Virus record (IMG/VR): IMGVR_UViG_3300028454_001166
Location: 34,758-98,757 of that record
Direction: 5' to 3' (one strand)
Source of the DNA: a virus
Lineage: Duplodnaviria; Caudoviricetes
Length of the DNA stretch: 64,000 nt
The translations under genes and the position numbers were made by a program. Below the pieces are notes generated by a model. That model had not been told where the DNA came from. It did no database searches and saw nothing but the letters and a program-made list of their open reading frames with translations. Shown here one piece after another: positions 1 to 64,000 of the stretch; the stretch's first letter is position 1; the number at the start of each line of letters is the position of its first letter.

Positions 1-1728
1 TTTACCGCGGGTCTGCATACCGGCGAGATCGATCATATTCCCGAGTTCAGCATCAAGTTCTCCCCGTTGTGGTCCATGACTGAATCCGAGCAGGTTGCGC
101 TTGATTTGCAGAAAGCTCAGGTTGAGTCCGCGCGTGCGCAGACGGCGTCCACATACATTCAAAATCAGGTTATCGATCCCGGCGAAGTCCGGAAGAGCCT
201 CGCGGAATCGGACGAGTTCGACATCGAGACGATGCTGGACGATTACACCGAGGAGGAACTTGAAGAGAACGCTCCAAAGGGCGAAGAGGGCGGGATGCCC
301 GGTGAAGGTGGTTTGCCCGGTATGCCTCCCATGGGTGGTGCGCCGGACGGTGGCGGTATGCTTCCCATGGGTGGTGATCCCGGGTCGGGGCAGGAGGCCC
401 CGGCACAGCCCGCACAGGCCGCTTCTGAGCCCGTTTCCGAGAGCGGGGAAGAAGGATACGCCCTGCAAGGAAACAGCCCTGAAACCGCCCCTGAAGCGAC
501 CAAGCTGCCTCAAGACCAGCTCGAGGAAGACCCGGATCATGAAGATGCGGAAAACATGGATGATGAGGACGAAGGGGCAGATAAAATCATATCTCGCCAC
601 GGCAAACCGGACTACGAGGCTCCGGTTCCCGCGGGAGAGGCTTCTTCATGGCTCGTCCAAGACCTCGACCCTCTCATGACGAACAACCCGGACACATCTT
701 CTCCCGATTGGACCGATGATGAGATCAAACGCAGAATCCGTTCTGTGGGTGTTCTGGTAGTTGATCAGTTCGGGAAGATCCTCACTGGTGTGCGTAAGGG
801 CGGAAGCGGTGAGAACTACGGACTGCTTGGCGGTCCCGGTGGCCACGTTGAGCCGGGGGAATCCCTCGAAGACGCGGCTATCCGTGAAACCTATGAGGAG
901 TTCGGGATCGTCCCGAAAGATCTGATGTTCATTTCCCTCGGTCGCTACGAAGAGGACAGTGGGATGATCCCTGCCATCTTTCTTTGCACGGAGTGGGCCG
1001 GAAGGATCTACCCGGTAGACGGGGAGATGGAGAATATCCGGTTCCGGACTATAGACGACATCGAAACACACAAGTTGTTCGGGCCGTTCGAATCTTCTCT
1101 GGAAATACTCGAAAAAGAGTTGACTTCCGAGGATGAAGATGGTAATATAGTGATGGATGAATTCGTGGAGAGCGACCATCCCAGAGATGAAGACGGACGG
1201 TTTTCCAAGAATTCCACATCCGGTGCTAAGAGCGCTTCACCAAGCGGCGGGAAGAGCTCGACGAAATATGCTGAAATTGACGATGATGATGAAGAATATA
1301 ATCCAGATCTTGATGGACCGGGGGAAGAGGCCAAACGAGAGAAAGAGCATGCAATAAGCTACTATAAAGCCGTTAGGCGTCGGCACGGTGATGTCAAGAA
1401 GATCGCAAGGAATACCGGATTTCCCGAGCAAGTGATCGATAGAATTCGTGAACATGTTTTCATGAAGAAGCACGATCTGGGAGACGATAAAATGAAACGC
1501 TTTTCCCCGGATTATGATATGGCACAGTCATGGCAGCGGTTAGTGAAGGGAAAAAACATTCAACCCCATGACGTCACCCTTTTGAAGCATGAACAAAAAG
1601 AGTACGAGCTGATGGATTCGGGACTATCTCAGGATAAAGCCCACGCGTTAGCGACCCGAGAATTTGATTATCAAGGAGAGGTGGAAAAATACAATGGTAA
1701 AAGTCAAAAACATAACAAAGACACCTGA
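1..1728 (+). CDS. Portal protein (DUF1073-type), 5' truncated, with C-terminal extension: acidic/Pro-Gly linker, Nudix hydrolase, HPRD motif, toxin-like tip
   Basis: Frame 1 is open from base 1. It contains IKFSPLWSMTESEQ (the F.PLW..E.E portal C-terminal motif), Nudix box GGHVEPGESLEDAAIRETYEEFG, MDEFVESDHPRDEDGRF and a tip with LLKHEQKE...AHALA. It lies upstream of MuF, protease and capsid genes. Confidence 0.8.
   Translation, partial: FTAGLHTGEIDHIPEFSIKFSPLWSMTESEQVALDLQKAQVESARAQTASTYIQNQVIDPGEVRKSLAESDEFDIETMLDDYTEEELEENAPKGEEGGMPGEGGLPGMPPMGGAPDGGGMLPMGGDPGSGQEAPAQPAQAASEPVSESGEEGYALQGNSPETAPEATKLPQDQLEEDPDHEDAENMDDEDEGADKIISRHGKPDYEAPVPAGEASSWLVQDLDPLMTNNPDTSSPDWTDDEIKRRIRSVGVLVVDQFGKILTGVRKGGSGENYGLLGGPGGHVEPGESLEDAAIRETYEEFGIVPKDLMFISLGRYEEDSGMIPAIFLCTEWAGRIYPVDGEMENIRFRTIDDIETHKLFGPFESSLEILEKELTSEDEDGNIVMDEFVESDHPRDEDGRFSKNSTSGAKSASPSGGKSSTKYAEIDDDDEEYNPDLDGPGEEAKREKEHAISYYKAVRRRHGDVKKIARNTGFPEQVIDRIREHVFMKKHDLGDDKMKRFSPDYDMAQSWQRLVKGKNIQPHDVTLLKHEQKEYELMDSGLSQDKAHALATREFDYQGEVEKYNGKSQKHNKDT
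1120..1148 (+). promoter_or_regulatory. SigmaA-type promoter embedded in portal CDS
   Basis: TTGACT (1120-1125), 17-nt spacer ending TGG, TAATAT (1143-1148); same design as 2156-2184 and 8294-8322. Confidence 0.65.
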
Positions 1729-1930
1729 TTTCATTTCTGGGGAAGCGTATGTTGAAGACTGTCCTACGGCCATTAAGATTTCCGTTGATTCCGAGGGCGG
1801 CATTCGCGCGGACCCGCTTCCCGAAGGGTACGATTGGTGTAAAAAACATCTTCGGTATGCGATTGGGGTTCTCCGACAAGCGCGTAAAATGGAGGATCCT
1901 CCTACCGAACGAACGATAATGTGGTATTGA
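1694..1930 (+). CDS. Small protein, candidate immunity to the portal toxin tip
   Basis: 78 aa (MVKVKNITKT...), overlaps the portal 3' end, followed directly by a terminator. Confidence 0.55.
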   Translation: MVKVKNITKTPDFISGEAYVEDCPTAIKISVDSEGGIRADPLPEGYDWCKKHLRYAIGVLRQARKMEDPPTERTIMWY

Positions 1931-1949
1931 TATAGCAGATCTGACAATG

Positions 1950-1977
1950 AAAAAAGGACGGGGGCCCGTCCTTTTTT
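1950..1977 (+). terminator. Intrinsic terminator
   Basis: AAAAAAGGACGG-GGGC-CCGTCC-TTTTTT. Confidence 0.8.
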
Positions 1978-1996
1978 CATGCCTTCGGAGGACATT

Positions 1997-2584
1997 GTGG
2001 GAAAAGTCGATGAATATATAAAGCGGAGGAGAATCCGGCTTCTTTCCCGGAACGGAGAAACACCTTCATTCTCAGATCGAGTAACGGCTTTCAAGGCCCG
2101 TCGCGCAGCTCGGCTCGACGTACGGAATAAAGAACTTGAAATGCTGAAAAATGGGTTGACTTTCTCCAAATATAATGGTAACATTGCAATGGATGAATTC
2201 GTGGAAGGCGACCATCCACGGGATGAGAACGGGCAATTCGCTAAAGCGAATAGCTCCGAGGCTTCAAGCGAGTCGGGAGCTGAAACGGTAAAACCGCAAC
2301 CCACGACCCCATCTGCAAAAGAGATCCGGTCCCGTTTGATCGGGCAAAAAACGCAGGACGGGCAAACGGTAAAGTCGGTGAGCGACCACGCAGTACAAAG
2401 GGTTCAGGAACGGAAGATCGGTTTTGATACAATCGAGAATTTGTTCCAATCCGGTAACGTTCGGCCCGGACACACACCGAACACGATTTGCTATGAAACC
2501 GATAAGCACAGAGTTGTTTTCGACAAAAACAACGGCAAAATAGTAACCGTGATGCACCGGGGCAATAGAGGAGGCAAGAAATAA
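1997..2584 (+). CDS. Putative head-cargo effector with two Arg-rich leaders, HPRD motif and C-terminal DUF4258/BECR-like RNase domain
   Basis: GTG start after GGAGG; YIKRRRIRLLSR and FKARRAARLDVR; GNIAMDEFVEGDHPRDENGQF; tip SDHAVQRVQERKI...VVFDKNNGKIVTV. Confidence 0.6.
   Translation: MGKVDEYIKRRRIRLLSRNGETPSFSDRVTAFKARRAARLDVRNKELEMLKNGLTFSKYNGNIAMDEFVEGDHPRDENGQFAKANSSEASSESGAETVKPQPTTPSAKEIRSRLIGQKTQDGQTVKSVSDHAVQRVQERKIGFDTIENLFQSGNVRPGHTPNTICYETDKHRVVFDKNNGKIVTVMHRGNRGGKK
2156..2184 (+). promoter_or_regulatory. SigmaA-type promoter embedded in effector CDS
   Basis: TTGACT (2156-2161), N17 ending TGG, TAACAT (2179-2184); a TATAAT also lies at 2171-2176. Confidence 0.65.
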
Positions 2585-2844
2585 TGGACACGAAGGGCTT
2601 TCTTGATCTGCTGAATCAAGAACAAAATGATTTCATCCTCGATGAGTTTTCCATGACGCAGGATCAGCTCCTCGGCCTTTCCGATGAAGGCCTCGACGAG
2701 CTCTACGAAGAGCTGGCAGACATTGAGGTTGAGGAGACGATGAAAGCCGAAGAAACGGGCGCAGCTCTTTCGGACAGAGGCCGGATTGCTTCTGAGATCG
2801 TCACTGTTTGGGGCAACGCCTACGCCGAGATAGACGAGGAGTGA
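2584..2844 (+). CDS. Small acidic protein, candidate immunity to the upstream RNase-like tip
   Basis: 86 aa, very acidic, TAATG overlap with the upstream gene, terminator follows. Confidence 0.6.
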   Translation: MDTKGFLDLLNQEQNDFILDEFSMTQDQLLGLSDEGLDELYEELADIEVEETMKAEETGAALSDRGRIASEIVTVWGNAYAEIDEE

Positions 2845-2864
2845 ACCCGAAAACAAAATACCTG

Positions 2865-2888
2865 AAGGACGGATCCCCGTCCTTTTTT
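2865..2888 (+). terminator. Intrinsic terminator, near copy of 1950-1977
   Basis: AAGGACGG-ATCC-CCGTCCTT-TTTT. Confidence 0.8.
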
Positions 2889-2938
2889 CGTGCCCATGTT
2901 TGAGAGCCGCGTAGGGGCTTATATGGAGGCGTTTTAAC

Positions 2939-3895
2939 GTGAACGAAAAGATACCCGCCCAACTGAAAAACGCGACTGACAAAGCCCCCACGAAGGTCAG
3001 AAGCCGCGTCCGGGCAAAAGGGACGCTCCTGTACCCGGATTCATCCGAACGGGAGTACGCTTCGCTGGCTTTGAAGCACGCCCGGATGTACGGCGACCTG
3101 TTAAAAGAATACCTGCCGGAGATCGAAACGATTCTCCGTGAAACCGCGAGGACGGATTCCAAGGATTACCACGATGATGCGAAAATCCTTGATTTCTCCG
3201 AGCGGTTTTCTCGTACCATCCGGAAGATGGAAAAAGAGCTGGCCGAAAAGCTGGACGATTTCGACACGGAGTACTTCATCAAGAAGGTGGCGAAACGGGC
3301 AAACGGGAGCAACACCCGCCAGTGGTTGCAGCTGATAAAGAAAACCTACGGGATCGATCTTGACGGTCACTACTACAACAAAGGAACGTGGGCGGATATG
3401 ATCGACAGATGGGCCGCGGAAAACGTCGGCTATGTGAAGTCAATTCCGCAGGATTCTCTGGCTACACTTCGCCAGATCGTCCAGAACGGGTACTACGACG
3501 GCTGGGGGGTCATTAAGACCCGGAACGAGATCATGAAGGCTTTCGGGGTTTCCAAGAAAAAAGCAAAGATGCTGGCCGCGGATCAAATGGGTTCCTTGTG
3601 TGCGCAAATAACCCGGAAGAAGCAAACGGACGCCGGGTGCAAACGGTATCGATGGAAAGCCCGAAACGACAACCGTGTTCGGGATGCGCACAGGCAGTAC
3701 AACGGGAAAATCTTCTCATGGGACAACCCGCCGCCCGCGTGGTACATGACCAAGACGAAGGGGAAGGTCTTCACCGGGAGGCATTGTCATCCCGGCGAGG
3801 ATTACTGTTGCCGGTGCATAGCGATACCGATCTTCGATTCGGACACGCTTCAACTGCCCGTGAAGAGCGGATACGAGGAGACCGGACAAACGTGA
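2939..3895 (+). CDS. Minor head morphogenesis protein (MuF / SPP1 gp7 family), no toxin extension
   Basis: YRWKARNDNRVRDAH...GKIFSWDNPP...HPGEDYCCRCIAIP is the Phage_Mu_F signature. Confidence 0.9.
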   Translation: MNEKIPAQLKNATDKAPTKVRSRVRAKGTLLYPDSSEREYASLALKHARMYGDLLKEYLPEIETILRETARTDSKDYHDDAKILDFSERFSRTIRKMEKELAEKLDDFDTEYFIKKVAKRANGSNTRQWLQLIKKTYGIDLDGHYYNKGTWADMIDRWAAENVGYVKSIPQDSLATLRQIVQNGYYDGWGVIKTRNEIMKAFGVSKKKAKMLAADQMGSLCAQITRKKQTDAGCKRYRWKARNDNRVRDAHRQYNGKIFSWDNPPPAWYMTKTKGKVFTGRHCHPGEDYCCRCIAIPIFDSDTLQLPVKSGYEETGQT

Positions 3896-3912
3896 GGAAG
3901 GGAGCAATTGGA

Positions 3913-4758
3913 ATGAATAAAGTACGCGCTTTCCAAGGGCGTCGATATAAGCGGCTCCTCGCAAGGATGGATGCCAACACTGACAAAGGAAAATGGATCA
4001 CAACCGAAAACAATCACAAAGTCCATCTGAACGAGAACGGACAACCAGATATGGGCAACCCTCACGTGATCGCTGCGATGGGTGGTAGCGAGTCCTCAGT
4101 ACAGGTAAGTGATCTCAGTAAGCGGGTTGAGGGACTTAAGAAGATGAAAAAGACCGAACGGCAACAGGAGCTTGCGAGTATTCTCGGTGATATGCCGGTG
4201 GGTTCTCAGATTACAGTTAAGAACCCGGGGCTTCCTGATCAAGTCATAACGAAAAAGGACGCGGAAACCTTCGAGCTTAAGACCACGATGTTTGGTGCAC
4301 CATCCGTTCACGATTCTTCACTCTTCGCATTGTCTCACGGTTTGTCTAATGATAAGAGCAATGCGTATTCGTTCGAAGGCTCCGGCACAATGCAATCTCA
4401 GGCGAAGGCGGAAAGTGGCGTTAATCCCAACGCTAAAACCCCCTCCAATGTATCATCTTCAAGTTCAAGTGGGGGTGGGTCTACAGTGCCCCCCGATGCA
4501 GATGCTCTTGCTAAGACAAAGGCTCAAAAAGCCGCTGAAAAAGCTAAGACTGCGGCCATGCTCAAAAAAGCACAAGCCGCGGTAGCTAAAAAAGAAAAGA
4601 TCTCACAGATTGATAAGGAAATCGAGCAGCTGGAACACGAGATGTATAAGGCCCAGCATTACGGGAATACCGAGATCGGGGATTGGGATCTGTCCCACGA
4701 ACTTGAAATGAAAATCCATAATCTTGAGGAGCAGAAAAAGAAGCTCACAGGGAAGTAA
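3913..4758 (+). CDS. Putative head-cargo protein (leader family), unknown C-terminus
   Basis: ATG 3913 after GGAG; FQGRRYKRLLARMD...GKWITTENNHKVHLNENGQPDMGNPHVI is paralogous to the N-termini at 4781 and 9646. Confidence 0.7.
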   Translation: MNKVRAFQGRRYKRLLARMDANTDKGKWITTENNHKVHLNENGQPDMGNPHVIAAMGGSESSVQVSDLSKRVEGLKKMKKTERQQELASILGDMPVGSQITVKNPGLPDQVITKKDAETFELKTTMFGAPSVHDSSLFALSHGLSNDKSNAYSFEGSGTMQSQAKAESGVNPNAKTPSNVSSSSSSGGGSTVPPDADALAKTKAQKAAEKAKTAAMLKKAQAAVAKKEKISQIDKEIEQLEHEMYKAQHYGNTEIGDWDLSHELEMKIHNLEEQKKKLTGK

Positions 4759-4780
4759 AAGTTAAAGCGAGGCATTTTTG

Positions 4781-7700
4781 ATGAATAAAACGGATGCGTA
4801 CCGTAACCGCCGGTATAAGCGGCTTCTCGCAAGAATGGATGAAGTGGATGGCCATTTCGACGACGAGGGGCATTGGGTCACAACCCACGAAACGAAACGG
4901 CACATACACATAAACGAGAACGGGGTTCCTGATAAGGGCAACCCCTATATTATTGCCAAGATGACCGGGACGAAACCGAAACTCAGCGGCGAATACCGGA
5001 AAAAATCGCTGCAGGAGAGTTTCGGTAAAGGGAATACCGGTAAGGCAGTGCATTCGTTGAAGAGCCTTCCCGAAGGATCGACGATCAAGATGGCAAACGG
5101 AACGGAGTACACAAAGACCGGAAGCGGCTTTGTCAGTTCCAAGAGTAAAACGGGTGGTAAACAGACCCCGCAAGCTCTGGCGAAAATCCTTGATGGTCAT
5201 ACGAAGGCCGGTAAGAACTTCGAGGTCAATCCTTCCGACATTGGCGGGGCTGTCGAAGCGGGGAAAAACACGGGAGCCCCGAAGCCCGGACAGGGTGCTG
5301 AGTCCGAGGCTCCGAGTGCTTCTACGTCAGAATCGGTGCCGGAAACCGCATCAGCATCGTCCCCGGAGATCGATGCGCTTAACACGGTAATCGATCAATG
5401 GGGCGCGGGCAATCAGGTCCCCGCAGTAACCACATTGCAAGCTCTCACGGGTTTAGAAGACGGGACGAAAATCTTAGTTGACGGGTTTACCTTTGAAAAG
5501 CAGTCTGAAATCAGCGCGCTTGGGGCAGGGAAGGTCACTTCCTTTAAGAACACGGACACGGGCGAGGTCTTTAGTAAGGGTACGTTTAAGGCAATCCTGA
5601 AAAGCTATGCAGAGGAAGGTCAGCACGATATAGAGGTGCAAGCGCCCGGTCAATCGACGCCCGCCTCGGCTGAGGCCGCACCTGCTCCGGATGAGGTGGC
5701 CCCGGTTGAAACGGCTTCGACTTCTCCTGAAGTAACCAAATTCAACGACATTCTTTCAGGGTGGGCTGGCCACTACAGCGATGGGACACTTACAGAGGAC
5801 GATATTGCCGCCGCAAATGCTTTGAAGGATGGCACGATTATCTCCGTTAACGGAAAAGATACCTACAAAAAGGTTACCGAACACTCCATGTACGGCGACT
5901 ATCCGTGGTTTGAAAACTTAGAAACCGGGAAATGGTCGAATGTACCCGCGCTGAAAAAAATCGTGGGCGGGGATGACGTACAGGCTGTACAGGTGAAAGA
6001 TCCCGCAAATGATACAACAGTTTCTGCGCCAGCTTCTGAACAAGAGCCTACGCCGACGTCGAGTGCCGAGCCTTCTGCCGAGCAACCGAGTTCTTCTTCC
6101 GGTGGTAAGACGATGAAGGACCTGACAGAGTCCTTGAAAAAGTATCCCCCGACCATGGAGGGGGCGAATAAGTTCTGGAATGAAGTCAATAGCACCTTCG
6201 ATAACGCCCCTGACGGAACTGAGATAACCTTTCCTGATGAAGACGATGGAAAATGGATCAAGGAAACCCACGGGAGCCTGACGCAATGGGTAAACCTCGC
6301 TTCCGGCGATACGATGGATAACAGTGAGATGTCGGCGGCTTTCTTGGATTCCGACTTTGGCAAGGATCTCGATAACATTTCTGCCGGAATAACCTATAAA
6401 GAACCTACCGGCGCGGGGACGCCGGGTTCAAGCTCGAGCGGTTCAAGTGGTTTAGCCTCGCAGGATTATTCGGGCCAAAAAGAAGCCCTTAGCGATCTGA
6501 TCAAAAACGTGCCCGATGCGAGCATTGCCGCCTATGAAACGGTGTTGGATGAATTCCCAGAGGGCACCATCATCAAGGTTGGCGGAAAAACGTATGAAAA
6601 AATTCCGTCCGGGGATTGGGGTGATCCAGATACAGGGTTGCCGCTTGGCGAGTCTTGGGATGTGGGCTACGAGCTGAAGCACTATAACCCTCAACACACC
6701 TTAGACATTTCGATACCCGGAGAAAACACCGCCGCGTCTTCCACCGGCAATGCGAATACACCTACTACGAGTTCTGACCCGGCGCAGTATTCGGCGTCTC
6801 TTTCAGGGGTAAAAAGCGCTGTAGATAAACTGAAACAAGGGAAATTCGTCCATCCGGCAGAGTTCAAAAAGGCGTGTAAGTCAATGAAAGACGGCGATGG
6901 AATCGTCACGAACGGAAAAACCTATATCAAGGGTACAGATTCGTCCGGAAATCCGGTGTTCCACCCTTCTGATTCCCCACAGCACACTTACAGTTCTACC
7001 GGCATGGTGGACATCATGGCATACCAGATCGGTTTGCAAAAAGCCGGTCTCTCAAACGGGGTTTCGTTCAAATCCGGATCGGATCAATCCAGCTCAGGAA
7101 GTACAGCCGGTGCTTCACCCAGCACGGCAGCTCCCACGGCAACACCGAGCGTGGCCGCAAAAGACACGCAGAAATCAATCAAAAATGCTAAGACCAAAGC
7201 CGCCGTCGCTTCGGCTCTGGACGCGCTTCCCGTGGGAACGAAGATCCACATGAAGAACCAAGGGGAAACCGTGTTCACAAAAACGGAGCACGGTTTCTCA
7301 AAAGAGTCTAAGTTCTGGGGCGGGACCATTCACACCCTTACCGATGACGTGGTGAAATATGTTCACGGGAAGAATAAATACGCCGCGCCCTTTGCTATCG
7401 AAGATACTTCTGGCGGAACAACCGATTTCTCGGACGGTTCAAGCTATAAAGCCCCGGCGCATTCGTCTACCGCGTCTTTGCAAAGCCAGTCTTCCTCCTC
7501 CGCCTCGTCCGCTTCATCTTCCGCATCAAGCCCGAAACCGAGTGCTTGGAACGGGCTAAAAGCAAAAGTCCAACATGCCGCCGAAGCGTTCACCCAAGCC
7601 CGGAAGAACGCGGCCCATTGGGATAAAGGGGGCGGAATGGCAACCGATAAACTGCTGAGACCGGTTACAGGAGCAGTATGGAAAAAACTAACTGAGGGGC

Positions 7701-8266
7701 AGAAGAAGAGTCTGGTTGCCTATACCGGGAGCGCTTATGCGAGCATAAATGACGCATTGAGAAACGGAACCGGTAAACGAGCTGCAGACATAAACAACAT
7801 GACAACGGCTATCGATCAGTGCGAAGCGCCCACCGATATATGGCTTCAGAGAGGATGTTCGACATACGCATTGAGTAAGCTGTTCAACACCGATACGATG
7901 ACCCTTGAAAAAGCGCGTTCAAAAGGATCCCAAGCTATTCTTGACCTTTTGTCCACCTCGGCAAACTACGGTCAGGATAAGGGTTTCATGTCATGCGGGT
8001 CTTCGAAAGGGAAGGGCTTTTCCTCTAACGATGTGATTTTGAACGTGTACTGTCCGAAAGGCACGAAGATGATGTATGCGGAACCGTTCTCCCACTATGG
8101 CGCGACAAGTGCCGGAGCTACGTGGAACGGCTCGTCTGGTACAACTCATGTTTCAGGCGAACACGAAACAATCCTGCAAAGGGGGACAATGCTCCGTCCC
8201 ACAAAGGTCACGGTGTCTAACGGTAAGATATACGTGGATGTAGACGTAATCGGTCAAAACTACTAA
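4781..8266 (+). CDS. Large putative head-cargo protein with internal repeats and C-terminal VIP2/Alt-like ADP-ribosyltransferase
   Basis: Leader YRNRRYKRLLARMD; C-terminal YTGSAYASINDALR, WLQRG, GFMSCG and EHETILQRG give the R-S-ExE ART motifs. Confidence 0.8.
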   Translation: MNKTDAYRNRRYKRLLARMDEVDGHFDDEGHWVTTHETKRHIHINENGVPDKGNPYIIAKMTGTKPKLSGEYRKKSLQESFGKGNTGKAVHSLKSLPEGSTIKMANGTEYTKTGSGFVSSKSKTGGKQTPQALAKILDGHTKAGKNFEVNPSDIGGAVEAGKNTGAPKPGQGAESEAPSASTSESVPETASASSPEIDALNTVIDQWGAGNQVPAVTTLQALTGLEDGTKILVDGFTFEKQSEISALGAGKVTSFKNTDTGEVFSKGTFKAILKSYAEEGQHDIEVQAPGQSTPASAEAAPAPDEVAPVETASTSPEVTKFNDILSGWAGHYSDGTLTEDDIAAANALKDGTIISVNGKDTYKKVTEHSMYGDYPWFENLETGKWSNVPALKKIVGGDDVQAVQVKDPANDTTVSAPASEQEPTPTSSAEPSAEQPSSSSGGKTMKDLTESLKKYPPTMEGANKFWNEVNSTFDNAPDGTEITFPDEDDGKWIKETHGSLTQWVNLASGDTMDNSEMSAAFLDSDFGKDLDNISAGITYKEPTGAGTPGSSSSGSSGLASQDYSGQKEALSDLIKNVPDASIAAYETVLDEFPEGTIIKVGGKTYEKIPSGDWGDPDTGLPLGESWDVGYELKHYNPQHTLDISIPGENTAASSTGNANTPTTSSDPAQYSASLSGVKSAVDKLKQGKFVHPAEFKKACKSMKDGDGIVTNGKTYIKGTDSSGNPVFHPSDSPQHTYSSTGMVDIMAYQIGLQKAGLSNGVSFKSGSDQSSSGSTAGASPSTAAPTATPSVAAKDTQKSIKNAKTKAAVASALDALPVGTKIHMKNQGETVFTKTEHGFSKESKFWGGTIHTLTDDVVKYVHGKNKYAAPFAIEDTSGGTTDFSDGSSYKAPAHSSTASLQSQSSSSASSASSSASSPKPSAWNGLKAKVQHAAEAFTQARKNAAHWDKGGGMATDKLLRPVTGAVWKKLTEGQKKSLVAYTGSAYASINDALRNGTGKRAADINNMTTAIDQCEAPTDIWLQRGCSTYALSKLFNTDTMTLEKARSKGSQAILDLLSTSANYGQDKGFMSCGSSKGKGFSSNDVILNVYCPKGTKMMYAEPFSHYGATSAGATWNGSSGTTHVSGEHETILQRGTMLRPTKVTVSNGKIYVDVDVIGQNY

Positions 8267-8293
8267 CCTCGAAATTAAACCGGTTATTACTGC

Positions 8294-8322
8294 TTGACTT
8301 TTTTCATGCTTTATGGTAATAT
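8294..8322 (+). promoter_or_regulatory. SigmaA-type promoter for the 8354/8654 gene pair
   Basis: TTGACT-N14-TGG-TAATAT, intergenic. Confidence 0.75.
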
Positions 8323-8353
8323 GGGTTTACCTAATATGAGGGGGTAACATTTC

Positions 8354-8608
8354 ATGGCGAAAGAAGGAAAGATGAAGCCTCGTGATTGGGATGAGGGATT
8401 CGGTGATAACGCTGAACACGGCGCGGAAGAAACGCCTTGCACCGATTGCGTTTTTCGTCGAATTGTCACAAGCGCAGATGGTAGGGTGATAGATACCGGA
8501 AAAGGATCTACCTGCAAGGCCTATCCCGAGCTCAAACCGCTCGAGGTGATGATGTATGGGGCCGAGTGCCCGAAATATCAGAAGGATAAACACGAAAAGA
8601 ACCTCTGA
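8354..8608 (+). CDS. Small Cys-rich protein, candidate ART partner/immunity
   Basis: 84 aa; PCTDC...CKAYP...ECPKY; lies between the ART and the ADP-ribosylglycohydrolase. Confidence 0.55.
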   Translation: MAKEGKMKPRDWDEGFGDNAEHGAEETPCTDCVFRRIVTSADGRVIDTGKGSTCKAYPELKPLEVMMYGAECPKYQKDKHEKNL

Positions 8609-8653
8609 GGCAAAGAGGATACCGAAAATGAACCCAAACAGGGAGGCAAACGC

Positions 8654-9574
8654 ATGATAGGAGCCATCATCGGTGACATCGTCGGCTCGGTCTACGAGTT
8701 CGACAATCATCGATCAAAGATTTTTCCGCTTTTTGATTCTCGCTGTGCGCTGACAGACGACAGCATAATGACGCTGGCCATCGCAAGAGCGCTCACGATC
8801 TACGGGCAGCAGGGGACGTATGAAAACCTGCAATCTGAGACGATCCGGCAGATGCAGAGGGTCGGTCGATGCTACCCCGATTGCGGTTGGGGCGGGCGTT
8901 TCGGAAGGTGGATCTTCTCAGACGATCCGAAGCCATACAACAGCTTCGGGAATGGCGCGGCTATGCGGGTCAGCGCGATTGTCGCCGCGGCTCCAAACCT
9001 CGAAACGGCGAAGCTGTGGACGAAGCTGGTAACCGAGATTTCGCACAACCACCCGGAAGGGATCAAAGGCGCACTTGCGACGGTTGAGCTTGCGTGGATA
9101 GCAAAAGAGGCCAGAAAACGCACGAATCCAAAATGCAAAGATCGCATTTTCAAAGCCGCTTTGAAATACTACCCGGAAAAAGACTTCGCCGGAGATTTCA
9201 ACCTTGATGCGATCCGCCCCAAATACCGATTCAACGAAACCTGCCAAGAGACGGTTCCGCAAGCCATCGAAGCGTTCCTTGAATCGAGAGATTTTGAGGA
9301 CGCTATTCGAAATGCGATCTCAATCGGCGGGGACAGCGACACGTTAGCCGCAATTACAGGGACTATCGCCGAGGCCTTCTACGGGGTGAAGCAGGAGCAT
9401 AAAGCAAAAGCGCTCAAATACTTCGACAGCCTCCAATACGGAATCTACAGTGAGTTTTCAGCTATGTACAACGATCTGCCCGTATTCGGAGAGCTGTCCG
9501 GAGAAATCGCATTCCGAACAACCGAAGACGGATCCATCGGCGGGATTTCTACGATGGGAGACGTCATTGGGTAA
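8654..9574 (+). CDS. ADP-ribosylglycohydrolase (DraG/ARH family)
   Basis: MIGAIIGDIVGS, TDD, SFGNGAAMR, SHNHPEG and GGDSDT motifs. Confidence 0.92.
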   Translation: MIGAIIGDIVGSVYEFDNHRSKIFPLFDSRCALTDDSIMTLAIARALTIYGQQGTYENLQSETIRQMQRVGRCYPDCGWGGRFGRWIFSDDPKPYNSFGNGAAMRVSAIVAAAPNLETAKLWTKLVTEISHNHPEGIKGALATVELAWIAKEARKRTNPKCKDRIFKAALKYYPEKDFAGDFNLDAIRPKYRFNETCQETVPQAIEAFLESRDFEDAIRNAISIGGDSDTLAAITGTIAEAFYGVKQEHKAKALKYFDSLQYGIYSEFSAMYNDLPVFGELSGEIAFRTTEDGSIGGISTMGDVIG

Positions 9575-9593
9575 TCCCGCGAACTGAATACCG

Positions 9594-9618
9594 AAGACGC
9601 AGAAATGCGTCTTTTCTT
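9594..9618 (+). terminator. Intrinsic terminator
   Basis: AAGACGCA-GAAA-TGCGTCTT-TTCTT. Confidence 0.75.
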
Positions 9619-9645
9619 ATTTCCCCGTTGAAAGGAGGGGTCGGC

Positions 9646-11313
9646 ATAAAAGGCAACAACATAAGTCGTTTCAAACAGCGACGCGCTGAACGTCTAATAC
9701 AAAGAGCGTTTAATGCGGATGCCCGTTTTGACGAGGACAAGGGAAAATGGGTGACGACCCACGAAAAGAAGCGTCGAATCCACATAAACGAAAACGGAAT
9801 CCCGGATAAAGGGAACCCCTTTGTCATAGCCAAGATGACCGGGTCTAAGCCCAAGGTCAGCACTGGCTACAAAAAGAAGAATCTTCACGATCTTCTTGTA
9901 AAGGGCAAATCCGACAAAGCTGTAAAAGCTCTGAAAGCCTTGGAAGAAGGTTCCACTATCACGCTGGAAAACGGCACACAGTACACGAAGACGGGGAGCG
10001 GCTTTGTCAGCTCGAAGGGAAAAACTGGCGGCAAACAAACCCCGCAAGCCATAGCGAAGATCCTCCATGGTCACTCCGGAGGCGGGAAGGACTTTACGGT
10101 TGGTGATCCCAAACCCGATGCAGTTCCCGAGGCAAAAGCGCCTAAAACGTCAACCGTCCCAACCTACCCGAAGACATACAGCAAGGGTCAGCTTGGCGCG
10201 TCCCATAGTTCTCATATGGGAGACGATCCGGTAGACATTCCGAAAGGTCCGCCTAAAACCTATAAATCCGACTCCGGCCACGAATTCGTGGACGCGGGTA
10301 ATATTCTATCAAGCGTCAAATCAACCGATACGACGAAAGACATCATCGAGAAGCAGGGATTCAGCGGTTTGCCTCGACGGGTATCAAAAGAGGAATTTCA
10401 AAAGATTGCAAAACAGAGTGGTTTCGTTTCGAAGCGAACATATAGCGCGGCCTCTCAGGAGCTCGCAGACGAATATCGAAAACAGCTCTACGAAGGGGAC
10501 TTTTTCGTGGACTGCACCGTAGGCGGTGCACAATACGGGCAAGGAATGTATTGTGCCGCCGATTACACCGGCAACGGATACAACGCGGGCATCGACGAAG
10601 AGATGAAGCACTACCAAAAATTGAATGTCGCGCGGCAAGCAGATAACGCTTTCATCTTAGGGGCTTCAACCGAAGATCTGAACAAGGCCATAGACGAGTG
10701 TAAGGCCGCGGGTAAGTACAGCTGGAACGGAATGGGTTACAAGCACATGACCCCTGCCGAGCATGAGGCGTTTAAGAAGTTTGTAACGCATCAGAAGCTC
10801 AGCCCAAAAGAAGAAGAGGCCATGGCAAAGCACGGCGGTTTTTCGGATGTTCAGTTCGTGCTGTCCACTGATGTCGGGTGGAGCAACTATGGAACGGTTT
10901 CCGTAGGAAGCACTAAGAGCGCTACCAAGAACAAGTTCCTCTCGACATATAAGGGGTACAAAAAGACCGAAGTGGTCACGTTGGACCCGAGCGCGAAGAT
11001 TATTAGTTTCAATGCTCTAAAGGCGAAATACAAGGCCTATAAAGGTACGAAACCGAAAGATCTGGGTGCCTTCGCCGCGGCTATGGGCTACGATGCGATC
11101 AACGCCTACGGCCATGGTAAATCCGGGTCCTACACCGTTATTCTCAACCGGACAAAATGTGTATTTATGGATCGGCCTATCAATGGCGACTCGGTAGATG
11201 AGCCGAAGGAATCCCGTATCAAGTTCATCCCCGGCAAGCATGGCCGGTTCCACGCATATCGGGACGGTCAATATCTGGGGTGGGTGGACACCTACGTCGG
11301 CGGTCAGAACTGA
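9646..11313 (+). CDS. Putative head-cargo protein, N-terminus paralogous to 4781, C-terminal PARP-like ADP-ribosyltransferase candidate
   Basis: Leader FKQRRAERLIQR; about 130 aa closely similar to the 4781 N-terminus; tip QGFSGLP...YGQGMY...GYDAI...YTVILNR. Start is uncertain (ATA 9646 after a strong SD, or TTG 9628). Confidence 0.6.
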   Translation: MKGNNISRFKQRRAERLIQRAFNADARFDEDKGKWVTTHEKKRRIHINENGIPDKGNPFVIAKMTGSKPKVSTGYKKKNLHDLLVKGKSDKAVKALKALEEGSTITLENGTQYTKTGSGFVSSKGKTGGKQTPQAIAKILHGHSGGGKDFTVGDPKPDAVPEAKAPKTSTVPTYPKTYSKGQLGASHSSHMGDDPVDIPKGPPKTYKSDSGHEFVDAGNILSSVKSTDTTKDIIEKQGFSGLPRRVSKEEFQKIAKQSGFVSKRTYSAASQELADEYRKQLYEGDFFVDCTVGGAQYGQGMYCAADYTGNGYNAGIDEEMKHYQKLNVARQADNAFILGASTEDLNKAIDECKAAGKYSWNGMGYKHMTPAEHEAFKKFVTHQKLSPKEEEAMAKHGGFSDVQFVLSTDVGWSNYGTVSVGSTKSATKNKFLSTYKGYKKTEVVTLDPSAKIISFNALKAKYKAYKGTKPKDLGAFAAAMGYDAINAYGHGKSGSYTVILNRTKCVFMDRPINGDSVDEPKESRIKFIPGKHGRFHAYRDGQYLGWVDTYVGGQN

Positions 11314-11344
11314 TAGAATCGCCTCTTCCGATGAAAAATAAAAT

Positions 11345-11364
11345 GCGCGGAAACGCGCTTTTTT
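11345..11364 (+). terminator. Possible terminator
   Basis: GCGCG-GAAA-CGCGC-TTTTTT. Confidence 0.6.
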
Positions 11365-11391
11365 AGTTCCTCACGATAGGAGGCGTTTCCG

Positions 11392-11559
11392 TTGAAAGAA
11401 TACATTCGTGTTTTCATTCGTTTCAAAGAAGGGAGAACCGTGTGCATCTGCATGAGGGACAACCCGAAATGCAAGAAGCACTGCATCCCAGAACTGGTAG
11501 AGCGGGACAAGATGAGAGATTGGCAAGAGGCCTTCAAGGTCAATAAATACGGAAAGTAA
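11392..11559 (+). CDS. 55-aa Cys-containing hypothetical protein (below the ORF-track cutoff)
   Basis: AGGAGG then TTG; MKEYIRVFIRFKEGRTVCICMRDNPKCKKHC... Confidence 0.5.
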   Translation: MKEYIRVFIRFKEGRTVCICMRDNPKCKKHCIPELVERDKMRDWQEAFKVNKYGK

Positions 11560-11653
11560 AGCGGGGTATATCGCATATGAAACGCGTCGTAAAATCGGTT
11601 CACGATCCGCCCATCGAAAGCTATTATTTTGACGGCAAAGAAAGAGAAGGGAG

Positions 11654-11992
11654 GTGGTACGGATGCCGGAGAAAGAAATGAGCGTCATTGAAACCATCTG
11701 CCAGCAGATGATTAAGTCTGCGGGGGATGTCATCGCGCTCGAGCAGGTTATATCTCGGCTGGAAGACCACAATAACGATAAGGTGTTGGAGCTGTTTGAA
11801 CACCTGCAAATCTCCAATCTGGAAGCCCTGCAAACCTTGACAGTCGCCTTAACGGGTGAAATGCTGGAATCCCGGAAGACCGAAAACGATGATTCGGATG
11901 ATGGCGGCGTCTTTGCGCCGGGGGAGCTCGATTGGAAAAAGAAAGCCGAGGTGATCGGCCACGGTGAAACGGAGGAAGAAGCCGATGAATAA
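11654..11992 (+). CDS. Hypothetical head-region protein
   Basis: GGGAGGT SD; overlaps the protease gene start. Confidence 0.55.
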   Translation: MVRMPEKEMSVIETICQQMIKSAGDVIALEQVISRLEDHNNDKVLELFEHLQISNLEALQTLTVALTGEMLESRKTENDDSDDGGVFAPGELDWKKKAEVIGHGETEEEADE

Positions 11993-13826
11993 GACCATGC
12001 CTAAGCTGGTTCACGTCACACGGCTTGACAGTTTCCCCGTAACCCGTGCAACGTACACGGATGAAGGTTATCTGTCCGACCGACCGATTCTGACGTCAAC
12101 CGGAATCTTCGAGTACAAAAACAAAGATGGCTCGATCAGACGGGAGCTGAGGCTCCCGGAGGAAGTTTTTGACCCTGAAAGTCTTGAATCCTATAAAGGG
12201 AAGCCCATCGTGATAACACACGATGCCGGGCTTATTAACCGTGACAATGTTCAGGAAAATCAGATAGGGACGATCCTCAGCGCCGGTGAGCGCGACGGGG
12301 ATGATGTTCGGGCTGACATCATGATTCATGATACAAAGGCCCTGAAAAACTGTCGATTCAAGGAACTGTCGCTCGGTTACAACCTCGACCTTGAAGAGGA
12401 ACCGGGAGAATGGGAAGGGCAGAAATATGATGCCATCCAGCGGAACATCCGCGTGAACCATCTTGCCGTTGTCAGGGAGGCAAGGGCGGGAGATCAGGCG
12501 CGGCTGAACATAGATAGCCGTTCCGATAACACAATCTTAACAGGAGGACATAGGACTATGGCCAAGAAGAAGACCCGCCGTAAATACAACAACGACGGCA
12601 TCCTCAGCCCTGAACAGCTGCAGGAAGCAATCGCAAAGTATAAGGCGGAACAGGCGGCGCTTGCCGCTGAAAATCAGGACGAAGATCCTGATGAAGAGGC
12701 CGAGGAACTCGCAAAGACCGAGGTTGTAAACCCCGAGGCCGATGTGCAGAAGAATGAGCTGAACAAGGATACGGACAAGCCGGTTCCTGCTCCGCAGAAT
12801 ACCGCGCCGCAGGTGCTCCCCCCGAAGAAGCCCGTGGCTCCGAGCATCCCGCTCCCGAGTCAGGACAGGCCCATTGAGGAGAAGCTCGACGCGGTGAAGC
12901 ACAGACGCGATCTCCGCGACGAGAAGGGTGACCCCAAGGACCTTAATGAGGCCATGGAAAGCATCGCTGAATACGACGAGGAGCACGATTATTATCGTGA
13001 CATCATCGACACCCTTCTCGCTGAACGTGACTTCGAAAAGGGTAAGAAGGCCGACTCTGCGCAGGAGCCCATCCCCGACACCGAGACCGCTGAAATCGGT
13101 GACAAGGGCAAGGAGAAAGACGAGGACTGTGTGGACAACAAGCTCGACTCCGAAGACGCTGACACCCCCTTCACCGATGAAGAAGAGGTAAAGGAAGACG
13201 ACGAGGAAGACACCGACCCGTTTGGTGACGAGGACTTCGCTGACGAAGATCTCACCGAAAACGAGGGTGAGGAAGAGGATCCGGCTTTTGCCGATTCTGA
13301 CCTCGGCGACCCGGACTCCGCTGATCCCGATAACGAGGACGACGATGACGAAGAGGCACTTCCCGACTACGATCTCACCGATCCCGACATCGACGATGCA
13401 GATGAGGAGGAGGAATCCTACCCGCGTCTGAATCAGGATTCTATCGACCGGGCTGTTCGGAAAGAAGTGCAAAGACGGCTCGCCATCGCCAAGGTAGGCC
13501 AGCGGCTCAACATGGACGGTCTGGAAACCATGAGCCTCCGCAAAGCGAAGCGCATGGTCATTAAGAAGGTTTATCCTTCTGTCCGGCTCGACGGTAAGAG
13601 TGACGCCTACATCAACGGTATGTACAACTGCTGCGTAAAAGAGCTGAAGAAACACCCCCGGAAGGATACCGCCTACCAGAAGCGGCAGATGTTCAATAAG
13701 GTGTTCAACAAGGACTCTCAGGACTTCGATAACACCGATTCCGCGGCAACCGCGCGTGACAAGATGATCGAACGGCAGCTGGATCGCAAGCCGGAACGTC
13801 ATAGCGTTCGTGCGGAAAAGAAATAA
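11985..13826 (+). CDS. Prohead protease (DUF2213-type) fused to acidic scaffold
   Basis: TDEGYL...TGIFEY...ELRLPEEVF...GKPIVITH...ELSLGY...QRNIRVNHLAVVREARAG; long acidic C-terminal half; internal SD+ATG at 12558. Confidence 0.88.
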   Translation: MNKTMPKLVHVTRLDSFPVTRATYTDEGYLSDRPILTSTGIFEYKNKDGSIRRELRLPEEVFDPESLESYKGKPIVITHDAGLINRDNVQENQIGTILSAGERDGDDVRADIMIHDTKALKNCRFKELSLGYNLDLEEEPGEWEGQKYDAIQRNIRVNHLAVVREARAGDQARLNIDSRSDNTILTGGHRTMAKKKTRRKYNNDGILSPEQLQEAIAKYKAEQAALAAENQDEDPDEEAEELAKTEVVNPEADVQKNELNKDTDKPVPAPQNTAPQVLPPKKPVAPSIPLPSQDRPIEEKLDAVKHRRDLRDEKGDPKDLNEAMESIAEYDEEHDYYRDIIDTLLAERDFEKGKKADSAQEPIPDTETAEIGDKGKEKDEDCVDNKLDSEDADTPFTDEEEVKEDDEEDTDPFGDEDFADEDLTENEGEEEDPAFADSDLGDPDSADPDNEDDDDEEALPDYDLTDPDIDDADEEEESYPRLNQDSIDRAVRKEVQRRLAIAKVGQRLNMDGLETMSLRKAKRMVIKKVYPSVRLDGKSDAYINGMYNCCVKELKKHPRKDTAYQKRQMFNKVFNKDSQDFDNTDSAATARDKMIERQLDRKPERHSVRAEKK

Positions 13827-13849
13827 TCACACTCACAGGAGGAAACAAA

Positions 13850-14341
13850 ATGCAGACTGCTTATAAGTACTTCGCAGGTAGGGGCATCGCGGGCGGCCTC
13901 GTGGATCTCGCTCCCTACGCAATCGACAGCTTCATCAATGAGGAAGAGAACGGTGTTCTGAAGCCGGGTCTCGCCGCGATGTCCGGCACGAACGCCGGAA
14001 CCCAGATCAAGCTCTACACCGGCGCTGACGCCACCTTCGAGGGCGTTATCAACAACAACCGGAACACCGAGTACGATCTTGACGGCCACCTCCGGATTCT
14101 GAAAGGCGCGGGCGTCGGTGTGGTCCGTTGGGGCCGCGTTTACGTTCGTGTGGCCGAAGGTGTAGAAGTGGCCTACGACGATCCGCTGTATGTCGTGAAG
14201 ACCGGCGACGAAACCGGTTTCTTCACTAACACCGCTGGCACGGCTGGCAGTGAAACCGGTGTCGCCGTCAGGGGTCGTTTCCTTGGCCCGGTGGAGAACG
14301 GCATCGCCCCCGTCGAACTGTTCAATCAGGCCGACGCCTAA
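13850..14341 (+). CDS. Capsid decoration/cement protein
   Basis: Position between protease-scaffold and major capsid; WGRVYVRV; Gly/Ala-rich. Confidence 0.7.
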   Translation: MQTAYKYFAGRGIAGGLVDLAPYAIDSFINEEENGVLKPGLAAMSGTNAGTQIKLYTGADATFEGVINNNRNTEYDLDGHLRILKGAGVGVVRWGRVYVRVAEGVEVAYDDPLYVVKTGDETGFFTNTAGTAGSETGVAVRGRFLGPVENGIAPVELFNQADA

Positions 14342-14378
14342 TTGAACAAGAACTGATTCAAAACAGGAGGAAATACAC

Positions 14379-15413
14379 ATGGCAAACAAGCACAGATCCT
14401 ATGAGAAGGACGAGGCGAGAGCTCTTCGGGACTCTGGTATTGCGAAAGCGATCATCGCCTCTGAAGGCACTCGTTTCGACAGCGCTGAGGAAGCATCTGT
14501 TTTCTTCGCCCGTGAGCTGGATTTCGTCAAGAGCCAGTCCTACGACGTTGAATACCCCGAACTGACCGCGCTGAACATCTTCCCGATCAGCACCGAAGCT
14601 GATGAGGGCGCGGAAACCATCACCTACTACACCTACGACAAGAAGGGCGTCGCCAAGATCATCGACAGCTATTCTACGGACCTTCCGAGAGCTGACGTGG
14701 ATGGTACCCCCTCTGTCGCCAAGATCAAGTCTCTCGGTGCTTCCTACGGTTACTCCGCTCAGGAAATGAGAGCGTCCCGTCTCGCCGGTAAGGGGCTGGA
14801 TGCCCGGAAAGCCGAGTCCGCAAGATGGGCTATCGACTCCGCGAACAACAAGATCGCGTGGGCCGGTGATACCGCTTCCGGTCTGATGGGCGTTCTTTCT
14901 GCGGGTCAGTCTATCCCGCTGTACACCATCCTCGCTGATGGTTCCGGTAAGACCAAGTGGACCGAAAAGGACCCCGACGCCATCCTTGACGACATCAACG
15001 GCATGGCGAAGCAGGTGGCCAGAACCACGAAGAACGTGGAACGCCCCGATACCCTCTGCGTCCCTGCCGATGTGTATATGCACATCGCAACCAAGAGAAT
15101 CCCGCAGACCGCTACCTCCGTGCTGAACTACCTCCTCGAGAACGCTCCGTACATCAAGGAGATCGTCAGCGCGGCTGAGCTGGATGCCGATTCCGTTGAG
15201 ACCAACCCCTACGCCGCGGCTTCCGGTGGTCAGGGCGTCGCCTTCCTGTTCAAGAAGGACAAGAAGAAGCTCTCCCTCGAGAACCCGATGCCCTTCAACC
15301 AGTACACCGCCCAGACCAGAAATCTGGAAACCATCATCCCCTGCGAAGCCAGAACTGCGGGCGTCATCGTGTACTACCCCCTGTCCTGCCTGATCGCTAT
15401 CGGCGTTTCCTAA
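14379..15413 (+). CDS. Major capsid protein (DUF2184-type, HK97 fold)
   Basis: FFARELDFVKSQSYDVEYPEL, YGYSAQE, IAWAGD, GVIVYYP; strongly biased codons. Confidence 0.9.
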   Translation: MANKHRSYEKDEARALRDSGIAKAIIASEGTRFDSAEEASVFFARELDFVKSQSYDVEYPELTALNIFPISTEADEGAETITYYTYDKKGVAKIIDSYSTDLPRADVDGTPSVAKIKSLGASYGYSAQEMRASRLAGKGLDARKAESARWAIDSANNKIAWAGDTASGLMGVLSAGQSIPLYTILADGSGKTKWTEKDPDAILDDINGMAKQVARTTKNVERPDTLCVPADVYMHIATKRIPQTATSVLNYLLENAPYIKEIVSAAELDADSVETNPYAAASGGQGVAFLFKKDKKKLSLENPMPFNQYTAQTRNLETIIPCEARTAGVIVYYPLSCLIAIGVS

Positions 15414-15502
15414 GATCCGAACAAGCCAAAAACGGGGGACGGGAACAGGGAACCCGCCCCCCGTCCCATTCGTGAAAACGACACATCTTTTGGAGGTTAA
15501 AA

Positions 15503-15847
15503 ATGCTTTTCATCAAAAATTGCAGCTCAAAAGTGATTCACATCGGTAATCAGATGGTTCTTCCGGACGAAAGAATCGAAGATTCCATCGTTGACGGTCT
15601 CAAGCTCTCAGATAACGCGGCGGTCGGGACGCTTCTTGATCTCGGGTATCTGGAACTGGTAGACGTCGTTGAAGTTCCGAAGAAAACCGGAAGCCGCGAG
15701 GCCAGAGTGGAAACGGTAGAGGTTGACGTCCCTGCCGATGAACCCGAACCTGCCCCCGAACAGCCCGCCCCTGAACAGCCCAAAGCGGAAACCACGCCAG
15801 AGACAAAAACCACGACAAAGACCGGCGCGAGAGGCAAACGGGGCTAA
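15503..15847 (+). CDS. Hypothetical virion-associated protein
   Basis: SD, position after major capsid, Pro/Glu-rich tail. Confidence 0.6.
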   Translation: MLFIKNCSSKVIHIGNQMVLPDERIEDSIVDGLKLSDNAAVGTLLDLGYLELVDVVEVPKKTGSREARVETVEVDVPADEPEPAPEQPAPEQPKAETTPETKTTTKTGARGKRG

Positions 15848-15869
15848 AAATCTTCTATGAGGTGATAGC

Positions 15870-16283
15870 ATGACCGCCCTTGAAATAATCAGAGTCGTAG
15901 GCACGGAGTTCAAAGACATAAGCGATGAAGTCCTTGAACAGTGGATCGAAATCGTGAAGCCGATGGTCTCCAAGAAGCAATTCGGGAACTTGTATGAACA
16001 GGGCCTTGCCTTTCTCGTGTGCCACAAATTGAAAATGGCCGGGGAAGGGAATAACCCCCTCGGCGACGAGTTTAATACCGCCAGCCTCGGCTTCGGTGTA
16101 TCCAGTGTTTCCGAGGGCGGTAGTTCTATCAGTTTCAGCGCCTCACAATCTTCTAATCTTGCAAACGATGCGGAGCTGGCACTGACCGCGTATGGCTTGC
16201 AATATCTCAGCATCCGGAGAATGGTGATCGTTCCGATCCATATTAGCGGGGAAGGTGAGAACTATGTCCATCGGCTTCCATGA
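15870..16283 (+). CDS. Head-tail adaptor (DUF4054-like)
   Basis: EFKDISD...AFLVCHKL...[11 protein letters not shown]...LTAYGLQYL. Confidence 0.8.
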
Positions 16284-16725
16284 TTTGAAAATGTCTCCGA
16301 AGGGCGCAAAGTTCATGGCAGAACTGAACTGGCTGGCAAACCGAACGATTCATGTCGGCTTCCAGCGGGGAAAGGGTGTCTATGAAAATGGAGCCGATGT
16401 TGCCGATGTTGCTATGTACAACGAATTCGGCACTTCCAAGATTCCGCCAAGACCCTTTATGGAGCAATCCTTCAAACGGCACGAAGTGGAGTATGTTGAG
16501 GAATGTGAGAACATCTTCAACGCCATGATTAAAGGTCAGAAGACCGACAGCCTGATCCGGAAGTTTGGCGCAAAAGTCAAACAGGATATTGTGGACGAAA
16601 TAGAGCTGGGGCAATTCGTACCGAACGCCCCATCCACGGTTGCAAAGAAGGGGTTCAACAAGCCCTTGTACGAAACCGGCTTGATGGAGAAATCTATCTC
16701 CTACTACACGGAGAAAGTGAAGTGA
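16264..16725 (+). CDS. Neck/tail completion protein (HK97 gp10-like)
   Basis: [18 protein letters not shown]...[20 protein letters not shown]. Confidence 0.8.
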
Positions 16726-16729
16726 TGGC

Positions 16730-17134
16730 ATGAATATCCGACTGTTCAACCGGAAATATACCCTCCGGTCGTTCGGCCCGCCTACAATCAGGAATGGGTA
16801 TGCTATTCCTTCTGGATACACCGACAAAACGGTGAGCATCCATGTACATCCGTCTGGTGGGGATCAGGTACAGGATAAGGATGGAGCGGGCGAGGGCGTG
16901 GCAAGACGCCTCGAAGGACATGGAGAGGTAGAAATAAAAATCTCGGACAGAGAGGCCGGAACAAAAGCAGATATGCTATTTTTTGACGGCCATTGGTACG
17001 AGTGCGTTTCGTGTGAGCACTGGTTTCATACCATCCTCACGCATTACAACTACCGATTTGCCCTTGTCCCCGAACATGCAGAAGGAAAGAAAAGTGAGTT
17101 TAATGCTCCGATGACGTATGGAGGTGGATTGTGA
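16730..17134 (+). CDS. Head-closure protein
   Basis: Synteny; ADMLFFDGHWYE...HYNY. Confidence 0.65.
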   Translation: MNIRLFNRKYTLRSFGPPTIRNGYAIPSGYTDKTVSIHVHPSGGDQVQDKDGAGEGVARRLEGHGEVEIKISDREAGTKADMLFFDGHWYECVSCEHWFHTILTHYNYRFALVPEHAEGKKSEFNAPMTYGGGL

Positions 17135-18099
17135 GGATAAAGGACGTCAGAAAACTTTTTTGTTCTCTGACTGAAGAATATTTCTCAAATGCAATTGTGC
17201 TTCTTTCGCGTCAAAGCAGGATTGCAAAACCAGAACTTCCTCTCGTTTTGCTGACATTCGGGACTGTGACCCGACCTTCCCGCCCGAATCTTCAAGTGTT
17301 CGACGGCGTGAATGTGGAGCAATATGCGTCTAATGTCCAGCTTGATATAGATCTGTTTACCCACGGCATACCAATCGTAGATCAAGAGATTGGGGTTGTC
17401 GGTTATGAGGATTCCGCCGTTGAGGATTTGACGGCTTTTGATGATTTCCTTAACTCCGAATATGTTCTGGAATGGTGCGATATTCATTCCTTGACGATTC
17501 AGCGGGAGGGAGATATAGAATCCTTATCCGGTATTATCGGCGAAACGTCTTATGAATACCGGGCCAGAATGCGGCTCATTCTGTCATTCGTTTCCTTGGC
17601 AGTAGAACACGCCGCAGTAAACGATGAGAGCAGTATTGTTTATCCCACGGGAAGATTCGATGGGGATGAGGAAATCTTTGAACCGGGTGCGCCCGTAAGG
17701 AAAACGAGTACAACCGGAGGGTTTGGAAGTCCGGAAGAGGAAAAAGAAAAACGGGCGACCGTCGTTCCTCATTACACACCCACGAGCAGTGGAGGCGGAT
17801 CCGAAATCCTCGCTATGTTCAATACCGGGTACTTCACCGAAGCCGAGGTGGAGTTTGTTCCTTATACCCGCGAGGGAGAATATGTATCCCATGGCTTTGC
17901 GGTCAGAGGCCATCTCGACGCCACGGCAAGACGGCTTCTTGATTACCTGCAAGAGTTAGGATTTTACCCGGTTACAGCCGACTTTGACCTGAAGCATTCC
18001 GTGACCTATGTCAGCGACGATGATTTGATCGTTGAGGTTGACGAGGAAAACAAAGCTCTTATCATCAAGCGGGGAAAGAAGACTTCCGATCCCGTATAA
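17131..18099 (+). CDS. Tail terminator/neck protein with C-terminal extension
   Basis: Directly upstream of the sheath gene; YEYRARMRL motif. Confidence 0.6.
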   Translation: MRIKDVRKLFCSLTEEYFSNAIVLLSRQSRIAKPELPLVLLTFGTVTRPSRPNLQVFDGVNVEQYASNVQLDIDLFTHGIPIVDQEIGVVGYEDSAVEDLTAFDDFLNSEYVLEWCDIHSLTIQREGDIESLSGIIGETSYEYRARMRLILSFVSLAVEHAAVNDESSIVYPTGRFDGDEEIFEPGAPVRKTSTTGGFGSPEEEKEKRATVVPHYTPTSSGGGSEILAMFNTGYFTEAEVEFVPYTREGEYVSHGFAVRGHLDATARRLLDYLQELGFYPVTADFDLKHSVTYVSDDDLIVEVDEENKALIIKRGKKTSDPV

Positions 18100-18145
18100 G
18101 TGAGCCGCAATATCCCATAAATCATAGAAACGGAGGAAAATCCGA

Positions 18146-19285
18146 ATGAGCAAGAAAAATTACGACCTGATCGCAACCGTCGATATTGATATTGTCTCCC
18201 CTATCGTGGATGATACCAGTTTCGACAATATGCTGATCGTCGGTCCTGCTCCGTCCGTTGCGCCTGAAACCGCTCCGCCCGACTTCGGTGCTTACCGATC
18301 TCTGGATGAGGTTCTGGATACCGGGTGGAGCCTTGAAGCGCATGATCCTATCGCCGAGGCCGCACAAGTTGCGTTCTCCCAGACTCCTCGTCCGACCGTT
18401 CTGTATATCGCTCCCATCAAGGATACCGACACCGTTCAGCAGGGCGAAGGTCAGGATGCTGTAATGGTCGTGTCTCCGCTGAAAGCCATCGAGCGGGCCA
18501 TCGACAGCGTGAAGTGGTACGTTCTCTGCACCGCTGGCGTGGATTCGACTTGGTATGAGGAAATCGCCGAGTTCATCGAAGCCTACGACAAGATGTTCGT
18601 TTACACGGAGACTGAATATCTCCGCAACAACAAGACCGCTTCTACCGGAGCTGTGTATAACAGAACCGTGGGCGTGTTTGGCCCCGAAAACGGGACTCAG
18701 GTTGTTGCGGATATGCCTCGTGCCAACAAGTACATGAACGTGGCGTTTACCGCTGACTGGCTGAACTACCAGCCCGGATCCGAAACCACGGCGTTCAAGC
18801 AGCTCACCGCTGTGTATCCTTCCGAGCTGACTTCCACTCAGCTTGCAAACCTCGCGGAAGATGGCCTGTGCTACTTCATCACGGTTGGGAACCGCAACAT
18901 TACCATGAGCGGCAAGACCCGTTCTGGCGAGTGGGCCGACGTGATCCGGTTCCGCGACTGGCTTAAGAACGATATGCAGATTCGTGTTGTGAATCTTTTC
19001 ATCATGAACGCGAAGATTCCGTACACCGATGAAGGTATCGCTCTGATCCACAACGCCATGATCGCTTCTCTGAAACGCGGTCAGGTTATGGGCGGTATCG
19101 CTCGGGACGAGTTCGACGAATACGGGATTCGTATTCCCGGTTTCGCCACTTCTGTCCCGCTTGCCTCCAGCCTCACCGCTTCGGAGAAAGCGTCTCGTAT
19201 TCTGCGCGGATGCAAGTTCAGGGCGAGACTTGCCGGGGCGATCCATTTCGCCGAGATCAAGGGCAGCTTGACCTACGAGCTGTAA
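18146..19285 (+). CDS. Tail sheath protein (DUF3383-type)
   Basis: [40 protein letters not shown]. Confidence 0.88.
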
Positions 19286-19303
19286 GAGAGGAAGGTGAAA
19301 TAA

Positions 19304-19735
19304 ATGGCCGCTGGAAGAATCAAAACCTACAACCCCCGTGAAATCACTTGCACCCTCGGCTCCCACATCGTTGAAGGGTATGCAGAGGACAGTTTCATTC
19401 AGATCGAGCCGAACGGGGACGGCATCACGAAGAAGGTCGGCTGCGACGGCGAAATCGTCCGTTCCGTCAGCCCCGATAGAACCTACAACATTCGGATCGT
19501 TCTGCTGAGATCTTCTGCTTCTGCGAAGTTCCTTCAGGACAAGTTCGATGAAGATGTGGAAACCGGAAATGCCCTGTTCCCGATCCTGATTAAGGATTTG
19601 AAGGGCGGCATGGTCTTTGCCTCCGACGCTTGCTGGGTTGTGCGTTCTGCGCCTCGGCAGTTCGGACGTCAGGCCCCCGACCTTGAATGGGAACTTTCCA
19701 CTGGTGAGGCTGATCTCACCGAAGAGGGCGAATAA
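19304..19735 (+). CDS. Tail tube protein (DUF3277-type)
   Basis: KTYNPREI...GYAEDSFI...VGCDGE; follows sheath. Confidence 0.85.
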   Translation: MAAGRIKTYNPREITCTLGSHIVEGYAEDSFIQIEPNGDGITKKVGCDGEIVRSVSPDRTYNIRIVLLRSSASAKFLQDKFDEDVETGNALFPILIKDLKGGMVFASDACWVVRSAPRQFGRQAPDLEWELSTGEADLTEEGE

Positions 19736-19800
19736 GCTGAACGAAAGGGGGAGGATCAAGGGGATGGTTCTCCCCCGTTTCTTTGAATGGAGGTAAAAAT

Positions 19801-20328
19801 ATGTACGCGCTGAAAAGAACGGAATCCACCCAATTCGATATTGGTGAGTATTCCTTTTACGTTACGCCTTTTCCGGCAATGAAGAGCGCCGGTATCGCCG
19901 CGGATGTGGCAAAGGTAATCGGTCCCGCTCTTGGCGGTTTCATTTCACTCGTTGGGGGAAACGGAACCGAAGAGGCTAATGCGGATAATTTACTGGCTGG
20001 CATCGATTCCCAGAAAGCTGTATCTGTTATCGGAGAAGCGCTGTCTTCTCTGAATGGGGATGAGATGGAGCGAATTATCAGCCGTTTGTTGCTCGATAAC
20101 AACAATGTATCCGTCAGCGGTCCGTACACCGACTTCAAAGCTGTGCGAATGAACCGCGAAGCCTTTGATGAGGTTTTCTGCTGTGAAGCTCAAAACATAT
20201 TCGTCCTCTGCTGGGATGTAATCAATCTGAACTACAAGAGTTTTTTCAAGAACATCGCTCTCCAATTTGGAAACCAAACCGAGTCTACGGAGAGTTTGAC
20301 TACGAGCGCTATGGAGAGCTTGACTTAA
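19801..20328 (+). CDS. Tail assembly chaperone (G)
   Basis: Between tube and tape measure; slippery T TTT TTC near the 3' end. Confidence 0.8.
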   Translation: MYALKRTESTQFDIGEYSFYVTPFPAMKSAGIAADVAKVIGPALGGFISLVGGNGTEEANADNLLAGIDSQKAVSVIGEALSSLNGDEMERIISRLLLDNNNVSVSGPYTDFKAVRMNREAFDEVFCCEAQNIFVLCWDVINLNYKSFFKNIALQFGNQTESTESLTTSAMESLT

Positions 20329-20519
20329 CAGCGTTCAATGATCTGGAAATGCGGATGTACACGCTGATCAAAGCGCGTCTCGCATCCAAATTCGAACTGG
20401 AAACTTGCTATACACTTGAAGAGGCATTGAAACTGTATGCCTTGTATCAGATGGAGCTTGATATAGAAGCCGCTAAATCGGAAGAGATGAAGCGGGAACA
20501 CGAAACAGGAAGACACTAA
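20241..20519 (+). CDS. -1 frameshift extension of the tail assembly chaperone (GT)
   Basis: TTTTTTC at 20241-20247; the -1 frame is open to TAA 20517-20519 (...RMYTLIKARLASKFELETCYTLEEALKLY...). Confidence 0.75.
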   Translation, partial: FFQEHRSPIWKPNRVYGEFDYERYGELDLTAFNDLEMRMYTLIKARLASKFELETCYTLEEALKLYALYQMELDIEAAKSEEMKREHETGRH

Positions 20520-20536
20520 CCGAGGGAGGTGAGATT

Positions 20537-23011
20537 GTGCCGGAATTTACGCTTGAGTCCATGATACAGTTTATCTGTGACCCGAAAAGCATTCAACAGG
20601 TAAACAATACCGTCAGCGGATTAAAAAGCATGATCGGGAAAGCCCTCGGTACAATCGGGATCGGATTCAGCCTCAAGGCGATGAACGACGCCGTTGAGCA
20701 GGTTCGGTCCGTAAATCGCGCTTTGGAAAGCGCGGTCGGGCAATTCGGAAATATAGATGATATTCAGGAAAAAATCCTGAAAACTTCTAAAGATCTCGTC
20801 GGGAATTACGAGGACGTGTCAAAAAATGTGTCCGACCTCGTAAAGAACAACAAGACCCTGTTTGATGTGGATAAGGCTATCCGGTTCACCGATATTATGA
20901 CCAAGCTCACTAAATTGAGCGGCGGCAGTAATTCGGATGCTTCCGGGCTTGTCTCGAGTATGGCGTCAGCCATGAAGAATGGCCGATTTGACAGCGGTTC
21001 GCTGGACGCTTTGTTTGCGAAGGCACCACAGGCAATAAAGATCCTTACGGATTATTACGGCGTTTCCGAGAGGAAGCTCCGTACTATGGCACAGGCCGGA
21101 ATCATTAAGGCGAAGGATATTCAAAAGGCATTCATGGATGCGGGGGAGGCTGTAGATAAATCCTTCTCTGAGATGGGGCCGAGAATATCCGATGTGCTTT
21201 CATCCGCGCGGAGCCAGCTCAAATATTTCATCGAGGAAACCGATGAAATGTTCGGCATTACGAAATCCATAGCAAAATTTCTACAGAGCGGATTTCAGAC
21301 CGTGATGGGCTGGCTTCAGAAAGCGCGTTCAAGTGTGATGTTCCTTTCGGAGAAGCTGGGCGGGATGGAAAATACCCTCAAACTTCTCGCGGTTGTCGCG
21401 GCTTCATTCGCTGTTGCCATGAACTTCGGAAAAATCGTATCAGGGGTAAAAGGTCTGGTTGGCATATTCGGCAAGCTGGGGATAAAAGGAACCTTAATCG
21501 TTGCGGCAATCGCCATGATCATATTGGCGATAGAGGACTTCATCCACTTTATGAAAGGGAATAACTCCCTGCTGGGGGTGATGTTCGAGAAGGCCGGTAT
21601 AGATGCTGACGAGGCAAGAGAAAAGATAATCTCCGCTTGGAACACGGTCAAGAAATTCCTTCTTGCAGCTTGGGGTGCGATCAAACAAGCTGGCACGGCT
21701 GTTTGGGGTCAACTTACAGCGTTTTGGCAAAGAAACGGAGAGCGGATTGTTCAGGTAACGACCAAAATCTTCACGGCTGTCGGTACTATCGTCAAGGCTG
21801 TAGCAGGACAAATCGCTGGCTCGTGGGACAACATGGGCGGGTCGCTCATGAGCATAATTTCAAAGGCGTGGGATTATATAAAATCTACGTTCCAATTTGC
21901 CCTTGACTTCATCTTAGATCTGCTTGCCGTAGTTTGTGACATCATCAATGGCGATTGGAGTGCGCTTTGGGAAGATGTAAAAACATTGTTCGTCAACATT
22001 TGGAACAACATGATAAACTCCCTTAAGGAGTGGGCTAAGTTGTTCGCTTCGTTTATAGAACTTATCGGACAAGCCATCCTTTACAGTTTCACATGGACGC
22101 GCGACCAGATCAAAAAGATTTGGGATAGTATCGGCCCCTACATCACGGGCGCTTTGAAAGCCGTATGGGATAAGATCAAATCCATCGGTCAGGCAATTGC
22201 CGATTTCTTCGTCGGGTTGTGGGGATCCATTACAGAAACGGTCGGCGGAATCAAAGATACAATCGTTGAGAAATTCCAAGAGGCTGTCGATTGGATCGTT
22301 GCGCTCCCCGGACAGGCCCTCGCATGGGGTTCTGATATAATCAACAAAATCATCGAAGGGATTCTCGGGGTCGGAACGTCTCTGAAAGAAACGGTTGAGG
22401 GAATCTTTGATGATCCCATCGGATTCATAAAAGGGCTTCCCGAAAAAGCCGTCGAATGGGGTAAAGATATAGCGGGCGGTTTGAAGTCTGGAATTGAGAG
22501 CGGCGCGGGGGCTGTGAAAAAAGCGGCTTCGTGGGTTGCCGGTAAGGTTAGCGGTGTTCTTCACTTCTCCGAACCGGACGAAGGCCCGTTATCTGATTTT
22601 CACACCTATATGCCTGATATGATAAAGATGATGGTCCAAGGCATAGAGGCCGGGATCCCTGCCATCCGTCAGGTAGTTGGAACTTTGACCGGTGCAATGT
22701 CTTCTGATTTTGCATCCGGGTTAGGCTCTCTTTCATCTGTCGTTGAAGCGATAAAAGAATCCATGGTTTCTGATTTTGCTTCGGGCATCGATAAGCTGTC
22801 AGCACTTGCGGATTCCCGATTCGTTTTCCAGAAAACTGCTGGCGCTGTAACCAACAGCAACAACATTTCCCGCAATGTAGTTCAGAATGTGGAAATTTCC
22901 AACACGTTCAACGGAGACCGGGCGGGACAGCAGAAAGCATCCGCGGCTATGAAATCCGCGGCTCAGGACAGCACGGCTCAGATGGGCCGCGCACTTCTGT
23001 TTGCGAGGTGA
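20537..23011 (+). CDS. Tape measure protein
   Basis: 824 aa, helical, Trp-periodic repeats, hydrophobic middle, LHFSEPDEGPL motif. Confidence 0.9.
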   Translation: MPEFTLESMIQFICDPKSIQQVNNTVSGLKSMIGKALGTIGIGFSLKAMNDAVEQVRSVNRALESAVGQFGNIDDIQEKILKTSKDLVGNYEDVSKNVSDLVKNNKTLFDVDKAIRFTDIMTKLTKLSGGSNSDASGLVSSMASAMKNGRFDSGSLDALFAKAPQAIKILTDYYGVSERKLRTMAQAGIIKAKDIQKAFMDAGEAVDKSFSEMGPRISDVLSSARSQLKYFIEETDEMFGITKSIAKFLQSGFQTVMGWLQKARSSVMFLSEKLGGMENTLKLLAVVAASFAVAMNFGKIVSGVKGLVGIFGKLGIKGTLIVAAIAMIILAIEDFIHFMKGNNSLLGVMFEKAGIDADEAREKIISAWNTVKKFLLAAWGAIKQAGTAVWGQLTAFWQRNGERIVQVTTKIFTAVGTIVKAVAGQIAGSWDNMGGSLMSIISKAWDYIKSTFQFALDFILDLLAVVCDIINGDWSALWEDVKTLFVNIWNNMINSLKEWAKLFASFIELIGQAILYSFTWTRDQIKKIWDSIGPYITGALKAVWDKIKSIGQAIADFFVGLWGSITETVGGIKDTIVEKFQEAVDWIVALPGQALAWGSDIINKIIEGILGVGTSLKETVEGIFDDPIGFIKGLPEKAVEWGKDIAGGLKSGIESGAGAVKKAASWVAGKVSGVLHFSEPDEGPLSDFHTYMPDMIKMMVQGIEAGIPAIRQVVGTLTGAMSSDFASGLGSLSSVVEAIKESMVSDFASGIDKLSALADSRFVFQKTAGAVTNSNNISRNVVQNVEISNTFNGDRAGQQKASAAMKSAAQDSTAQMGRALLFAR

Positions 23012-23015
23012 TTGA

Positions 23016-23714
23016 ATGGCACGGGCAATACAACCGGTTCAGGTTGCTGGAATTGAATTCGATGCTCTCATCGAAGAAACGAGGCAGCTCGACGCGGAGA
23101 TCCCTCAATATTCGACCGAAGAAGGGTTCCAAATTTCTGATGCGATCATCATTGACGCGGAAACCATCAGCATGACGCTTTTCGTGACGGACACTCCTGT
23201 AACTTGGCGTGACCGTCACGGGGGCGCACATATGGGAGACGTTTGCAGTCGCCTCGAAGCGATCTATTTCAACAAGGAACCCATCACGATTTCAACCACG
23301 GATGCCAACTATACAGATATGGGCATCCAGTCCATCACGTTTTCAAAGTCGTTTGAAGTAGGGTATTCCAGAGAAATACCGATCACCTTCAAAAAGATTC
23401 GAAAGACGAGGACCAGAACGATAGCGGCCCCGTCTTCTATATACCCAAGCGGAGGTATGACCGGACAGACCACCGGGCAAGTTTCTACCGAAGCGAAAAA
23501 CACGGCTGAACCCGGAAGCATTATGTACGGAGTGTATTCCGGATTAACAGGCGGATCCGAGAATACTTCCACTCCGGCTTACACGGGACAGGGAACCGCG
23601 GCGGGAGCAAGGAAAAGGACTTCACAAACTGTCCAAGGCACAATAAACAACCACAATTCCGGTGGCGGGTATAATCCGTCCAAAAACTTGACCCGGCTTA
23701 ATCAGATCAACTGA
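23016..23714 (+). CDS. Baseplate/tube initiator (Dit-like) protein
   Basis: GIEFDALIEE...YSTEEGFQISD; follows tape measure. Confidence 0.7.
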   Translation: MARAIQPVQVAGIEFDALIEETRQLDAEIPQYSTEEGFQISDAIIIDAETISMTLFVTDTPVTWRDRHGGAHMGDVCSRLEAIYFNKEPITISTTDANYTDMGIQSITFSKSFEVGYSREIPITFKKIRKTRTRTIAAPSSIYPSGGMTGQTTGQVSTEAKNTAEPGSIMYGVYSGLTGGSENTSTPAYTGQGTAAGARKRTSQTVQGTINNHNSGGGYNPSKNLTRLNQIN

Positions 23715-23736
23715 CGAAAGGAGGCGGCGCTGAAAG

Positions 23737-24069
23737 GTGGATACCGGAGTAGATTATACCGTGATAACGGTTCCCAAATACAACGACAGTTTCTCCCGAA
23801 TTACCCTTGACGGGACTCTGTATCAAATTCGGTTTTCCTACAACATGGCGACAGATTGCTGGAAATTCGGTTTATTCACGGCTTGGTACGAGCCGATATT
23901 CCAAGACGTGAAAATCGTACCCGGCGCACCGCTGAACCATTCGTTTTGCCAGAAGCCGTACCCCCGCGTCTGGTTTGGCGTAAAGACCAAACTGGATCGT
24001 GTCGGCTACCGGGATTTCTGGGACGGGAACGCAGAGTTCTTCTACATGGAGTTGGCAGACAATGGCTGA
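23737..24069 (+). CDS. Baseplate plug-like protein
   Basis: ITLDGTLYQIRFSYN...W...KIVPGAPL; synteny. Confidence 0.65.
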   Translation: MDTGVDYTVITVPKYNDSFSRITLDGTLYQIRFSYNMATDCWKFGLFTAWYEPIFQDVKIVPGAPLNHSFCQKPYPRVWFGVKTKLDRVGYRDFWDGNAEFFYMELADNG

Positions 24070-24928
24070 GAATTACGAAAACTTTGAACGGCAGTACAAG
24101 GTCACGATAACCGGAGCCGGGGGAGGGTTTGAGTTTGGAGGAGAGGAGTTTCCCCTCCATATCAGCTTTTCGTTCCAGAAAACGGATTTGTACTCTCCGA
24201 ACAACGGAAACCTGACCGTTTGGAATCTCGCCCCCGAACATACCGCTATGCTGATCGAGAATGAGGAAAATGCGCATCTGACGCTTGAAGCGGGATATCG
24301 GGATCATATCACCCGTATCTTTTCGGGAGTTGTCAGTTTTTCTTCTACCTCGATGGATGGAGCAGATTGGCGTACCGAAATCGAAGTCATAGACACCCTC
24401 GAGGAGCAGCGCGATTCATACGTTTCGTTGTCCTTTGCCCCCGGTACAAACTGGAGAGACATAACGGATGAGGCGGCAGGACAGCTCGGCATTGATATTG
24501 ATTACGGCCATAATGTAGAGTTCAAGGCCATAGATACAGGATTCCAGTTTGTCGGGCTTGCAGACGATGTTTTTACCAAAGCCTGTGACAGCAACGGCCT
24601 TTCGTGGAGCGTTCAGGATGGAAGGATCCAGATGAAGAAGAACGCAGATACGATGCCGCCCGGTGTGATCTACGTTATATCCGCTGATACTGGTATGATT
24701 GAAATGCCTGTTCGTGTTTGCATTGCCGGGAGCGCAGAAACTGGGGATAAGATCATAGGATATGATGTTACCTGCCTTTTGAATGGAGACATAAAAATAG
24801 ATGATTACGTCTATTTGGATTCAAAGATCGTCAAAGGGGCATTCCGGGTTTACTCCATCGAATACACGGGTGACAGTCAGTCCGGCGACTGGACCACAAA
24901 AATGCGTCTGCTCGAAAAAGGGCTGTGA
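24062..24928 (+). CDS. Baseplate hub protein
   Basis: LTVWNL...LEAGY...IFSG...WSVQDG...GDW. Confidence 0.75.
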   Translation: MAENYENFERQYKVTITGAGGGFEFGGEEFPLHISFSFQKTDLYSPNNGNLTVWNLAPEHTAMLIENEENAHLTLEAGYRDHITRIFSGVVSFSSTSMDGADWRTEIEVIDTLEEQRDSYVSLSFAPGTNWRDITDEAAGQLGIDIDYGHNVEFKAIDTGFQFVGLADDVFTKACDSNGLSWSVQDGRIQMKKNADTMPPGVIYVISADTGMIEMPVRVCIAGSAETGDKIIGYDVTCLLNGDIKIDDYVYLDSKIVKGAFRVYSIEYTGDSQSGDWTTKMRLLEKGL

Positions 24929-24940
24929 TCGGAGGAATCC

Positions 24941-25738
24941 ATGCTTCAAGAACTGGTCAACATGACACAGGAGCTGATCCGAAAGCATCTGAAAAAGATG
25001 CACACAGCGGTTCCTGGAAAGGTCGTAAAGTACGACCCTGATAGGGGGATGTGCGACGTCCAGCCCGTCATGCAATACAAAAAACCGAATGGTGAATGGA
25101 TCGATTATCCGGAGCTGAAAGACGTCCCTGTTTGGTGGCCGCAGACTTACGGGCAGGAATCGACCATCGTTTACCCCATCAAGAAAGATGATGAGGTGCT
25201 TGTCCTTCTGATGGAACGTCCCATCGACTACTGGCTTTTCGGACAGCAGACGAAACAGGATCTGATGTTCGATCTGTCGGAGGCTATCTGCATCCCCGGC
25301 CTTTTTGCAAAGCCGAACAAACTGGCGAAAACCGCTCAGGATGAGAAGGCAATCATCATCCAGCGAAAGGATACCTTCGTAAAGATCAAAGAAAAGGAAA
25401 TCGAGCTGAACTCCAAAGAAACCGTGGTCGTGAATGCCAAGAAAGAAGTCACGGTCAACACGGATACGGATGTGATTGTCAACGCCAAAAAGGACGTTAC
25501 GGTGAATGCAGATGGAGATATAGCCCTTAATGCAGAAAACACCATAGAGCTGAACGCGGAGGAAATCCTCATCAATGGTTCTGAAATGAACGCCACGGCG
25601 TCCCTGTCCTTTGACGGAGATATGACCGTCGCCGGAGGCATTACCGCTTCGGGTGATGTGGTCGCCGATGGAATCAGCCTGAAGGAACATACCCACAAAG
25701 ATGGGGACGATGCTGAAACGACGCCCCCGAACGCTTAA
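24941..25738 (+). CDS. Baseplate central spike (Gp138-type N-terminus)
   Basis: HTAVPGKVVKYD, beta-helix repeats VNAKKEVT, apex SLKEHTH. Confidence 0.85.
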   Translation: MLQELVNMTQELIRKHLKKMHTAVPGKVVKYDPDRGMCDVQPVMQYKKPNGEWIDYPELKDVPVWWPQTYGQESTIVYPIKKDDEVLVLLMERPIDYWLFGQQTKQDLMFDLSEAICIPGLFAKPNKLAKTAQDEKAIIIQRKDTFVKIKEKEIELNSKETVVVNAKKEVTVNTDTDVIVNAKKDVTVNADGDIALNAENTIELNAEEILINGSEMNATASLSFDGDMTVAGGITASGDVVADGISLKEHTHKDGDDAETTPPNA

Positions 25739-25792
25739 CGCACACAGCAGCGAAAGCTGTGAAAATATATTTTTGATGGAGGTCAAACCATT

Positions 25793-26323
25793 ATGGAAAA
25801 GATCAATCTGAATCTTTCTACCCCTTGGTACACTTTTCAGAGAAAGGTTCACGCCCTGTTCCGGAACGATCCGGATATTCAGGTCGGGGAAATCTTCGAA
25901 ACCAATGATCCGGTTGCGCAGTATGCTTTCGATATTGAGGTGAAGAACCACGAGAAGTACATCGCCCTCGACCGCGTTCTCCCTAAGATCCGGAGATTCG
26001 GCAATGTGGCCGTCGCCATTTTCCTGTACGATGAAGAAAACGGAGAGGAACAGGATACCGAAACCCTGTTCAAAACCATCTTTGACGGGAATCCGCTCAT
26101 GGATGAGATCGTCTCTGCCGAAGATTTCACAGGCACGAAGCATACCTACGTCATGTTCCTGCCGAGAGTTATCCAGTTCTTCAACGATGATATTTCCGAC
26201 CTGAACGGAAACTGGAGCGGCATCGCGCAGGAAATCGCCCGTGAGGTTTTTGAGGATGCAAGGGGCGTCCATTTCTGCACTTCTCCGTTCATCGGTGAAC
26301 CAGAAGCCAAAGAGGAAGAGTAA
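25793..26323 (+). CDS. Hypothetical protein inside the baseplate operon
   Basis: Own SD; 176 aa; no structural motif recognised. Confidence 0.7.
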   Translation: MEKINLNLSTPWYTFQRKVHALFRNDPDIQVGEIFETNDPVAQYAFDIEVKNHEKYIALDRVLPKIRRFGNVAVAIFLYDEENGEEQDTETLFKTIFDGNPLMDEIVSAEDFTGTKHTYVMFLPRVIQFFNDDISDLNGNWSGIAQEIAREVFEDARGVHFCTSPFIGEPEAKEEE

Positions 26324-26462
26324 AACCGTTTGTCTGCCCCGTGTGGCGTTTGTACGCTGATTTTTCTTGAAAGAGGTATTTCCATCCATCCGAAAGAAAC
26401 GAGGCGTATAAACGGCTCCACGGGGCTGTAATATAGTCCAAAGAAAACGGAGGCCGACTGAC

Positions 26463-26825
26463 ATGATGGACAGGCTGGATATACGGCTGTCGCGGGACGG
26501 AGATATAGTCCTGTCGGACAGTGGGGATATACAGATCACCAACAGCATACAACAGGCAATCTTGATCCACCTCCGGTGGATTTTTTCTGAGTGGAGGCTC
26601 GGCCCGGATTACGGTTTCCCGTACTTTGAAGACGTGTTCATCAAGAATCCCGACATTGAGCGGATCAAGCGGGATATACGAATGGAGATCATGAAGGTTG
26701 AAGGGGTCCGCCGTGCAACAGTAGACAGCGTGACCTATGACCCTGCCGGAAGATCTGCGACGTTCGTATATACCGCCGTGACCGACGAGGAAACTTTCAA
26801 GGAAGAGGTGACTTTGTATGCCTGA
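26463..26825 (+). CDS. Baseplate wedge / sheath initiator (gp25-like)
   Basis: IQQAILIHLRWIFSEWRLGPDYGFPY. Confidence 0.8.
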   Translation: MMDRLDIRLSRDGDIVLSDSGDIQITNSIQQAILIHLRWIFSEWRLGPDYGFPYFEDVFIKNPDIERIKRDIRMEIMKVEGVRRATVDSVTYDPAGRSATFVYTAVTDEETFKEEVTLYA

Positions 26826-28272
26826 TTATGGATTGACCCCTACCGGTCCGAACACAAAACGGCTGGACGTCATCCTCGACGAAATGCACACCCAGCTTTC
26901 GGAGGCGTGGGGGGTTAATACCCGGAAGGATCCTCAGTCCTTCTTGAACCATCTGCTGACGAATATAGCCGACCAGCTTGCCGACCTTTGGGCGTTCGGT
27001 GAGGACGTCTACTACTCGCAGTACCCTACCTCGGCGGAAGGGGCGAGTCTTGATTACTCCGCAGAGTATGGAGGAATTGTCCGGGAGGCCGCTGCAAAGT
27101 CCTACTACCGGGTTCTTTGCACGGGCAAAGACGGAACGATCATCCCGGCCCGGACCATCATTGCATCGAATACGACTCCGGCAACCCAGCTCTCGATCAC
27201 GGAAAACGCACAGATCACGAGCGCGGATTTCAATACGGCAAAGATCATCATAGCCGAACCCGGAACGAAATCCGTTCTTGCTGTTGAGTTGAATAGCGAG
27301 CTTTATCAGTTTGAGCCGGATTCCACGAAAACGGACGCAGAAAACCTCGCCGGACTCGCTGGGGTTTTGAATGCCGCACCGGGATTCACCGCGAAAGTCG
27401 AGGAGAGGGCGATTGTCCTTGCCGCAGAGGACGAGATCAGCAGTAACACCCTGATTATGTCGGAAAACCTGACAACGGAATCAGTCGGATCCGTTATTAC
27501 ATTTTCAACTGTTGAGGATGGCGATATTCTGATTCCTCCCGGCGTGGTTACGAAGATCCAGATGGCTGTTGCGGGGCTTGAATCGGTTACGAACGTCGGC
27601 GGCTATATCGCTGGCCGGAAGGCTGAAACCGATACCGAACTGCGGCAGTCCTACATCGATAAAATCTATAACCGGTCTTCGTCCATGGCAGAGAGCATCC
27701 GGTCGGCGATTCTTGAACAGGTTCAGGGTGTCTCTACTTGTACCGTCTATGAGAACTACACCAACCTTGTGGATGAGTATGGTCGATACCCTCATTCGGT
27801 TGAAGTGGTTGCGGATGGAGAGTTTGACGAGATCCTTCTGGCTCAGGTGATTTTGAATACTAAAGCTGGTGGCATAAATACATATGGCTCCCGCGAAATC
27901 GATCTTCCCGGATTATATGGAGAGCCGATTACGATTCGATATAACAAGCCTGTTCCGGTTTACATATGGTTTAAGGTGGTCGTTTTCATGAATGGATCGA
28001 CGAATGCGCCGACCAACTATGTGGATTTGATCGAAGGGATCATTACGGAATGGATGGATGGCCTGAGCGCGGGCGACGATGTTGCGCCTCAGACGATCAT
28101 TCATAAGTTGTATGCCATGATCCCGGGCGTGGATTATTTCGATATTTACCTGTCTTCCACGGAAGATGAAGTCGCGTTGCCCAGCGAATACCCGGATCGC
28201 AGAGTTGAAATAACCGACCGTCAGAAAGCCTATACAAGTCCCGGCAGGATTGAGGTGACGCTCGGTGGCTGA
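26818..28272 (+). CDS. Baseplate J-like protein
   Basis: YGLTPTG, AEGASLD, GRKAETDTELR, PHSVEVV, KAGGINTYG. Confidence 0.9.
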   Translation: MPDYGLTPTGPNTKRLDVILDEMHTQLSEAWGVNTRKDPQSFLNHLLTNIADQLADLWAFGEDVYYSQYPTSAEGASLDYSAEYGGIVREAAAKSYYRVLCTGKDGTIIPARTIIASNTTPATQLSITENAQITSADFNTAKIIIAEPGTKSVLAVELNSELYQFEPDSTKTDAENLAGLAGVLNAAPGFTAKVEERAIVLAAEDEISSNTLIMSENLTTESVGSVITFSTVEDGDILIPPGVVTKIQMAVAGLESVTNVGGYIAGRKAETDTELRQSYIDKIYNRSSSMAESIRSAILEQVQGVSTCTVYENYTNLVDEYGRYPHSVEVVADGEFDEILLAQVILNTKAGGINTYGSREIDLPGLYGEPITIRYNKPVPVYIWFKVVVFMNGSTNAPTNYVDLIEGIITEWMDGLSAGDDVAPQTIIHKLYAMIPGVDYFDIYLSSTEDEVALPSEYPDRRVEITDRQKAYTSPGRIEVTLGG

Positions 28273-29137
28273 ACTGGAATACAGCATTGACCTGAAAAAA
28301 GATCTGGTAACACAGTTTACGGATCAGCCCAACATATCCGTGCTGGCAGAGGTTATCCAGAAACAGTTTGCGGATGTGTGCGATTTCTTTGCGCAGCTCA
28401 AAGTCAGGCGATGGCTCGATCTGGCTGAAGGAGTTCAGCTTGACCGGATCGGAGATATTGTCTGCCTGACCCGAGGCGAAGCCGGGTATCTGGCTTGTAT
28501 AGACCAATCTGTTGAGGTGCTCCCGGATGATGAATACCGGAAGTACCTCATTTTCAAGATTTGGAAGAACACGAACAACTGCACCTACTATGATGTTCTG
28601 AAAGCGTTCAGGATGTTTTGGCCCAGACCGTTGTACTACCACGAGGATCCTGAAAGACCCGCAACTATGCTCTTCGAGACGGAGATCCTGAAGCCGGGTG
28701 AGATGGATGTACAGCAACTTTTCAAAGCCCCGATCATCCGGGCGGCTGGCGTGGGGATCTGGATTACGGCAATCACTCAAGCGGACGAACAGACCTCGCA
28801 GCTCTACACATATTCGCATCTCGGCAGGGGATTGAGTATAACCCCGATACCAGAGGTGTTCCCTGAATGGCCCAGCGACATTAGCCTGTGGCTTTCCGGT
28901 ATGATGCCCCGGTGGTACAAGACGATCATCGAACGGGACGAAACCAGAACCGGTTTGGTCGTTCATCCCGTGCCGGAAACATGGACCCTTGAGATCTGGG
29001 AATATCTTGAAATCCTCGGAAACCACAAACTGCGTTCCCGCGCTGACGAAGAAAATCTTACCGTCGTGATAGAAAACGCGGGGCTTGCCGTGGATGAGCA
29101 CAACCCCACGAAATCGCTCATTATTACAGGAGGTTAA
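28265..29137 (+). CDS. Baseplate wedge protein (DUF2612/gpI-like)
   Basis: LDLAEGVQLDRIGDIV, DDEYRKYL, IRAAGVG. Confidence 0.8.
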   Translation: MAELEYSIDLKKDLVTQFTDQPNISVLAEVIQKQFADVCDFFAQLKVRRWLDLAEGVQLDRIGDIVCLTRGEAGYLACIDQSVEVLPDDEYRKYLIFKIWKNTNNCTYYDVLKAFRMFWPRPLYYHEDPERPATMLFETEILKPGEMDVQQLFKAPIIRAAGVGIWITAITQADEQTSQLYTYSHLGRGLSITPIPEVFPEWPSDISLWLSGMMPRWYKTIIERDETRTGLVVHPVPETWTLEIWEYLEILGNHKLRSRADEENLTVVIENAGLAVDEHNPTKSLIITGG

Positions 29138-29141
29138 ATAA

Positions 29142-29897
29142 ATGGATTATGGATTCGCCGTAACCGATGCAGGGCGTTATTTGATCGCGCGTCTGTTAAC
29201 AGGGGAGACCATGCACATCACCAAGATCATGGTAGGATCCGGAAAGGTCCCGGATGGAGTGCGGCTTTCGTCCGTTACTCAGCTCTATAATGTTGTGGCA
29301 CAGGCCACGTCCGACGAGCCGAAATGCAAGGACGGCGTAGCCTTCATGACCATCGAATACAACAACTCCCTGAACGGGGGGCTTGAAAGGGGTTTCTTCC
29401 TGAATGAGTTCGGGATCTGGGCGATGGACCCCGCTGTCGGCGAGGTGATGATCGCTTACGGTACGCTGGGGGATTATCCTCAGTTCGTAGCTCCGTTCAA
29501 TTCCGCGATTGGCGTTGATGTTCGCCGATTCCCCGTAGCCATCGCCATCGGTGAAGACAGGGGCATGGTGGTCGATTACAAGACCGAGCTGTGGCTTACC
29601 GCGGAGGATCTGGAAGATTATTACAATCTGACGATCAAGCCGCTCATTCTCGCCGAGATCGATGAAAAGATCGATGCTCACAACAAAGATCCTCACGCCC
29701 ATATGGAAATGGAGAGAGCTTTGAATCTGAAAGTCTACCCCCGGCTCGCGCTTGCCGAGGCCATGGAGGAACTTTCAGACTTGACCTCCGACGACCACAC
29801 GGGCTATGCGAACGAGTATATCGTCACGTTTGAAACACTGGACGGGGCAGACGTCACGGGGGTATGGAACGATGCCCTTTGCCGGATTGAGTTCTAA
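29142..29897 (+). CDS. Tail fibre N-terminal/collar protein
   Basis: VTDAGRYL...GSG...GFFLNEFGIWA...HNKDPHAH. Confidence 0.75.
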   Translation: MDYGFAVTDAGRYLIARLLTGETMHITKIMVGSGKVPDGVRLSSVTQLYNVVAQATSDEPKCKDGVAFMTIEYNNSLNGGLERGFFLNEFGIWAMDPAVGEVMIAYGTLGDYPQFVAPFNSAIGVDVRRFPVAIAIGEDRGMVVDYKTELWLTAEDLEDYYNLTIKPLILAEIDEKIDAHNKDPHAHMEMERALNLKVYPRLALAEAMEELSDLTSDDHTGYANEYIVTFETLDGADVTGVWNDALCRIEF

Positions 29898-29910
29898 GGA
29901 GGTGAAATGA

Positions 29911-32244
29911 ATGGCAACGAAAGATTTTGGAGATCTCTCGGCATCGTGGAAGTCGATAGATGATTCGATTTGGCCTATCCTCTACTCCCCCTATAATGCG
30001 TATTCGGGTTACACCCGTGGGAGCACCGGAAATCTCAAACTTCGGGTAATCGGAAACACGCTGGAATATGAAGCCACCTTCAAAACGCTTAGCAGGTACA
30101 ATTCAGGGCAGGGGACAACTGACTATACGCATTTCCTCAGATCGCTCTATATGGTCTATCCGGGTGGCAATGTAACAATCAGCAACCCGGGTTCCCGGTA
30201 TATTTTGCAATCGGATGACACCGAAACTGTAACCGGATCGGTTACAGTTTCCGGATATGGAAAGGTTACAGTTCGGCCAAATATGCTCTATGATGGTGTG
30301 TGGTCCGAGGAAAATCTTGCATACGAAGAGTATGAGGGATGGATTCCGAGACCCGCTCCGACCATCGGCATCACGTTCCCTGCTGGTAGAGTAGAGGCTG
30401 GAAGAACCGCTTCGCTGAATGTAACTGCCTCCAGCGACGTCACATCCGGAACCGTCACGCGATACTACAGGGCATCCTCGAGCGATCCTTGGCAGATCAA
30501 AGATATCAAGAGCAATGTCAAAACCAATCAGACGGTAAGTGACAGCATTCCATCGGATTGGGTTGGTTATCAGGTTAAATGGAGATACACGGCGAGCAAC
30601 GGCACTGAAACGTACAAAGAAACCTCGGTGTACACCGTTGAAGTCTATGACGATTCAACCGCATCGATTTCCCTTCTGAGCAGTACCTTCTACGAAGGCG
30701 GAAAGGTTACCGTTCAGTGTTCAAATACCGGAACGGTAAAATCCGGCGTTGTATCTCGATATTATCAGGCGAAGGGGAGTAATTCTTGGACGGTTACCCA
30801 AATTGCCATAAACGTGACTGCGCGGAGCACCAACATCGAGGACACAATTCCTGAAAATACCGGTGGCGGTACTATCTACTGGAAGTACGAAGTCAATGAC
30901 GGAAGAAAGTCCGCCGAAACTGCTCAAAAAGCCATCACTGCCAACTCGCCGCCTACGACTCCCCCTTCGCTGACGATCCCTTCTGCGATCACAGCGGGGC
31001 AGAATTTCACGGTTTCATGGGGAAGCTCTACGGACGTTGATAATAACCTTTCTGGCTATGTTCTTCAGCGTTCCATCAACCAAGGGGCGTCTTGGGATAC
31101 CATCTATCAAGGCCCGGCTACCTCTTTTACTGACAAGCTCTTATTGAATCAAGCTGCCACAGTTCGGTATCGTGTTAATGCCTACGACAGCTTCGGAGCA
31201 ACGTCAGACTATATATATGCTCCCTCCTCCGGAGATCGCACGGTAACGAACAACCATGCTCCGACAACCCCTGCGGCTCCAATAACCGTCACCCCCGCCA
31301 CTTTGACGTCTGGCATTACAGCCATCATTTCTTGGGGCACGTCCACGGATGAAGATGGTGATAGCTTCAATTATGTGCTTGAGCGAGCCGTGGATGGTTC
31401 CAAATCTTTCACGAAGATCTACGAAGGCACGGCACAGCAGTTCACTGAAACGGTAGGAAATTGGGAGACGGTAACATACCGGGTAAAAGCGGTTGATTCA
31501 AAAAATGCTTCTTCTGCTTACCGCACCGCAGACGCTAAAGCTGTTTCCCAGAACGCCGTTCCGACCATCACCTGTGCCAATGAAGACGGCGCGGATTTGG
31601 GGACGAAGAGTGAGGTATTCAGCTTCACGTATTCCGTCAATGACACAAACGCTTCCGACACTTTGACCGTCAAGGAGATGGTTGACGGAGTAGTGAAGAA
31701 GACGATCAATAACGCCGTCCGTAACCAGAACTATACGTTCAACTTCAGAACCGGATCTGCCGCGTCCACAACCTACTGGAACAAAATCTTGAACGGATCT
31801 CACACGATTACGATTTCCGTCTCGGATGGAACCCGTACCGTTTCGAAATCGTTCACCTTCCTGAAGAGCGTCGGGGCTTGTCTGATTACGATGGCCGAGG
31901 CGATCACTGCCAACAAGAATATCGACAAGGCCGTGGTTTCGATCTGCGGTAACATTCCTGCCGGAGGGCTGACTGCGGTTCAGGTCACAGCGGATGATGG
32001 AACGCATTGGGAGGACTGCATCCTTGCTTCCGGAACCGGCGTAACGGAATCCGGGATCGGCAACCGTAAGAAGATGGCGACCGGAGCATTGACCGAGGAG
32101 CTTCTTGGCGGGCATTATCTTTTCATCCATACGATGGCGAACACGGGGAAGAAATTCAATTTCCGCGTTCAGGCTCAGAAGGTCGGGGAGAATGGGGGAC
32201 ATATTTCTTCCGTGCAGGGTACCTTCACTGAGGTGAACACATAA
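29911..32244 (+). CDS. Tail fibre/adhesin with fibronectin-III-like repeats
   Basis: Repeated VSWGSSTD...Y.L.R...IY.G...YRV.A.D units. Confidence 0.75.
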   Translation: MATKDFGDLSASWKSIDDSIWPILYSPYNAYSGYTRGSTGNLKLRVIGNTLEYEATFKTLSRYNSGQGTTDYTHFLRSLYMVYPGGNVTISNPGSRYILQSDDTETVTGSVTVSGYGKVTVRPNMLYDGVWSEENLAYEEYEGWIPRPAPTIGITFPAGRVEAGRTASLNVTASSDVTSGTVTRYYRASSSDPWQIKDIKSNVKTNQTVSDSIPSDWVGYQVKWRYTASNGTETYKETSVYTVEVYDDSTASISLLSSTFYEGGKVTVQCSNTGTVKSGVVSRYYQAKGSNSWTVTQIAINVTARSTNIEDTIPENTGGGTIYWKYEVNDGRKSAETAQKAITANSPPTTPPSLTIPSAITAGQNFTVSWGSSTDVDNNLSGYVLQRSINQGASWDTIYQGPATSFTDKLLLNQAATVRYRVNAYDSFGATSDYIYAPSSGDRTVTNNHAPTTPAAPITVTPATLTSGITAIISWGTSTDEDGDSFNYVLERAVDGSKSFTKIYEGTAQQFTETVGNWETVTYRVKAVDSKNASSAYRTADAKAVSQNAVPTITCANEDGADLGTKSEVFSFTYSVNDTNASDTLTVKEMVDGVVKKTINNAVRNQNYTFNFRTGSAASTTYWNKILNGSHTITISVSDGTRTVSKSFTFLKSVGACLITMAEAITANKNIDKAVVSICGNIPAGGLTAVQVTADDGTHWEDCILASGTGVTESGIGNRKKMATGALTEELLGGHYLFIHTMANTGKKFNFRVQAQKVGENGGHISSVQGTFTEVNT

Positions 32245-32255
32245 GGAGGGCTTGA

Positions 32256-35200
32256 ATGTACTTCAAAAAGCTGAAAATCAACGGTATTGAGTATGAAATG
32301 GAAACCCATATTGTCGGAGAGGAGGATCCCACCTCCGAGACCGAAGGCAATCTGGGCCAGTTCTATTACAACTCGAATACCGGCATCTTCTGGAAGTGTA
32401 CCTATTCCGAGGATGGCGTGTACTCTTGGGAAGAGTTCAGCACGACCGCCTTTGATGAAGTCACGATGGATGAAGAAACCCGGCTTCTCCATTTCCTGAA
32501 AAATGGGGAAGATGTAGTCGATCCTGTGTACATCGCGGGAGGCGGCGGAGGCAGCGGAGGCGGCAGCGGCAACAATGCCGTCCTCACCGTTACAAACATG
32601 ACCGGATGGCTGGCGCATACGATCAGCACCGGCGCGGACTGCTATCTGTCTATCGACTGGTCTTCCCTCGAAAATGAGATGGAGACCGGCGCGGGCATCC
32701 TGACGATCCGCGTGAACAACGTGGTGAAGCGGACGCTGGACATTTCTCAGGGGACCGTCCGGATCAACCTCAAGGATATTCTTGCGACCGGATCCAACAA
32801 GGTCAAGCTGACCGTAACCGACGTGTACGAGAACACGAAGTCGATCACCTTCACAATCAAGTCCGTCGATCTGCGGCTGGCAAGCTCGTTCTCCACGGTT
32901 TCCGAATTCACCGAGGGCGAGGCTGTCGTATTCACCTACACGCCCTACGGCTCCGTTTCCAAGACCACGCATTTCGAGGTGGACGGAGCGGATGCCGGGA
33001 CGCAGGTTGTGACGGCCTCCGGCAGACAGCAGAGCTACACCCTCCCGGCCATGGCCCACGGCGCGCACAGCCTGAAAGTCTGGTTCACGGCTGAGATCGA
33101 CGGGGAGGAAGTGTCCTCGAACGTCTTATGGTTTGACATGATCGTGGTCGGGGATTCGACCGCGCCGATCATTTCGACCTCGTTCCGCACCTCCGAAGCC
33201 GTGCAGTACGAAACCCTGTACATCAAATACCGCGTCTACACCCCGAACAGTCTGACGTCCGTTGTCAGCCTGTATTCCGGGAACACGAAGATCACCGATC
33301 TGACCGTGGACCGGACGGAACAGACATGGACCTATCGCTGCGACGGATACGGGGAGCTGAATCTTTCGATCCGGAGCGGAACCGCCGTCGTGAATTTCGT
33401 GATCGACGTGGAGCAGTCCGACATTGACACGGAGCCGGAGGCCGACTCCCTCGCCCTGCATCTTTCGAGCTACGGGCGATCCAACAACGAGGAGCATCCG
33501 GAGGTCTGGAAGGACGAAGAGCACAACATTTCCTGCCAGCTCACGGGATTCAGCTACGTTGCAAACGGATGGGTCGCGGACAAGGACGGCAACACCGTCC
33601 TTCGCGTCTCCGGAAACGCCCGCGTGACGATCCCGTACAAGCCCTTCGAGAGAGATTTCCGCACCACGGGCAAGACGCTTGAGTTTGAGTTTGCGACGCG
33701 GGATGTGCTGGACTACGACGCGGTGCTGGTTTCCTGCATGAACGGAAACCGCGGATTCGAACTCACGTCCCAGCGGGCAACGCTGAAATCCGAACGGTCG
33801 GAGATTTCCACGCAGTACAAGGAAGACGAGCACGTCCGGATTTCCTTTGTGGCGGAGAAGAGAACCGAAAGCCGCCTGATCTACGTTTACATCAACGGCA
33901 TCATGTCCGGCGTGGTGGAGTATCCGGAAGACGACGACTTCTCCCAGCAGTCTCCGGTGAACATCACCATCGGCGCGAACACCTGCACGACCGATCTATA
34001 CAACATCCGGGTCTACGACAACAACCTGACCCGGTTCCAGATCGTGAGCAACTGGATCGCCGACACGCAGAACATCACGGAAATGCTGGCCCGGTACGAG
34101 CACAACAACGTGTACGACGAATACGGGAATGTCGTCATTTCCAAGCTGCCGAAGGATCTGCCGTACATGATCATCGAGGCGGAGGAACTTCCGCAGTACA
34201 AGGGCGACAAGAAGACGGTTTCCGTGGAGTACACCGACCCCGTAACCCCCGGCAGGAGCTTCACGGCGACCGGATGTCAGGCAAACGTACAGGGGACGTC
34301 CTCCGCGCCATACGCCCGGAAGAACTACGATATGCAGTTCAAGGCGGGATTCGTTCTCGCGGACAAGTCCTCGGCGGAAAACTACGAGCTGGCCCCCGGA
34401 ATCATCCCCTTCAACCGTTTCGTTCTGAAAGCGGATGTGGCGTCCTCGGAATCCGCAAACAACGTGGAGCTGGTGAAGCTGTTCTGCGAGGCCGATCCCT
34501 ACAAACGCCCCGAAGAACTGTCGAATGCTAAGGTCAGAAAGGGTATCTACGGCTTCCCGATTGTGCTGTTCTGGCGCAATCCTGCGGACGGTTCGGAACA
34601 GTTCATGGGGAAGTACAACTTCAACCTGCCCAAACGTGCTCCCGGCCCCTACGGGTACAGCGGAGACATGGAGTCTTGGGAGTTCCAGAACAACACCTCC
34701 AACCTCATGCTTTTCCTGAGCGACTATTTCTCCGAGGCACCTCAGGCTGATCCCTCCACCGGAGAGGTCAAGGCCGCATGGCGATATGATTACGAAGCGC
34801 GTTTTCCCTCCGACGAATGGGTGGACTACTCCAAACTTCAGGAGTTCCAATCCTTTGTCTTCTCGACCTACCGGGCCGGGGCGACGGGGAATGATCTGGA
34901 AACGCCCGTGACCTATCAGGAGACCCATACCGTCTATGATGAGGTGGTGGATCCGGAAACCGGAGCTGTGGACTATGTGGAGCGGCTTGTGACGGAGGAT
35001 GTGACCTACACCAAGGATACGGCGGAATACCGTCTATCCCGCTTCCATCATGAGTTCGGTAAATATGCGGAGGTGGATTCGTTCCTCTTCTACTACATCT
35101 TTACCGAATTGTTCCTGATGGTGGACTCCCGTGCGAAGAACCTGTTCATCGGCTTCTCGGGCGGGCCGACGTCCGGCCTGACCCACCTCGACCGCAAGGC

Positions 35201-38200
35201 CGTTGCAGAGCCTTACGACATGGACACGGCGATAGGTACGAACAACGAGGGCTCGCTGGTTTTTGACTACGGTCTCGAAGACACCGACCACCTCGCGGGC
35301 GGCGCGGATGTATTCAACGGCCAGAATTCTGTCCTCTGGTGCAACCTGAGAGACGCTTTCTCCCGCGAGATCGCGCAGATGTATCAGTCCCTCCGCTCGG
35401 CGGGCGTTCTGTCCTACGCGACAGTTTCTGCACGGTTTACCGATCACCAAGCCAAATGGCCGGAGGCGATCTTCAACGACGATGCGCAGTTCAAATACCT
35501 CGACCCGCTGGTGAATCCCGATCCCGGCAAGGAGCCTACGGCCGTCTACCTGCCCATGCTTCAGGGATCCAAGGCGGAGCAGCGGAAATGGTGGCTCTAC
35601 AACCGGTTCCGCTACATGGATTCCAAGTGGAACGCCGGGGACGCGCTGACGGACGTGATCCAGCTCAGAGGCTACGCCAAGGCGGATATCACGGTCACGC
35701 CCTACGCGGATATTTACCCGACCATCAAATACGGTTCCGTTCCTGTTCAGGCGAGAGGAAAGCATGGCGTTCCCCAGACGCTGGCCTGTCCCCTCGATAA
35801 CGTGAACGACACCGAAATCTATATCTACTCCGCCTCCCAGCTTGCCTCAGTTGGAGATTTGTCCGGGTTGAAGGTCGGTTTCGCTGACTTCTCCAAAGCG
35901 ACGAAGCTCCAGTCCATCAAGGTTGGCTCGGACGAGGCGGGATACACAAACCAGAACCTTACGGGCCTGAGTGTGGGTACGAACCCGCTTCTCGGATCCG
36001 TGGATGCCCGGAACTGCACAGCCCTTGTCGGTACGGTGGATCTGTCGGGTGCGGCGAACGTCGAAACCGTTCTTCTGGAAGGAACTGCCGTTACCGGTGT
36101 TGCCCTTCCGAACGGCGGCATTCTGAAAACGCTCCACCTGCCCGGTACGGTGACGAACCTGACCGTGCGGAACCAGCCGGGGATCACGAGCTTCGTCATG
36201 CCGGACTACGAGAATATCACGACCCTCCGCGTGGAGAACAGCCCCGGAATCCCGGTGGAAGACATTCTCGCCGAGATCCCGGAAAACAGCCGCGTCCGCA
36301 TTCTCGGTTTTGTCTCCGAAATGACGACGGTCGAAGAGGTGGATGCGTTCTACGCGCGCCTCGACACCATGCGCGGCCTCGACGAATCGGGCGGAAACGT
36401 GGACACCGCGGTTGTGGCAGGGAAGATCACGGGGCTCGACACGATCACGGGCGCATGGCTCGCAGACAAGCTCTCGAAATACCCGAACATCGAGATCGAA
36501 TACCAGCACATCACCAGCAGTCTGCGGTACTACAACTACGACGGTTCGACGCTGATCACCACCGAGACCATCACGGACGGCGGCGACGGAACATACTCCG
36601 GCACTCCGTCCAGAAGCTCGACGGCACAATACAGCTACACCTTCGTCGGCTGGAACCGGAACAAGAACGCGACCGCGAAGGACAGCAGCGCGACCAAGGC
36701 CGTGACCGCCGACCGGGACGTTTACGCGGCCTATACGGCCACGGTGCGGACGTACACGATCACATGGAAGAACAGCAACGGAACCGTTCTCGAGACGGAC
36801 AACAACGTGCCTTACGGATCCACGCCGAGATACAACGGATCGACGCCGCAGAATCCCGACAGCTCGGGCGGCGCGTTCCGCGGATGGACACCCACGGTCA
36901 CGACCGTCACCGGGAACACGACGTACACGGCTTCCTATGTGCCGAAGTATGACGTGAAGTTCTACAACGGTTCGACCCTGCTCCAGACGGTTTCCGTTTT
37001 GGAAGGAGGAACGGCGGTATATACCGGAGAGACTCCGGTTGACGCGGGCGGAGCCGAGTTCCTTGGATGGGCGGCTTCGGCCGGTCAGCACTCCGCGGAC
37101 GCCAATATTCTGAAGAATATCACGGCGAACAAGAGCGTCTATGCGGCGTTCAAGTCTCCGATTGAGGTTCCCACGGCGACGACTGCGGAGGGGGCTTACG
37201 GTGTGGAATGGAACTACGGGGCGACGGCAACCACCCTGACAAGAAAGGGGCTGGCAGCTTCGTTCGGCAATCCCGTTCCGGCCGATTCCCTCACCGGTTC
37301 CGGATCCTCTCCGTTCGATACGGTTGCGCCGTGGAAGGACATGAAGCGGTACAACGTAATCGACGGGGCGGTCTCGTATTCGCAGGACGACGCCGGATAC
37401 TCCGAAACGGACTACGATACCGTGGTCTACATCCCGGAGTTTTATTACACGGCCTACAAAGACACCGCCGATTCCAAGTGGCTGTGGGCGATCTCTCCGA
37501 CGCCGCTTGAGGGTTTTGTGAAGCACCCCGGTTCCGGTCGGTACATCGGGCGGTTCCACACCTCCGGAAGCTCGTCCGGTGTATTCTCGAAATCGGGCGC
37601 TGCTCCGCTGGCGAACACCACCCGTGCGAACTTCCGGATGTACTCCCACAACAAAGGCGAAAAGTGGCGTCAGCTCGACCTCGCGGCGTGGTCTGCGCTT
37701 CAGATGCTCTACCTTGTGGAATTTGCGAACTTCTATTCGCAGAGCACACTCGGGACGGGCTATGATACCGGATCGGTCGGCACGATGGGCGAGACCGGCG
37801 AGGCGGCTTACCATACGCTGAAACGCTCGAAGGCGCACAATATGTACCGCTGGATCGAAGATCCGTTCTCGAATGTTCTGGACTGGTGCGACGGCTTTGT
37901 CGCTTCATCCAGAGCTGCCTACACCAGCATCGACTACGGGAGCTACAAGGATACAACCACGGGCATGGATAAAACCGGCATCACGCTCCCGAGTTCGAAC
38001 TATATTTCGGGATTCGGATACAGCGCGGAAGCGCCTTATGCGTTCATCCCTGATAAAGCGTCAGGAGCAGAAACAACCTACGTTACAGACCGCGTCTACT
38101 CGAACACCGGGACTTGCGTCCTGTACGTCGGCGGTAGCTGCAACGCGAACGCGGACTATGGGTTCTTCTGCTTCGGCGCCTACCTCTCGGCTTCGAACAC

Positions 38201-38240
38201 CTACGCCAGCTTCGGCTCCCGCCTCCTTTATATCCCTTAA
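32256..38240 (+). CDS. Large tail/receptor-binding protein, DGR target (LamG-like, LRR-like and Listeria-Bacteroides-like repeats, C-terminal CLec-like variable domain)
   Basis: 1994 aa; YTFVGW..TA..DVYA.Y repeats; C-terminus LYVGGS...FGSRL contains the VR. Confidence 0.85.
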   Translation: MYFKKLKINGIEYEMETHIVGEEDPTSETEGNLGQFYYNSNTGIFWKCTYSEDGVYSWEEFSTTAFDEVTMDEETRLLHFLKNGEDVVDPVYIAGGGGGSGGGSGNNAVLTVTNMTGWLAHTISTGADCYLSIDWSSLENEMETGAGILTIRVNNVVKRTLDISQGTVRINLKDILATGSNKVKLTVTDVYENTKSITFTIKSVDLRLASSFSTVSEFTEGEAVVFTYTPYGSVSKTTHFEVDGADAGTQVVTASGRQQSYTLPAMAHGAHSLKVWFTAEIDGEEVSSNVLWFDMIVVGDSTAPIISTSFRTSEAVQYETLYIKYRVYTPNSLTSVVSLYSGNTKITDLTVDRTEQTWTYRCDGYGELNLSIRSGTAVVNFVIDVEQSDIDTEPEADSLALHLSSYGRSNNEEHPEVWKDEEHNISCQLTGFSYVANGWVADKDGNTVLRVSGNARVTIPYKPFERDFRTTGKTLEFEFATRDVLDYDAVLVSCMNGNRGFELTSQRATLKSERSEISTQYKEDEHVRISFVAEKRTESRLIYVYINGIMSGVVEYPEDDDFSQQSPVNITIGANTCTTDLYNIRVYDNNLTRFQIVSNWIADTQNITEMLARYEHNNVYDEYGNVVISKLPKDLPYMIIEAEELPQYKGDKKTVSVEYTDPVTPGRSFTATGCQANVQGTSSAPYARKNYDMQFKAGFVLADKSSAENYELAPGIIPFNRFVLKADVASSESANNVELVKLFCEADPYKRPEELSNAKVRKGIYGFPIVLFWRNPADGSEQFMGKYNFNLPKRAPGPYGYSGDMESWEFQNNTSNLMLFLSDYFSEAPQADPSTGEVKAAWRYDYEARFPSDEWVDYSKLQEFQSFVFSTYRAGATGNDLETPVTYQETHTVYDEVVDPETGAVDYVERLVTEDVTYTKDTAEYRLSRFHHEFGKYAEVDSFLFYYIFTELFLMVDSRAKNLFIGFSGGPTSGLTHLDRKAVAEPYDMDTAIGTNNEGSLVFDYGLEDTDHLAGGADVFNGQNSVLWCNLRDAFSREIAQMYQSLRSAGVLSYATVSARFTDHQAKWPEAIFNDDAQFKYLDPLVNPDPGKEPTAVYLPMLQGSKAEQRKWWLYNRFRYMDSKWNAGDALTDVIQLRGYAKADITVTPYADIYPTIKYGSVPVQARGKHGVPQTLACPLDNVNDTEIYIYSASQLASVGDLSGLKVGFADFSKATKLQSIKVGSDEAGYTNQNLTGLSVGTNPLLGSVDARNCTALVGTVDLSGAANVETVLLEGTAVTGVALPNGGILKTLHLPGTVTNLTVRNQPGITSFVMPDYENITTLRVENSPGIPVEDILAEIPENSRVRILGFVSEMTTVEEVDAFYARLDTMRGLDESGGNVDTAVVAGKITGLDTITGAWLADKLSKYPNIEIEYQHITSSLRYYNYDGSTLITTETITDGGDGTYSGTPSRSSTAQYSYTFVGWNRNKNATAKDSSATKAVTADRDVYAAYTATVRTYTITWKNSNGTVLETDNNVPYGSTPRYNGSTPQNPDSSGGAFRGWTPTVTTVTGNTTYTASYVPKYDVKFYNGSTLLQTVSVLEGGTAVYTGETPVDAGGAEFLGWAASAGQHSADANILKNITANKSVYAAFKSPIEVPTATTAEGAYGVEWNYGATATTLTRKGLAASFGNPVPADSLTGSGSSPFDTVAPWKDMKRYNVIDGAVSYSQDDAGYSETDYDTVVYIPEFYYTAYKDTADSKWLWAISPTPLEGFVKHPGSGRYIGRFHTSGSSSGVFSKSGAAPLANTTRANFRMYSHNKGEKWRQLDLAAWSALQMLYLVEFANFYSQSTLGTGYDTGSVGTMGETGEAAYHTLKRSKAHNMYRWIEDPFSNVLDWCDGFVASSRAAYTSIDYGSYKDTTTGMDKTGITLPSSNYISGFGYSAEAPYAFIPDKASGAETTYVTDRVYSNTGTCVLYVGGSCNANADYGFFCFGAYLSASNTYASFGSRLLYIP
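38091..38228 (+). repeat. DGR variable repeat (VR)
   Basis: 138-bp ungapped match to 38403-38540 with 15 mismatches, 14 of them opposite TR adenines. Confidence 0.95.
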
Positions 38241-38247
38241 GGGGGAC

Positions 38248-38265
38248 CGGGGGTCGCAACCCCCG
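38248..38265 (+). other. DGR target-recognition hairpin downstream of VR
   Basis: CGGGGGT-CGCA-ACCCCCG, just after the target gene stop. Confidence 0.8.
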
Positions 38266-38402
38266 AGAGCTTAAAGCTCAGGCAAAACAAACAGCAAAGC
38301 AAACACAACAAACGCAACGGAAGTCCATATCCGTCCGCGCACAGCGGTCGGATATGGGATTTCCCGGGATTCCCTGCGCAGTGGAGCGGTGCTTGTATCC
38401 TT

Positions 38403-38540
38403 CGCGTCAACTCGAACACCGGGACCTGCGTCCTGTACGTCGGCGGTAACTACAACGCGAACGCGAACTATGGGTTCTTCTACTTCAACGCCAACAACTC
38501 GGCTTCGAACACCAACGCCAACATCGGCTCCCGCCACCTT
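38403..38540 (+). ncRNA. DGR template repeat (TR)
   Basis: AAC-rich copy of VR, upstream of the RT gene. Confidence 0.95.
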
Positions 38541-38659
38541 GTTCATACGGTTTGTGATATGCGCGCAGGGCTTTCCGTACCACTTGGTAAAAATATCGCC
38601 GCAAGGAGAGTGTTTAGTAGGACTATCTCGAAAAACGCTCAGGCGAACAAGGAGAAAAG

Positions 38660-39739
38660 ATGCCAAAAAGAATTGGATTTCTCTACGACAAAATGTGCGA
38701 CAAGGTTTTCATCCGAACCGCCATCCTCGAAGGCGCGGTCGGAAAACACAAGCGGGCCGACGTGAAAGCGGTTCTCGAAGATCTTGACGGCTATGTGAAC
38801 AAGACATACGAAATGCTGGTGAACCGCGCTTATGTTCCGACGCCGCCGAGATCGAAGCGGATCTACGACAAGACCTGTCAGAAAGAGCGGACGATCCAGA
38901 TTGTCCCGTACTTCCCGGACGGAATCATGCACTGGCTCTGCGTCAAGGCGATGCGGGGCGTTCTGATGCGCGGGATGTACCGCTGGAGCTGCGCGTCCAT
39001 ACCGGGCCGCGGGAACAAATGCGCATGGAGCTATGTCAAGCGCGCTTTGAAGAAGGATCCGAAGGGGACGAAATACTGTCTGAAGATGGACATCAAGAGC
39101 TACTATCCATCGATCAGGCCGAAGCGTCTGATCTGGGCCCTGGCCCGCAAGATCAAGGACAAGCTGTTTCTGAAAACCGTTTACAGCATAGTGGCTTCGA
39201 ATCCGGATCCCGGAATCGCGGTCGGTTTTTACATCAACCAATGGCTCGCAAACTATTTTCTCGAACCGCTCGACCGGCTGATCTGCTCCCTTCCCGGTGT
39301 CAAACACTACGTGCGGAACATGGACGACATGGTAGTATTCGGGTCGAGCAAACGGGATCTGCACCGGGCGCGGGCGAAAATCTCCGAGTTCCTTTTGGAT
39401 CGTCTTTCTCTGGTGCTGAAAGGGAACTGGCAGGTATTTCCCGTGGACGGGCGCGGCGTGGACTTCATCGGCTATCGGTTCTTCCACTCGCACACCGCTT
39501 TGAGGCGGAGGAATTTCCTGCGCTTCATCCGGCAGTGCCGCAGGGTGGCCGGGATGGCCGCGGACGGGATCGCCATTCCATTTCACGAGGCGTCAGGTCT
39601 TCTCTCCCGGGCCGGTTCGCTGAAACACTGCGACTGCGCGGGCGCCAAGCGGCGGTATCTGGACGAGGGAGTCAGCGTCGGGCGGCTGAAACGGGTCGTG
39701 AGAGAACATGATCTGCACCTCCGCCTGACGACCGCATAG
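38660..39739 (+). CDS. DGR reverse transcriptase
   Basis: KERTI, ASIPGRG, LKMDIKSYYPSI, GIAVGFYINQWLAN, YVRNMDDM, VDFIGY; adjacent to TR/VR. Confidence 0.93.
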   Translation: MPKRIGFLYDKMCDKVFIRTAILEGAVGKHKRADVKAVLEDLDGYVNKTYEMLVNRAYVPTPPRSKRIYDKTCQKERTIQIVPYFPDGIMHWLCVKAMRGVLMRGMYRWSCASIPGRGNKCAWSYVKRALKKDPKGTKYCLKMDIKSYYPSIRPKRLIWALARKIKDKLFLKTVYSIVASNPDPGIAVGFYINQWLANYFLEPLDRLICSLPGVKHYVRNMDDMVVFGSSKRDLHRARAKISEFLLDRLSLVLKGNWQVFPVDGRGVDFIGYRFFHSHTALRRRNFLRFIRQCRRVAGMAADGIAIPFHEASGLLSRAGSLKHCDCAGAKRRYLDEGVSVGRLKRVVREHDLHLRLTTA

Positions 39740-39750
39740 GGAGGGCGCGC

Positions 39751-40011
39751 ATGAATACAGCGGAGATCATCGACAAGCTCTGTTCCATCACGGAGGAGCA
39801 ATCCAGAATCATCCGGGAACAGTTTCTGTTCATCCGGAACTGTCTCGCCGTCGATCAATCCGTACTCGAACACTTTGAAGGCATGATCAAGCCGGTCGAG
39901 GACGCCCTCGATCTGGCGGAGTATTCTCTTCGGCGCGACAGAAATTCATCGGACGGCCCGGATCCGTCCGGGCGCGAAACGGCAAACAACGAATCAGGAG
40001 GCAACTCATGA
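39751..40011 (+). CDS. Small helical protein after RT (possible DGR accessory)
   Basis: 86 aa with SD; no Avd motif recognised. Confidence 0.5.
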   Translation: MNTAEIIDKLCSITEEQSRIIREQFLFIRNCLAVDQSVLEHFEGMIKPVEDALDLAEYSLRRDRNSSDGPDPSGRETANNESGGNS

Positions 40012-40427
40012 GCGAATGGGTAAAGTTTTTCCTCGGCGGGGGCGTCGCCCTGTCCATCGTCGAAGGCGTGAAAGCTCTGATCGGCTGGCTCATCAAGAGG
40101 AAAGCCGCGAAGGAAGACCGCGCGGAGGACAGGGCGGAGCGGAAGATGGAGGAGCGGATGGCGAAGATCGAGGGGCGCGTCGCCGATCTGGAAGGCCAGC
40201 AGGGCAAGATCGTCGACTCCCTCGAGCTGCAAAGGGAGACAAACATCTATGTTCTGTACGACCGGATCCGCTATCTCTCAAAGTGCTATATACAGGACGG
40301 GGAGATCAGCTTTGAGGACAGGGATTCGCTGAATCAGATGCACACGGTTTATCACCGGAATGGAGGCAACGGGAACTTGGACAATGTGATGAAGCTGGTG
40401 AACGAACTGCCGCTGAAGAAAGGATAA
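40008..40427 (+). CDS. Holin-like membrane protein
   Basis: N-terminal TM, coiled coil, LYDRI...YHRNGGNG; precedes the amidase. Confidence 0.65.
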   Translation: MSEWVKFFLGGGVALSIVEGVKALIGWLIKRKAAKEDRAEDRAERKMEERMAKIEGRVADLEGQQGKIVDSLELQRETNIYVLYDRIRYLSKCYIQDGEISFEDRDSLNQMHTVYHRNGGNGNLDNVMKLVNELPLKKG

Positions 40428-40435
40428 GGTGGATC

Positions 40436-41182
40436 ATGGAATACACAAACAGTCCGCTGGTGAGCTACATGCAGCTCAGCCCGAACCATTCCGGATTGAG
40501 AACCCACAGCATCGACCGCATCTCCCCGCATTGTGTGGTGGGCCAGTGTTCCGTAGAGACGTTGGGCAACATATTCGCGCCGGTCTCTCGACAGGCCAGC
40601 TCCAACTATGGAATCGGTGTGGATGGAAGGATCGCCATGTACGTCGAAGAGCAGAACCGTTCGTGGTGTACATCCTCCAAAGACAACGACCAAAGGGCGG
40701 TCACGATAGAGTGCGCGTCCGATACCACCGATCCCTATGCGATGAACGGTTCCGTTTACGCATCCCTTGTGAAGCTCTGCGCGGATATATGCCGCCGAAA
40801 CGGGAAGAAGAAGCTGGTCTGGATCCCGGACAAGGACAAGGCTCTGGCGTACAATCCGAAGACTGACGAAATGCTCCTAACCGTCCACCGGTGGTTTGAC
40901 AGTCGGAAGTCCTGCCCCGGAGACTGGCTGTATAACCGCCTCGGAAACCTCGCTGTGGAGGTTACAGGGCTTCTTGCCGACCCCGTTCCAGCCCAGCAGA
41001 CCGGAACACCGGGAGATGGAAATACGCCCCATAAATGGGCTGACGAGGCTGTAAAATGGGCTGTGACGAAGGGGATCCTGAAAGGATCGTCCTCCGGCGC
41101 AAAGGACTACAGGCTGAACGATCCCGTAACCCGCGAAGAGGTTCTGACGTTCATCCATCGTGCAATGAAGGGAGGCGATTGA
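40436..41182 (+). CDS. Endolysin, N-acetylmuramoyl-L-alanine amidase with C-terminal SLH-like domain
   Basis: ISPHCVVG, ASSNYGIG, VTIEC, TVHRWF, KSCPG; WADEAVKWAVTKGILKG...VTREE. Confidence 0.9.
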   Translation: MEYTNSPLVSYMQLSPNHSGLRTHSIDRISPHCVVGQCSVETLGNIFAPVSRQASSNYGIGVDGRIAMYVEEQNRSWCTSSKDNDQRAVTIECASDTTDPYAMNGSVYASLVKLCADICRRNGKKKLVWIPDKDKALAYNPKTDEMLLTVHRWFDSRKSCPGDWLYNRLGNLAVEVTGLLADPVPAQQTGTPGDGNTPHKWADEAVKWAVTKGILKGSSSGAKDYRLNDPVTREEVLTFIHRAMKGGD

Positions 41183-41184
41183 GG

Positions 41185-41523
41185 ATGGAGAAGAAGAAAT
41201 CCAAATTCCGGATCTGGTTTGCCGAGAAGCGTAAGAAATGGAACGAAACCTATGAGAAGCGGCTTTGTACCCTGATTACATCCAACGCCATCGCGTGGGT
41301 GTGGTGCTCTTACGGACTTGCCTTGCTCAGAAGATATGAGATTGCGCAGTCTTTGTCTCAGGAGGCTGTGCGAACGATCCTCGGGGTTGCGATAGCATAT
41401 GCTGTGAAATCCCTCGGCGAGAACGTATCGAAGTACGGCTACAAGGGAAAGCAGATTCCGGAGCCTCCCGCTGAAACCGAGGACGAATTTGCCAACGCCA
41501 GAGGCAATGATGATGAGCTGTAA
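41185..41523 (+). CDS. Membrane protein of the lysis cassette
   Basis: Two hydrophobic segments. Confidence 0.55.
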   Translation: MEKKKSKFRIWFAEKRKKWNETYEKRLCTLITSNAIAWVWCSYGLALLRRYEIAQSLSQEAVRTILGVAIAYAVKSLGENVSKYGYKGKQIPEPPAETEDEFANARGNDDEL

Positions 41524-41552
41524 CCACGTCCTCGATCAACAGGAGGTGACGG

Positions 41553-42338
41553 ATGCTTCAGGATTTCATAATGATAACCCGGCATTTTCCGGGAAACGAT
41601 GATCTGAAGATTTACCCAATTTCCGACGTCCATCTCGGCGCAGCGGAACACATGGAGTCCGCTTGGCGTGAGTTCCGAACGAAGGTGATGGGGGAAGAAA
41701 ACTCGTATCTGGTGCTGGCGGGTGACTTGATAAACAATGCCACCCGCTCAAGCGTCAGCAACATTTTTGATGAGACCATGCGCCCCAGCTCCCAGAAGAA
41801 ACTCATGGCCGAAATGCTCATGCCCCTAAAGGATCGTATCCTTTGTGCAGTCCCCGGAAACCATGAGGGGAGATCCGGGAAAGATGCGGACGATGATCCG
41901 GTTTACGATATTTGCTCCAAGCTGGATATTGAAGACTTGTACCGCGAGAATATCGCTTTTCTGAAAATCCAGATAGGGGATCCTGCGGCGAACGGGGCAA
42001 GAAATCCAACCTATGTGATAGCCGTGACCCACGGAGCGGGTGGAGGAATCCTTACCGGAGGAGTGGTAAACCGCGCGGAGAGATTCGGCTATGCGATTGA
42101 CGGAGCCGACGCTTTGATCCTCGGACACTCCCATAAACCGTTTACAACCCAGCCCGCCAAGTTGAAGGTAAACCCCTACAACAATACGGTATCCGTAAAG
42201 CCGTTCAAGGTGATCTCGGCTACCTCGTGGCTGGAATACGGGGGCTATGCGGCGCGGAAGAATCTGCTCCCCTCATCCCATGCTCCACAGGTTTTGAAGC
42301 TCTGCGGCACTCAGAAAGAAATCAAAGTTGAAATGTAA
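41553..42338 (+). CDS. Calcineurin-like metallophosphoesterase
   Basis: SDVHLG, GDLI, GNHE, THG, GHSH. Confidence 0.88.
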   Translation: MLQDFIMITRHFPGNDDLKIYPISDVHLGAAEHMESAWREFRTKVMGEENSYLVLAGDLINNATRSSVSNIFDETMRPSSQKKLMAEMLMPLKDRILCAVPGNHEGRSGKDADDDPVYDICSKLDIEDLYRENIAFLKIQIGDPAANGARNPTYVIAVTHGAGGGILTGGVVNRAERFGYAIDGADALILGHSHKPFTTQPAKLKVNPYNNTVSVKPFKVISATSWLEYGGYAARKNLLPSSHAPQVLKLCGTQKEIKVEM

Positions 42339-42340
42339 AG

Positions 42341-42850
42341 ATGGAGGTTGAAATGGAGTTTACCTATCATGATGTTTTCGGCATCATTTCGGTGGTATGT
42401 TGGATCGCCCTGATGATTGCCATGTTCTACTATCAGGAGAAGGGCAACGTAATCAAGATGATTACGAAGTTCATAGCCAATGCCGAAGAAACCGGCCAGC
42501 CCGGTCCCGACAAGATGGTGATGGTTGTGGATTGGATGTATTCCTATATTCCTGCCCCCTTCCGTTCCATTCTAAATAAGGAAAAGCTGAAAGTAATTGC
42601 TCAGGACGTGTTCGACTGGACGCGCCAGTACGCCCTTGACTACCTCGAGGAGAAGGCCAAGAAGGAAGAAGAGAAGAAGCATCCCAAGGATCCGGTTTTG
42701 CCCGAAGAGGATTCAAAAGACGATGATGATTTCCTCGTCGAATACGATATTGTCCCGGAAATCTGCGATGCCGGGGCCGGTGATGACAAGGATGAAGGAT
42801 GCGCGGAGTGTGTTGACGATGCTTGTCCTGTCTTCCCTGAAAAGAAATAA
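42341..42850 (+). CDS. Holin-like membrane protein
   Basis: N-terminal TM; AEE..GPDK..V; acidic tail. Confidence 0.55.
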   Translation: MEVEMEFTYHDVFGIISVVCWIALMIAMFYYQEKGNVIKMITKFIANAEETGQPGPDKMVMVVDWMYSYIPAPFRSILNKEKLKVIAQDVFDWTRQYALDYLEEKAKKEEEKKHPKDPVLPEEDSKDDDDFLVEYDIVPEICDAGAGDDKDEGCAECVDDACPVFPEKK

Positions 42851-42940
42851 CTTTGACGTTTACGGGTGTTGACCTCCCGCCCGTTGCGTCCGTCGCGGAG
42901 GGAATCCCCTGTTCCCGGTGAAGCGGCGGTATATAGATTC

Positions 42941-42974
42941 AGCCCTGTGGTGTAAAAGCCACGGGGCTTTTTTT
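42941..42974 (+). terminator. Terminator ending the late operon
   Basis: AGCCCTGTGG-TGTAAAAG-CCACGGGGCT-TTTTTT. Confidence 0.8.
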
Positions 42975-43282
42975 GTAACAAAACCGGCCCCGGAATCGTA
43001 ACAAACGAAGTGCCACAAACGGAGAGTGAATCCTACTCAACTGGTAGGTTTTAGCCTGTTTTTCCGGGAAATCGCCTTTGTTACACGATTGTTACGGAAT
43101 GTGACGGAGAATGTTTCACCCGGAAAACCGTTACAGGAAGCCCTTAGTCCTTATAAATGTAACATTGTAACATTAAAATAAAGAAATAAATAGTATAAAT
43201 AGCCATTTCTGGCCGGCATACCCCTATACCCCTATATAGGGAAATTTATAGGAAATTCTTGTTTGTTACGTTTCATGTTACA
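42974..43282. repeat. Putative replication origin: GTAAC/GTTAC repeats around an AT-rich core
   Basis: Nine GTAAC/GTTAC copies; TGTAACATTGTAACA (43158-43172) faces TGTTACG..TGTTACA (43264-43282). Confidence 0.5.
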
Positions 43283-43409
43283 AAGGTTGAGACCAACCGA
43301 AAACGCGCTGAACCGTTTCGGCAGGTCTTTGATGGCGAGTTAAAGAAGGATGGCTCGATATATGGGCTTATAGTTAAACAGCTTGCTCTAAAAAACTGCA
43401 AAAATGGGC

Positions 43410-43438
43410 TTGACTTTTGTACGATAATTGCTTATAAT
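43410..43438 (+). promoter_or_regulatory. SigmaA promoter
   Basis: TTGACT-N17-TATAAT. Confidence 0.8.
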
Positions 43439-43615
43439 ACCCGATGCAAAGGGAGGTGAAACGCTTTGAACGAACGGAGAAACCGTATGACGGGAATAAA
43501 AAGAAAAGCAATCGTCCAGCATCCCAAACCGTGACGGTTGCTTTTACCCGAAAACCCCGAAATGGTTTCTCCCGGAAACCGGGATTCCACTTAACTCGGA
43601 GGCCTTGCAGAATCT

Positions 43616-43644
43616 ATTATACACTGTTTCCCCCTCCGTGTCAA
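43616..43644 (-). promoter_or_regulatory. Consensus sigmaA promoter on the minus strand (antisense)
   Basis: Reverse complement reads TTGACA-N17-TATAAT. Confidence 0.8.
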
Positions 43645-43675
43645 GTGGAATCCACTAAAAAATTCGGAGGAAAAT

Positions 43676-43825
43676 ATGGAAATCACAAAAGAAGAAGCCC
43701 TGCAGATGCTCAAAGCCGTCACGATCCTGCTTTTGGATTGTGTTGACCGGGGAACCCTGTCTCAGGAAACCTACGTTGATGTGCTCGAGCTTCTCCTGAA
43801 GCTCGAGTACGTTTTGGGCAACTGA
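43676..43825 (+). CDS. 49-aa hypothetical protein
   Basis: GGAGG SD; MEITKEEALQMLKAVTILLLDC... Confidence 0.55.
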   Translation: MEITKEEALQMLKAVTILLLDCVDRGTLSQETYVDVLELLLKLEYVLGN

Positions 43826-43827
43826 TT

Positions 43828-44331
43828 ATGGGAGTCCCGACGCGCATAGGACGTCAACCAGAAAGAGTCATCACGGTAGATGATTATCTGGCGGCGGCAC
43901 GTATCGTAGCTCGGTGCCGTTCAGAACGGCTTCCGTATGTGCTGGAGTTGCTTTGCAGAACCGGGATCGACTTGATGAAGTTGGATTTTCCGGAGGTTCC
44001 GGATCCAGTCTTCGGTACAGATTTCCGAGTCCGGTTATCCGCGTGGCTTGATGAGCCTATTCCGGATAACTGGAAATCACTGTCGATTTCGGAACACCTT
44101 GACTGGTATGTAAAACCGCACAGGGCCGTTGCCCGAGACGTCGGTAAGCGGTGTGCGGTTTCACCGATCGAAGTGTGGCGTGAAATGCTTTTACAGAACG
44201 GCCCGCTTTCCCGGTCGACGTCTATACGCATCAACACCGAGATTGGATTGATCCCGGGATGGACCTATAACCCAAAAGCGATGCGGTGCGGTCCTTACGG
44301 CGCACAACGAGGCTTCGTCAGAACGGAATAA
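43828..44331 (+). CDS. Stand-alone VirE/VapE primase-helicase C-terminal-like domain
   Basis: WLDEPIPDNW...R.AVSPIEVWRE...SIRINT...GW...GPYGAQRGFVR. Confidence 0.55.
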   Translation: MGVPTRIGRQPERVITVDDYLAAARIVARCRSERLPYVLELLCRTGIDLMKLDFPEVPDPVFGTDFRVRLSAWLDEPIPDNWKSLSISEHLDWYVKPHRAVARDVGKRCAVSPIEVWREMLLQNGPLSRSTSIRINTEIGLIPGWTYNPKAMRCGPYGAQRGFVRTE

Positions 44332-44339
44332 CAGACTCT

Positions 44340-44370
44340 CCCGGTGGGTTTATCCCATCGGGATTTTTTT
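44340..44370 (+). terminator. Intrinsic terminator
   Basis: CCCGGTGGG-TTTAT-CCCATCGGG-ATTTTTTT. Confidence 0.8.
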
Positions 44371-44390
44371 ATTTTTCTTGTTAAAACCCC

Positions 44391-44419
44391 TTGACTGGTT
44401 AAAGAAAGTATGCTAATAT
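44391..44419 (+). promoter_or_regulatory. SigmaA promoter of the early/middle operon
   Basis: TTGACT-N14-TGC-TAATAT; GTTAAAGAA repeated in the spacer and just downstream. Confidence 0.75.
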
Positions 44420-44467
44420 GAAGCCAGTTAAAGAACTTTAGCGGATTTCCGCGATAGGAGGTTTACC

Positions 44468-45526
44468 ATGAAACAGGGCAGAACGCTTTCCGCGGTGTTA
44501 GGCGAGCTTAGCACGCAGAAGAACGCGAAGCGGGACTTCATTAGCCCAGCAAGAGCCGCATCGATCTCGCCGGACGCCCGGCATTTCATCCTCAAAGGAT
44601 CCGAAACCCACGAATTTGGGATGACCGACCTTTTCCACCGTCAGGTCGGTACGGCGCTCGGTATCCCGGCCAAGTACTACGAGGCCATGCGAACACAGAA
44701 ACCCGATCTTCTGGCCGAGAACGTAAACGCTTGGCTGGGCGACCTTGAGCAGAGCTACATGGTCCGGGCTTTAGAGTATGACGGGGTCTCAACCGCGCGG
44801 GCATTCCTTTCGGACCGATACCATAGGATCGACAACCTTGAGGTAGCGACAGCGGTCCTTCCGATGTTCGCCGGGAGGGAAGGAATGGAGGTAACGAGCT
44901 GCGAGGTCACGGAAAGCCGATTGTACCTTAAGATCGTCAACCACCGGCTTGAACAGGAAGTGGTTCCCGGCGACATCGTTCAGTCCGGAGTAGTGATTTC
45001 TAACTCCGAGGTCGGGCTCGGCGCGGTTGCGGTTCAGCCCTTGCTTTACCGTTTGGTCTGCTCCAACGGCATGATCATCAACGAGATGAGCGAGAGACGA
45101 ACGCACATCGGACGGGCCAATAAAGGATCCGACGCGAGTTTCATTTTCTACACGGACGAGACGGTCGAAGCCGAAGATCGAGCCTTCATGTTAAAGCTGA
45201 GGGATACGGCGAAAGCCGCGCTGGACTCCGCGCGGTTTGCGCAGTCGATTGATCGGCTCAGGGCTTCCACCGAGGCCCCCATTACCGGTAGAGTGCAGGA
45301 GGTAGTTGAGCTGACCGGTAAGAACTACGACCTTTCAATCGGTGAGCAGGACAGCATCCTGAATTACCTGATCCGTGGCGGTGACCTCAGCCTTTACGGG
45401 CTTTCGAACGCCATCACCAGAACGAGTCAGGATGTGGAGTCCTACGACCGAGCCACGGCCTTGGAGGGCATCGGCTGGCAGGTCGCTACGATGCCCGAAA
45501 AACAGTGGAAAGAGATCAACGCGTAA
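44468..45526 (+). CDS. DUF932-family protein
   Basis: ARAFLSDRY..IDN, GDIVQSGVVISNSEVGLG, RLVCSNGMI. Confidence 0.85.
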   Translation: MKQGRTLSAVLGELSTQKNAKRDFISPARAASISPDARHFILKGSETHEFGMTDLFHRQVGTALGIPAKYYEAMRTQKPDLLAENVNAWLGDLEQSYMVRALEYDGVSTARAFLSDRYHRIDNLEVATAVLPMFAGREGMEVTSCEVTESRLYLKIVNHRLEQEVVPGDIVQSGVVISNSEVGLGAVAVQPLLYRLVCSNGMIINEMSERRTHIGRANKGSDASFIFYTDETVEAEDRAFMLKLRDTAKAALDSARFAQSIDRLRASTEAPITGRVQEVVELTGKNYDLSIGEQDSILNYLIRGGDLSLYGLSNAITRTSQDVESYDRATALEGIGWQVATMPEKQWKEINA

Positions 45527-45552
45527 CGAGAACACGAGAAGGAGTGTAACCG

Positions 45553-46485
45553 ATGAAGTGCAGAGTGGAAAACCCCAAACCGCTTAAGGTAAAGCGGGTT
45601 CTGAGTGGACGAGAAAAGGCAAAACGGGTGCTGATTACAGCCGCGGCGGTTGGAGCCTCCGCGGGGGTCCTTGGGATCGGAGCGTGGGTGGCAAGGAACA
45701 CCCACCTCCGCCCTGCGGAAGAAAGTACGGAGGTAGCGCAGTCGAAGGCCGCGGCCGCGTTCGGCCCTTGCTCCCTTTCTGATCTGCCCGCATACGAAGC
45801 CGACCTCAAACCCCGGCTTGAGTTTTACGCAGAAGGTGACAGCCCGATCCCGGCTTGGTATAACCCCGACGAACCGATGGCGGTAGTATGGGACGGGTCT
45901 GCCGGAACCGACCATATTGCTGAATCCAACAAAATGGTTGGGGATTTTGTGCCCGACATTTTTGTCGGGGACACGGATGTCCTTTGCAACGCAGAACCGC
46001 ACCCACCTGTGGGGATTGACTGTGGCGGGATCGATTACAACATCGAACCCGAAGTGGTCCCCGACTACCTTCTGGACATTCCTCTCGACCGATACCTGCA
46101 AGAGTACATCTACAATCTCTGTGAAGACAGCGGGCTCCCCTACACCTTGGCCATCGCGGTGATCGAACAGGAAAGTACCTACACCCCTTGGGTGGTCAGC
46201 GAGAGCAACGACTACGGGTTGATGCAGATCAACACCGTCTGCCACGACTGGTTGGCGCGGGAACTCGGGATCAATGACTTCCTGAGCCCCTACCAAAACG
46301 TACTCGCGGGCATCTACATCCTTTCCGGTTACTACGAGGAGCTCGGCTGGGAAAGTGGGACTTTGATGGCCTACAACATGGGAGAGGCCGGGGCAAGGGC
46401 GCTTTTCGAGCAGGGAATCTACTCCACGGATTACTCCGAGCGAGTTCTCGGGATCAAGTACCGACTGGATACGGAGGGGCGTTAA
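45553..46485 (+). CDS. Membrane-anchored lytic transglycosylase (SLT domain)
   Basis: AVIEQES, GLMQIN, NVLAGIYIL, MAYNMG; N-terminal TM. Confidence 0.85.
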   Translation: MKCRVENPKPLKVKRVLSGREKAKRVLITAAAVGASAGVLGIGAWVARNTHLRPAEESTEVAQSKAAAAFGPCSLSDLPAYEADLKPRLEFYAEGDSPIPAWYNPDEPMAVVWDGSAGTDHIAESNKMVGDFVPDIFVGDTDVLCNAEPHPPVGIDCGGIDYNIEPEVVPDYLLDIPLDRYLQEYIYNLCEDSGLPYTLAIAVIEQESTYTPWVVSESNDYGLMQINTVCHDWLARELGINDFLSPYQNVLAGIYILSGYYEELGWESGTLMAYNMGEAGARALFEQGIYSTDYSERVLGIKYRLDTEGR

Positions 46486-46635
46486 CGTGAGAAACCGGCA
46501 GAAGCAACGGGCGCTTCGGCGTTCCGGGAAGAAGCGGGATTCCCCGATAGATTTCCGGAACGCGGAGCATTACCCGGATCCTGTTCCGCACGACGCGGTT
46601 GACAGAATAATCAGAAAGGAGAAAAAGAAGGTCGT

Positions 46636-47679
46636 ATGATTGACTACGAAGGCAAGCGAAAAGCCGCGGCAGAGGCATTACAGCACAGGCTTGCCGATCT
46701 GATGGATGACGCGGGAATCAACTCTAAAGTGCTGGCAAATGCCATCGGTGTAACCTATTCGAGCATCAACAACATCAAATCGGGGAAGACGGAACCCGGT
46801 TTCACCCTTCTGGTGTTGCTGGCAGACTATTTTGCGGTCCCGCTGGATTATCTCACCGGGAGGTGCAGCTTGCAAACCGCTGAGGACGTGCTGAAGAACT
46901 ATCCCGAACGGTTTCAGGTTTTACGCCGGGCAGCTTATGAAGAATATCTTGGATTACGCAAGTATATTCGGATTCCGCTCGGGTATGAAAGCCCGTGGCC
47001 CTACAATCTGGTAGAGAGCGTTCGGATGCACTACGCGGAGGAGGTTTTACGGGAAGATCAGCTGCGCGGGCTGGACAAGGCGATAGACTCCCTGTCAGAA
47101 AGGGAACGCGATTCGATCTTGTGCTATTACCGGGATGGTTTTACCTTACAGCAGATCGGGGACCGCTGGGGAGTTACCCCGCAACGGGTGAGACAGGTTT
47201 TGGAAAAGGCCGTCCGAAAGCTCCGTCACCCGGCCCGACAGAAACTGGTTCTTGAGGGATACGACATCGTGGAGGAGAAGGCCAAAATCGAAAAGCGAAA
47301 GGCTGAGTTAAAAGCAGAAGAGGATTCCTTGAACCAGTTAGCGGATGCGCTTATGGCCAAGCGTCTCAGGCTGTGCGGGCTTCACCACGATCTTGAAGCA
47401 CTGATTAAGTGGGATTCTGAATTGCGCGATGTGCGGGGAGAGACCCCGACAATGGATGTGCCGATTGAAAATCTGGACTTGACCGTTCGAGCTTACCACG
47501 CCTTGCACCGTGCCGGGTTTCGCACCTTGGGACAGGTGATCGACGCTGAGGCCGCAGGGAACCTTAAAGGGATCCGTCTGCTCGGCCCCAAGAGCTATGA
47601 TGAAGTGCTGGGGCGGTGCAAGTGGTTTCTTGAAAACACTCCGATCTATGAGAATAAAGGTAGGGGTGGCGAAAGATGA
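46636..47679 (+). CDS. Transcription regulator: XRE HTH + sigma70 region 4 + RNA polymerase alpha-CTD-like domain
   Basis: LANAIGVT...LADYFAVPLDYLTGR; LSERER...TLQQIG...RVRQV..KA.RKLRHP; IENLDLTVRAYHALHRAG. Confidence 0.8.
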   Translation: MIDYEGKRKAAAEALQHRLADLMDDAGINSKVLANAIGVTYSSINNIKSGKTEPGFTLLVLLADYFAVPLDYLTGRCSLQTAEDVLKNYPERFQVLRRAAYEEYLGLRKYIRIPLGYESPWPYNLVESVRMHYAEEVLREDQLRGLDKAIDSLSERERDSILCYYRDGFTLQQIGDRWGVTPQRVRQVLEKAVRKLRHPARQKLVLEGYDIVEEKAKIEKRKAELKAEEDSLNQLADALMAKRLRLCGLHHDLEALIKWDSELRDVRGETPTMDVPIENLDLTVRAYHALHRAGFRTLGQVIDAEAAGNLKGIRLLGPKSYDEVLGRCKWFLENTPIYENKGRGGER

Positions 47680-48044
47680 AACTCACGGATTTCAAGGTCG
47701 GCGATAGGTTATGGCGTGTTGACTTCGACAAGAAGACCGGCGCGGTTTCATATACACCATTTCCGATTTCAAAGGTCGGTCGGAAATATGTGTATGTCCG
47801 GATTGGGTGTTGGGATACGCAGTTTCAGATGCACATTAAGGAAGGCTGCTTTTTGGAAGTGAAGGATTGGGGTTCTCCTGAAGTTCTATATTTCTCGGAG
47901 CAGGATGCTCGGGATTATGTAGAGCGGAGGAATTGTGAGGATTTCCTCGCCCGGCTCGATAGCTGGGGATTAAGAAAATACAGTCTGGAAACCCTGCGGA
48001 AAGCCGTCCGAATTTTGAAGACGGGGGAAAAAGAAAATGGCTGA
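47676..48044 (+). CDS. Hypothetical protein
   Basis: Coupled ORF; ISKVGRKYVYV. Confidence 0.6.
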   Translation: MKLTDFKVGDRLWRVDFDKKTGAVSYTPFPISKVGRKYVYVRIGCWDTQFQMHIKEGCFLEVKDWGSPEVLYFSEQDARDYVERRNCEDFLARLDSWGLRKYSLETLRKAVRILKTGEKENG

Positions 48045-48309
48045 AAAAACATATGTACAATGCAAATATCGTGTCGAGTATTATGCGACGGAAGAGGATG
48101 CAATGAATGGTTGTCCCACTCTCGAAGACAGATACATCGCTGGCGAGTATAAACATGTGGAATGGGATGGCGCGGTTTTAACCGTTGGTAAGAAAAAAAT
48201 ATATTCAGAATATGCCGAAGAGGTGTACGGCTATACAGGTATAGATTTTCTCAAAATAGATGGGACGGTTTATGTAGGAGAAGAAAGCGGAGGAGGTGAG
48301 CAATTCTGA
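48037..48309 (+). CDS. Hypothetical protein
   Basis: Coupled ORF. Confidence 0.55.
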   Translation: MAEKTYVQCKYRVEYYATEEDAMNGCPTLEDRYIAGEYKHVEWDGAVLTVGKKKIYSEYAEEVYGYTGIDFLKIDGTVYVGEESGGGEQF

Positions 48310-48767
48310 TGGAGTACAATGACTATCGGTTAAGCGATGCCGAGTTGGATCAATACGCTGACATACTTGCTGAGGACACCGCCCACACACAGCGGTTTGA
48401 AGGCCACCACGACACCGTTGCCGAGTGCGTATTGGAGCTGGTTCGGCGCGAGCTCGAGAGAAATGAACTCGGTAGTGATGATGCGGTTCCGGTACTATCG
48501 GAACAAGGCCCGCGATTGCTGGCCTTGGCCGAGGTGCTGGCCTACACGGACGATGATGTTCTCTACATCGAAACGGCGGTCACAAATGAAGCAAAGCCCG
48601 CAATATACCAACCGGCGACTTCAGATCTGGTTGGAGGGGCCTTGTATTTCTCAAGTTCTAAGGCAAAAACCGGGCTTTACAGGATAAAGTTCTACGGAAA
48701 AACGTGGAGGTGCTGGAGCGCCAGACCTACCTACGAGCAGAGAAAAGAGGTGCCTTGGAATGGCTGA
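48309..48767 (+). CDS. Hypothetical protein, WRCW paralogue family
   Basis: YGKTWRCWSARPT.EQR..VPW. Confidence 0.6.
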   Translation: MEYNDYRLSDAELDQYADILAEDTAHTQRFEGHHDTVAECVLELVRRELERNELGSDDAVPVLSEQGPRLLALAEVLAYTDDDVLYIETAVTNEAKPAIYQPATSDLVGGALYFSSSKAKTGLYRIKFYGKTWRCWSARPTYEQRKEVPWNG

Positions 48768-49362
48768 AAAACCGATCCTGTTCGGCACAGAAATGGTATG
48801 TGCCATCCTCGACGGGCGGAAGACGCAGACACGGAGAGTTATCAAACCCCAGCCGTCTGATGGAAAAAAGCCGATGGTCGATCCGTTCTATGGAACATAT
48901 GGCTATGAAAGAGCGGATGAGAAACGGACCCCATACGCCATCGACGATATTCTTTGGGTGCGCGAGACATGGAAAAACGCAACCGGAGATCCGGCTGGTG
49001 GCGGGTATGCCCTTTTTGACACCTACATCTACAAAGCCGATGGACAAGCAAAGGTTGACTATCCGACAGATGAAATGCTGGTTGAAGACCGCTGGCGTCC
49101 CTCTATCTTTATGCCGAAGAGTGCCGCGCGGATTTTCCTCCGGGTGAAGAACGTGTGGGTCGAACGGCTACAGGACATCGATGCGATAGATTGTGTTGCC
49201 GAGGGATGCGATGCTGATATGCTATCCGGTGTTGGTCCGGAGTTTACACGCGGCGTTTTTAACGGGATATGGGACAGTACGATCAAGGAGAAAGATTTTC
49301 CGTTTTATAGCTGGGACGCAAACCCATGGGTATGGGTGCTTTCATTCGAAAGAATCCAATGA
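48760..49362 (+). CDS. ASCH/PUA-like phage protein
   Basis: KPILF..EMV.AILDGRKTQTRR, LWVRETW, WRPSIFMP, SWDANPWVWV. Confidence 0.75.
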   Translation: MAEKPILFGTEMVCAILDGRKTQTRRVIKPQPSDGKKPMVDPFYGTYGYERADEKRTPYAIDDILWVRETWKNATGDPAGGGYALFDTYIYKADGQAKVDYPTDEMLVEDRWRPSIFMPKSAARIFLRVKNVWVERLQDIDAIDCVAEGCDADMLSGVGPEFTRGVFNGIWDSTIKEKDFPFYSWDANPWVWVLSFERIQ

Positions 49363-49392
49363 AGAATCGGGTTTGAAATTGCAATGAGGAGG
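49361..49392 (+). repeat. 32-bp exact direct repeat, copy 1
   Basis: GAAGAATCGGGTTTGAAATTGCAATGAGGAGG, also at 50071-50102. Confidence 0.9.
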
Positions 49393-49398
49393 TGCGGG

Positions 49399-49737
49399 AT
49401 GACAAACCGTGAGGCGTTCGGAGTTTATTTGCGGTGCCAGTTAGAAATCGGCGTTCAAGCGGTGGAAAAACTGAGCGATTTCGTGTTCGTGGCTTGGGCG
49501 TTCGCAAACAAAGAAGCGGCCATCCGGGAGAAGATCAACGATGCTTTGACTTTCTTCTGGTACACGCAGGGCGGGAGGAAATACGGCAAGGGTATAGACA
49601 ATGTGGTCTTGTGGCTCGGTGCGGAATTCGACGGCGACATCGACGAATGCCGGAAGATATGGAGCGAATCGGACTGTAGCTGGGCTGAAGAGATCACAAA
49701 GGGTTTCGGGGAAATTAGAGGAGACAGCGATGATTGA
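49399..49737 (+). CDS. Hypothetical protein
   Basis: SD supplied by the repeat. Confidence 0.55.
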   Translation: MTNREAFGVYLRCQLEIGVQAVEKLSDFVFVAWAFANKEAAIREKINDALTFFWYTQGGRKYGKGIDNVVLWLGAEFDGDIDECRKIWSESDCSWAEEITKGFGEIRGDSDD

Positions 49738-50086
49738 GTTTGAAACTATGGCACAACCCAAAGCGCGAAAACAGCACAAATGCTATTTGTGCGGGTATCC
49801 GATTGTCTATGGTGAGCGCTATTTCCGCCATTCGGGAAAGTGTGACGGGGAGTTCTTCGATAACTGCTACCATGAGGAGTGTTCCGATCTGATAGAATCC
49901 TACTGCCGTGAGTTCATGGAAACAGAATGGGACCGTGATGCCATAAGTGAGTGGCTGAGTGACCGTTATTGCCGTGATTGTCGGCATGGAACAGAACAAG
50001 ACGATGATTGCGAAGTCTCTGTTCTCCTGTGTCGGTCGATCCGTGCAAAATACAGAGCAGAGCACAGACAGAAGAATCGGGTTTGA
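49730..50086 (+). CDS. Cys-rich hypothetical protein
   Basis: KARKQHKCYLCG..I..GE.Y. Confidence 0.6.
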   Translation: MIEFETMAQPKARKQHKCYLCGYPIVYGERYFRHSGKCDGEFFDNCYHEECSDLIESYCREFMETEWDRDAISEWLSDRYCRDCRHGTEQDDDCEVSVLLCRSIRAKYRAEHRQKNRV

Positions 50087-50102
50087 AATTGCAATGAGGA
50101 GG
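50071..50102 (+). repeat. 32-bp exact direct repeat, copy 2
   Basis: Identical to 49361-49392. Confidence 0.9.
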
Positions 50103-50106
50103 CTGG

Positions 50107-52981
50107 ATGAAACGAATAATCTGTGATCGGTGTAAGGTCGAATATGCACCTGCTCCGGATTGGACGCAAGTCCCGAAGTTTGAGTACCGGGTGCGTTACT
50201 ACTATTACGGCGGAGGAACGTATAGAGCCGCGACTTTGGACCTCTGCCAAGAATGCCAGAAAGATCTGGACGAGTTCATCAAGGCAAAAAGCAAAATCCA
50301 GAAAGGGGATAGCACAGATGATTGACACGGAATGGCTGAACGCGGCTATCGCCACGATCCAATCCGGGATAGCCGACAAGCTGACGAAGGGGAACGTCAC
50401 TGTTTACCGGGTGCTCAATATCATAAGAATCGACATCAACTTGGGGGCGGGAAAATGAATAAGTTGCTGGGTTTCCTAAAACGTTGTCAGCGGAATCGGA
50501 ACAAGCCGGATCTGCATTCATTCTGGATCGAGATAGACGGCGGCAGAGCGTATGTAGACTGTGACGGGGACGGTGTGTACATAGAGGCCCACACCTCTGC
50601 CGGGATAGCCCGTTGGCGAGGAAACCTCGTCGAAGCGGCTAACAGGCTATCCGATTCCGGGGCGGTCTTCGGATCCATCGATATGTGAAGTGAGGAGCTG
50701 AAAAAGATGAAAGGCAACGAAATCAAAGAGACAGATCGCAAACGATGGGAGAAAGCCGGAATGATCCCCGCTGCTTGTCGCTTTTGTGGGGAGATTATGC
50801 TTTTCCCGAAGGAAACCTATAAAACGGAGCAGTTAGCCGGATATGAGTGTGCGAACTGCAAGGCGCTTATGCGTATGTTCGGGAGAAGGTAAGCGGATGA
50901 GCGACTTTGTAAGCCGTCAATGGCTGATTGATGAATACCACCGGAGGCATCAAGGACCTCCGGGCGGTGCGCTGAAAATGATCGAAGAAGCTCCCGCCGC
51001 CGATGTGGAGCCGGTAGTTCATGGGTTCTGGTACTTACGAGGTGGACGCCCATGTTGCTCCGTGTGCAATACAAAGGCGCTTTGGAAAGACGAGGGCGGG
51101 ACTGGCGGGTTCTCACACGAATACGTCGGAGCCAAAAGCAAACGATGTCCGGAGTGCGGGGCCAGAATGGATAAGGGAGGAAAAACAGATGATAAAAATA
51201 CTGTGTGATAAGTGCGGGGCTGATTGCGACAGAGTTTCCTTTGCGGTGTCCGTTTCATTGATTCATAATCCGAGCCCTTTGTATGTAGGGGATACCGGCA
51301 ACCCCACGTTAACCGACGAACCCAATAAACATGTGCAGTTCATTCTTTGTCAAGATTGCTATACAAAGTTGGGGCTTCCGAACGTGTACTTACAACGCCC
51401 TAACAGCAAGCGTATCGCATGGCGAGAGACCGATGGGGACAGCGATGCCAAAGAGGTCAGTGATGCCGAATAACGAGTATGTTTTGCGGAGCGATGCGCT
51501 GAAAGCTGTCTGTGAGAACTGCTCTATGCACGGATCGGACGGAGAGCCTTGTTCGAGTAGATGCGAAGATTATGCGCTGGTTCAGAAGATCCCCGCTGCC
51601 GACGTGGAGCCTGTGAAGCACGGATATTGGGTTTATAAGATGCGGGAGCGAAACAAATGCGAGTTTGTGTCCGGCTTTGATCACTTGGGGGATTGGCACA
51701 CTATAACCGTGATTACTCATGTCAAAGGGCCTGTTCCTTATTGTGGATTGTGTGGTGCGCTGGCTGCGGAAAGTTTTCTGGATCATTGCCCGAGGTGCGG
51801 CGCGAAGATGGACACCGAACCGCCGAAGGAGGAAGATAATGCTGATTAAATTCACAGGTAACACTCCGGATAATTTGGCCGCATATATCAATCCCGCATA
51901 TGTATCTGCTGTATTGCCACGGCGCAATATATTAACAGGGGAAGTCCTTGATGGAACTTCAATCTATTTGGTAGGCGATGAAAGACCCATACATGTGAAG
52001 GAAGAGGTGGAAGAGGTCGTTGATACGATATTGAAAAGCACTATGGTGACATTCCTTGTTCCGGATCCGCCAAAGGAGGACTAAATAAATGACAGTTTGT
52101 GACCGATGCAGAAAAGAACTCCATGATCGGGTAGTTATTCGTAGGTGCATAAGAATATTCGGGAATATCATTTTTAGCGAAGACGGTATTTTGTGTAAGG
52201 AGTGCTGGAACGATTTCAAGCGGTTCATAACGCCGATTACTACAAAGCCGTCGAAGGAGAAGGACGATGAAAAAGCAGATTGATATAGAAGACAGCATAG
52301 GTATTATTCAGAAGGTTGCCAACAACGGGAAAATGCTGTGGGAACTCCATGAGGGAGAAGTGGTTTCGATCACATACAACCGCTATTCAGGGCGGCGAGT
52401 TAAGGCGAGGGGTTTTTATACCTTTGATGACGACGCTATAACCGACATCGAAAACAATACCGCGTGGTTGAAAGAATCCCCCGCATTGACACTTGTAAAT
52501 GAACCGTTTATCCTGACGGACGAGCTGAGACAGCGAGCGAACCGGTGGATCGAAACTCAGAACGCAAGAGGTGATGACGATGCCTGAACGCCTGAAACGC
52601 GTGTACGCATTCCAATGCCCGCATTGTGGCCGAGAGATCAAATACAACCGAAACTACTACGACAAGAAGATAGCTGAGCTGAAAGCGTCCATCACGAGCA
52701 TCCATGCCCAACTGACGGAGCATAAAGACGACGGGGATCCTGATTGGAAGAAACGGTGCGTTGCGGCAAAGGGAGCTATGGAACAGCAGCTCGCAGAGCT
52801 GAAGAGTTTCCGGGCCGAGGCTAATGTGCTCGTGAAAGAACGAATTGATGATGCTTTCAAAGGGGTGGTAAAAGAGAAGATAGGAGAGGAAAACTACATC
52901 AAGTGGATGCAGGAGGCCGAACAGCGGATTGAGTACGCCGATACCAAGGAGCTGATGCGACATGACGGGGGAGGCGTTTGA
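50107..52981 (+). other. Run of small coupled genes, many zinc-ribbon (50107-50325, 50318-50458, 50455-50688, 50707-50892, 50897-51208, 51189-51473, 51463-51849, 51839-52084, 52089-52283, 52267-52587, 52571-52981)
   Basis: Overlapping stop/start with SDs; CxxC pairs; two PAADVEPV.HG.W paralogues; three CD[RK]C paralogues. Confidence 0.65.
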
Positions 52982-52982
52982 A

Positions 52983-53408
52983 ATGCCTGATCGAGAAAAA
53001 ACGATAAAGGGCTTAGAGCATTGCACGAGGTTGTTTGATTGCAACGGATGCCCGTATTTTTCCAAAGGAATTGATCAGAAGACTTGTATGCTACGAAATG
53101 GAAAAGACGCCCTTGCCCTGCTAAAAGCGCTGGAGCCGCGGTTGCTGACGCTCGAAGAAGTGCTGAATGCTGACGATTTTGTGTGGGCTGAAATTTATAC
53201 TCCTAAAAAATGGAGTTGGTGCGTTGTCTATGCCAAGATCAGTCCGCTTGTAGGTAACGATGAGATTGTGTTAATCGAAGAGGACTGCGGAACCGGGTGG
53301 GCGAGGAACAAGGCGGAATACGGCAAGCGTGGATTCCTTGATGGCGGCTGGCGGTGCTGGTCTGTGCGGCCTACGGAGGATCAGAGGAGAAATGAACCGT
53401 GGCAATAA
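52983..53408 (+). CDS. Hypothetical protein, WRCW paralogue family
   Basis: MPDREK...DALALLK..EPRLLTLEEV...WRCWSVRPT. Confidence 0.6.
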   Translation: MPDREKTIKGLEHCTRLFDCNGCPYFSKGIDQKTCMLRNGKDALALLKALEPRLLTLEEVLNADDFVWAEIYTPKKWSWCVVYAKISPLVGNDEIVLIEEDCGTGWARNKAEYGKRGFLDGGWRCWSVRPTEDQRRNEPWQ

Positions 53409-54019
53409 ACGATTTAACCGGGAGCGTATTTGGAAGATGGACGGTCATTAAACCAAGTACAAAAACATCTTACTTTGTTTGTGAATGTTCATGTGGAATT
53501 ATCAAGGATGTTCGGAGAGACCATCTTTTGAGTGGTAAGTCCAAATCATGTGGCTGTTTGGTAAAAGAAGGTCATTCGCGGATTTATAAAGGGAGACCTG
53601 ATCGGCGGTCGCTCAATCGTGTGTACGGTTGTATGATTGGTAGATGTTATAATACTAAATCCGATTCATATGCTTATTATGGCGGCAGAGGAATAACGGT
53701 ATGTGATGAGTGGAAAGAATCATTTGATGTATTTGCTGAATGGGCATATGAAAATGGGTATAAAACAGGATTAACTATTGATAGAATCGACAATAATAAG
53801 GGATATTATCCAGAAAACTGTAGAATTGTTACCAAGCAGGAACAGAACAACAACAAAAGGAACAATGTAGTTTTGTTAATTGATGGTGTCCGATATACTG
53901 TAACTCAAGCGGCGAACAAAGCCGGGATAAAACCTTCAACAGTATTTAATTGGATATATCGAGGGGCAACGAAAAATGAGGTGATTTCAAAACTAAAGGC
54001 GGTGAAGTGGGATGCCTGA
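53399..54019 (+). CDS. HNH-type homing endonuclease
   Basis: DLTG..FGRWTV, CECSCG, YGGRGITVCDEW, LTIDRIDNNKGYYPENCR; visibly AT-richer than neighbours. Confidence 0.8.
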   Translation: MAINDLTGSVFGRWTVIKPSTKTSYFVCECSCGIIKDVRRDHLLSGKSKSCGCLVKEGHSRIYKGRPDRRSLNRVYGCMIGRCYNTKSDSYAYYGGRGITVCDEWKESFDVFAEWAYENGYKTGLTIDRIDNNKGYYPENCRIVTKQEQNNNKRNNVVLLIDGVRYTVTQAANKAGIKPSTVFNWIYRGATKNEVISKLKAVKWDA

Positions 54020-54392
54020 GCGGAAAAAGGTGATGTTAGAAATCGAAAAAGCTATCAATGAAGCTGACAGCACGGCGGCGTTTGCGCTTATACTGACGCA
54101 CACGTTGAGGGACGCCCTCGCCCTGCTGAAGGGGCAGGAGGCGCGGGTAGTCAATGTTGGCGACTTCTACGGTGGAGAATTTGGCTATCTTGAATACAGG
54201 TCGGACAGACCGAGCTTCTCAAATTTTGAGCCAAGTCCCGTGCTGATAGGTGACATCGACGAGGAAAACGTCACTGTTATATTCCGTAGTGCTTCGGTAC
54301 AAAAGCTACAGTTGGACAGGATGAACAAAAACTGGCGTATATGGAGCGAATATCCGACGCATGAGTTGTTAAGGACGGTGAAGTGGGAATGA
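54012..54392 (+). CDS. Hypothetical protein, WRCW paralogue family
   Basis: DALALLK.QE.R...WRIWSEYPT. Confidence 0.6.
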   Translation: MPERKKVMLEIEKAINEADSTAAFALILTHTLRDALALLKGQEARVVNVGDFYGGEFGYLEYRSDRPSFSNFEPSPVLIGDIDEENVTVIFRSASVQKLQLDRMNKNWRIWSEYPTHELLRTVKWE

Positions 54393-54862
54393 GGATCACA
54401 CCAGAAATGATGGTCGAAGACGAACAACGATGGCATGCCCGAGACGTGATCACGGAACTCGGCTATTGCGGAAGTTACATGCGTGACCGAAAAGACATGA
54501 CAAACCTTGACATTCGGTTTTATGCCTACCTCATGCGCAAGGCGCACGATATGCTGAAGGAGCAGGAGCCAAGGGTGATGACGCTCGAAGAGGTGTGTAA
54601 TCTGAAATATGACGATGTTGTCTACTATCAAGGGATCAATACGAATTCCGTGGAGAGCGCTATTGTTCTTCACGGGGAAAAAATGGTTCCAGAGGTAAAC
54701 ACAAGAGTTGTCCAGTTTAGACACGCTGACGGAACTGGTGGATGGAACGGTATCAATAATGCCGATCTGAATGGGTACGGTAAAAAATGGCGGTGCTGGT
54801 CTGCCCGTCCGTCAGAACGGCAGATGCGGGACACGCCATGGGAAGGAGAGAATGATGCCTGA
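54389..54862 (+). CDS. Hypothetical protein, WRCW paralogue family
   Basis: LKEQEPRVMTLEEV...YGKKWRCWSARPS. Confidence 0.6.
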   Translation: MRITPEMMVEDEQRWHARDVITELGYCGSYMRDRKDMTNLDIRFYAYLMRKAHDMLKEQEPRVMTLEEVCNLKYDDVVYYQGINTNSVESAIVLHGEKMVPEVNTRVVQFRHADGTGGWNGINNADLNGYGKKWRCWSARPSERQMRDTPWEGENDA

Positions 54863-55109
54863 ATATCATCTTGGGGTTTCCCCGATTACCAACACGATCT
54901 ACGCCGGGACGCTAAACAAGGCGAAGACGATGTGGCTGAACAAAAGTGACGTTACCGATGAAGCGGTCGCCTGTGTTCGGGACCATCTGAAACGACTCGC
55001 AGACGACGAACCGGATTCCAAATTCGGGTACGAGTGGGATCTGAAAGACGGAGGAAAAGTTCAGCTGCTTGTTAAGATTTTACCGAAGGAGGAGACCGAA
55101 AATGCCTGA
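54852..55109 (+). CDS. Hypothetical protein
   Basis: SPITNTIYAG...K.DVTDEA. Confidence 0.55.
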   Translation: MMPEYHLGVSPITNTIYAGTLNKAKTMWLNKSDVTDEAVACVRDHLKRLADDEPDSKFGYEWDLKDGGKVQLLVKILPKEETENA

Positions 55110-55461
55110 TATCAAGCGAACCATAGACCAGATGAAGAGGCTCGAAGAAACGGTTGGAGACTCCACCATGCAGGGGGCCGGTCAGGTTCTCCGGGATGCC
55201 ATTGCGCTTTTGGAGGCGTATCAGAAGGTTCCGAAATGGACCCCGGTAACGGAAGGCCTCCCGCCTCAGTTTGAGGTTGTCTGGGCCACGGATGGCGAAG
55301 ATGTCGGCCTTGCAGCTCTGCAGGGATTCTGCAATGACGAGCCACTGTGGACCGGTGTCTGGAATTTAGACTATCTGGATGATCCGGACGATGAAGACTA
55401 CCTCCCCATCATCAAATGGAAGCCGCTCGAAACGCTCCCGGATCCGAAAGGGGGTGAATGA
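55102..55461 (+). CDS. DUF551-like protein
   Basis: WTPVTEGLP...ATDG...IKWKPL. Confidence 0.55.
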   Translation: MPDIKRTIDQMKRLEETVGDSTMQGAGQVLRDAIALLEAYQKVPKWTPVTEGLPPQFEVVWATDGEDVGLAALQGFCNDEPLWTGVWNLDYLDDPDDEDYLPIIKWKPLETLPDPKGGE

Positions 55462-55523
55462 GTCCGTTTTACCCACGAAGCCAAGAGTCAATCAAACCGA
55501 AAATGCAAGAAAGGAAATATCAC

Positions 55524-57575
55524 ATGAGGTTTCACGAATTCAAAGAACAGCTTGCCAGCCATTTTGCGGCGGCTGTAGGAAACGGCTATCTGTACGAGAC
55601 TGATGCCGACAAAGATAGGCTGTGGGAGATTTATCTTTCCAGCTTCCCGAGCGGATCCAACCCGATCTACCGCGTCCGGACGGAGCATGATTGTTCCTGT
55701 TGCCGCCATTTCATCAAGGAAATCGGTCGAACCGTGATCATCGACAAGGATCTGAATGTTCACAGCATCTTCGACTTTGAGGCTGGGGATGCGAACTATC
55801 AGGCCGTGCTTGATGCTATGCGGGATTATGTCCAGTCCTGCACGATTGTCGGGGTTTACCTGTCCCCTACTGCTACGGTAGGAACCCCGCGTACACAGGA
55901 GAGATCTGAAAGCGGGACGATCATCACCTACGAGCACTACAGCTTGGCTCTTCCCGCCCGTCTTGTACACCGTTCGAACAGAACCATCGACACCGACAAA
56001 GGCCAGTTCCGGGACACCCGTAACGTGTTCAAGCGGTCGTTGACCGAAATAACGGCGGAGGCTATCGAAACCGTTCTGGAGCTGATTCGGTCGAACACCC
56101 TGTACAAGGGCGCAGAATGGGAAAAGCAGATCAACGACCTGCTGAACTGTAAGCGGGAATTCGATTCCCTTACTAACGCGAAGAAGGACGCCTATTGCTG
56201 GGCTAAAGCCAGTGAGGTTGGTCCGGTTCTCGGCAGAATCCGCAATCACAGCATCGGCAAGTTACTGACCGATATTTCCGAGGGGGTGGACCTCGACGCG
56301 GCAGTCAGGGCATACGAGCTGATTGTTGCGCCGACGAACTATAAACGCCCGAAAGCGATCTACACCCAGAAGATGCTGGAAGAGGCCCAGAAGACGGTCG
56401 TCGAAATGGGCTACATGGATTCTCTCACCAGACGCTATGCGACCCTCGACGATATTACCGTCAACAACATCCTCTTTTCCAACCGGGATTCGGCAAAGCG
56501 GATCGGCGGGAGCGTGTTTGATGAGATGAAGTCCAGCATCCCGTTTGATCCGAAGAAGTTCAACCGCTTCGAAGAAATCGGGATAGAGAAATTCGTGGCC
56601 GATGTTCTCCCGACTGCAACCGAGGTGGAAGCCTTCGTCGAAAACCGTCACGCTTCCAACTTTGTGTCTTTGATCGCCCCGGTCAACCGGGAGGCTAAGT
56701 CCATGTTCAAATGGGATAACGGGTTCTCGTGGGCATACGCCGGGAACTTGACGGACAGCGATATTCGGGAAAACGTCAAAAATGCCGGAGGCCGCGTGGA
56801 CGGCGTTCTGCGGTTCAGCATCCAGTGGAACGACGAAATAGAGTGGAACCGAAACGATCTCGATGCGCATTGCCGGGAACCCAATGGGTATGAGATTTTC
56901 TATATACGGAAGCGGGACGAATCGTCCGGGGGTAACCTTGATGTAGACATCATCAATCCCCAGAAGAACGTTCCGGCTGTGGAAAACATAACCTTCCCCA
57001 CAAAAAACAAGATGAAGCCCGGACGGTATGAATTCTTCGTCCACTGTTTCAGCAACCGGGGAGGATCGGATGGGTTCAAGGCAGAAATCGAGTTTGACGG
57101 TCAGATTTACCGCTTTGAATATAGGAAGCCCATACGCCAGAACGAGAATGTTCCCGTTGCCACTGTTCTTCTGGATGAAAACAGAGAGTTCCGGATGGTA
57201 GAGGCTCTTCCCAGCTCTGATGTTTCCGGGAGGGAGATCTGGAATGTTAAGACCCATACCTTTACCCCTGTGTCCGTTGTGATGCACTCCCCTAATTATT
57301 GGGACGACCAGCAGGGGATCGGTCATAAACACTACTTCTTCATGCTCAAGGGGTGCATAAATCCCGAGAATCCGAATGGGTTCTACAACGAGTTCTTGAA
57401 GTCTGAACTTATCGATCATAAGCGGGTGTTTGAAGCACTCGGGTCAAGAATGGCTGTCGCTCCCTCTGACGATCAGTTATCCGGCGTCGGATTCAGTTCT
57501 ACGAAACGAAATGACCTGATCGTGAAGGTTCGCGGAAACAGCGGCATGGAACGTGTTATGAAAATCAAATTCTAA
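55524..57575 (+). CDS. Large phage protein with a YfaP/DUF2135-like domain
   Basis: EHDCSCCRHF; LRFSIQW..NDLDAH..EP.G...GG.LDVD...VENITF. Confidence 0.65.
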   Translation: MRFHEFKEQLASHFAAAVGNGYLYETDADKDRLWEIYLSSFPSGSNPIYRVRTEHDCSCCRHFIKEIGRTVIIDKDLNVHSIFDFEAGDANYQAVLDAMRDYVQSCTIVGVYLSPTATVGTPRTQERSESGTIITYEHYSLALPARLVHRSNRTIDTDKGQFRDTRNVFKRSLTEITAEAIETVLELIRSNTLYKGAEWEKQINDLLNCKREFDSLTNAKKDAYCWAKASEVGPVLGRIRNHSIGKLLTDISEGVDLDAAVRAYELIVAPTNYKRPKAIYTQKMLEEAQKTVVEMGYMDSLTRRYATLDDITVNNILFSNRDSAKRIGGSVFDEMKSSIPFDPKKFNRFEEIGIEKFVADVLPTATEVEAFVENRHASNFVSLIAPVNREAKSMFKWDNGFSWAYAGNLTDSDIRENVKNAGGRVDGVLRFSIQWNDEIEWNRNDLDAHCREPNGYEIFYIRKRDESSGGNLDVDIINPQKNVPAVENITFPTKNKMKPGRYEFFVHCFSNRGGSDGFKAEIEFDGQIYRFEYRKPIRQNENVPVATVLLDENREFRMVEALPSSDVSGREIWNVKTHTFTPVSVVMHSPNYWDDQQGIGHKHYFFMLKGCINPENPNGFYNEFLKSELIDHKRVFEALGSRMAVAPSDDQLSGVGFSSTKRNDLIVKVRGNSGMERVMKIKF

Positions 57576-57594
57576 AGCCAAGGAGGATACATCA

Positions 57595-57972
57595 ATGGCT
57601 AACCTGTTCGAAATCGCATCTAAAAAGAAGTACCGCTTCCCCTACAAGGGACCCATCGGTACGGAGGATCTGTGGGATTTGGCCCCCGCCCAGCTTGACA
57701 GTGTCTACAAGGTCCTGAATAAGACGGTGAAGGCGCAGGGCGAGGACAGCCTCATGGACAATTCCGGTGTGGACGAAGACCTGAAAAACCAGATCGAGAT
57801 CGTCAGGTACATCTACACCGTGAAGAAGGAGGAGGCCGCGGCGAAGAAGACCGAGGCCGAAAATAAAGAGAAGAAGAAGATCGTCATGGAGATTCTCGCG
57901 GAAAAGCAGAACGCCGCCCTTCGGAATATGTCCGAGGAGGATCTCCAGAAGATGCTGGAGGAATTGAATTGA
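57595..57972 (+). CDS. Coiled-coil protein, likely partner of the upstream gene
   Basis: NLFEIAS..KYRF..KG....EDLWDL. Confidence 0.65.
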   Translation: MANLFEIASKKKYRFPYKGPIGTEDLWDLAPAQLDSVYKVLNKTVKAQGEDSLMDNSGVDEDLKNQIEIVRYIYTVKKEEAAAKKTEAENKEKKKIVMEILAEKQNAALRNMSEEDLQKMLEELN

Positions 57973-58046
57973 TCTTGGGCTTCCTCGAAGCCCGCGCCTT
58001 CACAACCGGGCGCGGGCTTCGGCCCGTATATAAAAGGAGGAAAGCC

Positions 58047-58460
58047 GTGAAAGATGCAGATAGAAGACGTAAGTATTATGAAGCGGAGTATGCCAAGGCC
58101 TACCGTCGCAAAGCCGCGGGGCTGTGTGTGTCGTGCGGTGGACCGGTTACCGGGGTAAACCCTTCAACGGGGAAAGCCTACGTCAATTGCACCGCTTGCC
58201 GGGCCGAGAAGTTAGCACGAAAAAAGATGCGAGCTGAGGAAAGTCGCATTGAGGCCGGGCGTACCACCTACCGGCAATACCGGGCGACGAATCCGAATGA
58301 TGATCCTATCGAAGGGGATGCTCAGGAGATTGCACAGCTTCTTGGGTTATCCGTGATCTACGTTCGGGCCTTAGCCCGCAGTCACAAAACTACGAGACGT
58401 GGTTGGTCGATAGTTCAGATAGGAGGGTCGGATGAAAGCAAGAGTTCCCTCTCGGTATGA
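58047..58460 (+). CDS. Zinc-finger/HTH hypothetical protein
   Basis: AAGGAGG then GTG; GLCVSCG...CTAC; preceded by a 12-bp hairpin at 57987-58020. Confidence 0.55.
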   Translation: MKDADRRRKYYEAEYAKAYRRKAAGLCVSCGGPVTGVNPSTGKAYVNCTACRAEKLARKKMRAEESRIEAGRTTYRQYRATNPNDDPIEGDAQEIAQLLGLSVIYVRALARSHKTTRRGWSIVQIGGSDESKSSLSV

Positions 58461-58866
58461 AAAAGAACTGCGAAAGGAAGCGGATAAGGTGTTGACAGAA
58501 ATGGCGAAGCAAACGAAAGCGGCCCTCGCAGCGGAGGTGGAAACCGAGCTCAAGGCACGCGTTGAGGCGGCGAACAAGGCCTATGAGTTGGAACTTGATG
58601 CGCTGGTGCTGTGGACGCTCCATGCGCGGTTTGGGTTCGGTTACAAGCGCCTGTCGGCCTTCTATGAGGCCCTGTTTCAAGAGCGGCAGGAGTTGCACAA
58701 TCGGTATCTGCCAGCTGCGCCGGATTACAGCGACAACGGGGTTGAGTCCGGGGTGGCGTACCATCGGCTTCGGGATTTCGGGTACGATGTGAAGACCCAT
58801 TTTGCCGAATTGAACGCAAAGTACCCGATCCAGACTTTTCCGGAAAATGAAAAAACGGAGGGGTGA
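58432..58866 (+). CDS. Hypothetical phage protein
   Basis: LWTLHARFGFGYKRL. Confidence 0.6.
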   Translation: MKARVPSRYEKELRKEADKVLTEMAKQTKAALAAEVETELKARVEAANKAYELELDALVLWTLHARFGFGYKRLSAFYEALFQERQELHNRYLPAAPDYSDNGVESGVAYHRLRDFGYDVKTHFAELNAKYPIQTFPENEKTEG

Positions 58867-58883
58867 AATACCCCTTCCGTTTT
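58852..58883. terminator. Bidirectional terminator between convergent genes
   Basis: AAAACGGAGGGGT-GAAAT-ACCCCTTCCGTTTT. Confidence 0.75.
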
Positions 58884-58889
58884 CACGGG

Positions 58890-59111
58890 TTACAGTTCGG
58901 ATGAATCCAAAGCATCCGGGCGGTATTCATCCGCCGCGATTCTGGCCCGGACCGCTTGCGCTACCAGATCCGTGATGGATCGGTATTTTTCCGGGTACTT
59001 GGCGACGTGATCGGCCATCTCAGCCTTTAGTCCTTTGGGTAAGGCGAGGCTCATTCTATCATAATGATCGTTGATGAAGGCGTTTGCCTTCCGGGAGGCT
59101 TCTCCTGCCAT
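58890..59111 (-). CDS. Ribbon-helix-helix (Arc/MetJ-like) regulator
   Basis: KAN.F...HYDRMSLALPKGLK...SITDLVAQAV; AAGGAG SD; minus-strand TTGTAA-N17-TACACT at 59173-59145. Confidence 0.7.
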   Translation of the reverse strand: MAGEASRKANAFINDHYDRMSLALPKGLKAEMADHVAKYPEKYRSITDLVAQAVRARIAADEYRPDALDSSEL

Positions 59112-59231
59112 GTTCGGCTCCTTTTTACACAAAAGTTTACTTATAGTGTAACACATTCCGGCTGTTCTTACAAGAGGCAACTTGCACAATTTCTACCTGT
59201 ACGTTTGTGTAGTATATGTTCCGAAAAAGGC

Positions 59232-59260
59232 TTGATATTCTGCAAGAGTAGAGGTAGTAT
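59232..59260 (+). promoter_or_regulatory. Repeated promoter, copy 1
   Basis: TTGATA-TTCTGCAAGAGTAGAGG-TAGTAT. Confidence 0.8.
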
Positions 59261-59315
59261 GTAGGCACAACCGAAGAACGAAACCTAATAGAGCACAATG
59301 CTAAAGGAGGCAAAC

Positions 59316-59594
59316 ATGAGCACGAACGAGCTGATTGCGAAGATCGAGGAGTTGCGGGGCCTTGAGGAACTGGTTAAGGAGGCCGAGCAGGAGATCGAAG
59401 GGATCAAGGATTCCATCAAGCAGCAGATGAACGACGCGCAGATCGAGGAGCTTGAGGCCGGGACGCACATCATTCGGTACACCACGGTGATCAGCGACCG
59501 CTTCGACAGCACCCGGTTCAAGAAGGAGCACGGGGACATGTACCGGGAATACAGCCGGAAGTCCACCAGCAGACGGTTCACGATCAGCGACTGA
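59316..59594 (+). CDS. Hypothetical protein
   Basis: AAGGAGG SD; RFDSTRFKKEH..Y..Y....SRRFTI. Confidence 0.7.
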   Translation: MSTNELIAKIEELRGLEELVKEAEQEIEGIKDSIKQQMNDAQIEELEAGTHIIRYTTVISDRFDSTRFKKEHGDMYREYSRKSTSRRFTISD

Positions 59595-59682
59595 GCCGCA
59601 GAACCACGAGCGAAGCGCCCGCCTTCTACAGGCGGGCGCTGACCCCTACCTCGTCGCCCGCGGGGGAAGAAAGGAGCTAACA

Positions 59683-59970
59683 ATGAAGTACAGCGTTAAG
59701 TTCAGTTGCGGCCATACTGAGACCAAGGAACTGTTCGGAAAGGTTTCCGAACGGGAACGCAGGATTGCTTGGTGGGAGCAGAACGGGATTTGCACCAACT
59801 GCTATCTGGATCAGAAAGCCATCGAGAATGCCATCGGCCACCACGAGGTTGAGATGTTCTACGGCGACTACAAGCGCGACTACGCCAAGTGCAAGACGAA
59901 GCCGGGAAGTTACAACGGCGACACAAAAACGATCATCGTTTTCGTGCCGGATGAAGCGCCCGTCTGCTAA
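59683..59970 (+). CDS. Hypothetical protein
   Basis: FSCGH...LFGK..ER...C.NC. Confidence 0.65.
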   Translation: MKYSVKFSCGHTETKELFGKVSERERRIAWWEQNGICTNCYLDQKAIENAIGHHEVEMFYGDYKRDYAKCKTKPGSYNGDTKTIIVFVPDEAPVC

Positions 59971-60001
59971 AGCGGGCCTAACCTGATTATGGAGGAAGCA
60001 A

Positions 60002-60463
60002 ATGGAGAAAATAGCGAGTTTCAAAATCAACCACGACATGCTGACACGAGGGTTGTACATCTCCCGCGTTGACGGAGATGTCATTACCTACGACCTCCGG
60101 ATGAAACTGCCCAACGGTGAAGACTACCTCGCTCCCGCTGTGGCACACACCCTTGAACACCTTCTTGCCACCTACCTGCGGAACTCGGAGATTGGAAACG
60201 AGGTGGTGTACGTCGGTCCGATGGGGTGCAGGACCGGGTTTTACATATTGTTACGGGACACCGTAAGCCCTGAAGCAGCTATCGTGGAAATCTACACGGC
60301 CCTGTGCGTCGCCGCGAATTACATGGGCGACATCCCCGGAGCGACGAGAGCCGAGTGCGGGAACTACAGGGATCACGACCTCGTGGGGGCGAGAATAGAG
60401 GCCCGTAAGATGCTCCCCATTCTGCGTATGTGGACAAAGGGTCAACTAAAGTACCCCGAATAA
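60002..60463 (+). CDS. luxS: S-ribosylhomocysteine lyase (AI-2 synthase)
   Basis: SFKINH, YDLRM..PN, HTLEH, GPMGCRTGFY, CGNY..HDL; metal ligands and catalytic Cys present. Confidence 0.93.
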   Translation: MEKIASFKINHDMLTRGLYISRVDGDVITYDLRMKLPNGEDYLAPAVAHTLEHLLATYLRNSEIGNEVVYVGPMGCRTGFYILLRDTVSPEAAIVEIYTALCVAANYMGDIPGATRAECGNYRDHDLVGARIEARKMLPILRMWTKGQLKYPE

Positions 60464-60481
60464 AACACACAAGTACGCCGC

Positions 60482-60544
60482 TCTAAGTTTGTGTAGTTTA
60501 TTTTCAGGTATGGGGTTGATATTCTGCAAGAGTAGAGGTAATAT
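60482..60544 (+). promoter_or_regulatory. Repeated promoter, copy 2
   Basis: 59 bp (60482-60540) identical to 62257-62315; TTGATA-N17-TAATAT. Confidence 0.85.
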
Positions 60545-60609
60545 GTGCATGTAAATAAACACCGCCTACGCGCGGGCAAGCCTGACAGGGCAGAAAGAGG
60601 AACCCCACA

Positions 60610-61212
60610 ATGAAGATGGTCGAAATCAAACTTAGAAGCACTACCGCGGAACTTGAAAAGCTCGAAGCACGGGAGGCCAAGGCCGAGGAACGGCTCCAGA
60701 AAGCGATTCACAAGGCTCAGAAGCTGAACGCGGATTTCCCCACGGTCGAGGCTTACAGGGCTTGGATGGACACCGTTGAGACCGACGAGATAGGCTTCAT
60801 AGTAAACAAGGCCGACATTGACCGCAACGGCGCATACCGGGCCATGGGGATGGCACAGGACGATCTGGACGACATAAGAGACCGGATCGCAAAAGCCGAG
60901 GCCCGGGTTGAGAAGGCGCAGGTCGAGGTTGACGCTTACCACACGGAGATGCAGAAGCAGCTCGACCACGAGGCCTTCGAACGGCTGATGGAAGCCGAGT
61001 TCGAGAAGGAACAAAAAGAGTGGGCGAAGGACGGCGTCAAGCTCGAGGGGCGGTACTACGGAGAAACCCCGAAGGGCGAACGCTTCTGGATCGAGGGCAA
61101 CAACGGGTTCACCGAACGGAGCCGCCACTGCTTCACCCTGACGGTTGGAGGCCGGACGATTTTCACGAGCGGCGAATTCTGGAGATGCTACGCCACGATC
61201 AAGAACGCCTGA
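60610..61212 (+). CDS. Hypothetical coiled-coil protein
   Basis: First gene after promoter copy 2. Confidence 0.7.
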   Translation: MKMVEIKLRSTTAELEKLEAREAKAEERLQKAIHKAQKLNADFPTVEAYRAWMDTVETDEIGFIVNKADIDRNGAYRAMGMAQDDLDDIRDRIAKAEARVEKAQVEVDAYHTEMQKQLDHEAFERLMEAEFEKEQKEWAKDGVKLEGRYYGETPKGERFWIEGNNGFTERSRHCFTLTVGGRTIFTSGEFWRCYATIKNA

Positions 61213-61272
61213 CGAAACATAGCCCGCCCCTCCGAGGGCGGGTAAGCCCGGAAGGGCGGAAAGGACATCGAC

Positions 61273-62186
61273 GTGAAATACACACTCGAATACAACGGCA
61301 GGAAGGTCGTCCGCATTGCCGACACCGCACAGGCCGCCGTTGAAAAGCTCTGCGACCAGTATGGCTGGCGCTGCACCCTGAAGCAGTACGACGCCGACAC
61401 CCGCGGCCTTGAGTGGGCCGAATGCGCAGTGGACGCTGACGGCGGCATCAACTGGAACCTGACGATCCTCGCCAGCAGGAAAGAAAACTGAGACCGCCCG
61501 ACCGGGCAGAAAGGAACCATCATGAAAAAATACTATAAGATTGCGGAGTCGCAAGGGCCGTATATCGACCGGCTGAGAGTCAGATATCCCTTCCGGATCC
61601 GCCGCACATCGGAGCCGCAGAACGAAGCCGTACTCGTCGGCATCCAGCCTCTCCTCGAAGGACAAGAGTTCCCGCTCTACCGGTTCCCGGGCGGCGTCTG
61701 CTGTGAAGATCCCTTCGGAAACGGCATCGAAATCATCGAGTGGTAATCCCCCGCTCCTGAACCGTCGAGCGTATCGGCGGTATCCCACCCGGCAACGGGG
61801 AAAATACATCATTTCAAAGGAGAAAGACTATGGAAGGCGATTTCGCAAAAATGCTGAGAGATCTTGAAACTATGGCGAGAAGAATGGAGGGAGAAAACGA
61901 CCCCCAAGCACGCGGTAGAGAAGATACCGTAAAACTGAACCGGGGCCAGTACCGTAAGCTGTTCGGAAAAATGGCCGGAATCGAGGCCAGCAACACCAAC
62001 AAGGAGCACACGGAAATCCGTCTCGGACGCCTCGTGGTATTGGAAAACCTTCTCGGCCACGACAAGTTCGGAGACCTGATGGCCACGCTCGGAACGCTCT
62101 TCGAAGAGTACCTCTTCGGTCTTCCGGGCGGCGAGCCCAGCGAATACCGCGTCACGGAGGATAGCTCTGAAAAAGACGACCGATAA
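61273..62186 (+). other. Three small hypothetical genes (61273-61491, 61522-61746, 61830-62186)
   Basis: Each has an SD, separated by GC-rich hairpins. Confidence 0.65.
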
Positions 62187-62233
62187 GCCGTAAACAACAT
62201 GGCCCCGTGGCAGATCGGGGACCGTTGAACCGT

Positions 62234-62319
62234 AATAAACTACACAAGCGTGGGGTTCTAAGTTTGTGTAGTTTATTTTCAGGTATGGGGTTGATATTCT
62301 GCAAGAGTAGAGGTAGTAT
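62234..62319 (+). promoter_or_regulatory. Repeated promoter, copy 3, with upstream 14-bp inverted repeat
   Basis: AATAAACTACACAA-N16-TTGTGTAGTTTATT, then TTGATA-N17-TAGTAT. Confidence 0.85.
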
Positions 62320-62376
62320 GTTGCTACCGAAAGGGAAAAACCACGAGGCCGGACACCCCGGCAGAAGGAGAACAAC

Positions 62377-64000
62377 ATGGAACGCACCTACAACCGCGAA
62401 CCCTACTACGAGCTTCGGTACCAGATTCCCACAGCGAACGGCGACCTGCGGGAAAAAGCCATCCGCTTCCACGGCAACGAGAAGAAGGCCGAGAACCTCC
62501 GCAAGTGCAAGGAATACGGCTACACGGTAGTCAGCTGCGACAAGCTCTACCCCTTCAGCATGCTCCGCAACGGCCACAACATTGAACTGGCCTACAACAA
62601 CCAGCACATCATCTGCCACGAGATGGAGATGGGCGAGCGGCCTTGGAACGACGAGGCCTTTGATGCCCTTGAGGACATCAGCGAGGTCTACGGACACGCG
62701 ATTGGCAACGCGATCTACTGGTGCAACGGCAAAGAGTACGCGAAGCTCCGCGACTGGAGCGAATGGGCCGAGTGCCACAGAGCCGAGGCGAACGCCCTCG
62801 CAAGGAACGCCTGAAAGGAGGGGCTAAGCCCCTCCATGGAAGATCAAAAGGCCGGGCGACCCGGCAGAAGGAGGACAGCATGAAATTCGAAGCCATCAAC
62901 AAGAAGTTCACCGAGGCCGTGATGGAGTGGCTGGCAAAAGGATACCACATCAACACCGCCTCGATGGGCGGTAGCCAAGGCGAACTCGGAAGAATCGATC
63001 TCACAGACGGCACGGAAGTCATTCGGATCTTTGTAGGATCCTTCACCGAACGGGACAACGGCTTCTTAGAGGGCGTTGAACTGGTGGCCGGGCGGGTTAC
63101 CAGCAAGATAGAACCCGACAGCGACAGCGACTTCTACACCATCTGGAATCAGAATTTGGAAGTCTTCAACCGCGAGAGGTTCTACATAGTCGGCGAAAGA
63201 AGAAGCAACAAGTGGTATGGCAGTAAGGAAGAAGCACGTGCGGCGAGCGAGCTCGCACTCAAAAGGTACTGCGCGAAATTAAACTACACGAGTTGGATGC
63301 TCGGTGCCAAGGCGGGGAAGATTGTGCTCGGTAAGGTTCGCAAGCATCGGGGGTGCTCGAGGGCCAAGGCCTCCGAAATTAGAGTGGAGAAGCGTGTGTA
63401 CGATAACAAGGTCCACTACATAGCACACTACGAAGACAAGAGCTTTCAGTTGGCCTGAGTCAAAGAAGGAGGTTTGAACCATGAACAAAGCAGTGAAGGT
63501 TTTTCTGAAAGGGAGCCCTGAGTACCTGCGGCTCCAGCGGGCGGCGCAGATGTTTACGCGAGCCAGCCCTTTGAGCCGAATGTATTTTGTAGGGAACACT
63601 ACCTACGATCTGTGTCGGAGTTGGGAGTGGACCACGATCTTGTGCGACGGTGGTTTAGGCGCGTATCAGGTCTTAACACCAACCGAACAACAAAGGATTC
63701 TCGATGCCAAAACCGAGGACGAGATTTGGGACGTAATCCACGAGGTCCTCGCTGATCGGTATTGCCCCGATCAGATCAGATGAAAGGAGTCAGACCGTGA
63801 AAAGCACGAAGGCAAACTTCGAACGTGTCATGGCGATCCCGGATGAACAGAAGCGGCTCGCAAAGCTGAAATCCTTTGAATTCGAGAACACCGGATCGAA
63901 CTACTGGTACAAACGCGCACGGGATGAGGTTCAGAAGATTGAAGGGACATACAAAGAGAAGATCTTCTGGCTTCATGGGACGCCCCCGGCTATGAGTTGA
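62377..64000 (+). other. Four small hypothetical genes (62377-62814, 62880-63458, 63481-63783, 63797-64000)
   Basis: Strong SDs, same strand, downstream of promoter copy 3. Confidence 0.65.

Follow-up and report, generated by a model that had tools for sequence, protein, structure and literature searches.

Phage morons, such as those of lambda and HK97, are promoter-gene-terminator units inside late operons, and internal promoters serve the immunity genes of nuclease colicins and of orphan CDI/Rhs modules. In the T6SS of Vibrio cholerae, a promoter within the effector gene allows immunity to be expressed independently of the effector (PMC3857813). The closest described systems by gene content are the MuF polymorphic toxins of temperate phages (Jamet et al. 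2017, PMC5576092), which include Bxa, accompanied by BAH and Bsi (PMC11699363), and Apk2 (PMC12226406), together with the polyvalent proteins of phages and conjugative elements (Iyer et al. 2017, PMC5512222). Transcription of the immunity genes is described neither by Jamet et al. (PMC5576092), where the word "promoter" is absent, nor in the Bxa paper (PMC11699363), which uses it for expression vectors only and asks how a lysogen stays immune. Iyer et al. (PMC5512222) use neither "HPR" nor "promoter," and we found no description in the literature of an internal immunity promoter for phage cargo toxins.

The locus analyzed here lies in a 64-kb window (the whole stretch of DNA under study), in an element that is integrated in a 543-kb contig and carries a large serine recombinase at its left end, which identifies it as an integrated temperate phage. 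Between the portal and the scaffold/capsid genes, there are three promoter-gene-terminator units (Table 1). As in the MuF systems of temperate Firmicutes phages, virion-internal carriers are fused to swappable C-terminal domains, here putative toxins, and followed by small genes, here candidates for immunity: the small genes adjoin the tips, and this layout recurs in relatives. The C-terminal domain of tip 1 is also shared among carriers, being found at the C terminus of MuF (PF04233) and minor-capsid-2 (PF06152) proteins of Clostridia, with 40-54% identity, and at C termini in Streptococcus and C. difficile phages. However, the carriers here are a portal-Nudix protein and an Arg-rich leader rather than an N-terminal MuF domain, and the MuF gene of this phage (2939-3895; 318 aa, PF04233) is separate, without a toxin extension. 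The structure of tip 1 was modeled with confidence (pLDDT 88.7), and the model has no match in the PDB and no recognizable toxin fold. The DUF4258 match of tip 2 is borderline (25.1 bits for a cut-off of 25), and the cargo protein bearing it probably starts at GTG 1997, which has a GGAGG 5 nt upstream, rather than at ATG 1979, which has no ribosome site. The third set of genes mirrors Bxa, Bsi, and BAH (PMC11699363), with an ADP-ribosyltransferase (ART) domain (PF03496 at residues 967-1152, E 1.7e-17) followed by a small gene and by an ADP-ribosylglycohydrolase, the analogue of BAH. Among the small proteins, the 78-aa one has no Pfam match and no homologue, while the 84-aa one has no family match, and 400 genomes from the order yielded no homologue.

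Table 1. Coordinates of the cassette features and of a fourth promoter in the window
Feature	Coordinates	Strand	Description
5' cassette arm (promoter + HPRD tag)	1099..1196; copy 2 at 2135-2232	+	98-nt direct repeat, 73% identical
Promoter P1	1120..1148	+	-35 at 1120-1125, 14-nt spacer, TGG, -10 TAATAT at 1143-1148; inside portal-Nudix-tip ORF
Tip 1	1153..1728	+	HPRD tag 1153-1203, Ser/Gly/acidic linker, ~137-aa C-terminal domain ending the portal ORF
78-aa gene, candidate immunity protein 1	1694..1930	+	Overlaps end of tip 1; GAGGTG 10 nt 5' of ATG
Terminator T1	1947..1980	+	-22.3 kcal/mol, z -4.3, then U run
Cargo protein 2	1997..2584	+	Arg-rich leader, junction, HPRD tag, DUF4258 tip (tip 2 from 2189)
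Promoter P2	2156..2184	+	TTGACT-N14-TGG-TAACAT, inside cargo protein 2
86-aa acidic gene, candidate immunity protein 2	2584..2844	+	AGGAGG 9 nt 5' of ATG; ATG overlaps tip stop codon
Terminator T2	2864..2890	+	Hairpin 2864-2885, -13.8 kcal/mol, z -3.6, then U run
ART cargo protein, 1161 aa	4781..8266	+	Arg-rich leader, repeats, C-terminal ADP-ribosyltransferase
Promoter P3	8294..8322	+	Intergenic, straight after ART stop codon
84-aa Cys-containing gene, possible non-enzymatic immunity protein	8354..8608	+	ORF
ADP-ribosylglycohydrolase, enzymatic immunity candidate	8654..9574	+	PF03747, E 2.5e-29
Terminator T3	9593..9622	+	Hairpin 9593-9614, -13.0 kcal/mol, z -5.0, then U run
Fourth promoter, same type	44391..44442	+	Operator-like palindrome just 3'; listed as contrast

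The motif TTGACT-N14-TGG-TAAYAT has three exact matches in the window, at P1, P2, and P3, precisely where the original prediction had placed them, and a fourth copy (44391-44419) with one mismatch, TGC instead of TGG. The number of copies expected at up to two mismatches is 0.15, and four copies were reached in none of 100 shuffles. By their -35, spacer, and -10, P1-P3 have the form of sigma-A/sigma-70 promoters of the extended -10 class. The -35 matches TTGACA at five of six positions, N14 and TGG together make a 17-nt spacer with a TGn abutting the -10, and the -10 hexamers (TAATAT, TAACAT, and TAATAT) fit TAnnnT, keeping A2 and T6, with only 4/6 matches to the consensus. P1-P3 lean on the TG extension and on the 5/6 -35. 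In the 150 kb around the prophage, the motif at up to two mismatches occurs nine times, all on the plus strand, which is the transcribed one, and has no copy on the minus strand; seven of the nine lie between genes and have a ribosome site and an ATG 30-50 nt downstream. Genome-wide, 13 matches have at most one mismatch, six of them in the phage. Judged by this distribution, the motif is the prophage's own promoter type. The same form stands ahead of early lytic genes, such as that of a VapE-like primase, and the early promoters of the phage carry an operator; the palindrome GTTAAAGAACTTTAAC is present only at three other phage promoters and is absent from P1, P2, and P3. As for the terminators, all three combine the stable GC-rich hairpin and the U run of intrinsic terminators and close their units as anticipated; a stretch of 30 nt (87% identical) is common to the first two.

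Our reading of the frames agrees with the prediction that the first two promoters lie inside coding sequence, P1 in frame within the portal-Nudix ORF (1..1728) and P2 within the ORF of cargo protein 2 (1997/1979..2584). Both translate as L-T-x5-G-N-I, and each ends 4 nt 5' of an in-frame ATG opening the sequence MDEFVExDHPRD, with the -10 located 28 nt upstream of the tag His codon. The HPRD tag, [DE][FW]xEx[DE]HPRDxxGxF, is a widespread protein tag that we found in 174 representative proteins, in up to eight copies per protein, and that recurs between the domains of large proteins. Within the 98-nt repeat that contains promoter and tag, both hexamers (the -10 taken as TAAYAT) and the TGG are identical and the spacer bases match at 5/14 positions; P1 and P2 are paralogues in a direct repeat, and hence represent one event within the window. 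The T at -15 is retained despite an Asp/Asn difference between the two sites, and the codons used there include TTG, which makes up 13% of Leu codons, and GGT, with 21% of Gly codons. The original prediction had not noticed that promoter and tag together may delimit a portable cassette at its 5' side. Counted from the -10, the A of each junction ATG (at 1153 and 2189) is the fifth base. These ATGs have no ribosome site and the in-frame internal starts of the tips are all weak, whereas strong ribosome sites precede the 78-aa and 86-aa genes and the glycohydrolase gene.

The original prediction had proposed to check homologues for constraint at the DNA level, and such constraint was found, the -35/-10 pair being kept at the same distance from the tag while encoding different residues. 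In a first set of relatives, gathered by protein similarity alone, Faecalibacterium phage FP_Brigit has TTGACA-N14-TGC-TAAGAT, translated as G-L-T...A-K-M, and the two Oscillospirales MAGs have TTGCCC-17-TATAAT, translated as A-I-I (G086), and a TATAAT in a different frame, translated as R-Y-N (G125); in all three, the -10 ends 28-33 nt 5' of the tag His codon. In GTDB Clostridia, a site accompanies 19/28 tags at a score of at least 9 (background 0.022) and 12/28 at a score of at least 12 (background 0.0014), counts that overstate the number of independent events insofar as the cassettes share ancestry. Two more Clostridia sites (L148 and L183) were seen by eye just beyond the scoring window. 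In GTDB phyla other than Clostridia, none of 96 tags has a promoter-like site, and a tag scan of IMG/VR gave a score of at least 12 at 2 of 90 non-redundant sites, with 0.008 expected. The peptides encoded by the -10 differ (GNI, GII, DII, CII, AKM, YTM, VNM, and GRV), and the DNA is constant as TAnnAT. Across 22 non-redundant sites, the residue preceding the -10 is variable (D, G, C, A, V, or S), its third base is T, except for a C in three CATAAT sites, and ATA is the codon of the first Ile throughout; an information-content profile of such sites is partly circular, since its members were selected by score. The order of tip, small ORF (53-117 aa), and terminator is found again in relatives, and the same cassette design appears to recur across many Clostridia prophages.

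These features are best accommodated, with a probability that we put at about 0.6, by constitutive host promoters that yield toxin-free antidote transcripts in the lysogen. P1-P3 would function as extended -10 promoters for the host sigma-A, and P1 and P2 would form part of the 5' edge of a portable cassette composed of promoter, HPRD tag, linker, toxin tip, immunity gene, and terminator. This cassette would have been fused in frame to a virion carrier, once to the portal-Nudix protein and once to the Arg-rich leader, so that the promoter is translated as part of the linker; the promoter would thus lie inside coding sequence because promoter and tag are the cassette's 5' boundary. If the spacing is typical, the first RNA base would fall about 7 nt past the -10, on the G of the junction ATG. 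Transcripts from P1 and P2 would then be devoid of a start signal for the tip, the sequence of which would serve as an untranslated leader, and only the small gene would be translated, via its own strong ribosome site, before the RNA ends at the terminator. Lying between genes, P3 would play the same role for the two genes 3' of the ART, the small one and that of the ADP-ribosylglycohydrolase. Because P1-P3 lack the operator of the early promoters, they should be on in the lysogen, which would be shielded from cargo toxins produced at induction or injected by sibling virions, while the toxins themselves would be made from the late message only, by presumed read-through of the terminators. The units had been predicted to be immunity-only, which fits the translated product and does not fit the RNA: units 1 and 2 would transcribe the tip sequence, and the term can therefore refer to translation alone.

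The original prediction had weighed immunity without effector against a leaderless toxin and antitoxin message. Were RNA to start at the A of the junction ATG, free tip and antidote would both be made in the lysogen, in a manner resembling toxin-antitoxin or exclusion systems. Since that A is the fifth base after the -10, such a start could be used in this window; the start codon lies exactly 4 nt past the -10 at both window sites and in four stand-alone relatives, and several proteins start near the HPRD tag. The usual sigma-70 start range, however, lies further downstream than this base. Of 21 lineages, nine lack an in-frame junction start; in about five the start falls within the -10, in one it abuts the -10 directly, and in one it is TTG, which indicates that a leaderless toxin message is not conserved. 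Moreover, stand-alone cassettes have the ribosome site within the promoter spacer, where it makes sense only on a longer, upstream transcript. We thus regard a leaderless message as unlikely and favor immunity without effector, in line with junction ATGs that are unconserved and have no ribosome site and with small genes that have strong ones.

It is improbable that the promoters, although real, serve mainly during lytic growth, boosting transcription of the cassettes or restarting it after each terminator. Early lytic genes are driven by the same promoter form, and constitutive promoters would fire in infection too, but the operator of the early promoters is missing at P1-P3, the transcripts from P1-P3 have no tip start signals, and, as each unit terminates before the next head gene, P1-P3 cannot feed the head operon. 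We give equally little credence to the view that the sites are non-functional, a side effect of either a conserved peptide (L-T...G-I/N-I) or a conserved arm for recombination where the cassette is bounded. The HPRD tag is indeed a protein-level motif, the repeat in the window could act as a recombination arm, with a second common arm at the terminators, and a G-I-I-K peptide is recurrent in one subgroup. Yet the peptide 5' of the tag varies between sites and is read in a different frame in G125, the variable codon keeps its third-base T and the Ile its ATA codon, tags outside Clostridia are devoid of the site, and the -35 of stand-alone cassettes precedes the start codon.

The principle behind the favored reading, toxin-free antidote transcripts, is already known from colicins, T6SS, and phage morons. 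Like morons, the units described here are autonomous sigma-70-type promoter/intrinsic terminator units in the head operon, expected to be expressed from the prophage, and P3, the small gene, the glycohydrolase, and T3 form a textbook moron by layout. Unlike in morons, P1 and P2 lie in frame inside the preceding structural gene, only P3 being intergenic, and their units include a toxin-coding leader that would not be translated. An immunity promoter inside the coding sequence of the effector is a feature shared with T6SS, colicin, and CDI systems, but here delivery would be as phage capsid cargo, and the promoter comes linked to a conserved peptide tag, overlaps the toxin start signals, and appears to be conserved as part of a portable cassette. 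As in polyvalent proteins (PMC5512222), portal and MuF fusions to effector domains would be packaged in the capsid and the HPRD tag occurs between domains; in contrast, the association with a promoter is limited to Clostridia cassettes. We give even odds to a broader proposal, in which Clostridia phages share a portable toxin-immunity cassette with a doubly coded 5' boundary, where a host promoter either is the carrier-toxin linker or overlaps the toxin's ribosome site and start codon. Transcripts would be toxin-free by construction, landing by recombination at the HPRD tag would bring lysogen immunity, and the need for a promoter would have shaped the protein (L-T, x-I-I, and G-N-I).

Work on MuF toxins leaves open how a lysogen is immune when toxin and immunity genes sit in a silent late operon, and a conserved promoter whose RNA cannot yield toxin would be a concrete and testable answer. 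It would also account for odd conserved residues in the linker, which would be promoter hexamers read as protein. The promoter together with the HPRD tag may provide annotators with a DNA signature for toxin-immunity cassettes in gut Clostridia prophages, and these cassettes would show clearly how a regulatory need at the DNA level constrains a protein sequence.

Exact matches to TTGACT-N14-TGG-TAAYAT are found at 1120, 2156 and 8294 in the window (promoter sites P1, P2 and P3), when 0.15 matches are expected at up to two mismatches, and a further copy, with one mismatch, is found at 44391. As had been proposed, P1 and P2 are in frame within coding sequence and end 4 nt 5' of the ATG opening the peptide MDEFVExDHPRD, which carries the HPRD motif (hereafter the tag). 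Each site falls in one copy of a 98-nt repeat; the two copies are 73% identical and agree fully in the hexamers and the TGG, with a spacer that matches at 5 of 14 bases. The three predicted terminators fold with energies of -22.3, -13.8 and -13.0 kcal/mol and are each followed by a U run, and those of units 1 and 2 do have a 30-nt stretch in common. Across the window, TTG makes up 13% of Leu codons and GGT 21% of Gly codons. A weak candidate promoter at 1668-1695, which overlaps the 5' end of the 78-aa gene, was rejected, since it scores 9 of 12 in a scan that performs at chance overall (8 found versus 8.2 expected).

The window, with a GC content of 52.5%, is part of a prophage integrated on contig C45; the genome (4.3 Mb) has 59.6% GC. 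A large serine recombinase sits at the element's left end. The features of its head region are listed below, together with the copies of a palindrome that accompanies some of the promoters.

Features of the head region and copies of the palindrome (window positions unless C45 is given)
Feature	Position
Portal C-terminal half, Nudix domain and tip 1	1..1728
78-aa gene	1694-1930
196/201-aa protein with DUF4258 tip (tip 2)	1997/1979..2584
86-aa acidic gene	2584-2844
MuF	2939-3895
Two cargo proteins after MuF, the second with an ADP-ribosyltransferase at its end	second: 4781-8266
84-aa gene	8354-8608
ADP-ribosylglycohydrolase	8654-9574
Further cargo protein	9628-11313
Palindrome GTTAAAGAACTTTAAC	44427-44442; C45:241936, 242041, 258186

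Four cargo proteins have a common Arg-rich N-terminal leader, [FY]xxRRxxRLLxR (1997-2060, 3913-3975, 4781-4845 and about 9650-9720), followed in three of them by the block KWxTTxxxxxxHxNENGxPDxGNP; this leader, with the block, is a candidate signal for capsid targeting that would not depend on MuF. A 55-aa Cys-containing ORF at 11392-11559 starts with TTG behind an AGGAGG ribosome site and shares 49% identity with part of the ORF directly 5' of MuF in an IMG/VR contig (L080); it is a conserved small head-module gene, of a size that escapes short-ORF cut-offs. Elsewhere in the window, an RVT_1 reverse transcriptase gene (38660-39739) directly follows a 1994-aa tail-fibre-like ORF (32256-38240), and the region may be a diversity-generating retroelement.

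The C-terminal domain that follows the first tag, tip 1 (1315-1725), is modelled with confidence as all-helical (pLDDT 88.7), and its residues H92, E93, E96 and H110 are invariant. Neither a Foldseek comparison of this fold with the PDB (best E 0.6) nor a PDB sequence search returned a match. Tip 1, which is 40-54% identical to C-terminal regions of MuF and minor-capsid-2 proteins, is a widespread C-terminal domain of MuF, minor-capsid and portal proteins. Tip 2 barely reaches the DUF4258 cut-off, and a search of 400 genomes of the order gave no relative for the 84-aa protein of unit 3. Lambdoid phages provide the classical cases of promoter-gene-terminator morons, and internal immunity promoters are known in nuclease colicins and in CDI/Rhs orphan modules. 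They are also known in the type VI secretion system of Vibrio cholerae (PMC3857813). Unit 3, with its ADP-ribosyltransferase, 84-aa gene and glycohydrolase, parallels the toxin Bxa with the ADP-ribosylhydrolase BAH and the small protein Bsi, both of which have an experimentally demonstrated immunity role (PMC11699363); the roles of the genes here are candidate ones. The word "promoter" is absent from Jamet 2017 (PMC5576092) and Iyer 2017 (PMC5512222) and refers in the Bxa paper (PMC11699363) to expression vectors only, and none of the three describes how immunity genes are transcribed.

A profile built from the two junctions of the window, that is, the in-gene promoters with the following ATG regions, retrieved 174 representative proteins, for the most part large polyvalent ones with up to eight copies each of [DE][FW]xEx[DE]HPRDxxG[KRQ]F, and only P0001-P0004 have the upstream L-T...G-N-I part besides the tag, P0004 reading G-I-M there. 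The tag is a protein motif, which the promoter is not. Copies of the tag (window 1153-1203 and 2189-2239; proteins P0005-P0150) fall between domains of large polyvalent proteins in many phyla. A full-text literature search for the HPRD string returned unrelated papers only, with no description of the tag, which could mark a site of cleavage, packaging or recombination.

In a search for close relatives of the locus, megablast of window positions 1-12000 against the phage collection found no match, no related locus was recovered with the portal C-terminus as query, and scans for the junction peptide as a pattern, in collections of viruses, metagenomes and genomes, turned up no true relative. The 201-aa protein has a single relative in the protein collection (P0001, 94%), and among 61 relatives it matched only its own genome. 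Protein similarity led to three further junctions. The Faecalibacterium phage FP_Brigit encodes a portal-Nudix-tag fusion (37% identical) with TTGACA-N14-TGC-TAAGAT at the junction, translated G-L-T...A-K-M; the tag is followed by its tip, a pair of small genes and a terminator. In two Oscillospirales MAGs, the junctions read TTGCCC-17-TATAAT, translated A-I-I (G086), and TATAAT in a different frame, translated R-Y-N (G125). The distance from the end of the -10 to the His codon is 28-33 nt in these three and 28 nt in the window. Among 90 non-redundant tag sites in IMG/VR, a score of at least 10 is reached by three (0.2 expected) and a score of at least 12 by two (0.008 expected). In GTDB, 19 of 28 Clostridia sites score 9 or more (background 0.022 per window) and 12 of 28 score 12 or more (background 0.0014), counts that are not independent events because the cassettes may share ancestry; two more Clostridia sites (L148 and L183) show the same arrangement by eye just beyond the scoring window. 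None of 96 sites in other phyla reaches either score, which rules out the promoter as a general property of the tag.

In 22 non-redundant promoter-bearing junctions, the peptide encoded by the -10 is variable (DIM, YTM, ATM, GII, DII, CII, AKM, VNM, GNI, SII, AII, GRV). The codon before the -10 has T as its third base whatever the residue, except for C in three CATAAT sites, and the first Ile is always ATA. An information profile, partly circular since sites were chosen by score, shows poorly conserved flanks and spacer. The DNA-level constraint that the original prediction called for is thus seen in homologues, where the promoter-like signal is kept at the tag across varying peptides and one other frame (FP_Brigit, G086, G125 and the 19 of 28 Clostridia sites).

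In relatives, a tip of 100-250 aa comes after the tag, and the tip stop codon is touched or overlapped by a small ORF (53-117 aa), after which there is usually a terminator within about 100 nt. Units 1 and 2 of the window have the same form, with a common 5' arm (98 nt) and 3' arm (30 nt). Such cassettes either extend a large carrier protein (portal; 530-700 aa upstream) or are stand-alone units, whose promoter spacer contains a ribosome site and whose start codon is within the -10 or 4 nt beyond it. This explains the presence of a promoter inside coding sequence. A Eubacteriales MAG contig (CAKROZ010000008.1, 16-40 kb; L243, L220 and L242) packs at least six promoter-tag-tip cassettes into 24 kb; in most of them the promoter reads TTGACA-17-TATAAT and its spacer contains a ribosome site.

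At the usual spacing, the RNA would presumably start at the G of the junction ATG, the seventh base, with a T before it. The junction ATGs of the window have no ribosome site and in-frame internal starts in the tips are only weak, with ribosome sites found at the small genes (GAGGTG and AGGAGG) and the glycohydrolase gene (GGAGG). A leaderless toxin message, the alternative raised initially, could still be made in the window. Across lineages, however, the junction start codon is absent in nine, inside the -10 in about five, abutting it in one and 4 nt after it in six (once as TTG), so such a message is not a conserved feature.

Within 150 kb around the element, all nine occurrences of the promoter pattern at up to two mismatches are on the + strand and none is on the - strand; seven of them lie between genes and are followed, at 30-50 nt, by a ribosome site and ATG. 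Six of the 13 matches in the whole genome at up to one mismatch are in the phage, and the pattern is the phage's own promoter type. The palindrome GTTAAAGAACTTTAAC directly follows the -10 of three promoters (C45 241900, C45 258147, which precedes a VapE-like gene, and window 44391), with another copy some 100 nt 3' of the C45 241900 promoter and half-sites in two promoter spacers. Genome-wide, its only match outside the prophage, on contig C12, has two mismatches. We infer that it is probably the repressor operator of early promoters. A 347-aa protein (46636-47679) combines, in an unusual fusion, an HTH_3 domain, sigma-70 region 4 and an RNA polymerase alpha C-terminal domain, and could be a phage transcription or antitermination factor. 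P1, P2 and P3 are without the palindrome, and promoters that lack it would be constitutive. Just 5' of the terminase genes, two operator-less promoters of the phage type (L003 12108-14341; C45:266107-268340; a third is further downstream, at L003 14608) precede a 169-aa gene and an Amidoligase_2/GGACT gene pair, and the genes so preceded are further candidates for expression in the lysogen.

What the first reader, a model, noticed from the sequence alone, without database searches (positions are those of the whole stretch)
1997..11313. Family of putative capsid-cargo effectors sharing an [FY]xxRRxxRLxxR leader, independent of MuF
Seen: five exact instances of [FY]-x2-RR-x2-RL-x2-R near the N-termini of four head-module proteins: YIKRRRIRLLSR and FKARRAARLDVR (1997), FQGRRYKRLLAR (3913), YRNRRYKRLLAR (4781) and FKQRRAERLIQR (9646). 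An x-x-D motif follows (AMD, RMD, RMD, NAD/RFD), then unrelated C-termini: RNase-like, unknown, VIP2-like ART and PARP-like ART. MuF here has no toxin tail. Established: MuF-fused phage polymorphic toxins exist, and T4 internal proteins use a cleavable capsid-targeting leader. Inference: this is a portable packaging signal that loads interchangeable effectors into the prohead, is removed at maturation, and delivers them with the DNA. It is the best candidate for an undescribed system in the window.
Basis: partly seen in the sequence, partly recalled or inferred. Interest (0 to 1): 0.88.

Follow-up and report, generated by a model that had tools for sequence, protein, structure and literature searches.

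The report
Shared arginine-rich tag on phage-head cargo
A prophage related to Faecalibacterium phage FP_Brigit starts four toxin-like proteins encoded among its head-assembly genes with the same arginine-rich helix, which resembles a helix in the phage's own scaffold protein and is most likely an undescribed tag for loading swappable effectors into the capsid, although no loading has been measured.

Summary
Five exact [FY]xxRRxxRLxxR matches sit at 2015, 2090, 3931, 4799 and 9670, 5-8 residues into four head-module proteins (one of these starts is non-canonical) (0.04 expected by chance). In the whole 4.3-Mb genome, a leader profile finds nothing else.

The leader is the front of a larger unit. 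It is followed by a junction motif, either a GxW[VI]TT..H.N..G.PD.GNP beta-meander or HPRDxxGxF.

A profile of the unit finds 237 protein clusters, 55-2042 aa long. C-termini include ADP-ribosyltransferase, lethal-factor-like and reprolysin-like peptidases, Zeta toxin and glutamine deamidase; most are unknown. No Pfam or PHROG model covers the unit.

All 72 leader hits in related loci lie on the head-gene strand. None lies downstream of the scaffold gene.

The same DUF4258 cassette (94% identical) is fused to the portal in a sister phage and carries two leaders here.

In relatives without leader genes, the leader profile matches a helix of the scaffold/protease protein. Leader genes co-occur with a hyperacidic scaffold (19/19 against 1/24).

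Packaging, cleavage and injection remain untested, and the "PARP-like" label is unsupported.

Other agents of this scan reported the same tag in at least five other genomes. I found no published description.

The parts
1..1728 (+). 3' part of the portal gene. It encodes an acidic linker, a NUDIX domain, the HPRDEDGRF junction motif (at 1177) and a 175-aa C-terminal tip of unknown family.
   Evidence: PF00293 and phrog_15528; HPRD motif; no Pfam hit for the tip.
1664..1930 (+). 88-aa ORF overlapping the portal stop. It is a candidate immunity protein for the portal tip.
   Evidence: ORF list; no family hit; role inferred from position only.
1997..2584 (+). Leader protein 1. It has two tandem Arg-rich leaders (2015-2050 and 2090-2125), then the HPRDENGQF junction (2213-2239) and a DUF4258 toxin-like domain. 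The likely start is GTG 1997, behind the Shine-Dalgarno site GGAGGA and a terminator hairpin at about 1955-1978.
   Evidence: Its HPRD-DUF4258 part is 94% identical to the C-terminus of the L003 portal.
2584..2844 (+). 86-aa acidic protein. It is a candidate immunity protein for the DUF4258 domain and keeps the same position behind the portal-fused cassette in L003/L004.
   Evidence: no significant family hit.
2939..3895 (+). Short MuF head-morphogenesis protein with no toxin tail.
   Evidence: PF04233 E 5.7e-16 at residues 178-295 of 318.
3913..4758 (+). Leader protein 2 (281 aa). The leader is at 3931-3966 and the full module (helix plus WITT meander) at 3913-4110. A small beta domain and a C-terminal coiled coil follow; there is no enzyme domain.
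   Evidence: AF2 model: H2-23, E27-30, E36-39, E45-48, H50-56, with pLDDT about 78-89 in the module.
4781..8266 (+). Leader protein 3 (1161 aa). The leader is at 4799-4834 and the module at 4781-4990. Repeated small beta domains separated by Ser/Thr/Ala/Pro linkers follow, then a C-terminal ADP-ribosyltransferase (about 7682-8239) with R, S-x-S and ExE motifs.
   Evidence: PF03496 E 1.7e-17; phrog_16625 (Bxa) and phrog_802 (Alt-like); sequence read.
8354..8608 (+). 84-aa Cys-rich protein. [quoted passage not shown]
   Evidence: ORF; no family hit; analogy to PMC11699363.
8654..9574 (+). ADP-ribosylglycohydrolase. It is the likely enzymatic antidote to the ADP-ribosyltransferase, in the position that BAH holds in the Bxa system.
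   Evidence: PF03747 E 2.5e-29; PMC11699363.
9646..11313 (+). Leader protein 4 (555 aa). The leader is at 9670-9705 and the module at 9646-9870. The ~370-aa C-terminal domain belongs to no known family. The start is probably a non-canonical ATA at 9646, 8 nt behind AGGAGG.
   Evidence: No hits. AF2 model of low confidence.
11964..13826 (+). DUF2213/Pa193_gp24 protease-scaffold gene. It has a conserved internal Shine-Dalgarno site plus ATG at 12558 (possible nested scaffold start). A weakened leader-like helix (AIAKYKAEQAALAAENQDED) follows about 26 residues later. The most acidic 60-residue window is about 13176-13355 (36 of 60 residues are D or E).
   Evidence: PF09979 E 1.6e-34; PDB 9b40 gp24 match.
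14379..15413 (+). Major capsid protein. Its N-terminus carries the conserved ...TRFD-SAEEASVFFARELD..., which shares the R-[FML]-D-[SA] motif that ends the leaders.

Best explanation
The leader is a head-incorporation tag for a MuF-independent set of polymorphic phage effectors.

Each cargo protein starts with a ~22-residue arginine-rich amphipathic helix that ends in R-[MLF]-D plus an acidic patch. A short junction motif follows, either the WVTT beta-meander or HPRDxxGxF, and then an exchangeable payload. Antidote genes lie next to the payload genes.

The helix resembles one that sits about 25 residues into the phage's own, probably nested, scaffolding protein. Tagged proteins would therefore join the scaffold core of the procapsid. 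The likely contact is electrostatic, with the hyperacidic stretch of the scaffold; an alternative is whatever partner the scaffold helix itself uses, such as the portal.

After DNA packaging the cargo stays in the head and leaves with the DNA into the next host.

Shown: the motif, its family-wide conservation, its restriction to the head block, the variable toxin C-termini, its equivalence to a portal fusion, and its similarity to the scaffold helix.

Inferred: physical loading, the receptor, cutting at R-[MLF]-D, and injection.
For: (1) Five motifs against 0.04 expected. In the whole genome, the four best leader-profile hits are four of the five leaders and the next E-value is 0.42.

(2) A profile search of 1.84 billion representatives gives 237 clusters at E<=1e-3, 55-2042 aa long. 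The match is mostly at residues 1-67.

(3) C-termini of the 150 best hits: ADPrib_exo_Tox 21, ATLF 3, and one each of Zeta toxin, Gln_amidase and reprolysin. Most have no family.

(4) All 72 leader hits in 21 non-redundant loci lie on the head-gene strand. 43 lie between portal and scaffold and 8 upstream of the portal. The rest are on contigs that lack one or both marker genes. None lies downstream of the scaffold. 65 of 72 are in the first 70 residues of the ORF.

(5) The HPRD-DUF4258 cassette is 94% identical whether fused to the portal C-terminus (L003) or free-standing with two leaders in the window. The module is also found inside a portal ORF (L031).

(6) In 80 loci anchored on the scaffold gene rather than on the leader, the leader profile matches the scaffold itself in leader-less phages (EELAKAIEEYKARRAQRLAAKADED; best E 2.9e-5). 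It matches no other protein class.

(7) Leader-bearing genes occur only beside hyperacidic scaffolds: 19 of 19, against 1 of 24.

(8) The layout of ADP-ribosyltransferase, small ORF and ADP-ribosylglycohydrolase copies the characterised MuF toxin Bxa/Bsi/BAH (PMC11699363). T4 Alt is a precedent for a packaged, injected ADP-ribosyltransferase (PMC5512222).

(9) In Pbunavirus Pa193, products of genes between portal and scaffold (gp20, gp21) were detected in virions (PMC11456595).
Against: There are no virion proteomics, cleavage data or packaging assays for any member.

Every leader-bearing phage belongs to one clade. The scaffold-domain tree is poorly resolved, so a single origin of both leader genes and acidic scaffold is not excluded. 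The two are also adjacent, so linkage alone could explain their co-occurrence.

The scaffold-helix match is short and arginine/alanine-rich. It counts as one family-level match, not 25 independent ones.

The nearest cultured relative, FP_Brigit, has no leader genes, so no laboratory system is at hand.

The tag also occurs inside long proteins. This does not fit a simple N-terminal signal unless those proteins are cut.
Confidence: 0.55

Rival explanations
1. The motif is mainly a recognition and cleavage site of the prohead protease (the DUF2213 N-domain). It would mark head proteins for processing at R-[MLF]-D, and loading would depend on something else, such as the WVTT or HPRD unit.
For: R-[MLF]-D-[AES] ends 69 of 75 leaders. 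RFD-SA is nearly invariant at the capsid-protein N-terminus. A-M-D-E and R-M-D-F precede the HPRD junctions in portals. The Pa193 capsid protein is visible only from residue 66. The module occurs inside long proteins that could be polyproteins.
Against: No cleavage specificity is known for this protease family. The arginine stripe is conserved far beyond what a three-residue site needs. This reading is compatible with the best explanation (load and cut) rather than exclusive of it.
Confidence: 0.13
2. The helix is a nucleic-acid-binding arginine-rich motif. It would tether the effectors to the phage DNA, inside the head or in the new host, or bind RNA, rather than dock on a head protein.
For: From my own recall, the composition and spacing resemble the arginine-rich peptides of lambdoid N proteins. 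MuF protein SPP1 gp7 is described as a component of the phage head in phages that use the portal-terminase packaging system (PMC5512222).
Against: Head proteins are normally built into procapsids before DNA enters. The same helix type sits in the scaffold, which leaves the head. The strict co-occurrence with a hyperacidic scaffold points to a protein partner. No binding was tested.
Confidence: 0.12
3. The proteins are toxins released at lysis, as reported for Bxa, and the arginine-rich helix helps them enter target cells in the manner of a cell-penetrating peptide.
For: [quoted passage not shown] From general knowledge, arginine-rich helices can cross membranes.
Against: This does not explain the restriction to the head block, the interchange with portal fusions, the similarity to the scaffold helix, or the internal copies.
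Confidence: 0.07
4. The shared N-terminus is only common ancestry or a recombination handle for swapping cassettes, and has no targeting role.
For: Conserved 5' ends favour cassette exchange in polymorphic toxin loci (PMC3482391). The HPRD junction is clearly a breakpoint.
Against: Conservation is at the protein level across 237 clusters sharing less than 50% identity, with invariant R, R, R, W, T and G positions. This implies selection on the peptide.
Confidence: 0.06

Closest known systems
MuF polymorphic toxins of temperate phages (Jamet et al. 2017, PMC5576092; Bxa/Bsi/BAH, PMC11699363; Apk2)
   Same: These are also encoded in the head-morphogenesis block of prophages. They combine a conserved N-terminal part with variable C-terminal toxins (ADP-ribosyltransferase, glutamine deamidase, alarmone synthetase and others), with enzymatic and non-enzymatic antidote genes next to them. 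They are likewise predicted to be carried in the capsid.
   Different: Here the carrier is not MuF. MuF is a separate short gene. The toxins instead carry a ~60-residue helix-plus-meander unit that no Pfam or PHROG model covers, and there are several tagged genes per phage rather than one.
Capsid targeting sequence (CTS) of phage T4 internal proteins IPI-III and Alt, removed by prohead protease gp21
   Same: It is a short N-terminal peptide shared by otherwise unrelated head-cargo proteins, one of which is an injected ADP-ribosyltransferase. It is the functional analogue of what is proposed here.
   Different: There is no sequence similarity. T4 cutting at [LI]xE is demonstrated, whereas cutting here (perhaps at R-[MLF]-D) is only inferred. 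The phage lineage and the protease family also differ.
Portal- and MuF-fused effectors / polyvalent proteins (Iyer et al. 2017, PMC5512222)
   Same: The portal in this window and in relatives carries NUDIX plus a toxin-like tip. The same junction motifs (HPRD, WxT..G.H) precede payloads in both fused and tagged forms.
   Different: The tagged proteins are free-standing and mostly carry a single payload. The tag replaces covalent fusion.
Nested protease/scaffold genes (lambda C/Nu3, Mu I/Z) and Pa193 gp24 putative scaffold (PMC11456595)
   Same: The DUF2213 gene has a protease-like N-domain homologous to Pa193 gp24. It also has a conserved internal Shine-Dalgarno site plus ATG.
   Different: The leader-like helix and the hyperacidic stretch are not described for Pa193 gp24. 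The nested start is an inference from sequence.
Encapsulin cargo-loading peptides
   Same: A short peptide addresses diverse cargo to the interior of an HK97-fold shell.
   Different: The sequence is unrelated, it binds the shell directly, and there is no scaffold or DNA. The resemblance is analogy only and was not tested.

Membership tests
MuF polymorphic toxin family | N-terminal MuF domain (PF04233/PF06152 or MuF3/4) fused to the toxin | tested here: not met
   No MuF domain in the four leader proteins. MuF is the separate 318-aa gene at 2939-3895. No MuF family appears among the tallied Pfam families of the 150 hits.
MuF polymorphic toxin family | Encoded in the head/packaging module of a (pro)phage, next to the portal | tested here: met
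   The window lies inside a contig of the bacterial assembly; prophage boundaries and contig binning were not checked.
Polymorphic toxin systems (general, Zhang et al. 2012) | Conserved N-terminal trafficking part with variable C-terminal toxin domains | tested here: met
   237 clusters share the N-terminal unit. C-termini include ADP-ribosyltransferase, ATLF, Zeta toxin, Gln_amidase, reprolysin-like peptidase, DUF4258 and many unknown domains.
Polymorphic toxin systems (general, Zhang et al. 2012) | Cognate immunity gene immediately downstream | tested here: inconclusive
   The ADP-ribosylglycohydrolase and small ORFs lie in the expected places. An HD_4 hydrolase follows a RelA/SpoT-like payload in L001 (payload identified by eye). 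No neutralisation was tested.
T4-type capsid targeting sequence | N-terminal peptide necessary and sufficient for incorporation into the prohead core | not testable with these tools
   Requires virion proteomics or reporter fusions.
T4-type capsid targeting sequence | Removal by the prohead protease at a defined site | not testable with these tools
   There is only a shared R-[MLF]-D-[AS] motif in leaders and at the capsid-protein N-terminus.
Polyvalent proteins (Iyer et al. 2017) | Two or more effector domains in one polypeptide | tested here: not met
   The window proteins each have one recognisable payload or none. Some relatives have several modules in one protein.
C3/VIP2-type ADP-ribosyltransferases (PF03496), for the 4781 gene | Pfam match above the cut-off, with R, S-x-S and ExE motifs | tested here: met
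   63.9 bits against a cut-off of 23.4. LQRG, SCGSS and EHE are seen in the translation. Activity was not tested.
PARP-like ADP-ribosyltransferase, for the 9646 gene | Detectable ART fold or H-Y-E signature | tested here: inconclusive
   No Pfam, PHROG or PDB hit. AF2 pLDDT is 44. The Atlas lead to ART-PolyVal scores only 0.80.

The most novel reading that the evidence does not exclude
The tag is a molecular mimic of the phage's own scaffold helix. Cargo proteins would pose as scaffold subunits and dock on a co-evolved hyperacidic scaffold stretch. The DUF2213 protease would then trim them at R-[MLF]-D and they would be injected. If so, this is a sequence-readable, transferable address code for loading arbitrary proteins into HK97-fold phage heads. 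It would let the injected effector set of many uncultured gut phages be listed from sequence alone.
Probability: 0.35. Interest if true: 0.8.

Novelty: new variant of a known kind. Interest (0 to 1): 0.68.

Why it matters
Phage proteins that travel with the DNA act first in a new host, for example in host take-over or against defence systems. In lysogens they also serve as weapons or fitness factors, as Bxa does in the gut. They are hard to recognise unless they are fused to MuF or the portal.

Most of these proteins carry unknown enzyme domains.

The link to a scaffold helix and to an acidic scaffold gives a concrete, testable loading mechanism. It also suggests a possible handle for loading chosen proteins into capsids.

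Tried and rejected
- A tblastn of the 70-aa module against 50,697 GenBank phage records found no match.
- A pattern scan of GTDB genome contigs found none.
- 300 genomes of the same order had no other match. The tag is therefore rare in reference genomes, and the host range could not be named.
- A Foldseek search of the AF2 model of the 281-aa protein against the PDB gave nothing at E<=0.001, so the fold gives no clue for the module.
- AF2 of the C-terminal domain of the 9646 protein failed (pLDDT 44). The PDB profile search and a loose Pfam search were empty.
- I asked whether the leader-like scaffold helix corresponds to the capsid-bound helix-turn-helix of Pa193 gp24 (residues 286-326). Only the N-domains align, so no correspondence can be claimed.
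- I tried independent contrasts for the association between leader genes and an acidic scaffold. The tree is too poorly resolved: only one pair lies on supported branches.
- The greedy gene-calling tally was imperfect because wrong-frame ORFs displaced real genes. I replaced it with a per-hit tally.


Full report
**What is in the window.**

Positions 1-15,413 hold the head module of a prophage. The window is G000:C45:273642-337641 of a 4.3-Mb bacterial assembly. The genes, in order, are:
- the 3' part of a portal gene whose product continues into a NUDIX domain, an HPRDEDGRF motif and a 175-aa tip (1-1728);
- a 195-201-aa protein with a borderline DUF4258 hit (1997-2584);
- an 86-aa acidic protein;
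- a short MuF (2939-3895);
- a 281-aa protein (3913-4758);
- a 1161-aa ADP-ribosyltransferase (4781-8266, PF03496);
- an 84-aa Cys-rich protein;
- an ADP-ribosylglycohydrolase (8654-9574);
- a 555-aa protein of unknown family (9646-11313);
- the DUF2213/Pa193_gp24 protease-scaffold gene (11964-13826);
- a cement protein and the major capsid protein.

The nearest cultured phage is Faecalibacterium phage FP_Brigit, with 59.5% capsid-protein identity.

**The observation.**

The regex [FY]..RR..RL..R matches five times in six frames, at 2015, 2090, 3931, 4799 and 9670. All matches are in the + strand reading frames of four of these proteins. Shuffles give 0.04 on average.

Three of the four genes have a Shine-Dalgarno site and a start codon 5-8 residues upstream of the aromatic residue. 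The fourth most likely starts at a non-canonical ATA, 8 nt behind AGGAGG.

A 26-position profile of the leader alone has the consensus MMDKVKAYRKRRAKRLLARMDADEDE. I ran it over all 54,585 six-frame ORFs of the genome. The top four hits were four of these leaders, and the next E-value was 0.42.

MuF has no C-terminal extension.

**The leader is part of a larger unit.**

In three proteins the helix runs into G-x-W-[VI]-T-T-x(4-5)-H-x-N-E-x-G-x-P-D-x-G-N-P. AF2 models this as helix 2-23 followed by a three-stranded meander and a short helix, with pLDDT of about 78-89.

In the fourth protein, two leaders are followed instead by ...MDEFVEGDHPRDENGQF. The same motif sits in the portal just before its tip.

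Relatives show further combinations:
- leader plus HPRD;
- leader plus a WxTIKGTHV variant;
- leader alone;
- the WVTT unit behind other N-terminal helices.

**Family and distribution.**

A profile of the 70-residue unit was searched against 1.84 billion representative proteins. It found 237 clusters at E<=1e-3 and 156 at E<=1e-10. Lengths range from 55 to 2042 aa.

Among the hits examined, 123 modules are at the N-terminus and 50 are internal. Sixteen proteins have several copies.

Pfam on the 150 best hits shows ADPrib_exo_Tox in 21 and the anthrax-lethal-factor-like peptidase domain in 3. Zeta toxin, glutamine deamidase, a reprolysin-like peptidase, DnaJ and a portal+NUDIX protein appear once each. 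Most hits have nothing.

No Pfam or PHROG model covers the unit.

It is absent from 50,697 GenBank phage records by tblastn, from FP_Brigit by profile and from 300 genomes of the same order.

**Genomic context.**

In every locus long enough to judge, the tagged genes lie in the head block of phages with homologous portal, MuF, scaffold, cement and capsid genes.

I counted leader-profile hits at E<=0.01 in 21 non-redundant loci. There are 72, all on the head-gene strand:
- 43 between portal and scaffold;
- 8 between terminase and portal;
- 12 next to one of the two marker genes on contigs that lack the other;
- 9 on short contigs with neither marker;
- none downstream of the scaffold.

65 of the 72 lie in the first 70 residues of the ORF. 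Phages carry 1-6 tagged genes in the stretch held.

The caveat is that all these phages are one clade.

**Equivalence to a portal fusion.**

In L003 and L004 the portal ends NUDIX - HPRD junction - DUF4258, followed by the same small acidic ORF.

In the window the portal has a different tip behind the same junction. The HPRD-DUF4258 cassette is 94% identical over 136 residues, but it stands alone behind two leaders.

In L031 the module lies inside the portal ORF.

A payload can therefore be attached to the head either covalently through the portal or through the leader. This is the strongest comparative argument that the leader does the job of a head anchor.

**Link to the scaffold.**

Eighty IMG/VR loci were fetched with the scaffold N-domain as bait, independently of the leader. 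They fall into two classes.

Where leader-bearing genes are present, the scaffold has a hyperacidic stretch (33-46 D/E in the most acidic 60-residue window). This holds for 19 of 19 such phages.

Where leader-bearing genes are absent, the scaffold is not hyperacidic in 23 of 24 phages.

In many of the second class, the leader profile matches the scaffold itself at residues ~225-250 (EELAKAIEEYKARRAQRLAAKADED). Most distinct scaffold sequences give E-values from 2.9e-5 to 9e-3. No other protein class among 15,406 ORFs matches.

This helix lies about 25 residues behind a conserved internal Met. The preceding Lys-Gly-Gly codons spell AAAGGAGGA, which is seen in 45 of 48 scaffolds caught by my pattern (window ATG at 12558). 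That suggests a nested scaffold protein of the lambda C/Nu3 or Mu I/Z kind.

The window's own scaffold keeps a weakened version of the helix (AIAKYKAEQAALAAENQDED).

On the best tree of the scaffold N-domain, the two traits change together about six times. Supported branches, however, allow a single origin, and the genes are adjacent. The association is therefore suggestive only.

**Possible cutting.**

R-[MLF]-D-[A/E/D] ends 69 of 75 leaders. The capsid protein of every relative has ...[RH]FD-S[AV][ED]xAS[VA]FFARELD near its N-terminus. The junctions in portals are preceded by A-M-D-E or R-M-D-F.

In Pa193 the capsid protein is visible only from residue 66.

Cutting at this motif by the DUF2213 protease is a reasonable guess, but nothing here tests it.

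**Comparison with what is known.**

MuF-fused polymorphic toxins (PMC5576092), the 'MuF phage-capsid-like' trafficking mode (PMC3482391) and portal- or MuF-fused effectors (PMC5512222) are established ideas.

Bxa/Bsi/BAH is a characterised MuF-ADP-ribosyltransferase with an ADP-ribosylhydrolase and a small inhibitor as antidotes (PMC11699363). The window repeats that layout without the MuF fusion.

T4's CTS is the functional precedent for a short shared head-loading peptide.

The present tag fails the defining test of the MuF family because it has no MuF domain. It has no sequence relation to the T4 CTS.

Full-text searches found no description of it.

Other agents of this scan reported the same arginine-rich tag in at least five other genomes. 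One of them also noted the scaffold-helix similarity. Those are unchecked AI notes. I reached the scaffold result before reading them, on different loci.

**Verdict.**

This is a real, conserved and so far undescribed N-terminal unit on swappable toxin-like proteins in the head block of a clade of phages from metagenomes whose nearest cultured relative is FP_Brigit. It is most likely a head-loading tag related to a scaffold helix.

It is a new variant of a known kind, namely capsid-delivered polymorphic phage effectors.

Loading, cutting and injection remain to be shown.

Noticed in passing
window 12540-12560; same place in L001-L112 scaffold genes: There is a conserved internal Shine-Dalgarno site (AAAGGAGGA, encoded by Lys-Gly-Gly) plus an ATG just after the protease-like domain of the DUF2213 gene. 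This suggests a nested scaffold protein like lambda Nu3 or Mu Z (45 of 48 scaffolds caught by the pattern).
   Followed up: partly
window 1-1728; L003:5977-8652; L004:4921-8658; L001:2999-6916; FP_Brigit gp30: Portal proteins of this clade carry a NUDIX domain and then a variable tip behind an HPRDxxGxF junction. Some (L001, L004) have additional large inserts introduced by a W-I-T-x-K-N-G-V-H-[IV]-P-L motif. The window's 175-aa tip has no family hit.
   Followed up: partly
P0019, P0076, P0079, P0084, P0093 and others; L015:8759, L016:5683, L027:8180: Several tagged proteins of relatives also carry DS[AV]FF[AE]GELD...YP[ED] near their start. This resembles the capsid-protein N-terminal segment ASVFFARELDYVKSQSYDVEYPE and may be a second head-protein mimic.
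   Followed up: partly
window 11654-11992; L001:14658-15062; L004:17262-17822: The small ORF just upstream of, and overlapping, the scaffold gene ends in G-x-VF-x-x-GELD followed by an acidic tail. This again recalls the capsid N-terminal motif. Its function is unknown.
   Followed up: no
window 4781-8266 (about residues 90-950): The ADP-ribosyltransferase protein contains about eight copies of a ~60-90-residue small beta domain (L-x-x-L-P-x-G-T-x-I-x-x-x-G-x-x-Y-x-K...). The copies are separated by Ser/Thr/Ala/Pro-rich linkers. The domain also occurs once in the 281-aa and 555-aa proteins. Weak fold hits point to SH3/Tudor/KOW-like domains only.
   Followed up: partly
window 9628-9650; L003:13304; L004:15481: The 555-aa leader protein and its orthologues appear to start at non-canonical codons (ATA/ATT/CTG) behind a strong AGGAGG site. 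Public gene calls therefore miss the leader (P0009, P0010 and P0012 start downstream).
   Followed up: partly
L001:7834-9901: A leader protein whose C-terminus looks, by eye, like a RelA/SpoT-type alarmone synthetase is followed by a 77-aa ORF and an HD_4 hydrolase. This matches the Apk2/Aph1-type toxin-antidote layout.
   Followed up: no
window 1955-1978 and 9594-9620: Terminator-like hairpins with T-runs lie directly upstream of the 1997 and 9646 leader genes. This suggests that those genes are transcribed separately or by read-through.
   Followed up: no
G000 as a whole: The assembly is 4.3 Mb, whereas sampled genomes of the same family are 1.5-2.6 Mb. I did not check the binning of contig C45 or the prophage boundaries.
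   Followed up: no

Follow-up and report, generated by a model that had tools for sequence, protein, structure and literature searches.

A LuxS gene carried by an integrated Brigit-like phage and its possible role in the methyl cycle

LuxS (S-ribosylhomocysteine lyase, EC 4.4.1.21) makes DPD, the precursor of AI-2, and recycles homocysteine in the methyl cycle. Methyl-group metabolism is thereby linked to AI-2, which is the most widespread of the bacterial signals. A LuxS gene in a phage genome raises the question of why a virus should carry it, given that infection or lysogeny could then change both methyl metabolism and AI-2 in a gut community. We address this question for a stretch of viral DNA of 64,000 nucleotides (hereafter, the window), in which a LuxS gene occupies positions 60002-60463 of the plus strand, and for which an earlier note had proposed that the phage alters either interspecies signalling or SAM/SAH flux. 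The locus is a well-defined test object, namely, an integrated phage with known ends, a promoter and a donor clade, in a host whose own LuxS can be distinguished from that of the phage.

The LuxS gene, its product and its transcription unit

The open reading frame is uninterrupted over its 153 codons, and a GGAGGA ribosome-binding site is located 8 nt 5' of the ATG. The 153-aa product matches the Pfam LuxS family (PF02664) over model positions 1-145 of 154 with 150.7 bits (cut-off 27; E 3.5e-44). Its score against the NCBIfam equivalog NF002604 is 155.6 bits, 2.4 short of the threshold of 158, with the full length aligned; no part is missing, and the shortfall is due to divergence of the phage protein from the seed set of the model. 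The top sequence match in the PDB is LuxS of D. radiodurans (E 6e-23), and the best 16 PDB matches listed by Foldseek for the AlphaFold2 model of the phage protein (pLDDT 93.2) are all LuxS (TM 0.73-0.82). The fold, metal ligands and catalytic residues are common to the phage protein and the solved LuxS enzymes (1J6V, 1VGX, 1J98), at a sequence identity of 27-38%. The motifs HTLEH, GCRTG and CGNY are found at residues 49-53, 75-79 and 119-122, respectively. H49, E52, H53, C76 and C119 align with H54, E57, H58, C84 and C126 of the B. subtilis enzyme, and include all metal ligands (H49, H53, C119) and the catalytic residues E52 and C76. Closer to the N terminus, S6, H11 and R33 align with S6, H11 and R39 of B. 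subtilis, positions which we take to complete the active site of the partner subunit, as in the solved LuxS homodimers. All these residues are invariant in an alignment with about 25-26 relatives. We see no sign of an inactive enzyme in the sequence, and the phage LuxS is probably active.

LuxS is encoded by the third gene of a unit (unit 1) that starts from the first of three plus-strand repeats, each consisting of an inverted pair of half-sites upstream of the -35 element of a predicted sigma-70-like promoter (TTGATA, 17 nt, TA[GA]TAT). Repeat copy 1 (59175-59262) contains its promoter, with TAGTAT as the second element, at 59232-59260; copy 2 (60459-60546) contains a promoter at 60516-60544 that starts unit 2; and copy 3 (62234-62321) contains one at 62291-62319. 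The same 25-nt promoter core recurs without a mismatch at 59232, 60516 and 62291 and is absent elsewhere in the window, with 0 matches expected by chance. The first gene of unit 1 (59298-59594, plus strand) encodes a 98-aa protein that matches phrog_434 (RecE-like C-terminal part; E 1e-16), phrog_6244 (E 3e-16) and, weakly, the Pfam family Sipho_Gp157, and the second (59683-59970, plus strand) encodes a Cys-rich protein of 95 aa (phrog_16123, E 1.3e-11). Repeat copy 2, which begins at 60459, covers the LuxS stop codon (60461-60463). Unit 2, on the same strand, opens with a gene for a 200-aa protein (60610-61212) which has no Pfam or PHROG match but is 44-49% identical to homologues in three LuxS-less viral contigs.

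The half-sites of the repeats are possibly an operator rather than a terminator, given that the upstream region of copy 1 folds no better than shuffled sequences (z +0.4) and that the hairpin of copy 2, directly 3' of the LuxS stop codon, is weak (-9 kcal/mol, z -0.95). A terminator after LuxS is accordingly unsupported, the copy 2 hairpin being no better than shuffles, and the sole strong hairpin of the three is that of copy 3 (-22.7 kcal/mol, z -6.1). Adjoining copy 1 on the minus strand is a small divergent gene (58890-59189), a candidate for a regulator, with an open reading frame of 99 aa and a probable start at an internal Met that would yield 73 aa. A ribbon-helix-helix identity was considered for its product and was not confirmed, with no match in Pfam and a weak one to phrog_13890 (E 2e-4).

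The genes on both sides of LuxS match phage families (phrog_1735, phrog_2018, phrog_434/6244, phrog_16123 and phrog_38037), and homologues of the flanking genes are present in other viral contigs without LuxS, suggesting that the accessory arm is mosaic and that LuxS is cargo specific to this lineage. The earlier note had described a full-length LuxS with the three motifs, flanked by phage-type genes, downstream of promoter copy 1 and ending at the next repeat; each element of this description is borne out by the open reading frame and Pfam match, the PHROG matches upstream and downstream, the threefold promoter core and the overlap of the stop codon with copy 2.

The phage and its boundaries

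The window corresponds to positions 273,642-337,641 of C45, a 543.5-kb contig of a gut-type Clostridia genome (4.3-Mb assembly, 59.6% GC). On this contig, a low-GC island (50-55% GC) of ~100 kb extends from about 238,888 to 339,109, bordered by an S41-peptidase-like host gene on the left and a host gene for a HATPase_c_2 protein on the right. The tetranucleotide correlation between the island and the host is r 0.82, compared to 0.99 between host contigs. The left end of the island encodes, on the minus strand, an 856-aa large serine recombinase (integrase) and a CI-type repressor, which are followed by a DUF2800 nuclease, a family-A DNA polymerase (PolA) and, to the right of the latter, a fusion of ParB_N with an N6/N4 DNA methyltransferase (C45:264,730-265,992). 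Structural genes in the window encode a portal fused to NUDIX, head protease, major capsid protein, tail sheath, tape measure and baseplate J. From 3' of the endolysin gene (window 40436), an arm of 24 kb, in which most genes are small and on the plus strand, leads to the right end of the phage at about window 65,468. The LuxS gene is located ~5 kb inside that end and the integrase gene ~95 kb to its left. The island is the integrated genome of a temperate phage that carries genes for a contractile tail.

Several other features of the element were recorded. The portal-NUDIX fusion, of which the window holds the C-terminal part of the portal, spans window 67-1728, and a 1162-aa head-module protein (window 4778-8266) carries a C-terminal ADP-ribosyltransferase domain (PF03496). 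A diversity-generating retroelement (DGR, window 32256-39739) consists of a gene for a 1994-aa tail-associated protein followed by a reverse transcriptase gene (phrog_1423, 311 bits). Five tRNA genes (Thr, Ser, Asn and two Met) in the early region of the prophage (L004:14822-16126; C45 about 246.8-248.1 kb) adjoin a stretch of very low GC content (35-45%). At the right junction, ARAGORN predicts a minus-strand tRNA-Gln (L003:5212-5284; C45 about 339,211-339,283) that overlaps the host HATPase_c_2 gene at its annotated start and is possibly a remnant of the junction or a false call. Contig C45 also contains a second low-GC island of ~85 kb (about 110,000-195,000; 49-55% GC), with a tetranucleotide correlation of r 0.76 with the host and r 0.87 with the phage island, which is possibly another mobile element.

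The closest cultured relative is the Faecalibacterium phage FP_Brigit (NC_047909, Brigitvirus), which has the same layout, from integrase/repressor through replication, a ParB-domain gene, packaging, contractile tail, DGR and lysis to a long arm of small genes. The major capsid proteins of the two phages are 59.5% identical, and 23 structural genes are syntenic, with 26-60% protein identity. By contrast, the two phages show no homology in the early module or the right arm, and the genome of FP_Brigit is smaller (61.7 kb compared to ~100 kb) and lacks LuxS. As a megablast search with 24 kb against phage records yielded no match and FP_Brigit shares the structural module only, the present phage falls outside the genus Brigitvirus, as a relative above the genus level. 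FP_Brigit is annotated with a MetK (methionine adenosyltransferase, gp17; NC_047909.1 11148-12326) in its early module, and with the ParB-domain gene before the terminase.

It could be argued that LuxS is not borne by the phage, being either host DNA beside the prophage or part of a chimeric contig, all the more so because a search for attachment sites revealed no direct repeat of more than 12 bp shared by the island ends; one 12-mer is present near both ends and may be there by chance. Serine integrases, however, need only very short core sites, which accounts for the missing repeat. Furthermore, phage-type genes and the third promoter copy continue for ~5 kb past LuxS before the GC content returns to the host level, and the gene is foreign to the host lineage, as shown by the comparisons below. 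An independent metagenome contig of 1,856 bp (L117) carries the 95-aa gene, LuxS, the repeat and the 200-aa gene in the same order at ~95% identity and then diverges, which argues against a chimeric artefact and largely answers the possibility, considered in the earlier note, of an assembly that joined phage and host DNA. Hence, we give this explanation almost no credence.

Donor lineage and maintenance of the gene

The host encodes an intact LuxS of its own on contig C105 (G000:C105:79723-80142; L001:1408-1929, minus strand), the composition of which is that of the host. This protein of 174 aa is only 44% identical to the phage LuxS, and same-genus copies are 46-48% identical to that of the phage. 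In a phylogenetic tree of 187 LuxS sequences, the host protein is found on a separate long branch. The phage protein, together with its cluster of sequences at least 90% identical to it and two metagenome proteins, forms a group (support 96) that is sister to another group of 153-aa proteins (support 96), deep inside a cellular clade of the Oscillospirales type. The nearest proteins are P0002 (78% identity) and P0003 (71%), and a large set of 153-aa LuxS from Ruminococcaceae, Acutalibacteraceae, Oscillospiraceae and Faecalibacterium-type genomes is 57-66% identical to that of the phage. The loci of these named relatives have nothing except LuxS in common with the island. Their LuxS neighbourhoods recur, with genes for a pseudouridine synthase, an M23 peptidase, MetN, a Cys/Met PLP enzyme and pyruvate kinase, and such housekeeping surroundings indicate that these copies are chromosomal. 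Thus, the phage LuxS has the length of the chromosomal Oscillospirales-type proteins, whereas its gene, instead of having housekeeping neighbours, belongs to the accessory arm of a phage and is under one of the repeated promoters found there. Taken together, these comparisons point to capture from a lineage other than that of the host, apparently not a recent event. An origin from host DNA, which the earlier note proposed to check by phylogeny, does not agree with the low identity to the host copy and its distant branch.

In the host's family, LuxS was found in 64 of the 151 genomes sampled, with two copies in only 2. The only other genome with two copies (G020) encodes them at C127:58079-58531 (57% identical to the phage LuxS) and C76:85788-86207 (50%). 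Many proteins with the labels Lachnospiraceae, Eubacterium or Clostridia share 80-87% identity with the host LuxS, and the 153-aa form takes the place of the 174-aa form in several genera of the host's family; the host gene may itself have been acquired horizontally.

The phage gene is intact and located inside the prophage, resembles phage DNA in base composition and evolves under purifying selection. Its GC content (55%) and GC3 (70%) are like those of the neighbouring phage genes. Comparison with the L117 copy revealed 14 synonymous and 3 non-synonymous differences, corresponding to a dN/dS of 0.06 for this one sequence pair, from which purifying selection would follow; for the neighbouring genes, the values are 0.10 (95-aa gene) and 0.09. 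The cluster at 90% identity or more comprises 12 protein variants from several assemblies. These observations bear on the possibility that LuxS is a passenger, gained by illegitimate recombination and persisting with no benefit to the phage. Such a history would fit the occurrence of the flanking genes without LuxS in other viral contigs, the absence of the gene from FP_Brigit and its redundancy given the host copy. Nevertheless, the low dN/dS, a composition matching that of the phage and the 12 distinct variants all speak against it, as do the at least five independent entries of LuxS into phages, which argue for a recurrent benefit, and we regard a passenger gene as quite improbable. With viral genes on both sides, a cellular origin and maintenance by selection (as seen in one pair), the gene has the attributes of an auxiliary metabolic gene (AMG). 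The account that we prefer, and hold to be somewhat more probable than its negation, is that a functional LuxS was captured by a temperate Brigit-like phage from a chromosome of Oscillospirales-type Clostridia, outside the lineage of the host, and was kept as an AMG.

Neighbourhoods and roles of viral LuxS

The genes that accompany LuxS in other viruses offer a concrete hypothesis for why phages carry it. We compared 28 LuxS-bearing viral loci, which form 15 clusters of nucleotide similarity, with 91 cellular loci of similar length, counting as partners MetK, Pfs, a MetE-like gene and a DNA methyltransferase. At least one partner adjoins LuxS in 12 of the 15 viral clusters compared to 13 of the 91 cellular loci (Fisher p 7e-7), with the provisos, applicable to all the neighbourhood statistics, that the contigs were retrieved by motif, that related loci were treated as independent, which overstates their independence, and that some IMG/VR contigs may include host flanks. 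MetK adjoins LuxS in 7/15 viral clusters and 1/91 cellular loci (Fisher p 2e-6), a DNA methyltransferase in 5-6/15 and 0/91 (p 3e-5, counted as 5/15), and Pfs in 6/15 and 12/91 (p 0.02).

In one set of contigs (L016-L023), genes for MetK, an N6/N4 methyltransferase, a MetE-like synthase and LuxS are followed by those for the small and large terminase subunits, portal and protease. For instance, L018 (IMG/VR 3300031857_017577) carries at positions 61-5851 a compact cassette of MetK, N6/N4 methyltransferase, MetE-like protein (PF01717) and LuxS directly upstream of TerS and TerL; this type of cassette, found also in L016, L017 and L019-L023, represents a complete activated methyl cycle except for Pfs. 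MetK, Pfs and LuxS occur together in L131-L137 and L014, a second group of large viral contigs unrelated to that of L018. In six of these (L131-L133 and L135-L137; IMG/VR 3300045988, 46-86 kb), the genes for MetK, a Pfs-family protein and LuxS are located side by side at about 6041-8462. Pfs adjoins LuxS in L009, L104, L118 and L119, and MetK is encoded near LuxS in L010, L011 and L013. Of the latter, L010 and L013 also carry a ParB-methyltransferase, that of L010 being 68% identical to the one in the present phage. Viral LuxS genes branch at five or more separate points of the 187-sequence tree, so the association with methyl-cycle genes arose repeatedly. Overall, the viral neighbourhoods favour a methyl-cycle role for phage LuxS, with the AI-2 precursor as a by-product, and suggest that the enzyme feeds viral DNA methylation. 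The SAM/SAH flux invoked in the earlier note is thus favoured by what is found in other LuxS-bearing viral contigs.

For the present phage, the methyl-cycle reading would hold by analogy. Like the IMG/VR cassettes, it combines LuxS and an N6/N4 DNA methyltransferase on the same genome, but its LuxS has no methyl-cycle partner in its unit, is 31-46% identical to the cassette LuxS proteins and represents a separate capture event. No methyl-cycle partner is encoded within a few kb of LuxS, so the gene is not part of a cassette, and no matches to the MetK, Pfs or MetE families were found anywhere in the island. The sole methyltransferase found there, the ParB-N6/N4 fusion, is encoded in a different module, 68 kb from LuxS on the prophage map and ~30 kb on the circular map. 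Searches of the island for other SAM-using enzymes (C5 methylase, D12 methylase, N6_Mtase and radical SAM) yielded none, and the MT-A70 search gave no match, with its control likewise matching nowhere. The host supplies Pfs-family genes, MetK, homocysteine methyltransferases and its own LuxS, and the benefit of a second copy is therefore not obvious.

Under our preferred account, methylation of phage DNA, here by the ParB-N6/N4 methyltransferase, would convert SAM to SAH, which host Pfs would turn into S-ribosylhomocysteine. The extra LuxS of the phage would convert the latter to homocysteine and DPD, and host methionine synthase and MetK would regenerate SAM from homocysteine, so that the methyl cycle would be kept running and product inhibition prevented. 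The phage copy would also free the phage from dependence on a host LuxS, a gene that fewer than half of the sampled genomes of the family possess. DPD would be an unavoidable by-product, and infected or lysogenic cells would emit more AI-2.

The main rival to a methyl-cycle role is signalling or lysogenic conversion, in which AI-2 itself is the selected product: the prophage would raise the AI-2 output of lysogens or infected cells, altering community behaviour or feeding an AI-2-dependent decision between lysis and lysogeny. An accessory arm next to the attachment end is the usual place for conversion genes, and the position of LuxS near that end, in a separately promoted unit and outside the replication and methylation modules, suits such a role equally well. 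Each LuxS turnover, moreover, yields DPD. In phage T1, the switch between lysis and lysogeny is reportedly influenced by AI-2 (PMC6737242). On the other hand, searches of Pfam and PHROGs revealed neither a receptor for AI-2 nor a regulator responsive to it in the vicinity of LuxS, the companions of the gene in other phages are MetK, Pfs, MetE-like and methyltransferase genes and not regulators, and the host, with a LuxS of its own, produces AI-2 anyway. Selection for signalling is therefore, in our estimate, unlikely, albeit the alternative to be taken most seriously. A wider scenario, which we consider speculative and rather less likely still, is that phages of gut Clostridia run a methyl cycle of their own, assembled piecemeal from MetK, Pfs, LuxS, MetE-like and methyltransferase genes, for sustained genome methylation, with a burst of AI-2 from infected or lysogenic cells as its direct result; in the present phage, LuxS would have moved under an autonomous, operator-controlled promoter, and the prophage could set the AI-2 output of its host independently of replication.

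The earlier note regarded LuxS as unusual for a phage and called for a survey of viral databases. Such genes are indeed infrequent: PHROGs contain no LuxS family and BFVD no LuxS fold, and tblastn detected LuxS in 12 of 50,697 phage records, which are unannotated faecal metagenome scaffolds, short fragments and one bacterial contig. Two motif-based scans of the 2.9 million IMG/VR contigs identified at least 25 with LuxS, a lower bound; a single-protein scan had returned no close relative there, and alignments had to be used instead. The kind is known, however, as luxS has already been listed among the main organosulfur AMGs of human-associated viromes, where it evolves under purifying selection and sometimes occurs with mtnN (Kieft et al., 2021, bioRxiv 10.1101/2021.01.05.425418). 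In addition, one phage LuxS was reported from anaerobic digesters in a 2026 study (PMC13644194). The literature searched contained no experimentally characterised phage LuxS. The luxS AMGs that Kieft et al. described from human-gut viromes resemble the present gene in being phage-encoded, host-derived, under purifying selection and associated with Clostridiales-type hosts, and were interpreted as part of methionine/SAM metabolism; unlike those found with mtnN, the gene studied here has no MetK or Pfs partner. Whereas the previous cases, including that from digesters, are survey-level listings, the present one is set in an integrated phage of ~100 kb with known ends, a promoter, operon partners and a donor clade.
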